Both the position numbers and the translations under genes were made by a program. The notes beneath the pieces are model-generated. The model did no database searches. It saw only the letters and a program-made list of their open reading frames with translations, and was not told the DNA's origin. Shown piece after piece: positions 1 to 64,000 of a stretch of DNA of 64,000 bases. Positions within the stretch are counted from its first letter, which is position 1; every line of letters starts with the position of its first letter. This DNA comes from Paragordius varius (lineage: Eukaryota > Animalia > Nematomorpha), in the NCBI GenBank assembly GCA_964247055.1, contig OZ176059.1, forward strand, positions 1,116,001 to 1,180,000, given 5' to 3'.

Positions 1-425
1 CATTTAATGTAAATTTTAAATCAATATCAACTTTTAATCATTTGGAAACCGTATCTATTTATTTATTTCTTGCAATTATTTTGGATATTTATAATATTTT
101 AAAACGTAATTAAAAATTATATAAGTTTTCTGGGTTATTTTTACAATTTTCATTGAAAACATTTAAAAGTTAATAATATTGTTAAATTATAAAAAATTTA
201 TTTGAAACAAAAAAGTGGTTTTTGAATATAATTTTTTATTTTTAAATGAAGAAATATATAAAAAATGATGAAAATTAAGTTAACAAATAGTAAAATAAAA
301 AAACAAATGCCAAAATTATGGTTATAAAAAACATAAATATTACAACTTGAAGTGTTCAAGGAACAAACTTGAAGTGTACAAGGACCAACTTGAAATGTTC
401 AAGGACCAATTTGAAGTGAAAATGG
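1..425. mobile_element. Family A MITE (21-bp repeat TIRs), right part, truncated by window edge
   Basis: Units of AAGGACCAACTTGAAGTGTTC ending AAATGG-TATA; body matches 2499-3109. Confidence 0.8.
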
Positions 426-759
426 TATATTTATTTGAAGGACTTTCTAGACGATTTTTTTCTTGTAAAAAAGTTATTTTTTTTTAAATTTTAATGCCAA
501 CCAGTAACATATCATATTTCTCAATTAAAAAGAAATTTGTTCGTAAAATGTTTATATAATCCTGTTTTTTCCCAAAAAGAGGAAAATACTAAGGTGATAT
601 AATTATTTTTAAATTAAAAATTTAGAGTCAATTAAATTTATTAACATAGCCACAAATAAAAATTATCTTTAAATTTATCCATAAATACCATATTTTAATA
701 TGTGTGTTGTATTATTTGTCACAATTTTAGGATTTGTTTTACACTCCAAGTATAATCAA

Positions 760-3700
760 TTAAAACGGCCATATGGTAGCTAACAATTTTTGACGAAAAG
801 CTGTATCAAAGTAGAAGTAAATGAAAAAATTATACAGTAGAGCCATGGTGTAAAAGAATACAAGAGATTTATCCACTATTTTATTATTGAGAAATGAGAT
901 TCGGTCATATTTCAATGTCTGTTTAATGTATATATATATATATAATATATATCGCATATCAAATTTTGTTGAAAAAATTTTAAAACAGGAGTGTTCAACA
1001 CAAATGGCTTCTCAGGCCGCATTTTTGACTCAGAAAGACGAAGGGACGCATTCGAAATAAATATTAAATATATTATTAGATATCAGATATAAGACTGTAA
1101 AATGTATACACAATTCAATAATTTTGTCCAGTTAGTTGCCAAATGGATAGAATTATTATCGATTTGCAAAGATTTTGTGAGCATATTCCTGCAAACTATG
1201 TTTATTCAAAATTTTCGCGGGCTGCGTGCCGGACACCCCTGGATAAGAATTATTATGGTTTTTTATAAAATTGGTGGTCTGCTTGCACATAAGGAAAATA
1301 ATTGTAAGTAATAAGTATAAATTAGTTTCGATATAAAGCCCCCACAAAGCTTGACTATAAAACAATTGTTTTGGAAGCAAAATTCTAAATCGTTGGCCTT
1401 TTAAATGATGCATTTAAAACGTAGGACCCATATTCCAATCCTATTATTTTATAAAGATTAATATTTTTGTTCTTTGATACTACACACTTATTTTTATGAT
1501 CAGATTCTTGTAATACATTTATGATTTACTTAAAAATAAGTATTCATTCTTGTACATTTCGTAAATTAAAAAAATTATTTTTAGAAATAATAACATCAAT
1601 TATGAATACGATAAAGTATGGGACCCAAGTGAACAAATACGATATCGTTGATATCAATAACGAATATATGACATTCTTTATCTTTTGATGACTGACTTGT
1701 CTTTTATGCATAACATATATACCAGATTTGATTACAGCGGTTTCATTAGGCCCAGCAGAATTTCCTGTAGGCGGGAAACTCATCACACTACTTATTTTAT
1801 GTGAATCAACATTAGTTTTTGTAATCATATTATTAATATTTTTATTATCAACGAAATTATTGGTGTTATCGTAAAAACCTTGAGCCGAAAGGACAACATC
1901 ACCTCTTGTAACAGAAGATAGAGTGGCCAGCATTTTCTAAACAATTACGGTATGAGAGTAAGTATATATTGCTGGAAAATTATTAATTATTGCCAAATAG
2001 CATATGCAGCCAAGATAATTATTATTGGCTAATAATAGTAAAAAGTGAAAAAAATAACTATAAGCCAATAATACTACCCTTTGTTGTATATGCTATGCTA
2101 TATGGCAATAATTAATAATATACTAGCAATTAATACTTACTCAGACTGTAAATTTTTAAAAAATGTGCATATTACTCAGCGATAATCAATAGGTTCTTTT
2201 AATTATATAATTAAAGATTTCACATAAAAAGATTGTGTTTGATGGAAAAATACATTAGTTGATGTTGCTTTTAAATTTGGGGCTAGTCATAAATTGATTA
2301 CAATTTAGCGTATATTTAGGTTTTATTGAATTTATTAACTCACTGAAAGTCTCACATTTTTGAAACCAGCGCAAAAAAATCGAGATTTCGGGAAAAAACT
2401 TTTCGCAAAAGCGTACACTTTTTTTAAGATCCAATTTCAGCCAAATTCTGTTAAACCTTTTCGGTTATGCACACCAGAAACGATTGTCACTAAATATACA
2501 ATTTGCACTTCGAGCGTGTCCCTGAACACTTCAAGTTGGTCTTTGAACACTTTAAGTTGGTCCTTGAACATTCCGAATTGGTCCTTAAACACTTCAAGTT
2601 GCTTAAAATTTTTGATTTAACCATAATTAATGCATGTTTTTTATTTTTTTATTTTTTAACCTAATTTTTTTCATTCATTATATATTTATTCATTTAAAAA
2701 TAAAATTTTTATTCAAAAACCACTTTTTTGCAAACTATTTTTTTCCAATTTAACAAAATTATTAATTCAATGTTTTTAATAAAAAATTGTAATAATAACC
2801 CAAAAACTTATATATTTTTTATTACGTGTAAATCTTATAAATATCCAAAATAATTAATAAAATAATAAAGATATACGGTTTCAATTATTAAAGGTTGATA
2901 TTGATTTAAAATTTATGTTAATAGAAAGTAGGTTAAAAACGATAAAATAGATAAATGATATACGGTTTGATTGATAAGAGGTAATAACATAACAAAAAAG
3001 TCAAAGGATCAACTTGAAGTGTTCAAGAACCAACTTGAAATGTTCAAGGACCAACTTGAAGTGTTCAAGGACCAACTTGAATTCAAGGACACTCTTAAAG
3101 TGCAAATGGTATATATTGATAAAATGCATACTTTAGATAATCTGGCTACGCTAATTAGTGCATGACGCATCTTAACAATTTTCGAAGGGATGGCCGCATG
3201 ATTGATTGAAATTATTTTATTCGCTGCCATGTGTCTCATTATTGATATATAGTTGGTTATCATGGAAATTGTTGGTACCACAAAAGTTATGACAGTTATT
3301 CCAATAGTGTAGAATCGCAATGAGGTGGTACTTATGACTATACCACAATCGATGTTAACCAAATATCGGTATAAAAGGACTGTTTTAGAAGTTATATTTA
3401 GGTTGATTAAGTTATTTTTGTTAACATACGGTATTTGAATAAATGGGAAGTCAAAAGCACCAGATACATGTTCGATAACCTTGTCTGCATCTAAATGATA
3501 CTCAATTTCGTTCCTAGAAAAGATAAATTGGCCATATGGAATGGGTTTAGTTGGTTTAAATGTGTAATAAAGTGCTAGACCAGTATCCATAATTAATTCT
3601 TTGAGGTGTGCTAAAATAAATATACGACATAACACTTCAGGGGTCGTGGAGTTAGGGTGCCTGTGACTTGACATCCATTCTTTCTTCCACACATGATTTA

Positions 3701-6470
3701 AGTAATATAATCTCTCATATAATATGGCTTCAAGACTAACGATAGAATTGTTATTTACATTGTGCTGATAATTCGTATTCGACATAAAATTTTCCAAATT
3801 TATCAACTCCTGGCCACTCATAAACACACCTTTGGGTAGGAAAAAGGTACAATTAATAAAGTTTGACAATGTATGATTATTATAATCATGTATTTCATGT
3901 TGGATTCGTTTGTGTGGTTCATTATATTCTTGTTGTTTACGTTGAAATACTACTTCAAACGTGTTAGCTGGCATAAAAATTAATGTATATACAATATTAT
4001 AAATGTAAAAATGAGGCAGGCTAACGAAAAGCGCATACACCCAAATGCAGCAGGATAGGACATAACTCTGTTTTCGCGTCTTTGGCATAAAACTGTTGAA
4101 AAGTTTTTTTTGATACGTCTGAAGTTTGCCAATATCTATTAAATATGGATCATTATTTTTGCTCATTATTTGAATTATAGGGATAATTTTATTAATACCA
4201 CTGGCATTACTGGATCTACTATTGTTATTGTGGCTTTCGGTATTATTAATGTGAGGCTTATTTTTAATAGTTATGAGGTATCGCTCGATTGATATGGCCC
4301 ATAAGAAGGTAATCTGAATCGTACTACAAAAGGTGGGTAACATCTTTACCATGTTACAAAGAAACGTACCTATGTGCAAAAAATAATTTAATCATAAAAA
4401 TAAAATTATGGTTATTTATATTTAGATCGTTCAATAGGCTATCAGGTGTATTTAAAAGTTTTTACCGGTTTATTATAAAAATATATGTATGAAAGGAAAT
4501 ATTTATTTTATTTAATATGTATATCGGCAACATTTCGCTATCTTAGGTATATTAATGTCGTGCCAAAAAAGCTGATTGACTTTTGCGGCTAACCATTTGT
4601 AAAGTCATTTGCTAACGTTTTAATTATTAAAATGCTGCTCTATGCGTGTGAGCCATTGATGCGAAAAGGTATAATCAGGTAACGCCAAGTCAGAAGACTT
4701 TGCCATGTTTTCGGGTTCATTTCTATTTTTCGCTTAATGCATGGTTTGGAAGAGGTGACAGCGTTGTGCAATAACAATTTCACGGGACTTAAAAAGTTTA
4801 TAATATACAATACCGCTCTGGTCCTATATCTGCTTTGGATTTACAAAATAAAGTCATTTCTTATCACTCGTTCTAATTCAATACAAAAACGATTTTTTTG
4901 GCGACGTTGAAGCAGGATTTCACAAGTCACTTTGCAATTTTTGATATGCCGTTTATTCAAACTTTGTCAGACCCATTTACCGTGCTTATTGGTCTTTCCC
5001 AATGCTGGTAAACATATATTGATTGTTTTTTTATGAAACATATATGCTTCTGCCACTTGTTGTTAAGTTTGAGTTACATCATCATCCAAATTGCATTTTA
5101 GCGTCTTCACAGTTGTGTGTGTACCAGAGCGCCATACTCTTTTACATGATCACAACTTTAAATATTTCTAAATTTTTTACATGTGTTAATCGATATCATC
5201 ACATATTCCATCCAGGAAACGAAAACTTTCATCACCCTTTTTCTGCTCATGGCAATGGGGGCCGCAGATGTTTTTTTGGCAAATTGGATATAATTATATA
5301 AATGATAAAAAATAAAACGCTATTTTTGGCGAACTCAACTTGTGTGTTTGTCGTTTAATGTCAGATTAACAAAATGGAAACTGTATTAAATTAATTGTTT
5401 GCGCACTTTTCGCTGACTTCATCTATATAAACCAGTAATAACATGATTACACATGTTATATCACTTTCTTTTATTTACATTTCTTAATCCTATTAATCTT
5501 TACAAACATAGCCGGTGGCATGGATATCCAATTCGATTGTTTAGTGCTCTGATATAAAGGTTAAATTGGAGCATTTACGTAACCAGTGATTTCAAAACAA
5601 GCTTTTTACCTGGAGAAATTTTTCTTGACAAAATTTTTAGCTGTCGGTATCAATCACTCATTAATATTTGTCTAACTATTTTTTTCAATTATCATCGGCC
5701 TCAATCAGCTTTTGTTGGCCAAGAAAAAACGGTTCCGATATATCGGTTTCAACGATCTTTACATCTTAAAAAAATACATTTTTAATACAATTTACTTTAT
5801 TTTATTTAAATCATATTTTGTTTCAATTATTTTAAATTAATAAAGAGCAACAACACATTGTATCAAAATATTAGACTATTTGTATATTGTATTAAATGGA
5901 ACCGAAATCACAAACCTTTGTCCAAAAAACATAAACATAGAGCGTCTATTTTTGCCAAAAAATTATTTGAAACCGAAACCGTTTCTTAAAAATGTGAATC
6001 TGGAACAGAGGCAAAAAAAGTTTTAAAACCGGAAAGACACATCATCATATTAATTGACTTTTAGCTTTCGCACGTATTATTTAGCAAAATACGTTAAGCA
6101 ACATTCAATTAGTATTAGAACAAAAGCCCTAATTAAAAATTTAACCTTCGGTGTAATCATTTGTGTGGGATAAATCATGTAGTTTTTGGGGAATTACGCA
6201 AGAGCCAGTGATCATCATAGCAAAAGTCAAGTTTTTAATGTAGACATAGGTTGTGCTAGAAAAAAATTTACGATTTTTGGGCCTTATATACACGAAAAGT
6301 ATCAAGCAATTGAGAATGAAACCCGTGATAAGAAGTATTGTAATCGTATATATATAAGCAAATGTATAAGAATCATTATCTAAAACTCCCATATAATTAG
6401 TATTAACTTTGCTATTGTCGTTTCCGACTTCATTTTCATCAGCTATTTTGTTTTTTATGTCCACAATCAT
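760..6470 (-). CDS. Class A (rhodopsin-like, peptide-receptor-like) GPCR, 700 aa, 4 exons
   Basis: Exons (minus) 6470-6146, 4369-3132, 1936-1556, 918-760; all GT-AG with matching phases (1,0,0), 2103 nt. Motifs: TM1 GFILNCLILFVY, TM2 IKNLTFAM, TM3 C..ISIERY, TM4 IWVYALFVSLP, ECL2 Cys (IDCG), TM5 FVVPTISMITNY, TM6 FTWVPY, TM7/H8 YNFFIYFYFDTAFRQKL. Confidence 0.9.
986..1241. mobile_element. hAT-type MITE (CAGG(G/A)GTG termini)
   Basis: Starts CAGGAGTGTTCAAC, ends GGACACCCCTG; ends resemble the hAT at 32246-34978; TSD degraded. Confidence 0.65.
1948..2148. mobile_element. Family I MITE, Tc1/mariner(pogo)-like, TA TSD
   Basis: TIR CAGTATGAGTAAGTATACATTG-like flanked by TA; copies at 40549-40775 and 62079-62255. 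Confidence 0.75.
2499..3109. mobile_element. Family A MITE
   Basis: TATA-CAATTTGCACTTC ... GTGCAAATGG-TATA with 21-bp GAACACTTCAAGTTGGTCCTT arrays in both TIRs; in GPCR intron 2, 22 nt from the donor. Confidence 0.85.
4442..5458 (-). mobile_element. Degenerate mariner (Mos1-like) transposon relic in GPCR intron 1
   Basis: Minus-strand fragments with stops and frameshifts: EDAKMQ-LDDDVTQT*QQVAEA, VTCEILLQRRQK..TSDKK*LYFVNPK, DQSGIVYYKLFKSREIV, SDLALPDY; TA-TCAGGTGTA TIR at 4442 and a decayed inverted copy at 5429-5458. Confidence 0.8.
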
Positions 6471-7059
6471 TTATGACAGGATAGAAAGAGATAAGTAAGA
6501 AATGTAAGATTTAAGGAAACAGTTAAAAATTTGAAAATATTATAAGTAGGTTTTTGTTCAAATTCTACAAGGTATTTTTCATCACCTCACACTAACATGT
6601 ATTCCAGTAATGTAATTAACATTAAAAATGGTTTGGACAAAAGACGGAAATATATGAATGGTTCAATTAGTAAATTAAATTTTTTCCAATCTACCAAATT
6701 TTTTGATAAATAGAACGAAGGTAATACGTATGATATGATATTATAATTTTGTTAAATAATTTTTATTTTATAATTGAATTATGAGATCTGTAATATTTAT
6801 TATAATTTAAACATAATTTGCAAATGGATTCTAAATATCAAATCAGTGCCAATTTATATATTGAAAATATTAATTGTGTGCTCTAATAAAAGGGCGGAAT
6901 TTTGTTGATTATAGTTGAGCTAAAAACTTAAATACAATGTTCTAGCTTACATAATGGGGTAGTTTTATTTTCAGAACTAAATTTTGAAAATAAACTACAG
7001 ATTTGAAAATTATTTTAGTTTAAATTTAATTATCAAACATTGTTCTCATGTATTACATT

Positions 7060-7400
7060 AAAAAGCTTATACTTTTTACAGTTTTGTGACTTATAGAGTC
7101 AAAAATTGGGACACCACCAAAACACGATTGAAACGAACAGCTGATATTAAATTTAAAATATATCAAGTTTTAGCATGGAGCCTGAAAGCTTTATTAATAT
7201 ACTTTATTTGCCAGTTGCATTAGTGATTCAAAAAAAATTATAGAAAAAAATGGCGGCAAAAAAGTAAAAAAAATGTATAATGCGACTAAAAGGCAAAAGA
7301 AAGCATATTTTAAATTTGGCTTAATATTTAATTCAAATTTCGCGTCTGGGATATAAAACTATCCCAAAAGGTAATGAGAAGTTTCATCAATTATATAATT
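7060..7400. repeat. Dispersed repeat family L, class unknown
   Basis: Clear inverted homology to ~49050-49600 (GTTTTGTGACT..AAATTGGGACA..CAGCTGATATTAAA; GGGATATAAAA..CCCAAAAGGTAATG); fragment near 17050-17110. Confidence 0.65.
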
Positions 7401-8128
7401 AATTGTTGTAATTTTTGTTTTAAGTTTAATATTTTACATGGGAATAAAAAATTTATAGAGTGAATTTGTTTTTTCTAATACATTTAAGGACATTGCAATG
7501 CACAAAATGAGAGGGTAGTCATTATTGACGTGTTAACAGTTTAACTGCTCCCCGGTCGCCAATACAAATGTAATAGAAGAATTTTTCACACAATTTTTGA
7601 TTTGTCCAATGTAGAGAATTTTATTGCACACGGATTGACTAAAGCTCAAATAGCCATAATATGAGTTTTATCAACTGCAGATTGTTTTTATATTATGGAT
7701 TTATTAAATGATAATTTTTTCCCAAATGGCTTTATTACAGCTTACTTCTTATATGATTGTACAATGAAAATTGACTTCTTTTATTCAAATGCAATCAGTA
7801 TGTATTTTTCTTTGAGATATATGTTTAAATTGTGTAATAGAAAACCGAAGAATACAAGTTTGTGAGTGTTTTGAAGCTCTCATAGTGATCCAAAAAGAAT
7901 TATATATTAATTATTTTTTAATCACCAATTTTTAATTATATTTAAAGAATGTTATGACCTACGTCTTAGATATCATTAGAAAAATATGATTATTAATTGT
8001 TATTTATAAAAAGTTTATTATAGTTTATTTCAAAGTCATAATGCGGATATTGTAAGTGAAATATTCTTACAATAGGGGTTTTTATATGAGGGGGTCCTCT
8101 CATTTTTGAAAAAAAAACGCGTACAGTA

Positions 8129-8386
8129 CAGTAAAAATTGATACGGACAAAATGTAAAAAAAAGATAAATATTTTCTAAAAAACAATTATACTTAAAACT
8201 CATTAATAATTGCAAAAGTATGGAATAGAGATGTATAATGGCAACACAATCAATTATACATTTTACAATTTCATTTAAATAGTTTATATAAAAAAAAAAC
8301 AAGAAAATTTGAAAAAGTCAAGTCTTTATAAAAAAATATTTGTCTTTATATTTTTACATTTTGTCCGTATAATTTGAATTTTAATG
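8129..8386. mobile_element. Family E MITE (CAGT termini, TA TSD)
   Basis: TIR CAGTAAAA..ATTATACGGACAAAA(C/T)GTAAAAA; other copies ~18305-18533, ~36030-36295, 42708-42977, ~52610-52875. Confidence 0.75.
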
Positions 8387-9204
8387 TAATTTGTAACACA
8401 GAGTGTGCTAAACAGCGATATTTTTTTTGCACAACTTTTTTAAACTTAAATGAAAAAGTTTTCATAAAAAATTATTTCCTTTAATTTATCCAGTCCTTTT
8501 TTATATATCTTCATTTTAATTTTCTCCCCAAAAAAGCTCATGATGAGATAGATAGACAAATATTTACATCCGATTATAAGTAAAGTAAACTTATATAGGT
8601 ATTTATAATAATGTATATATTTATAACATACTATATTATGGTGCTTAATGCATAACACGTGGACACTATGGCATATAATACAATAAATATAGATAAACAT
8701 AAATAAATATATATATAATATATGATTATGGTAAAATATGTGCTTTAAAGGTGTTATGCACTAATATACATGCATATATTTAATTTGAATAACCATAATA
8801 TATATTTTGTTGTAGCAAAGAAAACCATTAAGATTTCGAAATGACGTGTAAATTTTTTTGGAAAAAAATATAACTTGATAAAAACACTATGTAAAGGGAT
8901 TAGGAGTTAAAAACAGAACAAAAAAAGATAATATATGTAAAAATAACAACCAACCACTGAAAAATAAATCAACCGATTTTATTGTTGTCAATTAACAAAT
9001 GTGGTTAAAATTATTCTCTATATATGGATAATTTAATTATTTAACAAATGGATAAGGTGGTTAACATAACAGGCCTGTGTGTGCGTCTATGTATAGATAT
9101 ACTAGTATAAAAATTTTTATTTAATGCCATTCTTTATAGTTTATATACATACTATTGATTAAATGTGATATGATAGATATGTGAAAATACATATTTAAGA
9201 TAAA

Positions 9205-11042
9205 TTAAGGTAAAGTAGAAGCCAGCGGTCTAGCTTGAAGATACTGGATAGAGCCTTTGCAAAACAGAAGGGCCCCCAAAATAATCAAAAACCACCATAA
9301 ACCAATTTCAGCGGTATTAACGCTCAAGGAATGCTAAATGTATATAATAAAATGCCATAATTATATACCATTTACAATTCAAATTCACCCTTAAACAATT
9401 CAAATTCCACCGCAAATAAATTATATGTTTTTTGAGATGAAAAATTAACTATATATTTTTTATAATTTTAAAAAATAATAATAAACAATGCCATAAAGAT
9501 ATAATTCATATTAATAATGAGTTATATTAGTTTGAAAACACATAATTTATTTTTAGGGTGAATTTAAATTGTTCGAGGGTGTTAAATTGTTCAAGGGTTA
9601 ATTTGAATTGTTCGAGGGTGAATTTGAACTGTAAATGGTATATTATATTATATAAATAGAGCACACATACTCACATGACCCCCTTATGTTAAATTAAAAT
9701 TTCTCTAGTCTCTAGTTTTATAATGTAATTTTTAAATACAAAAATTAAATATAAACTAATAAATTTTATGGGAAGATATAATGATATATGAGCTTTTAAT
9801 CAAAAAACATTTTTATCTTAAACTGATTATAAATGCTATAACTATAGCGGAACCGCTTAACCAGTAATAAACGTAGTAATTTAATAATTGGAATTGACAA
9901 AAAATTAAAATTTTAATATTTATTCAATTATTTGGCTGTTAATTATTTCATTGAGATACAAATATATCGAAGTTAAATGCTTAGACACAACCGGTAATTA
10001 TTACGGTAAAAAAACTACATAAAAAGTTAATAAATTGACTTTTTTACAACAATTCATGAGTGAGGTGAGTGCAAACGATTCTATCATATTCTCATAATGT
10101 GCATTAATTTATATTTGACTGTTGATATATTTGGCATATTTTAAATTTATACATCAAAAAAGGGAATTTCAAATTACGACGCTTGATTACCTTATATATA
10201 CCATTTACGATTCAAATTCACCCTTGAACAATTAAAATTCTTAACAATAAATTATGTGTTTTTGGGCTGATATAACTCACTATTAATATGAAATATGGTC
10301 CAATTGAATTAAAGCTAGTATATACTAAAAACTAGGTATTTTCCAGTATATACTAGCTATGAATTCAATAAAAAAATATATTGCTTTTATTATGCAGTAA
10401 GTACGATTTATCAGTATTTACTGACAAATTTCATTGAATAAAAACTGTTTGTTTACAAATGCCTAGTACTTACTGTTTTTTTAAGCTGGTAGATGGCAAC
10501 ATTTTAAACTATTATTTTTTCACTTAAAATAATATCGGTTATATTTTATATATATATGTATATATATATATAAATATAATCATACCAATATATTTATTAA
10601 ATTTTAATGGTTTTACTATTTATAATAATTTTTTCTTTCTTTTTAAGCTTTGTGAGAGTTCAATTTGCAGAGAAATGAATTCCTTATAAGTGGATTTATT
10701 CCTTTTTACCTTTCCAAAATTATATATAAACAAATACTCAGTTTTGATTCCTTCGTTTCTGATTTGATTTCTATTTTTAAATTAAAATAATTATACTCGG
10801 ATAATCTATGTCATTATCAATCAATATTTATCCGTCTGAATATACCGCGCCCTGTATTCTTTCAAATATAGGTTTTTCTGTATCAAAAATAAATGATTGC
10901 AATTTAATATCCCAGGTTTTTAAATTTGTTTTATTCAGATTTCGAATTATCATACTTCTTTCATTTGGGGTTTCATGTTGTTAATTTTTTTCGGATTTAA
11001 GAAATGTTCATATATTTGTCATTCATATTTTTAGGTTCGACT

Positions 11043-11081
<39 letters not shown>

Positions 11082-12325
11082 CTTTGTTTTTTTGCAATGA
11101 GATTGTATTAGTTTTGTTAAAAAATATTGGATTTTTCCCAAGAATGTCCACAATTATACCATTTTCTTCGGTCATATTAATTTTGTTTTAAATATTTAAG
11201 TTTATATACCTTATAAAGATCTTAATTTTAATTTATAAACATTAAAATTTTATATATATTTTTGATACAGAAAACCCTATATTTGAAAGAATACAGGGCG
11301 CGGTATATTCAGACGGGGAAATATTGATTGATAATGTTGATGATGACATATAGATAATCCGAGTATAATTATTTATAATTTAAAAATAGAACTCAAATCA
11401 GAAACGAAGGATTTAAAACCGAGTATATTTGTTTATATATAATTTTGGAAAGGTAAAAAGGTGATTATATATATAAAAAAAAACATTTAACTTAGAAATT
11501 TTATAAAAATATAACCGATATTATTTCAAGTGAAAAAATAATAGTTTAAAATGTTGCCATTTACCAGCTTAAAAAACTAGTAAGTACCAGGTAAGTAAAA
11601 AAACAATTTTTGTTCAATGAAATTTGTCAGTAAATAGTGGTAAACATAGTACATACTGGATAGTAAAAGCAATATCTTTTTTATTCAATACATCATAGTA
11701 GCAAGTATATACTGGAAAAAACCTAGTAGTTTTAAGTATGTACTAACTTTTCTTCCCCATATTGGCTTATTTCATAATTTTTTCAGTAAGGATTATTTTA
11801 ATTATAAACGAGATTTCAATTTTTAAATTTATATAGAAAAAAATATAGGTAATATTGAATGTTAAAAAACACAATAATTTATTTTAGGGTGTAAATATGA
11901 TTTGTTCGAGGGTGAATTTGAATTGTAAATGGTATATTAAACACATTTTTAGTACCGATATATAATTTTATAAGTAAAAAATATAAAAATATTAAAAAAT
12001 ATGGTTACCCGAACAATAAAGGTCCATTTAACGATGGAAAGTCCAAAACCAGCCAAAGCTCCACACCGACCCGCTAAAGTTTGTGATATGCAAACGGCAA
12101 ACAAAAATCCAATCCAATTGAATATGAATGAGACTAGAAATAAAGAATAAATGATTATAAAAAACAATTTTAATATTATCTTTTTTTTGAGAAAAGTTTA
12201 TAGAAAATTTTATAAATCTAACAGTTTATACTATAAAATATTTAGTAAACAGCAAATTTGTTAACCTTTTTTTTCATAAGCCATAGATCATAGAAATAAA
12301 TGAGACTAAAATGGTTGAAATAAGG

Positions 12326-12361
<36 letters not shown>

Positions 12362-15300
12362 TATAAAAAACACTTTTAATAATTTTATTGGGGATAAATA
12401 ATTTTATGAATATATCAGTTTATTAATACTATATAATATTTAGTAAACGGCAAATTTGTTCATCTTTTTTTCAAGCCATAGATCATAGAAATGTATACTA
12501 AGGTTAAAAACACTTTTAATATCTTTTTTTGAGAGATTTATAAATAATTTCATGATTATAATAGTTTTTTTAATATTATTAAATATTTAATAAACGGCAA
12601 ATTTATTCAGTTTACTATATAAGCCATAGATCATAGAAATAAATGTACTAACATTGTATGAAAAATAAAGTAAAAAAAACGATGTTGTAAAAAAACATAA
12701 AACCACCCGTAAATTGCAAAATCATGTTTTTATAATAAGAAATATTATAAAAAAACTCTTTTATTATAAAATCCCGAAAAAAAATTTGATAAAAAAATTT
12801 GAGATTAAAAAGTTTTTGGCATAATCATTGATGTTACTAAGTTATATGTGCCCCCGATATTTAATTTCATAATATAGTGTGGTTAATATATTAATTAATT
12901 AATGATCATCAATAAAGCTTTTTACTGCTTTAGCCTGAGATTTTCGAAAACAAGTTATAATTAAATTAAGGATAATTTTCATAATCATTAATATTATAAA
13001 ACTGCATTAATAGCGCACATATAGAGATTAGAAGAATTCTATGAAATAAAGGTAAAAGTAACCAATGGTTTAAAAATTTGCTTAAAAGGGGTTTAATAGT
13101 GCTCTATATATACCATTTACAATTCAAATTCACCCTCAAATAATTTATATGTCATAAGATTATAAAATATACCTATATTGTTATATATTTTTAAAAAATA
13201 ATATTTTGTTTAAAATTGAAATAATACTGAAAAATTAATAAACTATGCCATAAAGATATATTTTATATTAATAATGAGTTATATTAGCTGCCCGAAAACA
13301 CATAATTTATTTTTAGGGTGAATTTAAACTGTAAATGGTATAATATATTAATGTTTATTAGTTACAACATTTTAGATTTTTTATTTATTATATAAATATG
13401 TGTTTTCCATGTATTTCTATTATGATATGCTATGATTTTTTTGTAACATTATTATTGTACATACCATATTTAAAACATAAAAAATCAAACATTATACTTA
13501 TTACAAACAAAAAAAATTTAAGCTAAATGTTAAAAAGAAAAAACTGATAAAAAAATAAAATAAAAATTATAAACTAACCCAAGAAACTAACAATAAAAGC
13601 TGTATCCGATCCTATAACATCTCGCGTGGGGACAGTTATGGGATTAGAACTACCAACGACATTTGTTGTGTGTTGAGAAGGTGTATCCAACAAAAAACCG
13701 AATGGAAGGAACTGTAAAATTTTTACATTAAAATTATGATTAGAAAAATAATATATATATGTATAGACACTTTTTGTAAAAGAAGTTAGAAAAAAACATA
13801 TATGGGCAAAAAAGTAAATTTAAATATTAAATGGTCGCGCGAAAAATAACTTTAACATTTAGATTCAAATTGGCGTATCTACCAGACTAAATTAAAGTTA
13901 GGATTTTTAAAAACTACTAAGGAAACAGTCCCAATTTAAATTTATGCTTCTATCCTAATAAAAATTATATAATATCCCAAAATATCTAAGTAAAATGTTT
14001 TGAAAAAAAAGCATGTCAAACTTACTTGGACGCCATTTTTATTTATAAAATTTTTACAATATATCGTACATGTATTTTGAACGGTAAAATTAAAGCTAAT
14101 TTTTTATTTAAATTACATCTAACATTGATAGAAATAGAAAAAGCGGTTTATTTAGCATTATTTTTCAATTTTACCAATGCACACATGTCACGTTGACTAA
14201 ATTCGGTTTTACCTTAAAATAAGTAATATCATTTTTTTTAAATAATTTTTTTTTTAACTATTTATAAAATATACATAGTAGAGCAAAATTTTTACAGTAT
14301 TTTTGATAAAAAGCGATAAAAAAGGAGTCTGTTTGCTATCGCTATCCTTTCTCAAAAATTGTTAAGTATTGTAGATATACCATTTACAATTCAAATTCAC
14401 CCTAAAAATTATGTGTTTTCGGGCTAATATAACTCATCATTAATATAAAATATATTCTTATGGCATAGTTTATAGGTAATTTTTAATCTTAAAAAAACAT
14501 TATTGGTGATTTTAAATTGTTTAAGGGTCAATTTGAACTGTAAATGGTATATAATTATTGTTATAAAAAACATACATACATACCTGATAACGTGAAAAAC
14601 CGGTATTAGAATTATTTCTATGCGTCCGCCCATCCCCCTCACTACTGCTATTAGACTCGATCATATGGATTGGGCGATCTAAAGCTATACATATAATTTA
14701 TATCAAAAATAAAATTTAGGTATTTAAATATATCAAACTAGCTAACAAATTAAACAGTAAAAATTATTATATACACAGAGATACTAATAGTAAGATTAAC
14801 GGAGTTAGCAATAGGCCTACAAAAGTAAAGATAGAAAATGTATTTTACGATATAACTTTTTTAATTATATATAATATATATGCAAAAATGATAGATTATA
14901 AATTTTAGCGTTTTAATTAAAAAATCAAAATAATAATTTAATTATAATAACAACATACGCGTATTAAGTGGAATGTTTGAAAAGTTATGATGTGGTATAA
15001 TGTGTTGAGCTCCTCCATCTATTAAATCACCATGATCACCGTCTCTAACGCCTATTTCAGCCGCTTTGGCTCTTTGAGCCTCCTCATAAGTCGGTAATTC
15101 ATTTACCGCCGTATACGGGGGTGGTATACTAAAATAATCGGGTGGTTTAGGTAAATTATCATTTATTAGTTCACTAGATTGAATAGTTGGATTGTTACCA
15201 TTACTGTTATCTTGTGCAGTATATGATAAAATATTACTATTATTATAATTGGGATTGTAGTTTGTCGTTATATTATTGCTTGGTTGATTATTTGTGTTAT

Positions 15301-15476
15301 GAGGTTGGGATATGATCGGATTGTTGGGTAAAACGGTATTTGGAGTTGTTTCTAAATAATATGTGAAATCATATAAAAAATATACCATTCGTATTATCAA
15401 TCTGAATAGTGGTATCAACTGTGGTAGAATTTTGTTTAGATTGGCTTTTGTCCGAATCAGATCTTAAATCAGTCAT
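9205..15476 (-). CDS. NDFIP: NEDD4 family-interacting protein (NDFIP1/2-like), 321 aa, 6 coding exons
   Basis: Exons 15476-15386, 15351-14959, 14678-14584, 13711-13579, 12133-12009, 9333-9205; phases 1,1,0,1,0; 966 nt. Three PY motifs (PPDY, PPPY, LPTYEEA), GSDTAF..FIFNWIGF..LAGRCGALAGFGLS..KW, and C-terminal LWWFLIILG..KGSIQY. Confidence 0.93.
9368..9638. mobile_element. Family B MITE
   Basis: TATA-CCATTTACAATTCAAATTCACCC ... GGGTGAATTTGAACTGTAAATGG-TATA with 21-bp AACAATTCAAATTCACCCTT(G/A) units. Confidence 0.85.
10201..11932. mobile_element. Family B MITE split by a ~1.4-kb foldback insertion
   Basis: B left half 10201-~10300 and right half ~11760-11932 are colinear with the intact copy 51168-51474; between them lie inverted arms ~10311-10895 and ~11250-11745. 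Confidence 0.75.
12170..12650. repeat. Three diverged ~150-195-bp tandem units in NDFIP intron 4
   Basis: GCCATAGATCATAGAAAT at 12280, 12475 and 12623, each preceded by TAAAC(A/G)GCAAATTT. Confidence 0.7.
13113..13338. mobile_element. Family B MITE
   Basis: CCATTTACAATTCAAATTCACCC ... GTAAATGG with TATA flanks. Confidence 0.8.
13855..14230. repeat. Dispersed repeat family G with terminal hairpin
   Basis: Homologous to ~38646-38960, ~54225-54575, ~55755-56260 and ~56285-56640 (CATCTAACATTGATAGAA; GGGGTATTTAGATACCCC hairpin); no TIR pair seen. Confidence 0.65.
14380..14547. mobile_element. Family B MITE, internally deleted
   Basis: Both TA-CCATTT termini with TATA flanks; 36 nt from the donor of NDFIP exon 3. 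Confidence 0.8.
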
Positions 15477-17284
15477 AACTAACTAGAAAGTGTGAAAATC
15501 AATGTTTATATAAGATAAAGGTATTTCATCATTGCTAATAACAAAATGCACACAGGACATATATTTTGGTAGATAGATGTGTCAGCATTATTAGTACTTT
15601 TGTTTTGGGCCTTACAAGTAATCCAAAAAAATTCGACTGTTTTAGCAATGATTCAAGTAAAATCGCATTTTTATTATTTTAAATAAAAATTTTTGGTGAA
15701 AGCTAATTGTTTCATTCAAAAATTACCATTTCATATAATCATATATGAAAAACATATCTTTTTTATCAAATTTTAAGATTTATCCTTCAAAAATATGAAA
15801 TTTGTAGCCCAGACTAAAATGGGCTGGTTTATTTATAATAAACTTAAAAATACCGATTTTGCGATAATAACTTTTAATATATGGTGGATTATAATCATTT
15901 TTAAAATAAACCTTTTTTAAAAATATTTTATTAAAGTTTTTAAGCGCATAATGTTTTGAAGCATAGGGCAAACGGTATAAAAACACTTTAAGATATTATT
16001 AACACTTTTCTATACGATTATTTGACGCTAAACAAGTTTATCACTTCAAAATTTTATTAAAACATTTGGTCATCAATAATTTTTTGAGAAAACACATTAA
16101 ATTGTAAGATTAAAAATATTTTTGATCTAAATCTGAGTCATAAAAAAAATTCTGAATCATCAAATAATATAAAAAAATTATCTCTTTCGTTTTCACCATG
16201 CCAAAAAACATTGTAAAATACGTTTATCTGCTAAAAATTAAAATTTTTAGCTAAGTATCTTTTTTTCGGAATATTTTTTGATATAACAGAGGTTACTCAC
16301 AAAAAACTTAAAAAGCCGCAAAAAAGGCCGTGCATTATATAATGAAAAATTGCATAGCAGCTGACAATTGCGCAGATATTTATAAACTACATTAAAAAAT
16401 ATAATAAATAATTCAGGACTATAAAAAAGCACTTTTAGGGCTGGCTTCACTGATTTAGCGTATATGAAAAATTATTTTCTCACAATCTTATATTTGCGTT
16501 TATTAAAAAAACTATCACATTTTGAAACTGCGAAGTCACATCTAAAAATTAAAATTTAATTTGAATTTAGTTTTTGCTTTAAAAATAATTGATATTATTC
16601 AAGGATGATTAATAAAGCATATAGCTTTGGCTATCTTATTTTGTTTAGCATATGGTGCACTAACTTTGCGACAAACTAAGAGGTTATATTTATTTTCTAG
16701 ATGCCTCGTATGACCCAAACAAAATTACCATGAGAATTATACAATTATCTATCAGAATATATATTTCATCAGAATATTTTTTGTTTCTGTGTGTGAAGCA
16801 ACTATCACCTTTATTGAATGACTCATGAAGCCCAAAACCGAAAGCGAGAATCCTGATACATTTGTTTATTAAAGGATATATAATTTTTCATATTGCTAAG
16901 CCCCTCGATTTTGCACAATGTGTTATGCAAAATTTTTTACAAAGTGAATTATAAGTTTAAATTTTGGTTAAATCGCCAGAATTATTTTAAAATTTTAATT
17001 TAGATTGATTTGATCAAATAACAGCGGATTTTGGTTAATGATTGGAATTATAATCAGCGTTTTGCATTTATTACAGTTGGGTGCTGTCCAATTTTCAGTT
17101 ATAAGATATGAAAGCTTTTTTTAATATATAAGCCCATGTTTAATAATCATTTCAAAACGCTGACACAGAAAACACCATAAGTCGGTCATTGAAGCGTTAA
17201 CTAACCTAAAAAAGCAATCGATATTTTTTCAATATTTAAAAGTTGACTGTTTATTTCTATTGGGATATAATTCAAATTTTAAAT

Positions 17285-17456
17285 CAGGGGTGTTCAACAC
17301 AAAGGATTTGTGGCTTACATTTGAAAATATAAACATAGTTTGTTGCCAATTGGATGGATTTAATGAGAGTTTAAAGATATATCAATTTTAATATGATTTC
17401 GTATTGCAAATAATAGATTTCCAAATTTTTTGCGAGTCTTATGTGGACCACCCCTG
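17285..17456. mobile_element. hAT-type MITE
   Basis: CAGGGGTGTTCAAC ... GGACCACCCCTG; left flank TTTTAAAT fits an nnnTAnnn target. Confidence 0.7.
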
Positions 17457-18188
17457 TGTTAAAGCAATGGTATTTGGAATTTTTTAGTCTATCTTATAAT
17501 TAAATCATAGATAATAACTTTTACCAATTTATTGCCAAAAACCAGTGAAAATTTTCAAATATTTTTAAATTATTATATATTTAATAAAGAGTTAAATTGC
17601 ATTGTAAATATTTTCCTCCATATGTTTCACACTGTTGCAACCTGTTAAAAGAGGAGCTAAAACATTTCTCCACAAAAAATTACCGCTAATATTTATAGTT
17701 CCTTAATTTCTGTTATTAGATATACTTTTTATTGTTTAATGTTAAAAAAACACTTTGTTAATAAGCGTTATTCATTTATCAGTTACTATTATTTCTAAAA
17801 CGGATTGAAAGGAGTTTTGTTCATTGGTGCTCTAATGACGAATCTAAAATTAACTACCATATTGAGAATTAATTATATAAAAGATAAATAATGTCTAACT
17901 AAATCATTATAATTTTTTTTAAGAAAAGAAAATTTTAAGTTAATCAATACAATTTATTTAATTTACGTTCTATACAGAATGTGGGAGAGAGAGACTCCAA
18001 AATTATTAGATTATTAATATTATAAATTATTAAACTTTTTTTCATTAACGTTAAATCTTATTTTATGATAGAGTATGCATATGGTAACAATCATATATTT
18101 TTTAATATAAGGTTCAAAATATAATTAATATACACAAACCAAAATATATTAGGACTATAATAGTATATATATCTAAATATATATTATT

Positions 18189-20365
18189 ATGAGCTCTAAA
18201 AAACATTCGAAAGATAAATCAAGTCCAGAATCACATCCAATGTGTTATGAAAGCGAAAAAGCCAAAGAAAAGTGCATTCATGATAAAGGTTTGCCACATG
18301 CTTCTTAAAACTATACGGACAAAACGTAAAACCTAAATTAATCCTAGTAATATACTTGATATAATAATATAATTGATTATGTTATTAATATACATCCTAA
18401 TTTTATACTTTGGAACTTAAAACAATGAGTTATTTTAAATTAATAAGATTTAAAAAGTATGGTGTTGTCTTTCGAGAAAAAAATATTTGTCTTTATATTT
18501 TTACGTTTTGTCCGTATAATTTCAATTTTACTGTAAATTACAACAATTTTTTTAAAATTTATAACAAAGTAAAAAAGATATATATACAAAACTACTATTC
18601 TTTTTATTTTTTAAAAAATGAGGATTTGTCCGCTCAATATTTTGATACTAATATAGCTAACATAGACTTAAACATATCCAAATCATTTTGCCTCTATTTA
18701 TGCATAAACACAATTATTATTTATAAGGAAAACAAAATTGCTATGAATGCTCGGGTTTTTTGTTTTTCGATCAAATTAGCTTTGATCATATCCTATGTTT
18801 TTACACTCATAAATAATGTGGCTAATTATACACCATATAAAAATGTAAAATATGTTTAAATTTTTCAGCAAAATTTAAAATAACACTTTCTGAATTAAAA
18901 CGATATAATAAACTAAAATATATTACAAATTAATCTTGAATTTCTTTCTCTGAGGCTTATTACCAATTTTTTATATGTCCCCAGAAAAAAATTATGATTT
19001 CGGTTTCATAAAATCGAATTCAATTTTATTATCGAAACTCTAAATTTTATTGACAAAGAACATTTTATTTTTTTGAATATTTTGTATTCGTTGAATGTTA
19101 GTCGAGTTTAACATATATATATATATATCGTCATATTGATCGCGATTAGGGTTAAAAATATAAGGCTCAATATTCGCATCATTACTATTATTTTTGAGAT
19201 AAAATTAAATTAAATTCTTCAGTTGATTTTTAATTAATATATATATCATAAATTTTATAATTTTTAATTTCTATATGATCCATATTATATTAAAAAATAT
19301 ATTTAAAAATTTGTATTCGTTTTTTTGGCTTATTTTGAGGGCTAAAATTTATTCTAGAAAAAACCTATTGGACATAATGATACCAGTTTAGAAAAATTTA
19401 GATATAGATGTGCCAAATAATATTATATAGAATGTGCTTAAGTTATCCTTATTTAAGTGTCTCAACCTCAACTTACATCGAGGTGGATTATAAAAATGTA
19501 AAAGACAAAGGGTTATGACGCTAGATTGGCCTGATTTGTAATAATTATTGGTTATTATTTAAATTTGATAATTTTGTAAAAGATGTCAAAATAATAATGT
19601 ATAATCCACAAAAATCTTGGTTTATTGATTTTGTTTATATGTGTCTCCATATACCATTTGCACTTCAAGAGTGTCCTTAAAATTTCAAGTTCGTCCTTAA
19701 AATTTTTATATTTTGATACCATAACTTTTGCATGTATTTTTTAATTTTATTATTTTTTAACCTAATTTTCTTGGTTTATTATATATTTATTCATTAGAAA
19801 AAAAATATTCAAAAACCACATTTTTTATTTCAAACTAATTTTTTTTTGCAATTTAACAAAATTATTAACTTTTGAATGTTTTCAATGTAAAATTGTGAAT
19901 AATAACCCAAAAAACTTATATATTATTAAATTACGTGTTAAAATCTGATAAATATCCAAAATAATTTCAAGAAATTAATAATATACGGTTTTTCAAGGAT
20001 TAAAAGTTGATATTGATTTAAAATATATCTTTAATGATAGAAAATAGGTTCAAAACGATAAAATAGATGAATGATATCCGATTTTAAGGTTTAAACAAAA
20101 CAAAAATGTTAAAGGGCCAACTTGAAATGTTCAACCACCAACTTGAGGTGTTCAAGGACACTTTTGAAGTGCAAACGGTATATTAAGCTAGGCAATATCT
20201 GTCGGTATTATATCCCCTGAGACCAATCATTTTATTTGGCCTGTCAAAATTTTTTGGTACGTACTACTTTAAACTATATATTAAATAATAGGTGAAGCAA
20301 ATTGTAAAAAGATGATAGAAGCTTATCTCAAATGTATGCGTGATATGGAAAAAAAATCCCACTAA
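18189..20365 (+). CDS. COX17: COX17-like twin-Cx9C mitochondrial intermembrane-space protein, 57 aa, lacking the Cys-Cys copper site
   Basis: Exons 18189-18288 and 20292-20365 (phase 1, GT-AG) give MSSKKHSKDKSSPESHPMCYESEKAKEKCIHDKGEANCKKMIEAYLKCMRDMEKKSH; aligns without gaps to human COX17 [32 protein letters not shown] (Cx9C-x8-Cx9C). Too short for the ORF track. Confidence 0.85.
19654..20178. mobile_element. Family A MITE in the COX17-like intron
   Basis: TATA-CCATTTGCACTTCAAGAGTGTCC ... GAAGTGCAAACGG-TATA. Confidence 0.85.
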
Positions 20366-20500
20366 AACTCAATTTTGTCCCATTGTATAATTCTTATTCT
20401 ATATTGTATTACATATGTTTCATATATAATGTTAAATTGATGTCAATGATGTGAATATAGTATACGTTTTATTATATTTTATGTGGTTTTATATCAATTA

Positions 20501-22381
20501 CTAGCTGTCCCTGTCACGCTTAGCTGTGATATAGTCGCACCTATAATTATAATTAAAAATTTGCAATAAATAGAGCTAATGGAGATAAAATAAAAAACGT
20601 ATTTAATAAAAAAATATCTTTAATTTTTCTTTTACGGGTTTTTGCATAGGCTCAAATATTGTTTACTCGAAATTGACCATGTTTAAAATGTCCCTTATTA
20701 ACGTTAATATTCAACTATTATTGGATTTAATTTGAGATTTTCGTTTTACGAAATCATGGTTAATAGTTCTATTTTGAAATTGTGTTTACACATCTCGGAT
20801 CAAGGGATAAAAAAAGTAAATTATTTGTGGTCCCTTTTTTAAGGAAAGAATGATAGACGAATTCGCCAGATATGTATTTAACTGAACTCGTATGGCTTTT
20901 TAAGTTTTTTAATCGGCTCCAAAACAACGCCATTTTTGTATGGCATCTCAGTTTTAAACCGGTAGACCCCACCCATAGATCCATATGGAAAAGCGCTGAG
21001 TTAATGCCTTTATAGAGCAAATATTTAGAATCATCTTTGATACCATCATCTCATGGGTATTCGAAAAAACAACACTTAATCGTTATATGATGGCGTATTT
21101 TAGGGGCAAAAAGGCCCCAAATTAACGGCTAATTAAAAAACGCCTGACCATTTTTATCTAGTTACAGGTAATATTTCAAGCTTTTAATGAACTCATATGG
21201 CTTCATAAATTTTCTGTAAATTAGCTCCAAAATAACGCAATTTCCTATAGTGGCGCAGTTTTTCGGGTAGCCCCTTATCCAGGGGCAGGTATAAAAAAGC
21301 GTAAAGCAAAATTTTGCCTTTATATGGGGAATATCTGGAATTATCATTCATTCCATATTTTCTTTATAGTTTATGGAAAAATGGCTTCAAAACTAAATAA
21401 TAGTTCAATGATAGCGTTTTAGGGCTTAAAGGGCCTATTTAACCGCTAATATAAAAGAACCGCTCCACTTAAATTTTTGGCTTTTTACAGGTAATATTTC
21501 AGGCCCTTAAAAAACTTATATGGCTTGATAAGTTTTCTGAAAAGTAACACCTAAACAAGGCAATTTTTATATGGTGGCACAGTTTTAGGCTGGTAGCTTC
21601 CTACCCAAAGACTGAGACAAAAAAGCACTTAAAATTTTTGACCTTTTAAGAATACCTGGAATCGAAAGATTCCATATGCTCTTATTAGTTTTTTAAAAAT
21701 TGCCTCAAAATTGAAAAATCATTCTATGGTGGCGCATTTTTCAGGGCGTGAAGGGCCTAATTAACGGCTAATTTTAAAAAACAGAGCGATCTAAATTTTT
21801 GCCTTGTTACGGGTAATATCATTGATAGGTTTTCTGATATTTAGCCCCAAAGGCACGCTGATGGGACGGGTCAGTTTGTAGCGGGTATCTCCTTACCCAG
21901 CAGCTATGAAAAAAAACGCTTGACTAAAATTTTTGCCTTTTAACAGGGAATACCGGAAATCCTTATTAAATTTTTACGGTCTCATACTTTGGGCAAAAAA
22001 TAGATTCAAAAAATTATTTTTGGGGCTTTGTTTTTTTTGAAAAAAATGGCATTTTACAGGGGGAGCGAGTAAAAAGAGGGCCTAAATTAAAAAAGCGAGC
22101 CGATTATGTTCGGCGCAATCGAAAATAAGTTAACAAAAATCATATTTGAATTCAAATGGTCCAACACGTTTTCGGAAAAATTGTCTCATAGACACGATTT
22201 TTATGGACTTTTGTTTTTTAAAAAAACCCGTTAGAAATGGGGGCCTAATTCAAAAAAACAGCGAACCTATTATCAGGGCATCCATTAATAATTATATTTT
22301 TTCGACATTTGGATTTGAATGGGTCTACCGGTTTTCCGGATACAGATCACAAAGCCAGCATTTTCCAATTTTATATATAGG
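20501..22381 (-). mobile_element. Non-autonomous Helitron with internal ~320-bp tandem units
   Basis: Minus strand: A|CCTATATA 5' end, hairpin (TCACAGC..GCGTGA) then CTAG|T 3' end; GGCC..TTAAC(G/C)GCTAAT recurs at ~21113, 21434, 21753; homologous to 58890-60347. Confidence 0.75.
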
Positions 22382-23399
22382 TACATAAAAGATCTTTTAT
22401 TTTATGACAATTTAATTATTGTTATATGTTTATTTAATTTTAAGTTAATGTAATTAAATTTTAACGTTGAATTATGATTTTTTTGTATCATCAATATTTA
22501 AAGCTAATTATTTTCAACATTTTAATTTTTCTTATAAATTGTGTTATTTCAAGAGTCCTTAAATACTTTAAATTGGTTCTAACATTTTTTATCGTTATTT
22601 TTGTATGTAAAATTCTATTTTTTAAATTTAAACAAATAACTTTATTTAGTAATTTTTCATTTAAAAAACAACTTTATTTGTTTTAAACTAATTTTCTTAA
22701 ATATAACAATATTATAAAAATATAAACGTTTTAAACTAACTACTACAATCAATAACTTATAAAACTTAGATATTTTTATTAGTTAAAAAATTATGGAAAA
22801 TAATAGTACGGTTTTAAAAAAATTAATTTATATATTTTACGATACTCGCTCATGTGACATTCCAAAATAAGTCAGTAAATTTTTTACCCTCATAAACCAG
22901 ATGACCAAAAAATGAAAAAATAAAAAACATAGTTTTATTTTGATTTAGAAATTTTTTTACTGAATGAAATTATGAATGTAAAAATTGGTGAGTTTAGCTA
23001 GTAAATAATTACTTAATTATAGTTTCATAAAAAATTTTTGTCTTCTAAGTTTTGAACTGAGAATTTATAGAAACCCTATTTATCATTTTAGTTTTTATAT
23101 GTAATATTTTCTAAAATAATAATAAACCTAATAATCTCAACTTTTATTATTTTTTGAATTATAGTTAATCCTTAATTTTTAATCTTTGGCCGATTTTGAT
23201 TTTATTTCATAATCAATAAGCCGGTTTTAGCTCAATCAAAAAATTATTTTGCCAATTTTTTTTACAAGTATTAGACCCTATAAAGGCAAAAAAAGCTCGA
23301 AAATTTAAATGTAAATTTAATAAAATAAAGATTTGACTATACAAGCGCATTAAAGACGTTATGGAAATGGCTGGCAATATATAGGCATCTAACCTGTTT

Positions 23400-23880
23400 T
23401 TTGTGATAAAACACATAAAATTATTAATGAACTTGTCGTTGACGATAGGTTTAGAATGAATGTTTCAATAATAATTCGGATATTGTACTTTTTCGATTGT
23501 GATATTGGATCTACTGTCCACAAAATGTATAATTTAGCAGTCTTAACAATTCTTTCATCATATGGAGGCATAATAATAATTTTATCAAGTGGTAATTAAA
23601 AACTTGCTTCCATACCTCAATTATGGCCTGATGTCGGTTCTCCCGTGTGATTTTTACTGTTCTAGGCTGGCTGTTAGAGTAAACCGTTAAAAATTCATAT
23701 AGCCTCCTACAAGGTTTAGCCTTGTCAACGAGTGTAATGGCAGCGTTTTTGGTTCTACACATTTTAGCGAAGAAGTGGTTGGGTTTTCTGCATTTGTGTT
23801 GCGCATTCCGGTTCTAGGCGGGACACTTGGATTCATGTTATGTAACGCTTCTTGCATGAATGTGACCGAGGTTTTGCTTG
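23400..23880 (-). mobile_element. Ty3/Gypsy gag(-protease) relic
   Basis: Minus strand gives SCKK..(H)..KCPA*NR..HKCRKPNHFFAKMCRTK, resembling the double zinc knuckle CPAxxxxCxKCxKxNHFAKMCRS of Gypsy gag; downstream is weakly protease-like; many stops; boundaries uncertain. Confidence 0.5.
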
Positions 23881-24439
23881 TTCTAATCTATTTAAATTGA
23901 TAATACCATTGTTTTAAATGGTATTGTATTATCAATATGTTGTTTTATAAATGCATATATAACGAACGAGATATTGGCGATTGTTGGACTATAGATCCAC
24001 ATCCACATCCGAGTTTGAGCGATGATGCCATAATTGAAATAACAAACATTTTAACATTAATAAATGGCACCTCCTGTACAAAGCAGGCAGGAATAAATTC
24101 GGCTGTAACCTAGGGCATTATACGAAAAAAATTAAACAAAACCCCAAACTAGTATACAACCGATGAAAACTCAAAAGCTGCTCAACTTTATGATTATGCC
24201 GCCTAAGGAGCACGGCTGAATACCGTTGATTATGCCCTTTAAGTCCACTTTATCTGAATTATAACGTGAAAATAAAAAGTTTGAGTGGTAAAAATGTATA
24301 TATACATATATAACCAAAAAACTAAGTTTCTTATTTATATCTATTGAAATAATTATTAATGAATGATGGATGTTATGTTATTTCAGCATTATTGTAAACA
24401 ATTATTGGATACCTGGATAGGATACGGAAGCGGCGAGAT

Positions 24440-24758
24440 ATGCAAAATTAGCATATGTTGCCTGAGATCAAAGCATTCAACACTAAACAGTATGGATTTT
24501 GTTTGTGAATTTGCTCTCCACCTACAATATAAACCATACTATCTTTTGATAAATTACTCCATTAATTTTAAAACAGCACAACCATGTCTAGCCCATTTCA
24601 AATGTGTCCAACAATCCTCCAATTTAAACCCATATTTTTATTATTCATTGTAAGCATTTGTATGTGATCAAGACTCTATTCTACTCTCTGATGATTTGTC
24701 AGAATTCCATTTGATACCTCCAATTATTATATAAAGCGTCTCTCTACAGTTTTATAAA

Positions 24759-24795
<37 letters not shown>

Positions 24796-25251
24796 CTTTG
24801 TCCAGTGTCATTTTCCTACGCTTTAACCATATAATTATTATAGATCAAAATAATACTTATTTTGTTTACCGGATCATAACAATCTACTGAATTTTCTAAT
24901 TTGGAGGAGGAAATTCCCCCCCCCCCCCCCAAAACCCAGATAAGACCTTTCAAAACAGTGTGCATGAAAAAGCCATTCTCGGTGAAATTAAGATTGGGTC
25001 AAAACACTCAACTCATGTCAATATTCTAAATAATATATTTAAATTTAACAACTTATTTAAAATTCCACAACCACCAATCTCGCATACAATCGGCCATGAA
25101 AAGATATTAATTGATGATACCTGCGAAAGAATCGTAGTGTAGGAACGCGCCATATTATCAAACATTGATTAACTCTGCTTTTTATTTTTATGACAATATT
25201 TAAGGGAATCCCATTTAATTCACCACCTTTTATTAATATTTTATACCTGAA

Positions 25252-25303
<52 letters not shown>

Positions 25304-25810
25304 AGAAATAAAGTTCCACTAAATCGACTGCAAAATCCGTTTATTAGTTTTTTCCAAGTATATATTTCACCGTCGCTAATTAATGACGTGTTTTCCAATA
25401 CAACATCTGAAAAATGATTTCCCATTTATTTCCACTGATATAATAGTTGTGCATAAATGGTAAGGTAATAAAAATGGTCTCATTATTGACCTCACATCTA
25501 TCACTTTAGATAAGTATTTGGGTATTTTGTTTCCTAAAACAAAATGCCATCTATCATCTACAACTCTGTTTTTGTACATTAAACATAATTCGTTTTTAAA
25601 AGAGTGGTCCCTCCCTATATTTGACTAATATTTAAACCACATACATTTAAGCATTCTTTGTTGTATACCAGGGTATTTTTCTATATTTGATTACAATATC
25701 TATCATAATATATGGATAAAATTTCCGGCAAAGCGGGAAACTGATGGGACACAAATGTTAGATCAGAAATATCTAGCATAAACCATATTCATGCCATTTA
25801 GTGTATTTAT
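24440..25810 (-). pseudogene. Decayed Kelch-repeat (KLHL-like) pseudogene
   Basis: Minus strand with stops and frameshifts: possible BACK end (KWHEY..HLCPISFPL), DDRWHFV, RRYHQLISFHGRLYA(I)GG, VECFDP..PRMAFSC, DALY(II)GG, RHGCAVL..MVYIVGG; GG motifs ~150-200 nt apart; interrupted by (TA)n and a G-run. Confidence 0.65.
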
Positions 25811-26690
25811 TAGGTTGAAATATATTTATAACTCTGTTACAACAAAGATACGTCGTGAGAGTTCGTTCACACATGAAAAAATTGTATTTTATATAAAGCG
25901 TATTTAAATATTTAAATAGTATTAGAAACTCAGTACAAGAGAGTTGAACGTTTTCTTTCCAAAAATAATTTATATATAATCTTCCGAAAAAAATAGAATT
26001 GCTTCTTCTTGTTTTTTCAAGGTTACCTTTGATAAAATTTTGTCAATAATATTTAACATTAGCATATAGGAGTTGATGATCCATGTTTTAGGGACCAAAA
26101 AAAATAGATTATGCACTTATATATATATATATATATGGTCTAAATAATTTATTAGATATTAAACATAAAGCTGCTAAATGTCCTAACCTAATCGAATAGA
26201 CTTTAGAAAAATTTGTGAATCGATTTTGTCAAAATTTTGTTGTGCTCATATTTTGAAATTATGATGTCCAAATTTTTCGCCGGGCCGCGCATAGAAAACC
26301 CCTAGTCTATACAATATGAGGCCCTAAAAATGATTTTTTTGGCCGTCCTGAATAAATCAAATCTCTAAGTTATATTTTTTTAATTTTGAAATTCATGTTA
26401 TAATTAAAATAAATTTTGTGGTAAATTTCCTCTTTACCCATAGTATAATAAATATTTTTGATTTCCGGTTTTCTTTTTCGAAAGTTTTTTATGTTTGTAT
26501 ACCACTGTGCAGCAAAAATAGGGATCAAAAAATAAATGTAATGAATACACCATAAAAATTGGTATGTAAATTTTTTAGTTATTTGCCAAAATAAAATGGT
26601 ATTTTTTTACCTATTAGGCAAATAATTTTAAATACAATAGATGAAAACGTGTCAACTGAATTTATTTTTGTTAATATAGCATAAGTATAA

Positions 26691-27615
26691 TTCTAAACCC
26701 AAAATATTATCAACAAAGATTTTACATTTGTGTTAAATTACAATAAAAGATTAAATTTATACTGAGAAAATGTAATTACTTAAATACAAATATTTTTTTA
26801 AAACAACATTACTGTTTAAACCTTAATTCTTTTTAATAAATTATATAATTAAAATTGTCAATTTTATAAATTAGTATTTTAGATTTTTGCGACTCGAAAA
26901 AGTTAGGTTATATTAAAATAACATAGGTATAAAAAAATATATAGCGTATAATATCACATTTATAAATCGTAAAATTGTTTCAGTATTGTTGAAGTTAAAT
27001 AAAATCAATCATATCAGGGCTATAATATGAAAAATAAAAGGTATAAACGCCCACGTGTTGTCTGAGGGTAAAACATTTTAAAATATTTAACACTTTTTTG
27101 GCTTGAGTTATAATAACCTTCAAATATTGTATAGACTATTAGTTATATATCTTGTTCATATTAAGTAAAATAAATTTACCAAATCAGGAGATTTACATTA
27201 CTGAAAACAAAACACTATTAACTAAAAAATTTAAAAATAGAAAACATTTACCTTAGTTTACTATACAACATTAATATAAAGAGGCATTTGTTAACTTGAA
27301 ATGTAAAAAATATAAAAATTTAGTTTTTTGTATAAAATATAAATAACGCTGGACAAAGTTTGTTAATTTTGGGATTATAATCTAACTAAATTTAATGAAT
27401 TTTGGATTTTTACGAGTAATCTTTGATAACGAACTTAACAAAAAAAATTGAATACGAGTTTTATGAAATATTAATTTTTCTTATATTCTAATTAATTAAA
27501 ACTCCAATAAATTTGTCAAATATTGAATAATAATACTTTGTAATGCCCCTGCGATTTAAAATACAGTTACAAGAGTTATTATTAACTATTTCGGAATTAT
27601 AATTAGCTAAAGCGG
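26691..27615 (+). repeat. ~925-bp direct duplication, copy 1
   Basis: Nearly identical to 37716-38645; I count about 8 differences by eye. Confidence 0.92.
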
Positions 27616-27924
27616 TTTTTTCATTGAAATAGAATTTATTTCTTCAGGCGCTCATGAATTTCGACTCGACAGTTTTATTTAATATGTCACTAATATAATA
27701 ATGGCAACACAAATATGGCCTATAGTAGCGTCGTTACTATTATATAAACGAATCATACGATAGCCAATTCTTTTAATTATATAGTTTAAATGCCTTATAC
27801 GAAACCTACATCTAACTTAACCATATCTACTTCATTTTCATACAAGTTCTCATTTTTTGGTAAATGTATATTAATAAATGTACTATGCCTTTTTGTAAAA
27901 GTCTTAGGAGAATTAACCTTAGTA

Positions 27925-28460
27925 TAAAATCAAGGGGATTGCATAATTAATTCCAAACATGTAGATATATTGATAATACTCAAAACCAATTAAGAAAGGA
28001 CAATACTTTAAATCAACCATTAGCTATTTGAGATAAAAGCTTACTATTTTGATAATAATATATATTTATTGTTAGACGCAAAAAGTCTTACATATGTTGA
28101 TATCATGGGTAAAAAATATTCCCTTCTCAAGAAACTTCGGAGCCCACATCAAAAAAATTAGTTTTTTAGAATTTTTGCTTTTTATATGTAGTTTATAATA
28201 AATTATAGGAATTTTTGGAATAACCCATTCAGCTTTCACATCGAAAAAATTTATTTAGGAAAATTGCGCAAACTTGGCCATTTTCTGATATGGAGCACTT
28301 GCCGCAAAACTGAAATATATCATCAAGATATATTTTCAAGATTCCCGATTTTGTGCACTGCGTATATATAATTACAATTTTACATTTTATTGAAATTTGT
28401 GTAGTGTGCGCCTAAAAGGCCAAAAAAAACTTATTTCGAAATTCGGCCTAATACCTTAAT
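27925..28460. repeat. Dispersed repeat family F, degenerate
   Basis: Shares GCCATTTTCTGATATGGAG and CC.GATTTTG..CAC.G.G.TATATA with ~36695-37110; weaker match near 16900. Confidence 0.45.
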
Positions 28461-28529
28461 ACTTAGAAATATACTCAAATTTCAGATCGCTATGGTATAT
28501 AAAACTACCCCAAAAAATCATAAAGTATT

Positions 28530-29340
28530 GATACAATAATGTTTTAAGTTGTCCACATATCCATTTATTTATTTCTCTTGGAATTTTCTGATGTCCAAAT
28601 GTATTGTTTTGTTTAAGATATGCATCAGGAGACCTATGCGGGTTTTCCCAGTGTAAGCAGTGGGCAGCCTCATGTGATCCATTTAAATTAATTATGACTG
28701 TCATTTTTGTTTTTAGTTGTTACCTTCTGAAATGCATTTATCATTTTGGTAAGGTTGTTAGCCATTTATAATTGTTAGATACTTTTCTCCCTTTAATTAC
28801 AAGGGGGTAGACTTTTCCCATCCTTGTTGATTTTGTTTCCTTCTCGTCATTTTATCACCTTTAGAGTTTATGAATTTGAGATAAATGAAGTTATCTAAAC
28901 TTTTTCTAATGCGTATACTCATTAATTGTCACACATGTGTAGAGCGTGTATGGGCGTATTAATATTTTGACAGTTTTTTTGCAATAAAGTTTATGTGTTT
29001 GATTAGTAGTTAAGTGGTAATTTCGGAGGATTGTTTGTGAGCTCATAACTTGCATTGATTGGATAAGTCTTGACTTCTTCGTCGCATGTGGCGCTTAGAT
29101 ATTCGGGTAGAATAATCATTATCTTTGTCCTATTTATATGATAGTCCATGAATCTGATTTAGATGGATGGCTTTTGCAAGTTCATCCGCAAAAATAATTC
29201 CAAAGGAAATAAATACGGGGAGTGAAAAAAAGAATCAATTTGGAGAGAACACGGTAAAAGATGGAAATAATCGATGCCTTCTCAGATCAATTACGGCCCA
29301 TTGGCGTTGCGAGGGATATGGAGATAGGGGATGATCGTGG
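28530..29340 (-). mobile_element. LINE (non-LTR) reverse transcriptase relic
   Basis: Minus strand: IIFADELA (RT domain 5, FADD-like), HGLS/INRTKIMII, VKILIRPYTLY (LYKxLIRPxLxY-like); heavily broken. Confidence 0.6.
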
Positions 29341-30089
29341 TCCAACGATACACGAAACTGAACTGATGTTTCTATTATAACAAACAACCAATCATAATCA
29401 GCAGGAAGTGAGGGACTAACAAAGCAAAGGAAAGGTCAGCTAGAAAGACCCGCAAGTCAAAACGGAAGATAACCGAGAAGAAAGAACCAGAAAAAGAGAA
29501 TACTTAATAAATCTTACTTATCGTTTGGTGATACTGGTTAAATTTTAGTTTTTGCATTTTGAGAAATTACATATATTTAACAGGTGGGTCTAACAACGGT
29601 TTTAGATTCTGTCTAAGGGCAATAATATAGAATGCGAAAATTTATTTTTTCAAACACCCCCCCACTTAATATATTTATGCCCAACACCCAATTAACAACC
29701 CATTAAACCATGTAAAAACATTTTTATTATTTAGATTGTTGAATCATTTCTTGTAAGCGTTTCTGTTTGTTACATTCGTCGTTTGCAGTTTCATTATTAT
29801 TTCCCAATCTCAAATTTCTGCCAGAAACAGAAAACTTATATTTATAATAATCAGTGTGGTTTAGAGCATTGTATTGATTACAAGCATCATCAAAGTATTC
29901 ATTATCTAGTGATTTAAAATATATATATAATTAAAGCGTGAAAATCAAAAATATTAAATATAATATAAACCACTTGTCTCATAAGAACACCAAAAAAGGT
30001 TTGGCTTATAATCTCCTCTGAACATATTTACAACCATACATACCCATGTCAAAGTACTTAGTTATCCTTTTTACATTTGTCCTATATGT

Positions 30090-30252
30090 TTGCACTTACT
30101 ATATAATGTGTTTTTGGGCACTAATATAACTCATCATAATTATGAATTATTATTTTAGATAATTTTTAAATTTAATAACATAGTATATCTATGATCCTGA
30201 TTTTTGTTCAAGGGTGAATTTGAATTGAAGGATGAGTTTGAGATGTAAATGG
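30090..30252. mobile_element. Family B MITE fragment
   Basis: B interior plus right TIR ending AAATGG, interrupted at its flank by the CAGGGCT element. Confidence 0.65.
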
Positions 30253-30259
30253 TAAATGT

Positions 30260-30779
30260 CAGGGCTAAACATGAATCGGTTCTATTGGGATGGAACCAAC
30301 ACGGTTCATGTTCCACTTCTCCGGGAACCACCCCGGTATTGATTCCAAAATTTGAGGGCCAACCCCGGTTCTAACAATAAATTTTTAGAAATCAACCCGG
30401 TTCCGGTTTTCCCATATGATTTTTATTATATTATTTAAATTTGATTGCACCACACTACATATTACATACTTCAATCTTTAAACCTAAAACTAAGCGCCTA
30501 ATATTTTATTAGCGATACTTGCGGAATTTTGTGCGATTCTGTTTTAAATAAATAATAGTCATAAGTCGAGTTTATTTATAATACGTTTGTTCGTATACAA
30601 AGGTTTCCGTTGAAAGGAGTTATTTCACCCTTATTTTCTATTTTCAGACTTGAGAAGCAGTTTGACCAAGGAACCAAAAATGGAACCGGTTCTGGAACCG
30701 CTAAATTTTAAGGTCAGCGCATTTGTTCAAGAACCGACCCGGTTCCGGTTTCACTTTTTTGACCCGGTTTCGAGCCCTG
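30260..30779. mobile_element. hAT-type MITE with (G)GAACCG(G) subterminal repeats
   Basis: CAGGGCT ... AGCCCTG termini; 8-bp flanks GTAAATGT / GTATATAT (6 of 8 match). Confidence 0.7.
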
Positions 30780-31472
30780 GTATATATCCTTACTTAATAT
30801 AGCGTTATAAACTTAAGTTTCAAAACAAAATAGGCAAATTTAAGTTGTAAAGGTTATAGCGTATAGATTTTATGTAACCTCTATATATGTATAAAATATA
30901 ATTACCATTTCTAAACTCTGTGTAAAATGAACACGAATGGGACTGAATAAAGAACTTATGTTGTTTGCTGCCGAACATAGCACTATGGCAAACAATCCTT
31001 TTTTAGTAGTGATTATAAATCGAATTTAACAGAAAAAATATTTACATAGATTTCCGCTACACTCGCTTAAAAACTTCTGTTTATATGTCATTTTTAGCAC
31101 AGGTTAATATTGAATAGTTTATATGAGACCGACAATATAAATGAAATATTCAAAGTGAATTACGCATTGTATAATCATAAGACACACAATTCCTGCAGGT
31201 AAATTTTGGAATTTTATTTTATTCATTGAACTGCAAAAACCAAATTAATCCCCAGAGAGGAGAAAGAATCAAATACACAAAGAAGTAAACAAGAATATTT
31301 ACAAAATCTTTACAGCAACACCGTATAATTGAGAAAAATAATATTGATACACACATTTTATTTTTTAAGAGTGAAAACGAAGATAAACCAAATCTCACAA
31401 GTTAATTTTTACAAACCAAGTTAAGCATTGTTTTAAATTTGTTTTGTTTCTTTCCAACTATAGTATAATAAA

Positions 31473-32087
31473 CTAATAATTAAATATTTTCGTCACACCT
31501 CTATAAATAAATATACCGTTTAAGTCAAATATCAATGTTCTATTCCTGTATTTCCTTGAAAGTTTTTTCCAGCCTATTATGTCCCGAATTTCTGCACGGT
31601 GGGCCCCGAAGTCAATTAATGCTTGTAAATGTGTAATTTCTGAAATGTTTAACGAATGAATACTATTGTCATCCAAAATTATATTTTTAATAGATTGATT
31701 ATATGCAGCGCGTGTAAAATCAACGGATCTAATATTACAATCAACTATTTCAAGGGATTTTAAATGCGCCCATTTCTCAAACGGTTGCAAGTCTGTCAAC
31801 CCCGAAACTAATTTTAAATTCAATTTTTCCAAATTATTTTCTTTTTTAAAAATGTCGGGAATGACCCTACAATGCCTGAGGGTCAAAGATGTTAGATTTT
31901 TAGGGAAAGATTGTGCCGAATTAATAATGGTTGTATTTGAAAGCGTTCTGCCTTCTATGGTTAAGGAGCGAATGTTAGGGTATTTTCGTAATATATCAGA
32001 AAAATCATAATGATCTTCCTCCACGTGCAAAATCACTTCTTTCGCGTTTGAATTTTTTGGAGCAGAAGTATTTGTGTATGATTCCAC
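31473..32087 (-). CDS. Leucine-rich-repeat protein (204-aa ORF; true start unresolved)
   Basis: LxxLxL repeats: IRSLTIE, LTSLTLRHC, LEKLNLK, LKSLEIVDCNI, IKNIILDDNSI. ORF begins at GTG right after an AG (possible acceptor); an upstream ATG at 32127 is one base out of frame. Confidence 0.65.
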   Translation of the reverse strand: MESYTNTSAPKNSNAKEVILHVEEDHYDFSDILRKYPNIRSLTIEGRTLSNTTIINSAQSFPKNLTSLTLRHCRVIPDIFKKENNLEKLNLKLVSGLTDLQPFEKWAHLKSLEIVDCNIRSVDFTRAAYNQSIKNIILDDNSIHSLNISEITHLQALIDFGAHRAEIRDIIGWKKLSRKYRNRTLIFDLNGIFIYRGVTKIFNY

Positions 32088-32245
32088 CTTTCCAATGAAG
32101 GCAAATTAGCTTGCATGGCACTACCATATGTTGCGTTCTCAGTGAATTCCTTGTGAGCATTAATAAAGGGACAAACGAAGGAAAAAAGTAGTATAGGTAA
32201 AAACATTTATAGTTAACGAAAAATAAATTTAATGATATAATATAG

Positions 32246-34978
32246 CAGGGGTGGCCACACTTTTTTTGTCGCGAGCTTTTTTTGGCTTTTTTGTTAAAAA
32301 AGAGTTCGCGGTCACCCAGAAATATTTATCAAAAAAACTCAATCAACACTTTAAACGATGTATATACCTGCTTTACAGATTAGAGTGACTTGTTTAAACC
32401 ATTTTAAAATTGTAATTTTTTTATCTATCAACCAAATTAAAAAATAATTTAAATTAAAAGACAACGGGTTATTAACTACCTTAATTTTTTAACCAACATA
32501 AAACACTTCAAAATATTTATTTATTAAATTTCTATTATATGAAATTTTACAATATAAAAATTTAAACAATGCATTTGAAATTACAGGGGAGAATACATTA
32601 TGATACAAAAAATAAAAGAAATAAAAAATAGCATTCCAATTTAGAACCATAATTTGAACATAAATAAGAGTACATTAAAATTGTATCCGTTTTAATTCTA
32701 TCCACATATTTTTTAGTAAATCGGCTTTTTCCTAAGCGAAAATACAACTCGATAAACATCCATATTTAATAAAGAAAAAAATATTTAAAACGCCCGACTG
32801 CGAAAAAAATCAGAAAGTTTATCTAAATTAGGTTCAAATGAAGTCAAAGCAATTCTCAAACATGATTCTAAATGTTTATTAGTTAATTGTGACCTCTGCT
32901 TAGTTTTGATAGCATTCATAATTGAAAAAGCCGATTCACATAAATATGTGGATCCAAAAAAAGAATTGAATAATGCAGCGGTTTTCCAAATATGGGGGTA
33001 TTTATCTTTATTTATAAATTTATATATATCTGATCCTAATGATTTTAGATGAATATCGCATTTAACATTTATTAATTCCTCTTCCAACTCTGCTAAATTT
33101 GGTACACCAAGAAAGTGGCTGAGTTTTTGAGCAATATATTCAACATTATTATTATTATTAAATGGGCATGATAAAAAAATAGCGATGTCTTCAAGTTTAT
33201 TTATAGATGAAAATCGTTTTTCAAAATCATTAATAAGCAGACCAATATCATCTGCATATTTTTCAAAAGAGAGATTCTCTATTTTTTCAGACACCGCTGC
33301 CAGATTAAAAAAATGTTTTAAATCTCGGTTTTTTAATTGTGTTTCTACTACTGTTAGTGTTTCCTTAAAAGATTTTAGACACCCATCATATCCATTATTG
33401 TTTTTTCTTTTCCTTGTAATTGGATGTTTAATTTATGCAATTTTTCCGTGATATAAAAATGCAAGATCAAGCAGCCAATCTTGATCTTTCAATTCAGGGT
33501 ATGAAAATTTAGAATTCTCTAAAAAAATTTCTATTTGTGGTAAAAGTTGCCTAAATCTAATTAAAAATGCGGCACGACTCAACCACCTTACATCAGTATG
33601 TAATAAAAGTTCTCCATATTCCACGCCGCACTCATTTAACAAAATTCGAAATTGGCGGCGGGACAAGCTTTTTGTTCGAATGGCGTTAACAATTTTAAAA
33701 CAGGGGTTCATTACATGATGGTATTTTAAAACTTTTGAACATAAAACTTGATTATGGATTATACAATGGTAATCAATGAACTTGGGAAATGCACTGTGAT
33801 TTTTACATAAAGCGATAAAGCCGTTGTTAACGCCAATCATAGCTGGAGCTCCATCAGTAGTTATAGATGCGAGTTTTACGATGGGAAGTTTCGTATCTGT
33901 GATAAATTTATAAAAAGAATCAAAAATATCCTGCCCTCTGGTTCGTTCGTGGAGAGGTATTATAGTTAATAATTCCTCCTTTGCAGATAAATCACTAAAT
34001 ATCATACGAATAAAAATGCATAATTGGGCGATTCCAACATAATCAGTGGACTCATCGAGTTGCAAGGAAAAAAAATACAGTTATTAATATTTTCATGTAA
34101 AATTTCATCAAGATTATTACTAATATCTTCAGCCCTGCGCATAACGGTATTTCTCGATAAGCTTATGCTTTTAATAGCTGTCATAATATTATTTTTGTTA
34201 TCAAAATTTTCAAATAAAATATCACAAGCGCTAATAAAGGCTTCTTTAAATATTTCACCATCTTGGAATGGCTTATTGTTCCGAATGAGTATCTCCGCTA
34301 CCTTGAATGAAGCAATCGTAGGATTTTTATAGTCTTTGTTGTATTTAAGTATGCTATTTTGTGAGGCGGATAATTGTTCTTTTAATTCCTTTACTTTAAT
34401 GTTGCGTTCTTGAGTTTGTAAGGGGTAGTTTTTGGAGTAATGTGGATGCAGAGATCTATAATGTCTTTCAATATTTGACTTTTTGGGCAAAGCAACAGTA
34501 CTATTGCATATTAGACAGGTGCATGTTTCATTTATCATAATAAAAAAGTATTCATGCTCCCAATCTTTCTTGTATCTGTACAACTTTTTTTGGCTCATTC
34601 TAAAATATAAGTTTTAAAAACCTACTTTTGGTGTATCAAATCAAATCTAACTTCACGATTATGCTTCTGATTTATGAATAAGCTTTGCTTAAAGTTTTGA
34701 TATATTCAAGGGAAAAGACTGATTTTAAGTTTTAATGCAAATGCTCCAAAACATATGAATTATAATTAATAAAATAATTTTTTTACACCCTTTTCTTAGA
34801 CGTTTTTTTTTTAATTTAAACCGTATTTTTTTGTATTTTAAATTTAAATTCGCTCAGAAGTAGCCAACTATCCGAAAAAAGTCAATAAACTTTTTAAAAA
34901 AAAAATATTTTCAGGCGGTCACTTTTTGAGTTGTCGCGGTCACGAAAGTGACTGCGGTCACCTCGTTGGCCACCCCTG
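32246..34978 (-). mobile_element. Full-length hAT transposon (Buster/SPIN, GTF2IRD2-like) with frameshifted transposase
   Basis: TIR CAGGGGTGGCCA; perfect 8-bp TSD TAATATAG (32238-32245 and 34979-34986). Transposase 34598-32785: Zn finger (CLIC..RHYRSLH), LDESTD, TTDGAPAM, HCIIH, RWLS, FGSTYLCESAFS; three frameshifts (~34070, ~33450, ~33400). Confidence 0.95.
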
Positions 34979-37715
34979 TAATATAGGCTTTTATAGACTG
35001 CCAAAATTTTTGAACTCTAAAATCTCTAAAATGTTGTAATTCAGCGAATTGTTGTTACTCTAACCTTATATGCAGGTTATATTACACAAATTTTGGTAAA
35101 TGTAAAAAAATACAACGAAAATAAATGGTTAATTTCTTGGAAAACTTATAATTAGAAATATAAATAAACAACCGATAGAGTTAACTTATTTGTTTCTATT
35201 GCTTGTTACCTCTTCGTTGAATAACCTTTATTACACACCTAGTAAAATGTATACAATTCAAAATTGATATCATACTGATTTGATATACAGTATGTATTTT
35301 AGCCAAATAGGTGAAATGGTTTATTTAATGTTGAAAATTATTGATACAAAAAATTATTTCTTACTGTATATATTGACGTTTATCATTAAATTATAGCCAT
35401 GTGATTGAGCCTGTTACCCTAATCATGTTTATAAATTATTATATTTATATAATTATAGGGTTGAACAATTACCTAAAATATTGGAAAAATTTAATTATGG
35501 CAGTATTTTTTCACAAAAAACAATCATAATTGTTTAAACCTACATTTTCTAATATAATAAATAATTGAAATTGTGAGTATATCTCGTTTTTTGCGCCCAA
35601 GAAAGTTAGGTTACATTAAAAAATTATGGTTTTTGCAAAAAATATTTGTCGTATAATATCAATTTTTACTATATATTAATGTTACCAGCAGATCTTTGAA
35701 CCTTGAGCCAGTACAATATTACTGTTTTTGAGATAAATTAAATTTATTATAACGTGACTACTATAAAAAAGAAGCCAGAATTTAAATAAGACTAAACTTT
35801 GTTTATGCAGAAAAATTAAATAAAAAACTGGATACGAATTAACGCTTAGGAAAGTAAAAAAATTTAGGAATATCTTTACCCCCCCCCCCACCTAATATAA
35901 AACGTAGAGAGTGTTAATTCTCTATCGCCTTTTTGAATTAGTTCTTTTAAAATAAAAGCAATAATGTCATCGAGCATTAATATATATAAAAAATTTTGAC
36001 ATCCAAAAGAGTTTTTTCCAAAAATACAGAAACCGAAATTATAAAAAACGTAAAAATGTAAAAAAAATATTTTTTTCCATAATACAATGATTTTTACATA
36101 TTGATTCTTTAAAATCAGACTCATTGATTATAATTGCAAAGTATGGAATATATATAGCTAACACAACCAATCTATATTTTACAATTGCAACTAATAGTTG
36201 AGGTAAAAATAAGGTTTAAACTATGGTGATCTAGAAAAAAATATTCATCTTTATATTTTTACCTTTTGTCTCTCTAATTTAAATTTTTATTGTAAAATTC
36301 AATTTATAATGAAATATGGTGAAGTTTTACTGTGTTTTAAACATGATGGAAACATATTAAAAGGATATCATTTTTTATATAATTCGATAATTTTAACATT
36401 ATCACCTCAAAATTTCGATTCAAATTGTAAATAAATTATTTTTTAAATTGCAAATGAACTCAATATCTGAAGTGTCGGAAACGGCTGGCATCTTCGGATT
36501 TTATAGAAAAATGATATAATATCTTATGGCCTTTTCATACCGCTTCCACCATTCATAAAATAGTATGTAATACGTTTCAATAAAATTTTGCTATGAATTA
36601 AATTTTAACGCAAAACACCTTTTTTTTGGAAAAACTTTTTTTGATGTTAATAGAATAGATTTAAAATTTTTATTGCGCTTTCAGCATTTTTACGTTTTTT
36701 AAGGAGGGTTAACCCATACGAGCGAAAAATTGGATTTTCGCAGCCCGCATCTCTAAAATAATATTTGTAAATTTAACTTTTTATAATATATTTTGGTAAT
36801 ATTTTTTGGAAGGTTGCATTTATTTATCAAAAAAATTTGCCATTTTCTGATATGGAGTAGTTACTACAAAGGTGAATATAACTTTCTTATATCATTCGTC
36901 GTAAGCAAAATCAAAAGATCATGGTATACATTTTCCTTTCATATCAGAATTATTTGTTAAGTCCCTTGATTTTGGACACAGTGATATATAATGAATTTTG
37001 ATATGTTACGGATAATTTTTCGTTGGATAATTAATAAGTAAACAATTAAAATTAATTAAAAGTTAAAGAAATCAAAAATAAAACTTGAATTTTTACTAAC
37101 ATATCATACATTAATTTTGAGGCCTCTCTGCGCTAAAGGCTGCATTCATGAGCGGTTTGACCTATCAAAACCCTATTCCCTTTTATAATTCGAAATCATT
37201 AAACCATTACGAATATGCCATTCCTCGTTTTTTTACCGCAAAAAGAACCATTTATATTTTACGAATGGAGGCTATTTTAACATAGGAGTTTTATCAATTC
37301 TCTAATAATTTGTTGTATAAATGAAGGGGAATTAATATATGTTTATATAAAAAAGTAATTTATCAAAAAAGCAGTACAAAATTTAGCGCAGTATGGACGT
37401 GGTTGTTTTTCGAAACCTAGTACTGTACTGCGAAAAACAGTCTATCTGGTCATATTACTATATGTATACATATATATATTTTATATAATATAAAATATAT
37501 ATATTTTATATATCTTTAAATTGTTTTCGTATCGTTGAAGTTAGATATAACAAATTATGAGTATGTATAAGCCGTCCGATGTGGAAGGTAAAAAAATTTA
37601 AAAATATTTAACACGTTTTTGAGAGTCTGAGTTGAAGAAATCACTAACTTTAAAATGTTTTATACGCTATTACCTTTATTTCGTGTAAGGTTAATTGAGT
37701 TCAACAAATAAGGAT

Positions 37716-38645
37716 TTCTAAGCCCAAAATATTATCAACAAAGATTTTACATTTGTGTTAAATTACAATAAAAGATTAAATTTATACTGAGAAAATGTAA
37801 TTACTTAAATACAAATATTTTTTTAAAACAACATTACTGTTTAAACCTTAATTCTTTTTAATAAATTATATAATTAAAATTGTCAATTTTATAAATTAGT
37901 ATTTTAGATTTTTGCGACTCGAAAAAGTTAGGTTATATTAAAATAACATAGATATTTTTAAAAAAATATATAGCGTATAATATCACATTTATAAATCGTA
38001 AAATTGTTTCAGTATTGTTGAAGTTAAATACAATCAATCATATCAGGGCTATAATATGAAAAATAAAAGGTATAAACGCCCACGTGTTGTCTGAGGGTAA
38101 AACATTTTAAAATATTTAACACTTTTTTGGCTTGAGTTATAATAACCTTCAAATATTGTATAGACTATTAGTTAGATATCTTGTTCATATTAAGTAAAAT
38201 AAATTTACCAAATCAGGAGATTTACATTACTGAAAACAAAACACTATTAACTAAAAAATTTAAAAATAGAAAACATGTACCTTAGTTTACTATACAACAT
38301 AAATATAAAGAGGCATTTGTTAACTTGAAATGTAAAAAATATAAAAATTTAGTTTTTTGTATAAAATATAAATAACGCTGGACAAAGTTTGTTAATTTTG
38401 GGATTATAATCTAACTAAATTTAATGAATTTTGGATTTTTACGAGTAATCTTTGACAACGAACTTAACAAAAAAAATTGAATACGAGTTTTATGAAATAT
38501 TAATTTTTCTTATATTCTAATTAATTAAAACTCCAATAAATTTGTCAAATATTGAATAATAATACTTTGTAATGCCCCTGCGATTTAAAATACAGTTACA
38601 AGAGTTATTATTAACTATTTCGGAATTATAATTAGCTAAAGCGGT
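37716..38645 (+). repeat. ~925-bp direct duplication, copy 2
   Basis: Matches 26691-27615; an older diverged partial unit lies at ~37500-37715. Confidence 0.92.
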
Positions 38646-39480
38646 GATAAAATTGAAAAATAATACAAGATAATCGCTTTTTTTTCTATCAATGTTAGAT
38701 GTGATTTAAATAAAAAAATAGCTTTAATTTAACCCTTAACACTAAAAAAAGACAACATTTTGCAAATATTTTGTAAATTAAAAATGACGTAGAAGTAATT
38801 TGACATGGAACTTTTTTCAAAACAAAATTTTATTTAGATATTTTGGCTATATAATTTTTATAAGGAAAGAAGCATAAATTTTTCTTTCGCTAGTTTTTTA
38901 AAAATCCTAACTCAAATTTAGTCTGGGGTATATTTACCCCAATTTGAATCAAGGTGTTAAATAAAAATTTTATCAAAAAAATTAATATATAAAATTTTGC
39001 TAAAAAATTAACAATGTTACCAAACAATATTTTAAGATTTTCGTTTTTTACCAAAGATTTCCGACGCCCTTCCCCCACACTTTTTTTACTCTTTTAATGA
39101 ATATTTAATACCATAGAGCTCTTGTTTTTCTATTTTTTACCAAATATTTATACCCATTTAACGAAAAAAAGTAAATTTTTGATAAAATAACAACATGACT
39201 GTAATAGCATTTATTATTATTTTTATCGCGCATTGGCTTTTTTGCATTTATTTGATGACTAGCCTATTTTACCGGAGTCAAAAAATGTCCAACTATATAG
39301 AGCAATAGTGCACATCAAAAATTGTTAATCTTGAGAATTAATTTGAACACTCATCGTCACAAATTATTTTCAATTCCAAATTTTTTCCTAATTAATGGTA
39401 AGAATTTCAGCATAAATCATTTTTTGATAGCCAGGAAAACTATAAAATTTTGTTTTACCTTGCAATTGGATGTTTTAAAC

Positions 39481-39735
39481 CAGGGGTGTTCAACATGCTC
39501 TGCCCTCCAAAATATTTTTGTATCCCGCAAAAATTTCAAATATAAAATTTTACAAAATCTAAGCAAAAATGATTTACTCAAATAAATTTTATTAACAAAT
39601 CCAATTTGGCATTAAATTGTTTCAATAAATAGTATAATAGTTTTAACAGTCTTATTATTATTATAAAAATCTAAAAAAATGTTTGTTAATTCCGATATAT
39701 TGCGGCGTAAAGCCATTTGTGTTAAACAACCCTTG
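39481..39735. mobile_element. hAT-type MITE
   Basis: CAGGGGTGTTCAAC ... TTAAACAACCCTTG. Confidence 0.6.
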
Positions 39736-40548
39736 TTCTAACGTGTTCCCCCCCCCCCCCCCCCTATGTAAATCGAATATCCGAATGTAATAAATGTGTT
39801 TTGGCTTTTAGATAATGAGTTGTGATTGGACTTATCAATTTATATAATAAAAATTAATTTTAAATGATTTATCATACAAGAAACAATGTTAAGATTACCC
39901 TAGAATCCGGTTCTAATATAAACCCATAATATTATAGCCAATCTGATTACGGTTTTAATTGAACATTAACCCAAATCGGAATTTATATTCTTCACATTGC
40001 AATAAATTTAAAAATTTATTTATTTATTTTTTACGATAGAAAAATTGTTTTGTATTGAAATCCACCAATAAGATGTATCATTGTATATTGCCCCATAAAA
40101 CATGATTAGGATGTGTTAATTCATAATAATACAAATAAATGTTAAAAATTTTCGATACTTTAAGGGTGTATATTATAAAGTTAGCTACATTTGTATATAA
40201 ATAATTTAACAAGGGTATTGAAAAAATTTAACAATATATGAGAAATAATTAATCGGCTATCAAAAGATTTCGTCGACATATGTATAAATATTATTTTCAT
40301 CAAATAATAATAATAATATATAAATAAGATTGTAGTGAGTAATGCCATAAAATAGGATGAAAAATCAAATTCAATATAAATTTGGTTAAGTGTGAATTAG
40401 AAAAATAGTATATTATTTGATATCTTTCAATTTAAAGCTTTTTTTCAATTACATGATTGAACATAAATGTAAATGATTGAAAAAACATCATTTGTAAATT
40501 GTGGCTTAATAAAGGGAACATTGATAAATTATATACACACATAATATA

Positions 40549-40775
40549 TAGTATGAGTAATTATACATTGCTAGAAAGTTATTAATTATTGCCAAATAGT
40601 GTATAAAGAAAAGGGCAGTATTATTGGCTTATATATATTTTTTTCACTTTTTACTATTGAAAACCAATAATAATTGTCTTTTTACTATTATTAGCCAATA
40701 ATAATTCTCTTTGCTACATATACTATTTGGCAATGATTATAATAACTTTCTAGCAATACATACTTACTCATACTG
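40549..40775. mobile_element. Family I MITE
   Basis: TIR (T)AGTATGAGTAA..TACATTGCTAGAAAGTTATT / AATAACTTTCTAGCAA..TACTTACTCATACTG-TA. Confidence 0.75.
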
Positions 40776-41133
40776 TATATATCAAACAAATATGGATTAC
40801 AGTGTGAATATCAATACATTGCTAGTTTTTTTGTTTACTATTGCCAGAAAGCGTTTACAGTAAAGAGCATTATATTTGTATTAAATTTAACGATAAAAAT
40901 ATGTTCAATACACCATATCAAGAATTGCTCTTCATCGTAGATGTTTTGTGAGTAGATATTTACTAAAAAAGTAGCAATGTATAGATGTTACGCATACTCT
41001 AATTCTTTATATTTATGTTAGTAAAAGAATAATATATAGATGAGTATTGCATAATAATATATAAGGACATATTTAACAAGTCAAGCAAGTGAGTGAGTGA
41101 GTGAAAGAGTATACTTAAAAACTAAACGAATCA

Positions 41134-44100
41134 TCACAAAGTTGATATTGTGATAGTTTTGATCTGAGTAAATGGGGTTAATGACGCATCTCCGCCCGGG
41201 GGACAGCTACTTCCTGTCGAGTTAAAACCACTTCCAAACGAACAATTTTCATGCAGGGCCGAATAACAATTTGTACTAGAATCCAAAAAAAATATATAAT
41301 GATCATTCATAATATAACACATTTAAGTTATTATTTAAACTTTTACGAAAACTGTAAAACAACAAAGAAAAGCCTGGTAATTTTACTAAAATGTAATTTT
41401 AATTATCTAACCGATATGATACGTTATTAAGGCTTTGAAAAATGGGGTTATGAGTTACTTAATCCCATATTTAACAAATACCTATGTGAAAAATGATGGT
41501 AAATAAAACAACATGAAATAAATTGATGTTTCTAACTTTATAACTCATTTTTCTAATTAAATTTTAGAATCCCCATTTTCAAATTTTACATTCCTCTTAT
41601 ATTAGTATGTATATATAAACCAGACAATTCTGCATAAGAAAACTTTTAAATTTAACAAAAATATGGTTATCACGTTTTATACCTGTCTGTAATTTTAGAA
41701 TTTTTATGTAAAAATAAATCAAAACCAAATATTTTTAATCCTGAGTGCAGATGCGATCATAAGTATGCGAGAAACATCATTGGTCAAAACTCCAGCTGAC
41801 GATATATATGTTGTGTCTAGGGAAGCATTTATGCGTTCAATCACCTCATCAGCTGTTTTGAAACAACTTATTAATTGCACCGGTCCCAATATCTTGGACA
41901 AAATAATAAAAATGAAATACATAAGTTAACCCATTATAATAAGGCACATATTTTAAAGAAACTGTATCACATTTATAAAATATATTAATATATAATATTT
42001 AATTAAGGAGTAAAAATGGAAAGACGATCTTTTTCAATAATTTTTGATATATATCTGTATTTTTCTGTTAAAAATAAAAAATGCATCATATAGTGTTATT
42101 AGAAATAATCTGTAATGATAAACATAAGCATTAGTGGCCATATTAATAACTTTTCACATTTAGTAAATTTTCAAAAAAAATATGTATATATATATATAGC
42201 CATGACTGATTATGAAAAAAAACGGTCATTTTTTTTAAAAAAAGTTAAAAATTTAAAAATATATTTTTTTCTTATAGTATTTACGATGATTATGGTTGTT
42301 TAACATAAGTTTAAATTTAATTAATCCAATGCTTTACATCTACGAATCAACCCTACCCTAAACCTTTTTATTTAGGCAAACAAAAAATTTAATTTACAAA
42401 AAAAATTAACAGAATCTTTCTTGGATTATTCAATTTGTTGTTATATAACAAATAAAAACTCAAATTTTCACGTTACATATTTTTATTAACATATTCTTTA
42501 TTTGTACACAACTTTACGCAAAATTGCTTTTGAAAATACGGTTGGTTAACTTTATAATAGGAACTGAAATTCTTTTTTTTATTTTACTTGTTAAAAATAG
42601 TAGCCCTATATAAAAAACTTAAATTTTACTTTAAATACCCCTTTTTTCTTTTAGCAAAACTTTATTATAAAATGCAAATTCAATTAACATAAAAACATTA
42701 AAAGATACAGTAAAATTTAAATTATACGGACAAAACCTAAAAATATAAAGACAAATGTTCGATTCTAAATGACAACCATAATTTTTAAACTTCATTCATT
42801 AAAAAAATAACTCATTATTTTAAATTGCAACGTATATGTATATATTGGTTAAACAATCAATTATATTATATTTTATTTGTAACTATATATTTTATATGAG
42901 AAAAAACTATTTATAAAAGTATGGTTGTCTTTTAGAAAAAAATATTTGTCTATAAATAAGAATTTCAGTTTTTACTGTTAATATATGTTTTATACCTCTT
43001 CGCTTGTAATAGACATGGTATCAGTAACTTCGCTAAAAACCGTAGGTTGCATGAAATAACCCTTACCATCTATTCGATGGCCCCCTACCTCAAGAATTGC
43101 ACCTTGTTCTATGCCCATTTCAATTTGATCACATAACTGATCACATGAACGTTCACTAATCTACATAATAATCGTAATAATCGCAATAAAAAATCATCAA
43201 AGTTGGATGGATGGATGGATATATACAGTAATCAACATTGAAAATGTATAGAATTTAAAAGACAAATATATATTTTTTTTTGAAATAGAGATAATCACAC
43301 TTGTCTAACCTTAATACTTAACACATAAAATAATTTAGTACAATTTTGATATATATATATATATATATATATATATTGCGTGTTAACATTTGACACCGTT
43401 GTTTTTAATATTGAGACCCAAAAACGGTATATATATATATAAATAAATTAAGGTTTAAACAATATGGTAGTAGGTTGTCTTTTTAAAAATATTTGTCATT
43501 TATTATTTTTATGTGATTTGTCTGTATAATTTCATTATTAATCTAAATCTACTCCCCGGTTAAATTTAAAGTCGGTTTAAGAATTTAGTTGTTTTACATA
43601 AACGCTGCTGTAGAATTTCAAAATAAATGCTTGACTTTTAACTTAAATTTTAGGTTTAATTATAAAATTGCATGATGATCAATATAAGCTTAAAGTTTAT
43701 TATAGGGAGGAGGGGGGGGGGGGTCCACGGTAATCGAAAAAAAATATATATCATTTTTAAACATTTTTGTTTATTAAAATCTATAAATTATTAAAAACCC
43801 CAGGGATGGTAGTATCTTATGAGTTAAAGTTAAGATCAGAAAAATCTGAATATCTTTTATTATTTGAAACATTGAAAAAGATACCACGGTGTATATGGCA
43901 ACTTTTTGGATATTGTAGCGTTTTAAATAAATTAATCAATGAGAATTTAACAAAAGATTACTGTTTATATGATATATAAAAACAAATTTTAACATTTTTT
44001 ACGACAAAATTCCACATAATCGATAAACTAAAAAAGTTCAAAAAAATCTATAGTATATTTAGGAAATACCTGTGGTCCAAAACTTTTATTCGTGTCAAAC

Positions 44101-45356
44101 GGGTCACCCAACGCATCCGTTACGAGTTTAAGGGCCCGATCGCGAGACTTTATAACGAAATCTTCGTAAATGGTTTCTTGAACATAGGTTCGATTTCTAG
44201 CGGTTTTACTTTGTCCTTGGTTAGCGAAGGCGGCATCTTGGGCCTTTTGTACGGCAAAATCAACTATATTTGGATAAAATAAAAAGTAAAAGACAAACAA
44301 ACATTTATTAACATTTATCATTTATACTTACTACTTTCTTAAATTTTTTGATATAATTTGCACTTCAAGAGTGTCTTTGAACTCAAGTTTGGTCTTTCAA
44401 CGCTTCAAGTTGGTCTTTAAAATTTTAAGTTTTGATTTAACTAAATTTTTGCACTGTTTTTTATTTAGAAATCACTTTTTAATTTTTTCTAATTTGGCAA
44501 AATTATAAGCTTATTTATATATTATTTAAATTAATATTCAATGAATAAATAAAGATATACGTTTCTGAATGATTAAAAGTTGATATTGATTTAAAGTTTT
44601 TGTTAAATAATAGAAAGTAGGTTAAAAACGATAAAATGATGAATGATATACGATGTGATTGATAAAAGTTATTTAAACAAAACAATTAATATCAAGGACC
44701 AACTTGAAGTGTTCAAGGACACATAAAATATATAAAATAGTACACTAATATTCATATTTCACAATGATGATTATATATAGGTCATTTAAAATATATTAAG
44801 GATCAATATATATTTATATATACGGTTTTATATTTTTTTATTATATAAATTACTGTCAAAAAAATAAGATGGGCAAAAAGTAAGAATTTTTGAATGAAAT
44901 TACCATTATATTTTATTTGTGTCATGTCTGTTAAGAAAATGAATTTATGATATCGATATAATAAATATATTGATCTATTATTTATTTATATAAATAAAAA
45001 ATTTTTTAATTTTTGCCAATAAATTTTATGTAACAAATTTAAAAATTATAATAGCGATATAATAAATATATTTAGCTATTAATAAAAAAAATTCAAATTT
45101 TTGTGAATAAATTTTATATAACAAATATAAAAATTATTAATGTATAAATATTCTAATCTTTAAACTGACAATCATTTTACTGTACAAGATAATATTATAA
45201 AAGTGATGTGAAACTTTTTTTTAGAAAATATCTAAATAAAGAAGCGTACCATCAACATCATCAAATATAATGGTAGGACTTTGGCCAATTATTTCAAGTA
45301 ATATACTTTTGTTGATACTGCTTTCATTAGCAGCCTTGTGTATTTCCTTACCAATC

Positions 45357-45406
<50 letters not shown>

Positions 45407-48400
45407 GCATTAAATGGTTGCTTATTTCACACTATAGTAGGGGGCAATTGGCAACACAGTAGTGTATGGGAAAACACAACAAAATGTTGAATAAACAATC
45501 TTTTCCTTTCTTTTTTTCCATACCCTACTGGGTTCGAATTGCCCCCTACTATAGTGTGAAATAAGCAACCATTAAAATGCATACTGTATATTCATGAATA
45601 GATAAATTATTTATTTATATATTATCATATAAATAAATAGAATTTAAATTTTTATTTTATAAAAGTATAAAAAAATATTTATTTATTTTATTATATAATA
45701 GAGCACACAAACTTTTTCTTCATAAAACCTTAAAATAATAAAAAATATATTGTAATAGCATATTATTAGGAAATAGTAACATCCAGTGACTAATTCCTAA
45801 TTTCGCAAAAAAAATCAATAAATATCAAACTGATTGATTCTACTTTGATATTTAAATAATTATATATTACGTTACCAATTTCCTTTAACAAAGGATTAAA
45901 AAAGTATAACTGCTGCCTTTATACATGTCCAAATTCTACTACGTTTTTGTCTCTTTATAACTTTATTAAAAAATTCATTTATCAAATTTATTAAGGATAT
46001 GATAACCAATAAAAAATTAAATATATAAATATTTATTAAATTTGAGGAATTTATTTATAAAAAAATTCAAAACAATTTAAATTTTAACCTTAGCAGTACC
46101 AGCGTATGATAAGAGAGCTACTTTGGGGTGTATAGCAAGGGCTTTGTTAGCAACTTCACCCAAAGAGGGGACCACACTCAAAACTCCGGGCGGGAAACCA
46201 GACTATATAAATATATAACCATTTAGAGTTCAAATTCACCCTTAAACAATTCAAATTCACCCTTGAACAATTCAAATTCCCCCTTAAACAGTTTATATTC
46301 ACCCTTAAACAATTCAAATTCCCCTTTAAACAATTCAAATTCCCCCTTAAACAATTCAAATTCACTTTTAAACAATTCAAATTCACCCTTAAACAGTTCA
46401 AATTCACTTTTGAACAATTCAAATTTAAACAATTTAAATTCACCCTTAAACAGTTCAAATTCACTTTTGAACAATTCAAATTGACCCTTAAACAATTTAA
46501 ATTCACCCTTCAATTCAAATTCACCCTTTAACAATTCTAATCAAGTATTTTTTAAGATTAAAAATTAATTAAATTTTTTATCATTTAAAAATAAAATTTG
46601 TTTAAAATTAAAATATGACTGAAAATTTAATAGACTGCCCCCCATCAAGACATATTTCATATTAATAATGAGTTATATTAACCCGAAAACACATAACTTT
46701 TTTAGGAGGGTGAATTAGAAATGTAAATGATATATATGTATATGTAAATAAAAGTAAAAATGAATATTAAAAATTGATTAATTAATTATATGGGTAAAAA
46801 GTGATATACATGAATATTATAAACTCTTTTTTCTTAAAAATTTTTTGGCATAAATTGGAAAAAAACTGTACAGCTAATAAAAATATAAATGTATAAATAT
46901 AATTTATTAAAAAAACCAAATTTATAATGTTCTCCCCATTGGTGGAGTAATCCAAAGTATGGTCATGTATGTATTTTTACAGTTAAATTAAAATTTTATA
47001 TTTGCTATTTTATTTTATCAATATTCTATACCTATAGCTGATAAAAACATTTTTATTTTTCAAAATTACAAAAAAATGTATAATTTAAATATAATATAAG
47101 ACCTGTTTTAATAGATGGGCCAGGTATAAACTGGTGAGTGTAGTTTCCTCAGCGGGTTTTATAACTACGGTACAACCGACCGCTATAGCGGGTGCCATTA
47201 CATTTATAAACATGACGATTGGATGGGTATGCTATGTTATATAAAAAATTATGTTTAAAATTTTAATGCACAGTAATAATATAATTTTTATAGTAAAAAA
47301 AAGATGAAATTATAAAATGACAAATTATAAAAACTAAAAGACAAATTTATCCAAAACCAACCATACTTTATAAATACTTTTTTCTGAAAATCTATATAAT
47401 TACAAATCAGTATGTGATTAAATGTATTACTAATTTACATCTCTAATCCATGTTTTTGTAACCAAAAACACAATATAATTATACTAAATAAATTAAGGTT
47501 AAAACATATGACTCTTTCCTGACTTCAAAAGCCAACATGTTTTGTCTCTATAAATTTAATACCTATGAAAAAAAGAACTATCATTTTTAGTAGTTTAATT
47601 CAAATTTTTGGATTCAAAAAAACTCTCTTAATTTAATTTTTAATAAATATACCATTTTACAATTCACCTTAAATAATTCAAATTAACCCATGAACAATTG
47701 AAAATTCACTTCAAGATTATATGTTTTGTAAGATTAAAAATAACCTATATTTTTATATATTTTTTAAAAAAAGGTTTTGTTTAAGTTTAAATAATACTGA
47801 AAAAATTAATAAACTATGCCATGAAGATATATTTTATATTAATAATGAGTTAAATTAGTTCGAAAACACATAATTTATGTTTAGGGTGAATTTGAACCAA
47901 TTGTTCAGGGTGAATTTAAACTGCTCAAGGGTATATTTCAAAACTGATTTTCAAAAATTCCTTCTTTAAGAATTCAAAACCATTTTTAAATCATAATTTT
48001 ACTGGTAAAATAGCTGCGACAACTCCAATGGGTTCCCGTTTAGTGAAAGAAACAAATCCTAAACCATTGCATGTCCCTGTACCAGGTAGCGTTTGCCCCG
48101 TTAATTTATCACACCATCCTTATGTGGAAATTAAAAAAATTAAAATTATAAAAATTAAAATTACTTTAATATGCTAAAAAATATAATTTTATTGAATATA
48201 ATTTTGAGAATATATATTAAATCAAAATCTAAGCATAAATATAAAAAAAAATCCAAGCTTAATTATAAAAAAAACATATAAAAATATAAATTTAAGGGGA
48301 AAATAGAAAAAATGATAAATGCAATAAAAAATAAAGTAAAAAATATAAAGACAAATCATAGGCTAAAAAAAGGGCTATATTTTTATAAAAAAATAATTTC

Positions 48401-51400
48401 AACCTTGATTCTTTGGAATTTATAAAACTTATTATAATTTTATGTTGCATAATATAATATAAAGTCATATAGATGTAAATTCAAATAACTAATTGTATTT
48501 ACAGTTGTGAATTAATTATAAATAAAAAACATTAAAAAATATTGTACAGAATAAAATAATTATAATGTTAAATTTATTATATAATCATACAACAAAAAAA
48601 GTGTTATGCTACTATTTTTTCAAGAAAATAAGTCATATTTTTTACATTTATTATATTTTACCTATATATAAAGAATGGTGAAACATAAATTAAATTAATT
48701 ACCAATATTATTTGAAAAATATTGGAAAAAAACATATTTTTTGTCTGTAATATTCCACACAAAAAAATAAGAGAATAAAATTTTCGACCATTAGTTTTGG
48801 TGTATATGTAATAAAAAACCTGCATAATATCTCAATGTTTCAGTTGCATGTAACGTTTCAGTTACCGCTTCTTTAAACGGTTTCCCCGCATCCAATGATT
48901 CTAAACTCTGTAATAAAAAAATAAAAATAAAAATTTTTTTATTAGTTGTCTATTTTCAATGCAAATAATAAATAAAGACTGTTTCTTTGCATAACCAAAA
49001 AAAATTTTTTTTGTAATTAAATGTTGTTATATGGGTGTTAAATGTATAAAATTATTGGAAACAGCTTTATCACTCCCATTACCTTTTGGGGTATTTTTAT
49101 ATCCCAATGCCATTTATAATTTCAATAACTTAAAAAGTATTTAAGGTTGTAAGCCGAATTAAAAAATATGCTTACTTTAGCCTTTTAAACATATTATACA
49201 AAAGTTTTTTAGAAAAACGTAAAATTGCAAAAAATCCCCGTCTAAACACATTTTTTGCCGCCATTCTTTTCAATAATTTATTTAAATCGCTAATGCAACA
49301 GACAAATATATGTATATTATGGTTGCGAAAATATAAATAATTAACTTTAAAGAGCTTTTAGGCTATATTTTATCAGCAAAAACTTGATATATTTTGGTTT
49401 TAATATCAGCTGTTAATTTCCTTCGTGTTTTGGAGCTGTCCCAATTTTAGGCTCTAAAAGTCACAAAACTCCAAAAAATATAAGCTTTTTCATCTAATAC
49501 AGAGAACAATGTTTGATAAAATTTAGTTAAAACTGTAGTTTATTTGAAATTGAGCTCGGGGACATAAAACTACCCCAAAATGTATAAAATAGGACGAAAA
49601 AAGAGTAAAAAGGCAATAAAGTGTTATAATAATATTACGTTATAAGACAAATATTTTAACTTTCATTGTACTTATTAGGCCTTTGTAAATATATATTATT
49701 TTGAAGGATCATTATTATAAAAATAAAAAATAAAATATACCGCTAGAAGCGATGTATTTTCCATCATTAGGTCCGCTAAACGCATCATAAGAGCGGCCCG
49801 ACGAGCGGGTGTAACACCACGCCACAATGAACGCGGTTTGAAGGCCATATAGGCTGATTCGACTGCCTCATCAATATCCTCCTATATAATGTATGAAAAA
49901 TATGATGTTACATACAGTAAGTATATTATGGATATGTGTATATACCATTTACAGTTCAAATTCACCCTTAAACAATTCAAATTCACCTTGAACAATTCAA
50001 ATTCACCCTAAAAATAAATTATGTGTTTATGAACTAATACAACTCATTATTAATATGAAATATATGTTTATGGTATAGTTTATGATTTTTTCAGTATTAT
50101 TTTAATTTAAAACAAAATTTTTATTCTTAAAAAAATATATAAAATATAGGTGTTTTTAATCTTAAAAAACATATATTTTATTTGAGAGTGAATTTGAATT
50201 GTTCGAGGGTGAATTTGAATTGTTCGAGAGTGAATTTAAATTGTTTAAGGTGAAATTGAATTGTAAATGGTATATACAACTAAGCTTGTTTTTTAAAAAA
50301 AAAACATTTTTTTATTCTTTTATGGACTTATAATGTTTTATGCCATACGCTACTGTAAAAACATAAAAAAAGTGAAAAAAGTAATATATTTTTTACTGTG
50401 TGACACTATAAAATCTATCCTTTTTCCATATGTACAGTAAATACTGAACATTAAAAAAAGGAATACAGTAGCGTATGGCATAAAACATTATGAGTCCATA
50501 AAAGGATAAAAAATGTTTTTTTTAAAAAAACAACAAGCCTAGTTGTATATACACATATCCATAATACCCCTTGTTTTTTTAAAAAAACACATTTTTTTAT
50601 TTTTTTATGGATCAATATTGTTTTATGCCATACGCAACTGTATATTTTTTACTGTGTGACACTAAAAACTATCCTTTTTCCATATGTACAGTAAATACTG
50701 AAAATTAATATCAAGTATTTTAACTAATAAATCCTAATGACATGAGATTATTGAAGCTATTGTAATACAAAAATTAAAAATGATACGGGGGATATTTTAA
50801 ATTACTTGATATTTATATATTTTGATTTACAGTAATCTCGATTAGTTTTATAAATGATTATAGAGATGTGATAACATACTTTTAATTTATTTTATTAATA
50901 AAATTTGTATTTACAGTAGCGTATGCAGTAAAAGATTGTTAGTGCAAAATAATCTTAATAGGGGGATATTATGGATATGTTTATAAATAGGACTTTAATA
51001 TATGAAAATTGTCCCCCTGTTTTGTGTTCATTAAGATTATTTTGCACTAACAATCTTTTACTACATACGCCACTGTATATAGATCAGGGAAATATCTTCG
51101 CGGATGCTTTAATAATTTTTGGTTATTTTTTTTTTCATTTATTTTAAGCCGAATTCTGGATGATATACCATTTACAGTTCAAATTCACCCTTGAACAATT
51201 CAAATTCACCCTAAAAATAGATTATGTGTTTTCAAACTAATATAACTCATTATTATTAATATAAAATATATCTTTATGGCATAGTTTATTATTTTTTCAG
51301 TATTATTTTAATTTAAAACAAAATTTTATTTTTTAAAAATATATTAAAATATAGGTAATTTTTAATCTTACAAAACATGTTATTTATTTGAGGGTGAATT

Positions 51401-54400
51401 TGAATTGTTCAAGGGTTTTGAATTGTTCAAGGGTGAATTTGAATTGTTTAAGGGTGAATTTGAACTGTAAATGGTATATATTTTCTAAATCATCAGGGGT
51501 GGTGTCCAACACAAATGGCTTCCCGTGTCGTAATTTAAACACGAAAAAAAACGGCAAACCGCATTGGAAATAAATATATGCGCCTTCACATATAATGTAA
51601 AATTGTAAAATGCACAGGAATATAACATTTTTTTCTAATTTTTACCAAAATTGAATAGATAAAATTAGAAAAATCGTCTTAGAATTGTAAATGTTAATTT
51701 TACTAAGATTTATAAGCATGAGTTCTCGTAAACCCGTGTGTTGGTCACCCCTCTTCGAAATAATGGTAATAATTAAATAGTTTATTACTTTTTTTAACAT
51801 TTTTTAGAGCACACATTTGCGTACATTGAAAAAAAGCGTGTTGGACATCCCTGATATAAATTACAATGTTCACAATATATGGCCAAGGGTGGCCTTTAAA
51901 AGATTAACATTAATTAACTATATTAATTTCAACAGATGAGAGAACTAATTAAATTATAAACTACAAAACACTAATGTATATAGATATCAATATTCCTTAT
52001 TTTACAAATCAACATGATAGATTACATATAGATATTTAAAAAAGTTTTAAAAACTATCTTTCCTTAGATAATATTTGTCTTTGGGTTTTTGCGTTTTGTC
52101 GTTATAATTTTAATGATGAATTTATTGTAAAAATGTGAAAATAACAATAATAATAATATAAGGGTAAGTAATTAATTTAAGGCAAAAAACCTATTTTGTT
52201 CTTTCCATATATTTTTTACCATGATTACATTGGGTTGAATTAGGGAATAGAAATTTTTATTGATAACCTACACTCAGTTTTATAATTGTAGCCCATATAG
52301 CTAATGAAAATGAATCGAAAAAAAAAATGTTCTTATCCATTAAATAAATACTCATTTTTTATCATTTTTTATAGAAATTATTAATTCCGGTTACATTTAC
52401 TTAACATTAAATTGGAACGATGTAAAATTTATAGTTTATCTTTTATACTGCATTAATAAGGTTAGATTATATTATTCAAGTTATATTTAACATATCAGGT
52501 TATTCAAATATTATCCTTTAAGAAATTCATTAATTAATACATTGCAAAATAATATGTCTTATATGTATCAGAATAATAAACCATTTGATATGCTTAAACC
52601 TATAATCTAAAAACTGAAATTATACGGGCAAAACGTAAAAATATAAAGACAACTATTTTATTCTAAAAAACAACCATACTTTTTTAAATATAAATTTTTC
52701 CCATTTAAATGATTTATTTACAATTATTAAATATATGATTGATAGTGTTACCAATATATCTTTCTATTTCATACTTTGCAATTTTATTAAAATTGTAAAA
52801 AATCAAGATTTAAAAAGTATGGTTGTCTTTTAAAAAAATATGTTTATCTTTATATTTTTTTGTCCGTATAACTTCAATTTCAATACGGCAATATACGCAA
52901 TCATACTAAATTAGATTGTAGATGGATTAATAATTATTAAAATATAATAAAATTATTACAATTCGTTCGTATTTTACAATATAAATTAAATCTTAAAAAA
53001 AACCTGGCCTCCAATATCAATTTCACAAATTTTTTCTTCAGTGGCAGGGTTTCTCGTACTCATTTTTCCGCCCTTTATAGCATCGTGCCAATCATTGTTG
53101 TAAAAAATCTAGAATTATCATAAATTAGTCATATCAAACATCTCGTTTTCATGAAAAAATGGTAAATTTTTGTATTGACAGTTCAAATTCACCCTTAAAC
53201 AGTTCAAATACACCCTCGAAAAATTCACCCACAATTCAAATTCACCCAGAACAATTCAAATTTAACCTAAAATAAATTAGGTGTTAATAAATTGTTCAAA
53301 ATTAAAATAATACTGAAAAATAATAAACAATGCCAAGATATATTTCATATTAATGATGAGTTAGTTATATTAGCCCGAAAACACATAATTTATTTTTGGG
53401 AATTTGAATTTTAAATGGTATATATATATATATATATATAATATGTATATTATATATATGTATATTAGTTGTATAAAATAAACTATTTAAACCTCAAATA
53501 TACCCTAGTACAACAAATTCACCCTAATAAATGATGTGTTGAATTAATATAACTCATCATTAATAGCTATTTCTTTAATTTTTTTAGTATTATGTTAATT
53601 TTAAACAAAATATTTTTTATAATAAAAAATATAGGTAATTTTTATAATTTGAAAACACATCAATTATTTTGGTAAATTTGAATTGTTCAAAGGCGTTGAA
53701 TTGTCCAAGAGAAAATTTGAGCTGTATATGATATATATATAAATAAAAATTTCCTTAAATTTTAATTCTTAACAAATAATATCTTTCTTTGTAAAACATA
53801 AATAAAATTTGGATGAAGCCAAATAACTGTAACTGTAAACTAAAATATCATACATCCTTTTAACAATACATGGTTTAGGGATTTAGGAAATAAAATATTT
53901 TCTTGGTATATCTAGTATAAAGAATAAATTTTAATAATATGGTATAAACTTTTATATTAAGTTTTTTTGAGACAAACACCTGATATATTATTTTGACACT
54001 TGGATACAACACATTCATTTTAGTCCTTCGATTCAAATTAGAGTAGTTAAATACCCCAAACCTGCTTAAGATTAAATTCTTTAAAAAATATGGGAGGAAT
54101 CAAAACCATGGCTAAATTTTGCACTTATATAACATTAATAAACCGAAATATATAAAAAAAAATTATTTAAAAATTGATATTACTTTTTTAAGCTAAAACC
54201 AAAAGGTAAAAATTTACTCAACGTGGTATGTCAATGGTAAAATTGACAAATTGAAAAATAATACAAAAACCGCTTTTTGTAATTCTATCAATGTTAGATG
54301 TAATTTAAATAAAAAAATAGCTTTTATTTAACCCTTAAAATTAAATATAGACGATATTTTGCAAAAAATTTGTAAAATAAAAATGGCGTTGAAATAGTTT

Positions 54401-55239
54401 GATATGAAACTTTTTATTCAAAACAAAATTAGATATTTTGGCATGTTTGTAAAATTTCTATTAGGATAGAAGCATAAATTTAAATTGGACCGTTTTTTCG
54501 GTAGTTTTTTAAAAATCCTAACTCAAATTTAGTCTGGGGTATTTAGATACCCCAATTTGAATCGAAGTGTTGATACGTCCAGACCAAACATTTTAAATAA
54601 TAAAATCGTATATAATTATTCATATAGTTTGTTAAAACACACGATTTTGAGCATCCCATATTTAATTAAATTTAATTTCTAACACAACAGATATAGAGGC
54701 TATCTAATCACAATTTACACCGAATGGATTATTTAAGTAGTGTTAATACAGCTTTAATACTATTTAAATTGGATTTTGAACAAGCAATATAGATACGCTT
54801 TCCTAAAAAATAGTTTTTATTTGCCAACTTTCTAACAAATAAAATATGTCAATTTTAAGTTTAAGAAATTGCTAAAATTTCAAATTTTTAAATTCGATTA
54901 AAACTCTATCAAAAAAATTATTTTTGTGAAAATCACGCCAAAAATCTACCAAAAAAGGAAATCATTAATAAACAAATGAAAAATACAAGTTGATTTGTTA
55001 AATTTATATACTACTTATGTTAATATACAGAATATTATTTTTGAAATGCAAAATATAATTATAATATGTTATAATTACATAAAGCATTAGAGAAAAATTT
55101 TATATTTAAATATTAATACTTTGGTAAAAGGTTTCAAGTTTAAGACCGGTTTAATAACACCACTATCACTGCCAGTAGAAACATTGGTGCTACTTACTGA
55201 TGGCGTAATATTTAGCGTGTTGAGATTTGGATTGGACAT
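41134..55239 (-). CDS. ALDH: ALDH1/ALDH2-family protein, 528 aa, 12 exons, predicted catalytically inactive
   Basis: Exons 55239-55120, 53108-53004, 49881-49741, 48907-48820, 48118-48003, 47231-47103, 46202-46089, 45355-45250, 44263-44070, 43160-42996, 41892-41726, 41275-41134; all GT-AG, phases consistent, 1587 nt with no stop. Motifs [51 protein letters not shown]. Confidence 0.93.
42708..42977. mobile_element. Family E MITE in ALDH intron 10
   Basis: TA-CAGTAAAATTTAAATTATACGGAC ... TTTTTACTG. Confidence 0.7.
44355..44722. mobile_element. Family A MITE, right end truncated
   Basis: ATTTGCACTTCAAGAGTGTC left end with family A body. Confidence 0.75.
45405..45582. mobile_element. Palindromic MITE (family K)
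   Basis: ~45-bp near-perfect arms AATGGTTGCTTATTTCACACTATAGTAGGGGGCAATT and its reverse complement. Confidence 0.75.
46219..46730. mobile_element. Family B MITE with expanded 21-bp array
   Basis: About 14-15 tandem AACAATTCAAATTCACCCTTA units at 46225-46535; source of the three spurious ORFs here. Confidence 0.85.
47652..47935. mobile_element. Family B MITE, degenerate
   Basis: CCATTTTACAATTCACC left end, family B body, eroded right end. Confidence 0.7.
49050..49600. repeat. Dispersed repeat family L
   Basis: Inverted homologue of 7060-7400. Confidence 0.65.
49945..50270. mobile_element. Family B MITE nested in a family J MITE
   Basis: Complete TIRs; TATATA on both sides; matching empty site at 50543-50560. 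Confidence 0.88.
50464..50642. mobile_element. Family J palindromic MITE (TA-CAGTAGCGTATG termini)
   Basis: TACAGTAGCGTATGGCATAAAAC ... GTTTTATGCCATACGCAACTGTA; relatives at ~49913-50357 and 50913-51077. Confidence 0.75.
51168..51474. mobile_element. Family B MITE, intact reference copy
   Basis: TATA-CCATTTACAGTTC ... GAACTGTAAATGG-TATA. Confidence 0.88.
51494..51853. mobile_element. hAT-type MITE
   Basis: CAGGGGTGGTGTCCAACAC ... GTGTTGGACATCCCTG; 5' part matches 986-1020. Confidence 0.65.
53175..53418. mobile_element. Family B MITE, degenerate; another decayed copy at ~53530-53730
   Basis: 21-bp units and right terminus AAATGG-TATA. Confidence 0.7.
54225..54575. repeat. Dispersed repeat family G
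   Basis: Inverse of 56285-56640; ends in GGGGTATTTAGATACCCC hairpin followed by AATTTGAATCGAAGTG. Confidence 0.65.
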
Positions 55240-55754
55240 AGCACACAAATTATTTGTTTTTTAATTTTTCACTGGATATCTGTTTGTACCAATATATCAA
55301 AAATTTAAACCATAAAACGTACATAAATTTCAAAAAATAAAAATTTATACTTGTAAGTGAGAATGATTAAATATAAGCCGCGTCTAATTTTAGTGGATGA
55401 GATATGTGTAATTGGGATGACAATGCGAAAATGGGTTATCAATATATTTCATCTAAAAATCTCATATTTCACGTCATGTGTTTGCGCATCACTCCATATA
55501 GCGTATGAGTTGAATAAATTTAAACATTTCTAAATTTTTATCATTGCAACAAATACTTAAACATCTTAAAAACTTTTTATTTTCTATACGAATCAGTTTA
55601 TATTTAGTTTAATTTATTTTTTTTCATTTAACATAAAGAATATAGAATGATACTTTATTTGACTTATACAATTGTTTTGGTTAAATTATCTATTTAAACT
55701 TCATTTAAAATTGAAAATTTTAATAATCGAAATAGAGACGATAATTGGAAAAAA

Positions 55755-56640
55755 CTCTTAATAAAAACGGCCCCAATTTAAACTTATGCTTCTCTCTTAA
55801 CACTTAAATTAATAAGCCAAAATATCTAAATAAAAATTAGTTTTGAACAAAAGATTTCATATCAAACGGCTTCGACATTTTAGATAAAATTTATATTCTG
55901 GTATAAAAACATGTCTGGTCATGACGCTTTTGGTTTTATCCCTTACGATTAATTTTAGAATACTTCGATATAAATTGCGGTATCTGAATACTGCAAACTA
56001 TATCTGATATTTCTAATAAACTACCGAAATAAACGGTCCCCTTTTCATTATTTGAATATAAATTTAGTTTTAAACAGCGAGTCCTATATCAAATTACTTC
56101 GTCGCCATTTTACCTCACGGCATTTTTGCACAATATCATGTTTATTTAATTTTAAAAGTAAAATTAAAGCTAATTTATATTCAAATCACATCTAACATTA
56201 ATAAAAACAGTAAAGGTGGTTTCTTTTGGATTATTTTTATATTTAGCTAATGCACACATATCATATGTTATAAATTCTGACTTAACACTTCGATTCAGGG
56301 TATCTTAATACCCCAGACAAAATTTAAGTTAGTATTTTAAAAAACCACTGAAGGAAACGGTCTTAATTTAAAATTATGCTTCTACCTTAATAAAAATTAT
56401 ATAAATATGCCAAAATATCTAAATAAATTTTTTTTTGAAAAAAATTCCCGCCTCAAACTAATTCGACGCCATTTTTATTTTACAAAATTTTTGGAAAATA
56501 TCGTCTTCATTTAATTGTAAGGGTAAAATTAAAGCTAATTTTTTGTTTAAATTACATCTAACATTGATAGAAATAGAAAAAGCGGTATATTTTGTATTAT
56601 TTTTTAATTTTACCACTTCACACATGTCACGTTGCAGTTT
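55755..56640. repeat. Two tandem family G copies upstream of ALDH
   Basis: AAACGG.CCC.AATTTAAA.TTATGCTTC..CCTTAA and CATCTAACATT.ATA occur twice. Confidence 0.6.
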
Positions 56641-58889
56641 TAGTTTAAAATAAGTAATATCAAGTATTTTTGAATGGTTATTTTTATATATTTTAGTTTA
56701 TTTATGTTATATAAGTGCAAAATTTTGCCATGGTTTTGATTCCTTCCATATTTTTTAAAGTAATTTTAAACAGGCCTGGGGTATCCAACTACCCCAATTT
56801 GAATCAAAGGACTGAAATGAATGTGTTGTATCCAATTGTTAAGGTTTATTCATAAATAATATTAAGTTATTTGAAGGAATATTTATTTTGGACATTAATA
56901 TTATACAATGCCAAACTTTTGCCATGGTTTCAATATCTTTCATTAAAATCCTAATTGGAATCGAAGAACTGAAATGAATGTGTTGCATCAAGTGTTAATT
57001 CCTTCATATCAGAAAATGTCAATGGGTACAATTTGTAATAAATTTTTTGTGTAAAAGCTCTATGCTCATCACTCCAAAAAATATCACTAAAATATATTAT
57101 TAACTATATTTAAAAAGGGATACAATTTTATAATTTATAAGTAGCCTTAAGTCCAATTTTTTTGGCCCTTCCAAAAGGGCTTGTTCTTTTTTAAGATCGA
57201 AAATGCCGAGATCTCATAATAATTTTTTTATTACATGCTAGATTATGGATTGGCTAAAATTAATTTTTGAAAAAACTTATATTTGTTCAAGCGTACTCCA
57301 TACTGTTTTAAGACATGGTGGTAACAAAAAAGCGCTTTACCAAAAAAATTAAGGGCCGCAAAATATATTTATCTTGCCAAGGGCCGTGATTATATACGAC
57401 TGATAAAAACTTCCTAGCTGTTTATCACATTTGCATCCATTACTCAAAATAAGTACACCATAAAATTAAATCCAGGGCCTTCAAAGCATTTTTGGGGCTG
57501 CAGTTTGATTTCCACTGCTTTAAGATGTTAAAAACACTTTTGAAATGCGCTGATGCTGAACATTTTGATCACCTCACAATATTATACGTTTGTCTCAAAA
57601 TTTATGTAAAGTATCATGGAAAATTTAGGCAAATATGATCAAACTTTCGATTTACAATTTTCAGTTGTTAGAGATATTTAGATCATGGATATATCTGAAA
57701 CGTTTTATAGTTACGACCATTTAATACCATAAAACTCGATTTACCAAAATTTTGCCATAAATAAAATTTTTAATATAAATATCCTTTTTTGGAATAAACT
57801 TTTCTCGTAAAAATATTAGCATATACACTGCGCCGAATATGGGAGTTATAAAAAATATTCCGATAATACATACATATATATATATGTATTTATATGTAGT
57901 TTGATTGGAAAATGTATCAAGAGTAACATGATGATTTTGGTTTGGCCCTTACTAGTAAGAATAAACACTTTTGTTAACCGTTCCATATCGGAACATGCTA
58001 TAATTTAATGCATTATAAATTTTTTTCGTGAACAGTAAATGCTTTAATTGAAAAAGTCCTAAATATTGGACCCGTCTATAATAAGCAAGTTAATTCGAAC
58101 GCTAAAATCTGATATTGCGCGATAGAAATATGAAATATTTATGCCAATTAACCAACAATAAAAAAGTTTTATACGAAATATTATACTTTTCCTTTATGGT
58201 GAAACATTGGTAATTTGTAGCATAGTGGAAACGGTATATAAAACTCATAAAAACAATAACTCGATGATGCTGAACATTTCTATCACTTCTGAATTTCGAT
58301 CAAAAGATTTATTTGTTTTTGATTTTATATTATTTACAAGTTGTGTAAGAAAAATCAAAAATTAGTTAAACACAATTTTAAACAAAAACCTGATGTGATA
58401 GAATGTGCATCATCTTTAAATTACATGGAAGTGTTCCGTAATAATTTAAAGTTTTTTTATAGCTTTTCCATCATGCTTAATTATAGTAGGAAATACGTTT
58501 CAATAACTTTTTTAGCAAAATTAAATTTAAAAAAATATGCATTTTATTAGGAAATATATTTTGGATGCCATAATCTAGCGCGTACTAAAATTAAAGGGGC
58601 GCAAATTTTTTTATCTTGTGAGGCTATGCACCATATAATACTGATTAAAACTTCATTGCAATGTGTCAAATTTAAAAATATTTACTTTCAGAATAAGTGC
58701 ATTAAACAATTTATTAGATAATTCCGCTCCATTAAAAAGCACTTTTATCCTGCGGCCCTTGAGCCTTGGTTTGAGTCTCACTCACCTATATATATAGATT
58801 TTTATCGCAATACGTTTATTTATAAAATCTCGTCCATTTTAGACGGGTGAATTATTATTTGCGCGACTTTCGTCGCCCATATCGAAAAA

Positions 58890-60347
58890 TCTATATATTT
58901 ATAAAAATGGAAAATGCTGGCTTTGTGATCTGTTTCCAAAACCGGTAGACCCATTCAAATCCAAATATCGAAAAAATATAATCATAATTCCCCGACAATG
59001 GCTTCGCTCTTTTTTTAATCAGGCCCCCAGTTCGGGCCCACCCCCTGTGAAAAATGGGTTTTTTTGAAAACAGAAGTTCACAAAAATCGTGTCTTTGATA
59101 CAATTTTCCGGAGAACGCGTTGGACCACTTAATTTCAAATATAATATATGTTTAGTTATTTTCGATTGCGCCGAACATAGTCGTCTCGCTTTAATTTAGG
59201 CCCTCTTTTTACCCGCTCCCCCCGTAAAATGCCATTTTTTTCAAAAAACAAAGTGGACAAGAATAATTTTTTGATTCTATTTTTCGCCCAAGGTATGAGA
59301 CCGTAAAAATTCAATAAGGATTCCACTTATTCGCTGTTAAAAAGCAAAAATTTTAGTCAAGCGTTTCTTTGATGATAGTTGCTGAGTAAGGAGCTACTCG
59401 CGAAAAACTGACCCGTCATATCGAAATAGCGTGCTTTTGGGGTTAAGTTTCAGAAAACCTATCAGGCCATATGAGTTCAATATCTGCTTAAAATATTAAC
59501 CGTAACAAGGCAAAAATTTAGATCGTGCGGTTTTTTAAAATTAGCCGTTAATTAGGCCCTTCACGCCCGCGCCACCATAGAATGATTTTAATTTGAAGCA
59601 ATTTTTCCAAAAAATAAGAGCATATGGAACCAATCATGATTCCAGGTATTCTCCGCATAAAGGCAAAAATTTTAATCAAGCGCTTTTTTTGTATCAGCCT
59701 CTGGGTAGGGAGCTACCCGCTAAAAACTGCGCCACTATATAATATTTTGTTTTGGAAATATTTTACAGAAAACTTATGCCATATGAGCTCATTTAAAGTT
59801 CGAAATATTACCCGTAACTAGGTAAAATTAAGGTCAGGCCTTTTTTTATTGGCCGTTAATTTGGGGCCTTTATGCCCTAAAAATACGCCAACACATAACG
59901 ATTATCTAGTGTTGAATTTTTTTTCAAATAACTCATGAGATGATGGTCTCAAAGATGATTCCAATAATTTCCCTGTAAAGGCAAAAAATTTAACTTACCG
60001 TTTTTTACATATAGGCCTATGGGTAGGGGTCTACCGGTTTATAACTGAGACGCCATACAAAAATGGCGTGGCTTTGGAGCTAATTTTCAAAAAACTTAAG
60101 AAGCCATATGAGTTAAATAAAGGTTTATATTACCCATAAAAAGGTAAAATTTATAGTATAGCGGTTTTTTCCGTTAGCCGTCAATTTTTTGCCCCAGTAA
60201 ACAATATATTAATATGAATGCACCGTTTTGAAAATCCTATTAGATCATAGTTATTAAATAATGTTTCAAAATAATCCACATATATGGATCATTTTATTGT
60301 CCCTTTTTTCAAATAGCCCCCCCCCCGCAGCACGAGATTTACACTAG
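58890..60347 (+). mobile_element. Non-autonomous Helitron with internal tandem units
   Basis: A|TCTATATA 5' end and CTAG|T 3' end after a GC-rich stretch; reverse-complement homologue of 20501-22381. Confidence 0.8.
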
Positions 60348-60359
60348 TATATATATATA

Positions 60360-61790
60360 CCATTTTTCATGCAAAAACATCATTTTTTCAAGCAAACGCA
60401 CCATTTTTTCAAGCAAAGGCAACAATTTTTCAAGCAAATGCAACATTTTTTCAAGCAAAGACAACATTTTTTCAAGCAAACGCAACATTTTTTCAAGCAA
60501 ACGCAACATTTTTTCAACCAAATACAACATTTTTTCATCCAAACGCAACATTTTTTCAACCAAAGACAACATTTTTTCAAGCAAAAACAACACTTTTTTT
60601 AACATTACAAAGAATTACTATTTATTGTTAATTATAAATTATTTATTAAATTTTAAGTTAATGTAATTTATTTTTAGCGTTAAATTATGATTTTTATCGT
60701 TTTATCAGCAATATTTGATGGTAAAATTGATTTTCAAACATTTTGATTTTGCCCATAAATTGCCTTATTTATTTATATTAATTATATTTTTCTTTTACAA
60801 TTTTAGTTTCGCCTATAATCAATTTATATAATTTTCACTTCAAGAGTGTCTTTGTAAGTTTAAAGTTGTCCTTCACTTTGTTTTTAACTTTTATTAATTA
60901 AATCGAAAATAATTTATCTATTTTATTGTTTTTAACCTATTTTCTATTATTTAACATAAATTTTAAATCGATATCAACTTTTAATCTTAGAGAAACCGTA
61001 TATTAATTAATAATTTTAGATATTTATAACACGAAAAAAATATATGAGTTTTCTGGGTTATTAGAAATTTTTCATTAAAAACATTAAAAGTTAATAATTT
61101 TGTTCAATTAAAAAAAATATTTTGAAATAAAAAAGTGGTTTTTCAAAAAATTTTAAATGGATAAATACATAATAAATAAAGAAAATTAGGTTAATAAATA
61201 ATAATATTAAAAAATAAATGCAAAAATTAGGGTAAAACAAAATTTATAAATTTTAAGACCAACTTAAAGAGTTCAAGGATCAACTTGAAATGTTCAAGGA
61301 CCAACTTGAAGTGTTCAAGGACACTCTTGAAGTGCAAATTAAATAAATTGATTATAGGCGAAACTAAAATTGTAAAAGAAAAATATAATTAATATAAATA
61401 AATAGGGCAATTTATGGGCAAAATCAAAATGTTTGAAAATCAATTTTACCATCAAATATTGCTGATAAAACGATAAAAATCATAATTTAACGCTAAAAAT
61501 AAATTACATTAACTTAAAATTTAATAAATAATTTATAATTAACAATAAATAGTAATTCTTTGTAATGTTAAAAAAAGTGTTGTTTTTGCTTGAAAAAATG
61601 TTGTCTTTGGTTGAAAAAATGTTGCGTTTGGATGAAAAAATGTTGTATTTGGTTGAAAAAATGTTGCGTTTGCTTGAAAAAATGTTGCGTTTGCTTGAAA
61701 AAATGTTGCGTTTGCTTGAAAAAATGTTGCCTTTGCTTGAAAAAATGTTGCGTTTGCTTGAAAAAATGATGTTTTTGCATGAAAAATGGT
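60360..61790. mobile_element. Family C foldback element with ~470-bp TIRs enclosing a family A MITE
   Basis: TATA-CCATTTTTCATGC ... GCATGAAAAATGG-TATA; arms have 11 (left) and 10 (right) 21-bp CATTTTTTCAAGCAAACGCAA units plus a ~225-bp inner domain that differs at only a couple of positions. Confidence 0.9.
60830..61340. mobile_element. Family A MITE forming the loop of the foldback
   Basis: CACTTCAAGAGTGTC ... GACACTCTTGAAGTGCAAA with family A body. Confidence 0.8.
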
Positions 61791-62078
61791 ATATAACCCT
61801 ATTTTGGGGGTATTTCATAAAGACCAATATTTCTTTATATAATTCACATGATCTAAATAAGGTTTTTTATTTTTTTAATACTCGTAGTATTGAATATGGA
61901 GTGCTAAAATAACAACAAGGGAAATTTTAAAATAATTTTAATTATAAAATCTAATTATCCATAATTTTCATATTAAAAGAAGTCATCTTAAGATTCCAAA
62001 AGTCATATATGTTAAGTGTTATTCAATGTAAATAAAACACAATTTTTGCATTATTTTCAGTATGATGCATTATATTTA

Positions 62079-62255
62079 CAGTATGAGTAAGTATACATTG
62101 ATAGAAAGTTATTAATTATTACCAAATAGTGAATTCAACAAAGGGCAGTATCATTGGGTAATCATAGCAAAAAGTAAATAAAATAACTATAAGCCAATAA
62201 TACTGCCCTTGGCAATAACTAATAACTTTCTAGCAATGTATACTTACTCATACTG
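62079..62255. mobile_element. Family I MITE
   Basis: TA-CAGTATGAGTAAGTATACATTG ... CAATGTATACTTACTCATACTG. Confidence 0.8.
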
Positions 62256-64000
62256 TTTAAAGGTAAAAAAATAAAATAAAGCGCTTGTTCTTACATTTGT
62301 AATTTTGGAATTGAATCATATTGAAAAAAAAATTTTTGCCATGTATGACAAGGGTAAATACCAAATTTCACAGTAAAGGATTAAACTTTTTTACATGAGA
62401 TTGATATTTTATTTTTATTCAAACTTGATTATAAAATATAAACCAATATTGTCACATATGAGCATAGGACATTCTTGGTAGAGTAGATAAGTTAATGTAT
62501 ATATGTTTGATTTGTAACTTATACTTTTGACAATGATCTCACACTTCCAAAATAGCAGTCTATCACAATATTTATTTAATGAAATTGATTCTGTGGGAGA
62601 ATATTAATAATAGTAGTAAGTAGTATTAAATTAATAAACGGATTTTATTTTCCATCCATAGTACATAGATCTGATAGATTTATTGCTTATGTTTTATTTA
62701 TTAATCCTCTTAAAATAACCACTTTTATAACTAATATTGTTATGAGAGATTTTACACCATAAAATCATAATGCTACTTGTTAGTTATTATATATATATTT
62801 AAGATATATATAGCGTTCAAGTATTTATTTTGCTTTAGAAATACATATCGCATTTTTAAATTTATTTTTAAAGTTGATTTTTTTAGGAACAACTTCACAC
62901 GGTGGCAAAAACCAATAAAAAAAGGAGAATTTGGTATAAATTAATTTTTAAATATAATCCACTTAAAATTTGTGAGATGAGTGGATTATACGTACAGTTT
63001 TAAAAGAATATTTATTTCAAGTGCCCACTTTGCATGAATGTAAAAATATAAAATTTATAAAATATATTCTAAAATTATAAACATATAATTCTATAATTTT
63101 GATGGTGTGGTGTGGTGGTGATTTAAAATAATAAAAATGGAAGGAAAAAACTGCATTTTAATTATTTTTAATGTCTCCATATATTAACTCTACAACTGTT
63201 AACACTACCAAAGATTTAGTTAGCAATAATGGTATAAATTTGGTTAGTTTTTTTTCATTACATATGACATCTGTCACTAAATTAAAAGCCCCTATTGTTA
63301 TTATTACTTTTTATTCATGTACACACTAGTATGTGGTGACAAACAACAAATGGTTGAAATCAAACAATTTTTTTCCTATGTTTATACATTAATTTCGTTT
63401 ATTTAATTAGGGATAAACTACATTTTATACCATACGCTACTGTGTGTATATATTGGTGTATGTGTTAGAAACATTATTAATATCGTAAAATAAAAATGTG
63501 TAAAATTTATTGAATGTCTAAGTATTCTGTAAAAATTCTATATAGGTACATCTTAATTATATATATAGATAATTTGAAAGAAAAAAAATAAAGGGTAAAA
63601 TAAAGATACATAAAATAAAAACACATAATCGCCTTTAAAATATTAATTAATTTATTAATTAATATTTATAAATTTTGTACAGCGTAATGATAATCTTGTA
63701 ATTTAATAATCCTGAATTTTTTTATCCTTCTTTCATAATATAACAACTGTTAATATAATTTTTTATGGATATGATGTATCTGAAAGGTATCATATGACTA
63801 ACTTTTTACCATAGCTTATTATTATTACAATAAATTTTACTTATCAAAAATTAATTATCCCAAACAAATAAATTTTTCAGTCACAAATATACTTTAACAT
63901 TATATTTTTCATTATACGTATATAAATTTTTGATATTGTAAAAATTTAACCGTATATATTATAAAATATAACGAAAACTCTATATATACGATACTCAAAT

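Follow-up and report, generated by a model that had tools for sequence, protein, structure and literature searches.

A two-exon gene in a 64,000-nucleotide stretch of the Paragordius varius genome (contig 10:1116001-1180000; hereafter the window) is most likely an old duplicate of the animal's own COX17, judging from its sequence. COX17 (PF05051) is the chaperone that carries Cu(I) to SCO1/SCO2 and COX11 in the mitochondrial intermembrane space. We consider it probable that the duplicate arose at the DNA level and has been kept as a protein-coding gene, and that its product is a CHCH protein that would be imported by MIA40 and would be blind to copper. What appears to be new is a COX17-derived CHCH protein that lacks the defining copper motif; our survey of the literature (full text) found no CC-less COX17 paralogue described in animals.

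The COX17-like gene lies on the plus strand and comprises a 57-codon frame joined across a phase-1 GT-AG intron. Re-reading of the letters bore out the coordinates, the two exons, the four cysteines and the ESHPMC stretch that had been reported in an earlier, sequence-only reading of this DNA. The parts of the gene, the two mobile-element-like insertions in its intron and a candidate poly(A) signal are as follows.

18189..18288, plus strand: exon 1, with the ATG, a Lys/Ser-rich tail, HPMC, the first Cx9C helix (C19-C29) and the first base of a split Gly codon.
18234..18245, plus strand: position of the copper motif, reading His16-Pro17-Met18-Cys19 instead of the CCxC of canonical COX17.
18289..20291, plus strand: phase-1 GT-AG intron of 2003 nt.
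18305..18525, no strand given: MITE-like element 1, with 27-nt terminal inverted repeats, inside the COX17-like intron.
19649..20183, no strand given: MITE-like element 2, with 33-nt terminal inverted repeats, inside the COX17-like intron.
20292..20365, plus strand: exon 2, opening with the two bases that complete the Gly codon, then EAN, the second Cx9C helix (C39-C49, CKKMIEAYLKCM) and a short basic stretch before the TAA.
20565..20570, plus strand: possible poly(A) signal, the first AATAAA past the stop, 200 nt downstream; weak evidence in AT-rich DNA.

Exon 1 contributes 33 codons (MSSKKHSKDKSSPESHPMCYESEKAKEKCIHDK) and a single G at 18288, with the ATG at 18189 and ESHPMC encoded at 18228-18245. 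The intron begins with GT at 18289-90 and ends with AG at 20290-91, the junction codon G|GT encodes Gly, and after the acceptor exon 2 consists of GT, EANCKKMIEAYLKCMRDMEKKSH and TAA, ending at 20365. Conceptual translation places cysteines at positions 19, 29, 39 and 49 (Cx9C-x8-Cx9C) and reveals no presequence. The eight-residue loop between the second and third cysteines reads IHDKGEAN, compared to IITKGEAN in the canonical copy described below. The window is very AT-rich (GC 0.21-0.32); the two exons have GC contents of 0.33 and 0.31, local real coding sequence ranges from 0.32 to 0.37, and the intron and upstream flank are at 0.23. An NDFIP-type gene (PF10176, NEDD4_Bsd2; 11952-12167 + 14945-15418, minus strand), with PPxY motifs in its upstream exon, is oriented head-to-head with the COX17-like gene, some 2.8 kb away from the ATG of the latter. 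Elsewhere in the window, a 204-aa open frame at 31476-32087 on the minus strand contains leucine-rich repeats (weak LRR_4 and LRR_8 matches), and a 21-nt tandem repeat forms two arrays in inverted orientation roughly 970 bp apart, at 60363-60599 (~11 copies) and 61572-61786 (~10 copies). These arrays resemble the subterminal repeats of a mobile element, and their translation yields CCVCLKK runs that mimic Cys motifs.

The earlier reading had allowed that this gene might be the only COX17 copy in the animal, in which case the copper pathway to cytochrome c oxidase would have been remodelled. We searched the assembly (110.6 Mb, 44 contigs) for further copies of COX17 and for SCO, COX11 and COX19. 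A six-frame PF05051 scan returned two loci, the COX17-like gene and a full-length COX17 on contig 1 that carries KPCCAC and scores 68-69 bits. Scans of the tblastn type with each exon found no third copy in the genome, and the sole match to exon 2 was the canonical COX17. The C-terminal part of the canonical protein, which follows a seven-residue IFFVTVG insert, reads EANCKYLIEAHRKCMLDHGFSI. This insert is encoded by a stop-free 21-nt GT...AG segment, a probable intron (local 1571-1591; contig 1, about 9630428-9630448) with TAAC 7 nt before the AG. The segment follows AAAG, lies inside the Gly codon of K-G-E, and its removal restores the spacing of 10/10 other aligned COX17 sequences; if retained, it would add the seven hydrophobic residues to the hairpin loop. 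An intact DPH3/CSL zinc-finger ORF (PF05207, 93 bits) starts one base past the canonical COX17 stop (TAA-A-ATG, local 1660-1666). The sequence suggests that canonical COX17 and DPH3 are carried on a bicistronic transcript. A DPH3 relic behind the COX17-like gene, a sign that the bicistron had been copied whole, was looked for and not found.

The remaining components of the pathway were also recovered. SCO1 (163 bits) is an intronless 281-aa ORF whose best match is an unnamed protein of the horsehair worm Gordionus sp. (62% identity, E 1e-110), followed by matches at 1e-86 and about 1e-72. COX11 was found, together with a COX19-like twin Cx9C ORF (contig 3:3629202-3630303) and an ORF with the MIA40/CHCHD4 signature of SCPC followed by twin Cx9C (contig 6:4060421-4061525, ORF about 4060750-4061050). 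Because canonical COX17 is accompanied by SCO1, COX11, the COX19-like gene and MIA40, a remodelled pathway served by a single, altered COX17 is excluded. Instead, the standard copper route to cytochrome oxidase looks complete in this genome, as does the set of genes for intermembrane-space import and copper assembly.

Both COX17 copies have their interruption within the Gly codon of KG|E, in phase 1; it measures 2003 nt in the COX17-like gene and 21 nt in the canonical one. Among the other genes compared, Apis COX17 has a phase-2 split in the Cys-2 codon, five codons upstream of the Gly site, Caenorhabditis remanei COX17 has a phase-0 split after ETKR, and damselfly COX17 is without an intron. 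Because both copies share an intron codon and phase that are absent from Apis, C. remanei and damselfly, the shared site points to duplication at the DNA level rather than a retrocopy. It is also consistent with a duplication that arose in a lineage already having the KG|E intron.

To compare the copies we used 37 gap-free aligned codons, with counts pooled over both exons. The COX17-like and canonical sequences are identical at 18/37 amino acids and 63/111 nucleotides. Between them, pS was 0.87 (saturated) versus a pN of 0.35, values that rest on ~18 synonymous sites and, as a pairwise pS/pN, cannot place constraint on one branch. We also simulated neutral evolution of the canonical pieces under local base composition to 48/111 nucleotide differences in 20,000 trials. 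Under neutral drift, the frame was open in 7% of trials, the four cysteines were kept in 0.09%, and both in 0.025%. The expected identity was 9.2 +/- 1.9 residues compared to the 18/37 observed, and 18 was never reached. In 0.7% of cases, a random sequence of local composition would stay free of stops over 56 codons. Because drift rarely keeps both the frame and the cysteines, identity lies above the neutral expectation, and the exons have coding-type GC, these data argue, for a small sample, that purifying selection has acted on the COX17-like copy through most of its existence.

A gene silenced recently would look identical in sequence, and it is conceivable, albeit unlikely, that the copy is a non-functional relic, long constrained and now unexpressed or only recently silenced, with its open frame a leftover. 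Several features lean this way. COX17 signature residues have been lost. The intron is swollen by two MITEs that together make up at least 756 nt of its 2003 nt, one of which (18305-18525) begins 16 nt from the splice donor. Both belong to high-copy dispersed families, with 2192 first-look genome candidates for 18305-18525 (40 scored, 79-89% identical) and 1396 for 19649-20183 (40 scored, 81-84% identical). The donor, GTTTGC, is off the usual consensus. Furthermore, no orthologue came to light: a word search with the 43-aa open frame 18177-18305 that contains exon 1 found no protein sharing three 5-residue words, which speaks to close relatives only, and an exon-1 search of 1.84 billion proteins listed nothing, which at 33 aa rules out close relatives only. 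By contrast, synonymous sites are saturated, yet the frame, the four cysteines, the GT/AG boundaries and the coding-type GC are all intact, with a joint drift chance of ~0.025%, and the similar donor GTTTAC is used by COX11 in the same genome. A relic would fit these data only if it had died very recently, and we favor a gene that is still maintained.

We next consider what the COX17-like copy has kept and what it has changed. Of the 27 columns with the same residue in ten or more of the 11 canonical COX17 sequences, 16 are altered, among them the entire KPCCA..P.TK..RD block and the C-terminal GF. The four cysteines, E21, the E of GE, I-E-A and the split Gly are kept. The changes comprise K-P-C-C-A, P to Y, T to S, K to E, R to K, D to E, L to M, H to Y and the C-terminal G-F. 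KPCCAC is present in every canonical COX17 aligned; the COX17-like copy has no CCxC, and HPMC stands for CCAC. This pattern suggests that the determinants of the fold have been kept and that the whole conserved surface around the copper site has been remodelled, beyond the two ligands. A copy freed from chaperone duty would account for it better than would a ligand swap or a decoy docking on SCO1/COX11. The sequence-only reading had proposed a copper-blind paralogue, possibly acting as a decoy. Paralogy stands, with a canonical KPCCAC copy elsewhere in the genome and a non-neutral pattern of divergence; a decoy that still docks on SCO1/COX11 is weakened because 16/27 near-invariant columns are changed, the copper-site block and GF among them.

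That earlier reading had also raised a substitute metal site, in which the product is still a copper chaperone and His16 and Met18 (H-P-M before C19) form a thioether/imidazole Cu(I) site replacing the thiolate pair. His and Met are known Cu(I) ligands in other proteins, and here they sit exactly at the first Cys and the x of CCxC. However, K, P, P32, T34 and K35 are changed as well, R38 and D39 have conservative replacements, the C-terminal GF is gone, and the searches recovered no orthologue in which H and M could be compared. According to a review, every COX17 cysteine is conserved between yeast and human, and COX17 cannot work without those of CCXC: the functional form has its twin Cx9C oxidised and one Cu(I) bound by the adjacent pair, and yeast in which any CCXC cysteine is replaced has a non-functioning oxidase complex (PMC7909247). 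Collectively, these points make a substitute Cu(I) site improbable, and loss of the copper site remains the reading that we prefer.

An error in the gene model, with another first exon supplying CCxC and the product an ordinary COX17 isoform, would undo this reading, as had been recognized from the outset, and we regard it as very improbable: CCxC is encoded nowhere in 15000-20300, in any frame of the two strands, its one occurrence on the plus strand of 1-20291 stands isolated and flanked by stops at 2082, the PF05051 scan has no further match on contig 10, and an in-frame TAA lies 4 codons upstream of the ATG (18174-76). Moreover, there is no AG in the 9 nt before the C19 codon (TGT), and an alternative acceptor cannot change H-P-M; because of this, any product using this helix would carry H-P-M.

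The assignment to COX17 rather than to another twin-Cx9C family was examined with each exon taken separately. Exon 2 alone matched the Pfam COX17 profile (PF05051) with 22.0 bits and an E of 2e-4, compared to a curated cut-off of 24.9, and ranked COX17 above CX9C (PF16860; 16.3 bits); exon 1 alone gave no match. Against the canonical COX17 of the same genome, exon 2 was identical at 12/17 residues (pairwise E 3e-7). Exon 1 aligned in register with helix 1 (6/15 identical, 11/15 positive, E 0.011) and ended exactly at the canonical intron position. In a small BLASTP panel, the best partner of exon 2 was the COX17 of the same genome (33 bits), followed by bee, damselfly and nematode COX17 (28-30 bits); the COX19-like ORF of the genome gave 19 bits, off register, and MIA40 and two other CHCH ORFs of the genome gave no match. 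The seven residues KGEANCK are identical in the two copies. The canonical COX17, used as the query of a word search, drew 45 ordinary COX17 proteins (bees best, 53%), with no nematomorph COX17 and no CC-less protein among them. By these comparisons, the COX17-like gene is a paralogue of the canonical COX17. Closer similarity to another Cx9C family, the other outcome that would have told against the earlier reading, was not observed. A member of another twin-Cx9C family (COX19, COX23/CHCHD7, CMC4 or NDUFA8-like; CHCH PF06747, CX9C PF16860) that merely resembles COX17 is scarcely to be expected. In its favor stands a single-sequence PDB-chain search, which gave nothing for exon 1 and, for exon 2, weak matches to CHCHD5 and NDUFA8 with COX17 absent among them, none significant (E above 1). 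Against it, the Pfam profile puts COX17 first, the only genomic match to exon 2 is canonical COX17, the other CHCH ORFs give no in-register match, and the two copies have KGEANCK, the eight-residue loop and the intron site and phase in common.

From these features we infer that the gene is expressed, how its product is imported and its disulfides are paired, that it does not bind copper, and what it might do. The sequence has the hallmarks of a MIA40 substrate: two Cx9C motifs, no presequence and a MIA40 ORF in the same genome. The C-K-K-M-I-E-A-Y stretch of exon 2 also fits the ITS/MISS pattern reported by Sideris et al. 2009. For proteins with a twin Cx9C, import and trapping by the MIA40 relay depend on an internal amphipathic signal beside the docking Cys (PMC8069373, PMC5405047). 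Lacking a presequence, the 57-aa product would reach the intermembrane space via the MIA40 disulfide relay encoded by the genome and would be kept there as a hairpin closed by the disulfides C19-C49 and C29-C39. Since it is devoid of the canonical digonal Cu(I) site, it would be a small CHCH protein with a structural, assembly or regulatory role and not a copper donor, and copper delivery to cytochrome oxidase would be left to canonical COX17, SCO1 and COX11. A more specific proposal, which we put forward tentatively and consider possible rather than likely, is that the duplication split a copper-independent job of COX17, in cristae/MICOS organisation or in redox control of SCO1/COX11, from copper delivery.

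Comparison with known systems places the predicted protein close to, and apart from, its parent. Like COX17, it has the twin Cx9C, the 8-residue loop, the IEA..C of helix 2, a small size and no presequence. Unlike COX17, it is without the CC of CCxC, the flanking K-P-..-A, P, T and K, and the C-terminal GF. COX19 and COX23/CHCHD7, which are related to COX17, are likewise small intermembrane-space CHCH proteins and are cytochrome oxidase biogenesis factors without CCxC; however, sequence, loop length and gene structure put the COX17-like gene with COX17. The TcCox17-like protein of trypanosomatids is, by its preprint description, a lineage-restricted protein with a Cox17-like domain that exists beside a canonical Cox17 (bioRxiv 10.1101/2024.04.12.589278). 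It belongs to an unrelated lineage and has an independent origin, and the likeness is one of description. Finally, the COX17-like gene resembles pseudoenzymes, in that selection appears to have preserved a duplicate stripped of the residues to which its parent owes its chemistry. It differs from them in descending from a metallochaperone, where their parents are enzymes, and in the small size of its product (57 aa).

For annotation, the gene is of a kind that would be missed: gene finders and Pfam cut-offs would pass over a 57-aa gene in two exons, and COX17 copy counts in this little-studied phylum would be misleading if the COX17-like gene were called a second chaperone. The picture of copper delivery to cytochrome oxidase is unchanged, because the standard pathway is intact in the genome. 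The product would provide a small, easily expressed protein for asking which properties of COX17, among them import, folding and partner binding, need copper. More broadly, a copy long kept by selection without CCxC would indicate that the COX17 scaffold is usable for a copper-independent role. If the duplication did indeed separate such a role from copper delivery, the animal carries a natural separation-of-function allele, and the copper-less copy would reveal the non-copper work of COX17.

Follow-up and report, generated by a model that had tools for sequence, protein, structure and literature searches.

The stretch of Paragordius varius DNA analysed here (GCA_964247055.1 OZ176059.1:1116001-1180000, 64,000 nt in full and called the window below) carries on its minus strand, from 55239 to 41134, an intact gene whose product is most probably a pseudoenzyme with the aldehyde dehydrogenase (ALDH) fold, in which catalysis by the standard mechanism was lost and which purifying selection has kept for a non-catalytic role. 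In the proposed scheme, the ALDH fold would be maintained while aldehyde oxidation by the standard mechanism was given up; the Lys that now stands in the place of the nucleophile (Lys326) would most plausibly be paired with the retained Glu292 (Glu268 of ALDH2), plugging the old active site, and the product may act as a binding or scaffolding protein, by analogy with ALDH16A1 or the ALDH-derived crystallins. Non-catalytic ALDH folds are already known from ALDH16A1 and the lens crystallins, and their roles are poorly understood. An ALDH1/2-class member under selection, with its nucleophile and oxyanion hole replaced and its cofactor site and dimer network remodelled, would amount to a natural experiment on the non-catalytic uses of the fold. 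For the genomes of such parasites, the gene also bears on whether repurposed dead enzymes accumulate there, and on whether ALDH1/2 activity survives at all in the animal.

A first-pass annotation of this DNA had described an intact gene of 12 exons and 528 codons, and an independent reconstruction from the sequence arrived at the same structure: one frame of 528 codons across 12 exons, with no internal stop and no frameshift, and 11 introns that are all GT-AG (22 of 22 splice dinucleotides intact), in an animal genome that is very AT-rich. Every motif singled out earlier was found again, namely the 11-residue loop with Lys, (P)HTHP at 47231-47220, YAGTA, LEIIGQS, EEILGP and a remodelled tail of ten residues. 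Residues are given in ALDH2 numbering, obtained by subtracting 17 from the index of a ruler sequence. The exons, in order of the reading frame, are:

Exon 1, 55120..55239, minus strand: start codon ATG at 55239; codes for an N-terminal extension rich in Ser, Thr and Asn; closes with LKPFTK, this 3' end aligning with the ALDH1/2 IKYTK start; donor GT in phase 0, its intron at the conserved position 21/0.
Exon 2, 53004..53108, minus strand: IFYNNDWHD...IGGQ; followed by intron 56/0, common to Lottia and Trichoplax.
Exon 3, 49741..49881, minus strand: EDIDEAV...TSLLA; Pfam Aldedh match at 1.6e-06.
Exon 4, 48820..48907, minus strand: an 11-residue opening segment, then on to RYYA(G); donor at ALDH2 position 134, phase 1.
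Exon 5, 48003..48118, minus strand: WCDKLTG...VVAAILP; carries a 5-residue insertion.
Exon 6, 47103..47231, minus strand: acceptor at the conserved intron position 167/0; opens with HTHP where WNFP is expected, giving W168H (47231-47229), N169T (ACC, 47228-47226) and F170H (47225-47223); VVIKPAEE retains K192 and E195.
Exon 7, 46089..46202, minus strand: SGFPPGV...YAGTAK, the Rossmann region; G223S, P226E, G229N, F243Y, T244A and S246T, with G225 and G245 retained.
Exon 8, 45250..45355, minus strand: IGKEIH...LLEIIGQSP...; R264S, G270I and K272Q, with G250, E268 and G271 retained.
Exon 9, 44070..44263, minus strand: the catalytic loop within a 12-residue segment; Ser at 301, C302K (AAA, 44207-44205) and C303T.
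Exon 10, 42996..43160, minus strand: ISERSCDQ, an internal 11-residue segment and ITSEE; Q349S and K352Q, with E398 and E399 retained.
Exon 11, 41726..41892, minus strand: ILGPVQ...ALRIKNI; F401L, with G402 and P403 retained.
Exon 12, 41134..41275, minus strand: (C) followed by 28 residues, and further on a 13-residue segment, 452C; P464S, K469N, R475C, E476P and E487Q; stop TGA at 41136-41134.

Micro-introns (GT..AG, 21-30 nt) were considered in exons 1, 6 and 9, and none improves the frame; at the catalytic loop none is needed, because the loop, with its flanks NQGQ and a 12-residue segment, is colinear with canonical sequences. The window contains no second ALDH copy and no Cys-bearing alternative exon; the alternative exon 9 with CCC that had been raised earlier was looked for across it and is absent. 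On either side of the gene there are only repeats and ORFs resembling transposons, which leaves no synteny to follow towards a related worm.

The evidence for the loss of catalysis lies in the active-site residues themselves. In the HMMER alignment, GQSKTARNR stands opposite GQCCTAGSR of the solved ALDH1A2; the nucleophile Cys302 is replaced by Lys in a loop without any Cys, and the oxyanion-hole Asn169 by Thr inside PHTHP, both in agreement with the first-pass annotation. That annotation had also listed the equivalents of K192, E195, E268 and E399 as retained, as they are in the alignment, the general base Glu268 being Glu292 in LEIIGQS. Among the relatives, C302 is present in all 106 full-length sequences and N169 in all 105 that align there, and of the 150 relatives nearest to exon 9, 149 carry the Cys (HMMER search of 1.84 billion representatives). 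The change C302K is at least three nucleotide steps from any Cys codon, and W168H also takes three. Because the nucleophile and the oxyanion-hole residue are lost and several invariants of the nicotinamide site are altered, the product, judged by its residues, cannot work by the standard thiol mechanism, and in annotation the names "active aldehyde dehydrogenase" and "active retinal dehydrogenase" should be avoided.

It is hardly credible that the key codons owe their state to an error of assembly or sequencing. The changes are not isolated, since 54 of 162 near-invariant ALDH1/2 positions (columns at least 95% conserved) are altered and these are spread over all exons, and C302K by itself requires three base changes. 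Among the sequencing runs listed, two DNA runs contain 80-85% of the 31-mers sampled from a 6-kb stretch, and from the RNA-like runs given for the species these 31-mers are almost completely absent. A run from a second organism contains 41% of the sampled 31-mers.

A more elaborate fate for the pocket was also weighed, in which the substrate tunnel would have been rebuilt into a new ligand site. There Lys326, with His191/His193 as new neighbours and the retained Glu292 beside it, would form a covalent Schiff base with an aldehyde (retinal or a lipid aldehyde, for example), hold a metal or take part in some other new chemistry; if so, the ALDH fold would be a carrier or sensor, not an enzyme. 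The Lys does lie exactly at the nucleophile position, within the old substrate tunnel and next to the retained Glu268, and the tunnel and its neighbours are now polar or His-rich (W168H, F170H, W177N and a His at position 124). However, a Lys-Glu salt bridge is the simpler reading, and an independent dead ALDH1 of a spider, described below, has His at the nucleophile site and Ile at E268; because His is found there, it seems that an ALDH without catalysis is no longer bound to a particular residue at this position. A binder of this kind is accordingly considered quite improbable, and the pairing of Lys326 with Glu292 in a non-catalytic protein is favored.

The cofactor site has been changed as well. 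The first-pass annotation had placed weight on the NAD residues, which holds for K192, E195 and E399, and G225, G245 and G250 are kept too, but many other positions of the NAD(P) site are lost: W168H, T244A, G270I, Q349S and F401L among the holders of the nicotinamide half, G229N (together with A230K) in the adenine pocket, and also S246T and K352Q. In addition, the Arg264-Glu487-Arg475 network at the dimer interface is wholly replaced (R264S, E487Q and R475C). When the link that Glu487 makes to Arg264 and Arg475 is lost, helix alpha-G and the NAD site become disordered (PMC8160307). The loss of the network speaks against cofactor binding of the usual kind and against an ordinary dimer interface, and NAD(H) binding by the product is probably poor or absent, as far as can be predicted from its residues.

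These observations bear on the idea that the protein is a regulatory or dominant-negative subunit, whose tetramers would also include an active ALDH1/2 paralogue from another place in the genome. The fold appears to be retained, 8 of 11 invariants of the oligomerisation domain are still in place, and dead paralogues partner active enzymes in other families, such as the AdoMetDC prozyme (PMC6221367). Set against this are the complete replacement of the interface network and the absence of an active paralogue from the window, and such a role is considered unlikely, though less so than the covalent binder. The pseudoenzyme with a role of its own is again the preferred reading.

Regarding ancestry, the gene is probably an animal ALDH1/2 gene that was vertically inherited, as follows from several lines of comparison. 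Pfam PF00171 (Aldedh) matched above its gathering score in five of the six exons tested, and the matches are colinear, covering profile positions 29-73, 139-179, 251-312, 312-369 and 367-421; exon 12 aligns to residues 447-487 of ALDH1A3. For exons 9, 10 and 12 the best-scoring PDB entries are ALDH1A1/1A2/1A3 and ALDH2, with far weaker scores for SSADH, P5CDH and the remaining ALDH families, and identity to ALDH1/2 proteins is 40-46%. Ten of the 11 introns share both position and phase with the ALDH1/2 genes of Lottia (P0199) and/or Trichoplax (P0221), at 21/0, 56/0, 103/0, 167/0, 210/0, 248/0, 283/1, 344/0, 399/0 and 452/2, the sole unshared one being that of the exon 4 donor (position 134, phase 1). 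Exon 6 has a bacterial ALDH16 (6mvr) in its matches, which is absent from those listed for exons 9, 10 and 12. An ALDH16 would be expected to have about 800 residues and a C-terminal pseudo-cofactor domain; the protein here has 528 residues and an ordinary ALDH1/2 C-terminus. By sequence it is an ALDH1/2-type protein and not an ALDH16, and the earlier assignment to the ALDH1/2 type is thus upheld by Pfam, PDB matches and intron positions together.

The remaining question is what has kept the frame open. GC content is 42% in the exons vs 21% in the introns, and by codon position GC1/GC2/GC3 are 0.49/0.44/0.335 against 0.21 in the introns, GC3 resembling that of other ORFs of the window; none of 2000 intron-derived frames of 1587 nt was open. 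On a FastTree topology, the terminal branch of the protein measured 1.11 vs 0.2-0.36 in canonical sequences, about four times longer, and when branches were fitted per conservation class on 23 sequences, it measured 0.54, 0.73, 0.98 and 1.38 from the most to the least conserved class. The ancestral pattern of constraint is flattened, not erased. Consensus-match ratios are 0.5-0.7 in every conservation class, so that the extra change is spread almost evenly, as strong relaxation would give. In a neutral simulation, the probability of no stop was about 0.017 at 10% amino-acid change and 0 at 33%. The invariants that remain are not a random set of residues: Pro is retained at 86%, Ile/Val/Leu at 83% and Gly at 74%, vs 38% for Lys, 25% for Gln and 0% for Cys. 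Because Pro, Gly and aliphatic invariants were preferentially retained, we infer that the product still folds. Taken from the sequence, the evidence supports an open frame that is not due to chance, with selection having maintained it through a long divergence. The first-pass proposal that selection keeps the fold stands in this respect, branch length, simulation and retention of invariants all speaking for a frame maintained by selection. None of the specific roles suggested along with it, as a structural protein, a dominant-negative subunit or a carrier of retinal on a Schiff-base Lys, finds support in the evidence gathered here.

A young pseudogene would offer another account, in which an ALDH evolved fast while active, was inactivated recently and has an open frame only for lack of time. 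Change at the once-invariant sites is indeed very high, the sampled 31-mers hardly occur in the RNA-like runs, and the searches found no orthologue that shows constraint: when exon 9 was run through HMMER exhaustively, no hit exceeded 57% identity or carried Lys, and querying a word index with the exon-9 ORF yielded no candidate. On this account, however, C302K or N169T, if not both, must postdate the loss of activity, and the simulation, which allowed substitutions only, puts the joint chance of change at a given site without a stop at no more than about 0.6% (q x P(no stop): 0.03 x 0.21, 0.05 x 0.11 and 0.1 x 0.017). Many more active-site invariants are altered, several by two to three nucleotide steps, and 23 of the 54 lost invariants need at least two. 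The splice dinucleotides are all intact and the codon-position GC structure is preserved. Recent decay is considered very unlikely, slightly more so than the Schiff-base binder, and a long-maintained pseudoenzyme remains the favored explanation.

Several known systems can be set beside a protein of this type. The mollusc omega-crystallins (scallop ALDH1A9, and those of squid and octopus) are ALDH1/2-class proteins with a non-enzymatic role and little or no activity. They resemble the P. varius protein in class and in a non-enzymatic role such as the one proposed here, and differ in lineage; Lottia P0199, an omega-crystallin in UniRef, keeps Cys302, Asn169 and Glu268 in the alignment, unlike the protein here. 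In the human variant ALDH2*2 (E487K), the link of Glu487 to Arg264 and Arg475 is lost, while the P. varius protein has substitutions at all three positions; the human variant is a polymorphism of one residue in an otherwise active enzyme, whereas here the catalytic residues are lost too.

A further parallel is the "retinal dehydrogenase 2" of the spider Parasteatoda tepidariorum (XP_071044254, P0027), an ALDH1-type protein with Cys302 replaced by His. EILGP, GNR and a remodelling of the PFGG tail are common to it and the P. varius protein. It lacks Glu268 (Ile), unlike the protein here, and its gene model misses the part from WNFP to the Rossmann region. It is a spider paralogue, closest to spider ALDH1s (identity about 65%) and only about 42% identical to the protein here, and as a query it matched only canonical ALDH1/2; it is read as an independent loss, not as an orthologue. 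Human ALDH16A1, too, is an ALDH fold lacking the catalytic Cys; it is considered a binding protein with no catalytic function and is maintained by selection (PMC10650815; PMC8160307). ALDH16 is a separate family, with about 800 residues, an extra C-terminal domain and the whole catalytic triad missing; by contrast, the P. varius protein has 528 residues, finds its best matches and its introns in ALDH1/2, and retains Glu268.

A colinear run of ALDH-like pieces lies in minus-strand stop-to-stop frames between 55.3 and 41.1 kb of the window, which is very AT-rich (21–32% GC per 2-kb bin). With splice sites set from the sequence surrounding each piece, the rebuilt gene has 12 exons, 11 GT-AG introns of 450–3122 nt each and a coding sequence of 1587 bases (528 codons and a stop), and thus reproduces exactly the exon and codon counts and the start and stop (55239 and 41134) of the first-pass annotation. 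The exons are 42% GC (0.49/0.44/0.335 by codon position) and the introns 21%, other window ORFs have a similar GC3, and none of 2000 intron-derived 1587-nt frames was open. Hidden introns of 21–30 nt were neither needed nor found on checking. Almost none of the sampled words were present in the listed RNA-like sequencing runs of the species; this is at best weak evidence.

The ALDH introns and the surrounding DNA also hold repeats and parts of other genes, as follows.

46229–46541, 49951–50013, 50184–50264, 51391–51468, 53178–53278: 21-bp minisatellite
26691–27222 and 37716–38251: direct repeat of ~530 bp, 97–98% identity, copies 11.03 kb apart
1544–4379, minus strand: rhodopsin-family GPCR pieces, with 7tm_1 matches in ORFs 3009–4379 and 1544–1933
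14942–15418, minus strand: exon with PPxY motifs (PPPY...LPTYEEA)
60339–60605 and 61504–61912: tandem array in two copies, one per orientation, with LEKMLRL / FFKQTQH repeats

The minisatellite (consensus TTCAAATTCACCCTTAAACAA, up to 15 copies) is found in introns 1, 2 and 6 in both orientations, and long spurious open frames with GEFELFK repeats arise from it. The direct repeat flanks an LRR ORF (31473–32087) and hAT-transposase-like ORFs (32785–34598) with a hAT dimerisation domain and a Spin-doc zinc finger; the two copies may have arisen by local duplication or may be LTR-like ends of a large element. The gene of the PPxY exon looks like an NDFIP-type adaptor, with transmembrane exons likely downstream at ~13.6, 12.0 and 9.2 kb; a Pfam search of the exon's ORF gave no match. 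The two tandem-array copies are open in several frames and were rejected as genes, being low-complexity repeats.

Of six ALDH exons tested, five gave Pfam Aldedh matches that pass the threshold and are colinear along the profile. Among solved structures, exons 9, 10 and 12 scored best with ALDH1A1, ALDH1A2, ALDH1A3 and ALDH2, and other ALDH families scored far lower. Exon 6 best matched plant family-2 and ALDH1A proteins. The exons of Trichoplax and Lottia ALDH1/2 genes were mapped exactly, and 10 of the 11 introns share residue and phase with one or both (ALDH2 numbering: 21/0, 56/0, 103/0, 167/0, 210/0, 248/0, 283/1, 344/0, 399/0 and 452/2). Only the intron at 134/1 differs in position, and the 477/2 intron is missing. 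These shared positions make the gene a vertically inherited animal ALDH1/2 gene; a retrocopy, a transfer and an ALDH16 are rejected. The ALDH1/2-type assignment of the first-pass annotation therefore stands on both structural matches and introns. The public 494-residue Trichoplax model (P0221) is stitched over ~20 kb (DS985243.1, 2001–22609) and overlaps a second 494-residue call (2001–7259), because of which it probably joins exons from tandem ALDH copies.

To compare catalytic residues, the window protein was aligned with 106 full-length ALDH1/2 proteins and numbered through the ruler sequence P0265, in which residue number minus 17 reproduces N169, E268, C302 and E399. Position 302 is Lys in the window protein and Cys in all 106 relatives, and position 169 is Thr rather than the Asn of 105/105 aligned relatives; HMMER likewise placed GQSKTARNR opposite GQCCTAGSR of ALDH1A2. 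The Lys for the catalytic Cys, as first read, is thereby borne out, as is the retention of K192, E195, E268 and E399. An exhaustive exon-9 HMMER search of 1.84 billion representatives gave no match above 57% identity, and among the best 150 matches position 302 was Cys in 149 and His in one. Queries with the model and four canonical proteins revealed no other ALDH-like segment in the 64-kb window, so the window offers neither a Cys-bearing alternative to exon 9 nor a WNFP-bearing one to exon 6.

The changes extend well beyond the nucleophile, with 54 of 162 columns conserved at ≥95% altered in a cleaner set of 64 relatives, and 59 of 172 in the 106-sequence set, versus 2 of 172 in a typical canonical sequence. 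They include W168H, N169T, G223S, G229N, T244A, S246T, G270I, K272Q, C302K, Q349S, K352Q, F401L, G449K, W452C, K469N, R475C, E476P and E487Q, plus R264S. Tunnel residues have turned polar (F170H, W177N and a His at position 124). When the Glu487-Arg264-Arg475 network is disrupted in the ALDH2*2 variant, helix alpha-G and the NAD site become disordered (PMC8160307); all three residues are substituted here.

Identity to ALDH1/2 proteins is 40–46%, versus 59–100% (median 65%) among those proteins themselves, and the terminal branch, at 1.11 substitutions per site, exceeds the 0.2–0.36 of the others. When branch lengths were fitted separately in four classes, from most to least conserved, the window gene gave 0.54, 0.73, 0.98 and 1.38, and canonical terminal branches 0.018, 0.14, 0.35 and 0.69. 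Formerly invariant sites thus evolved at ~30x the usual rate and variable sites at only ~2x, with a 2.5-fold gradient persisting across classes. This pattern is that of function-specific constraint that has shifted strongly or been relaxed, with some constraint on the fold left. In line with this, the best-kept invariants are Pro (86%), Ile/Val/Leu (83%), Gly (74%) and Tyr (3/3), and the poorly kept are Lys (38%), Gln (25%), Ser (40%), Trp (33%) and Cys (0/1).

Such divergence might also be that of a decaying pseudogene. In a neutral simulation with AT-biased mutation of the coding sequence, in which indels were left uncounted, the share of runs with a frame still open fell from 21% at 3% amino-acid change to 11% at 5% and 1.7% at 10%, and was zero at 20% and 33%. 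The later of the two catalytic losses (C302K, N169T) must have arisen without catalytic constraint, and the joint chance of a mutated second catalytic site and a still open frame was below ~0.6%. Of the 54 lost invariants, 23 require two or three base changes (three each for C302K and W168H), which with the simulation argues for an old divergence during which the frame was protected all along. Decay is made unlikely by the simulation and the multi-step substitutions. Selection keeping the fold, proposed in the first-pass annotation, agrees with frame survival, class rates and the kept Pro, Gly and aliphatic invariants. On this sequence evidence, we conclude that the protein has probably been made and selected for something besides aldehyde oxidation, and its pseudoenzyme status appears well supported.

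Both standard reactions, dehydrogenase and esterase, depend on Cys302. Changes also affect the nicotinamide half-site and part of the adenine pocket, and the dimer-interface network is replaced. In the simplest structural reading, Lys326 (position 302) would pair with the retained Glu292 (Glu268) and plug the old active site. The earlier suggestion that this Lys may act as a Schiff-base aldehyde carrier is unlikely: nothing supports it, and a spider protein speaks against it. A Parasteatoda tepidariorum protein annotated 'retinal dehydrogenase 2' (XP_071044254, XP_042898276), whose model is without the WNFP-Rossmann segment, appears to be an unrecognised, independently dead ALDH1 paralogue with His for the catalytic Cys and Ile for Glu268, which suggests that position 302 may be free to vary once catalysis is lost. 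With its active site plugged, the Paragordius protein may then be a binding or scaffolding protein, the same kind of putative role as that proposed for ALDH16A1 (PMC10650815; PMC8160307). Catalytically dead ALDHs are an already known kind, to which this gene adds one.
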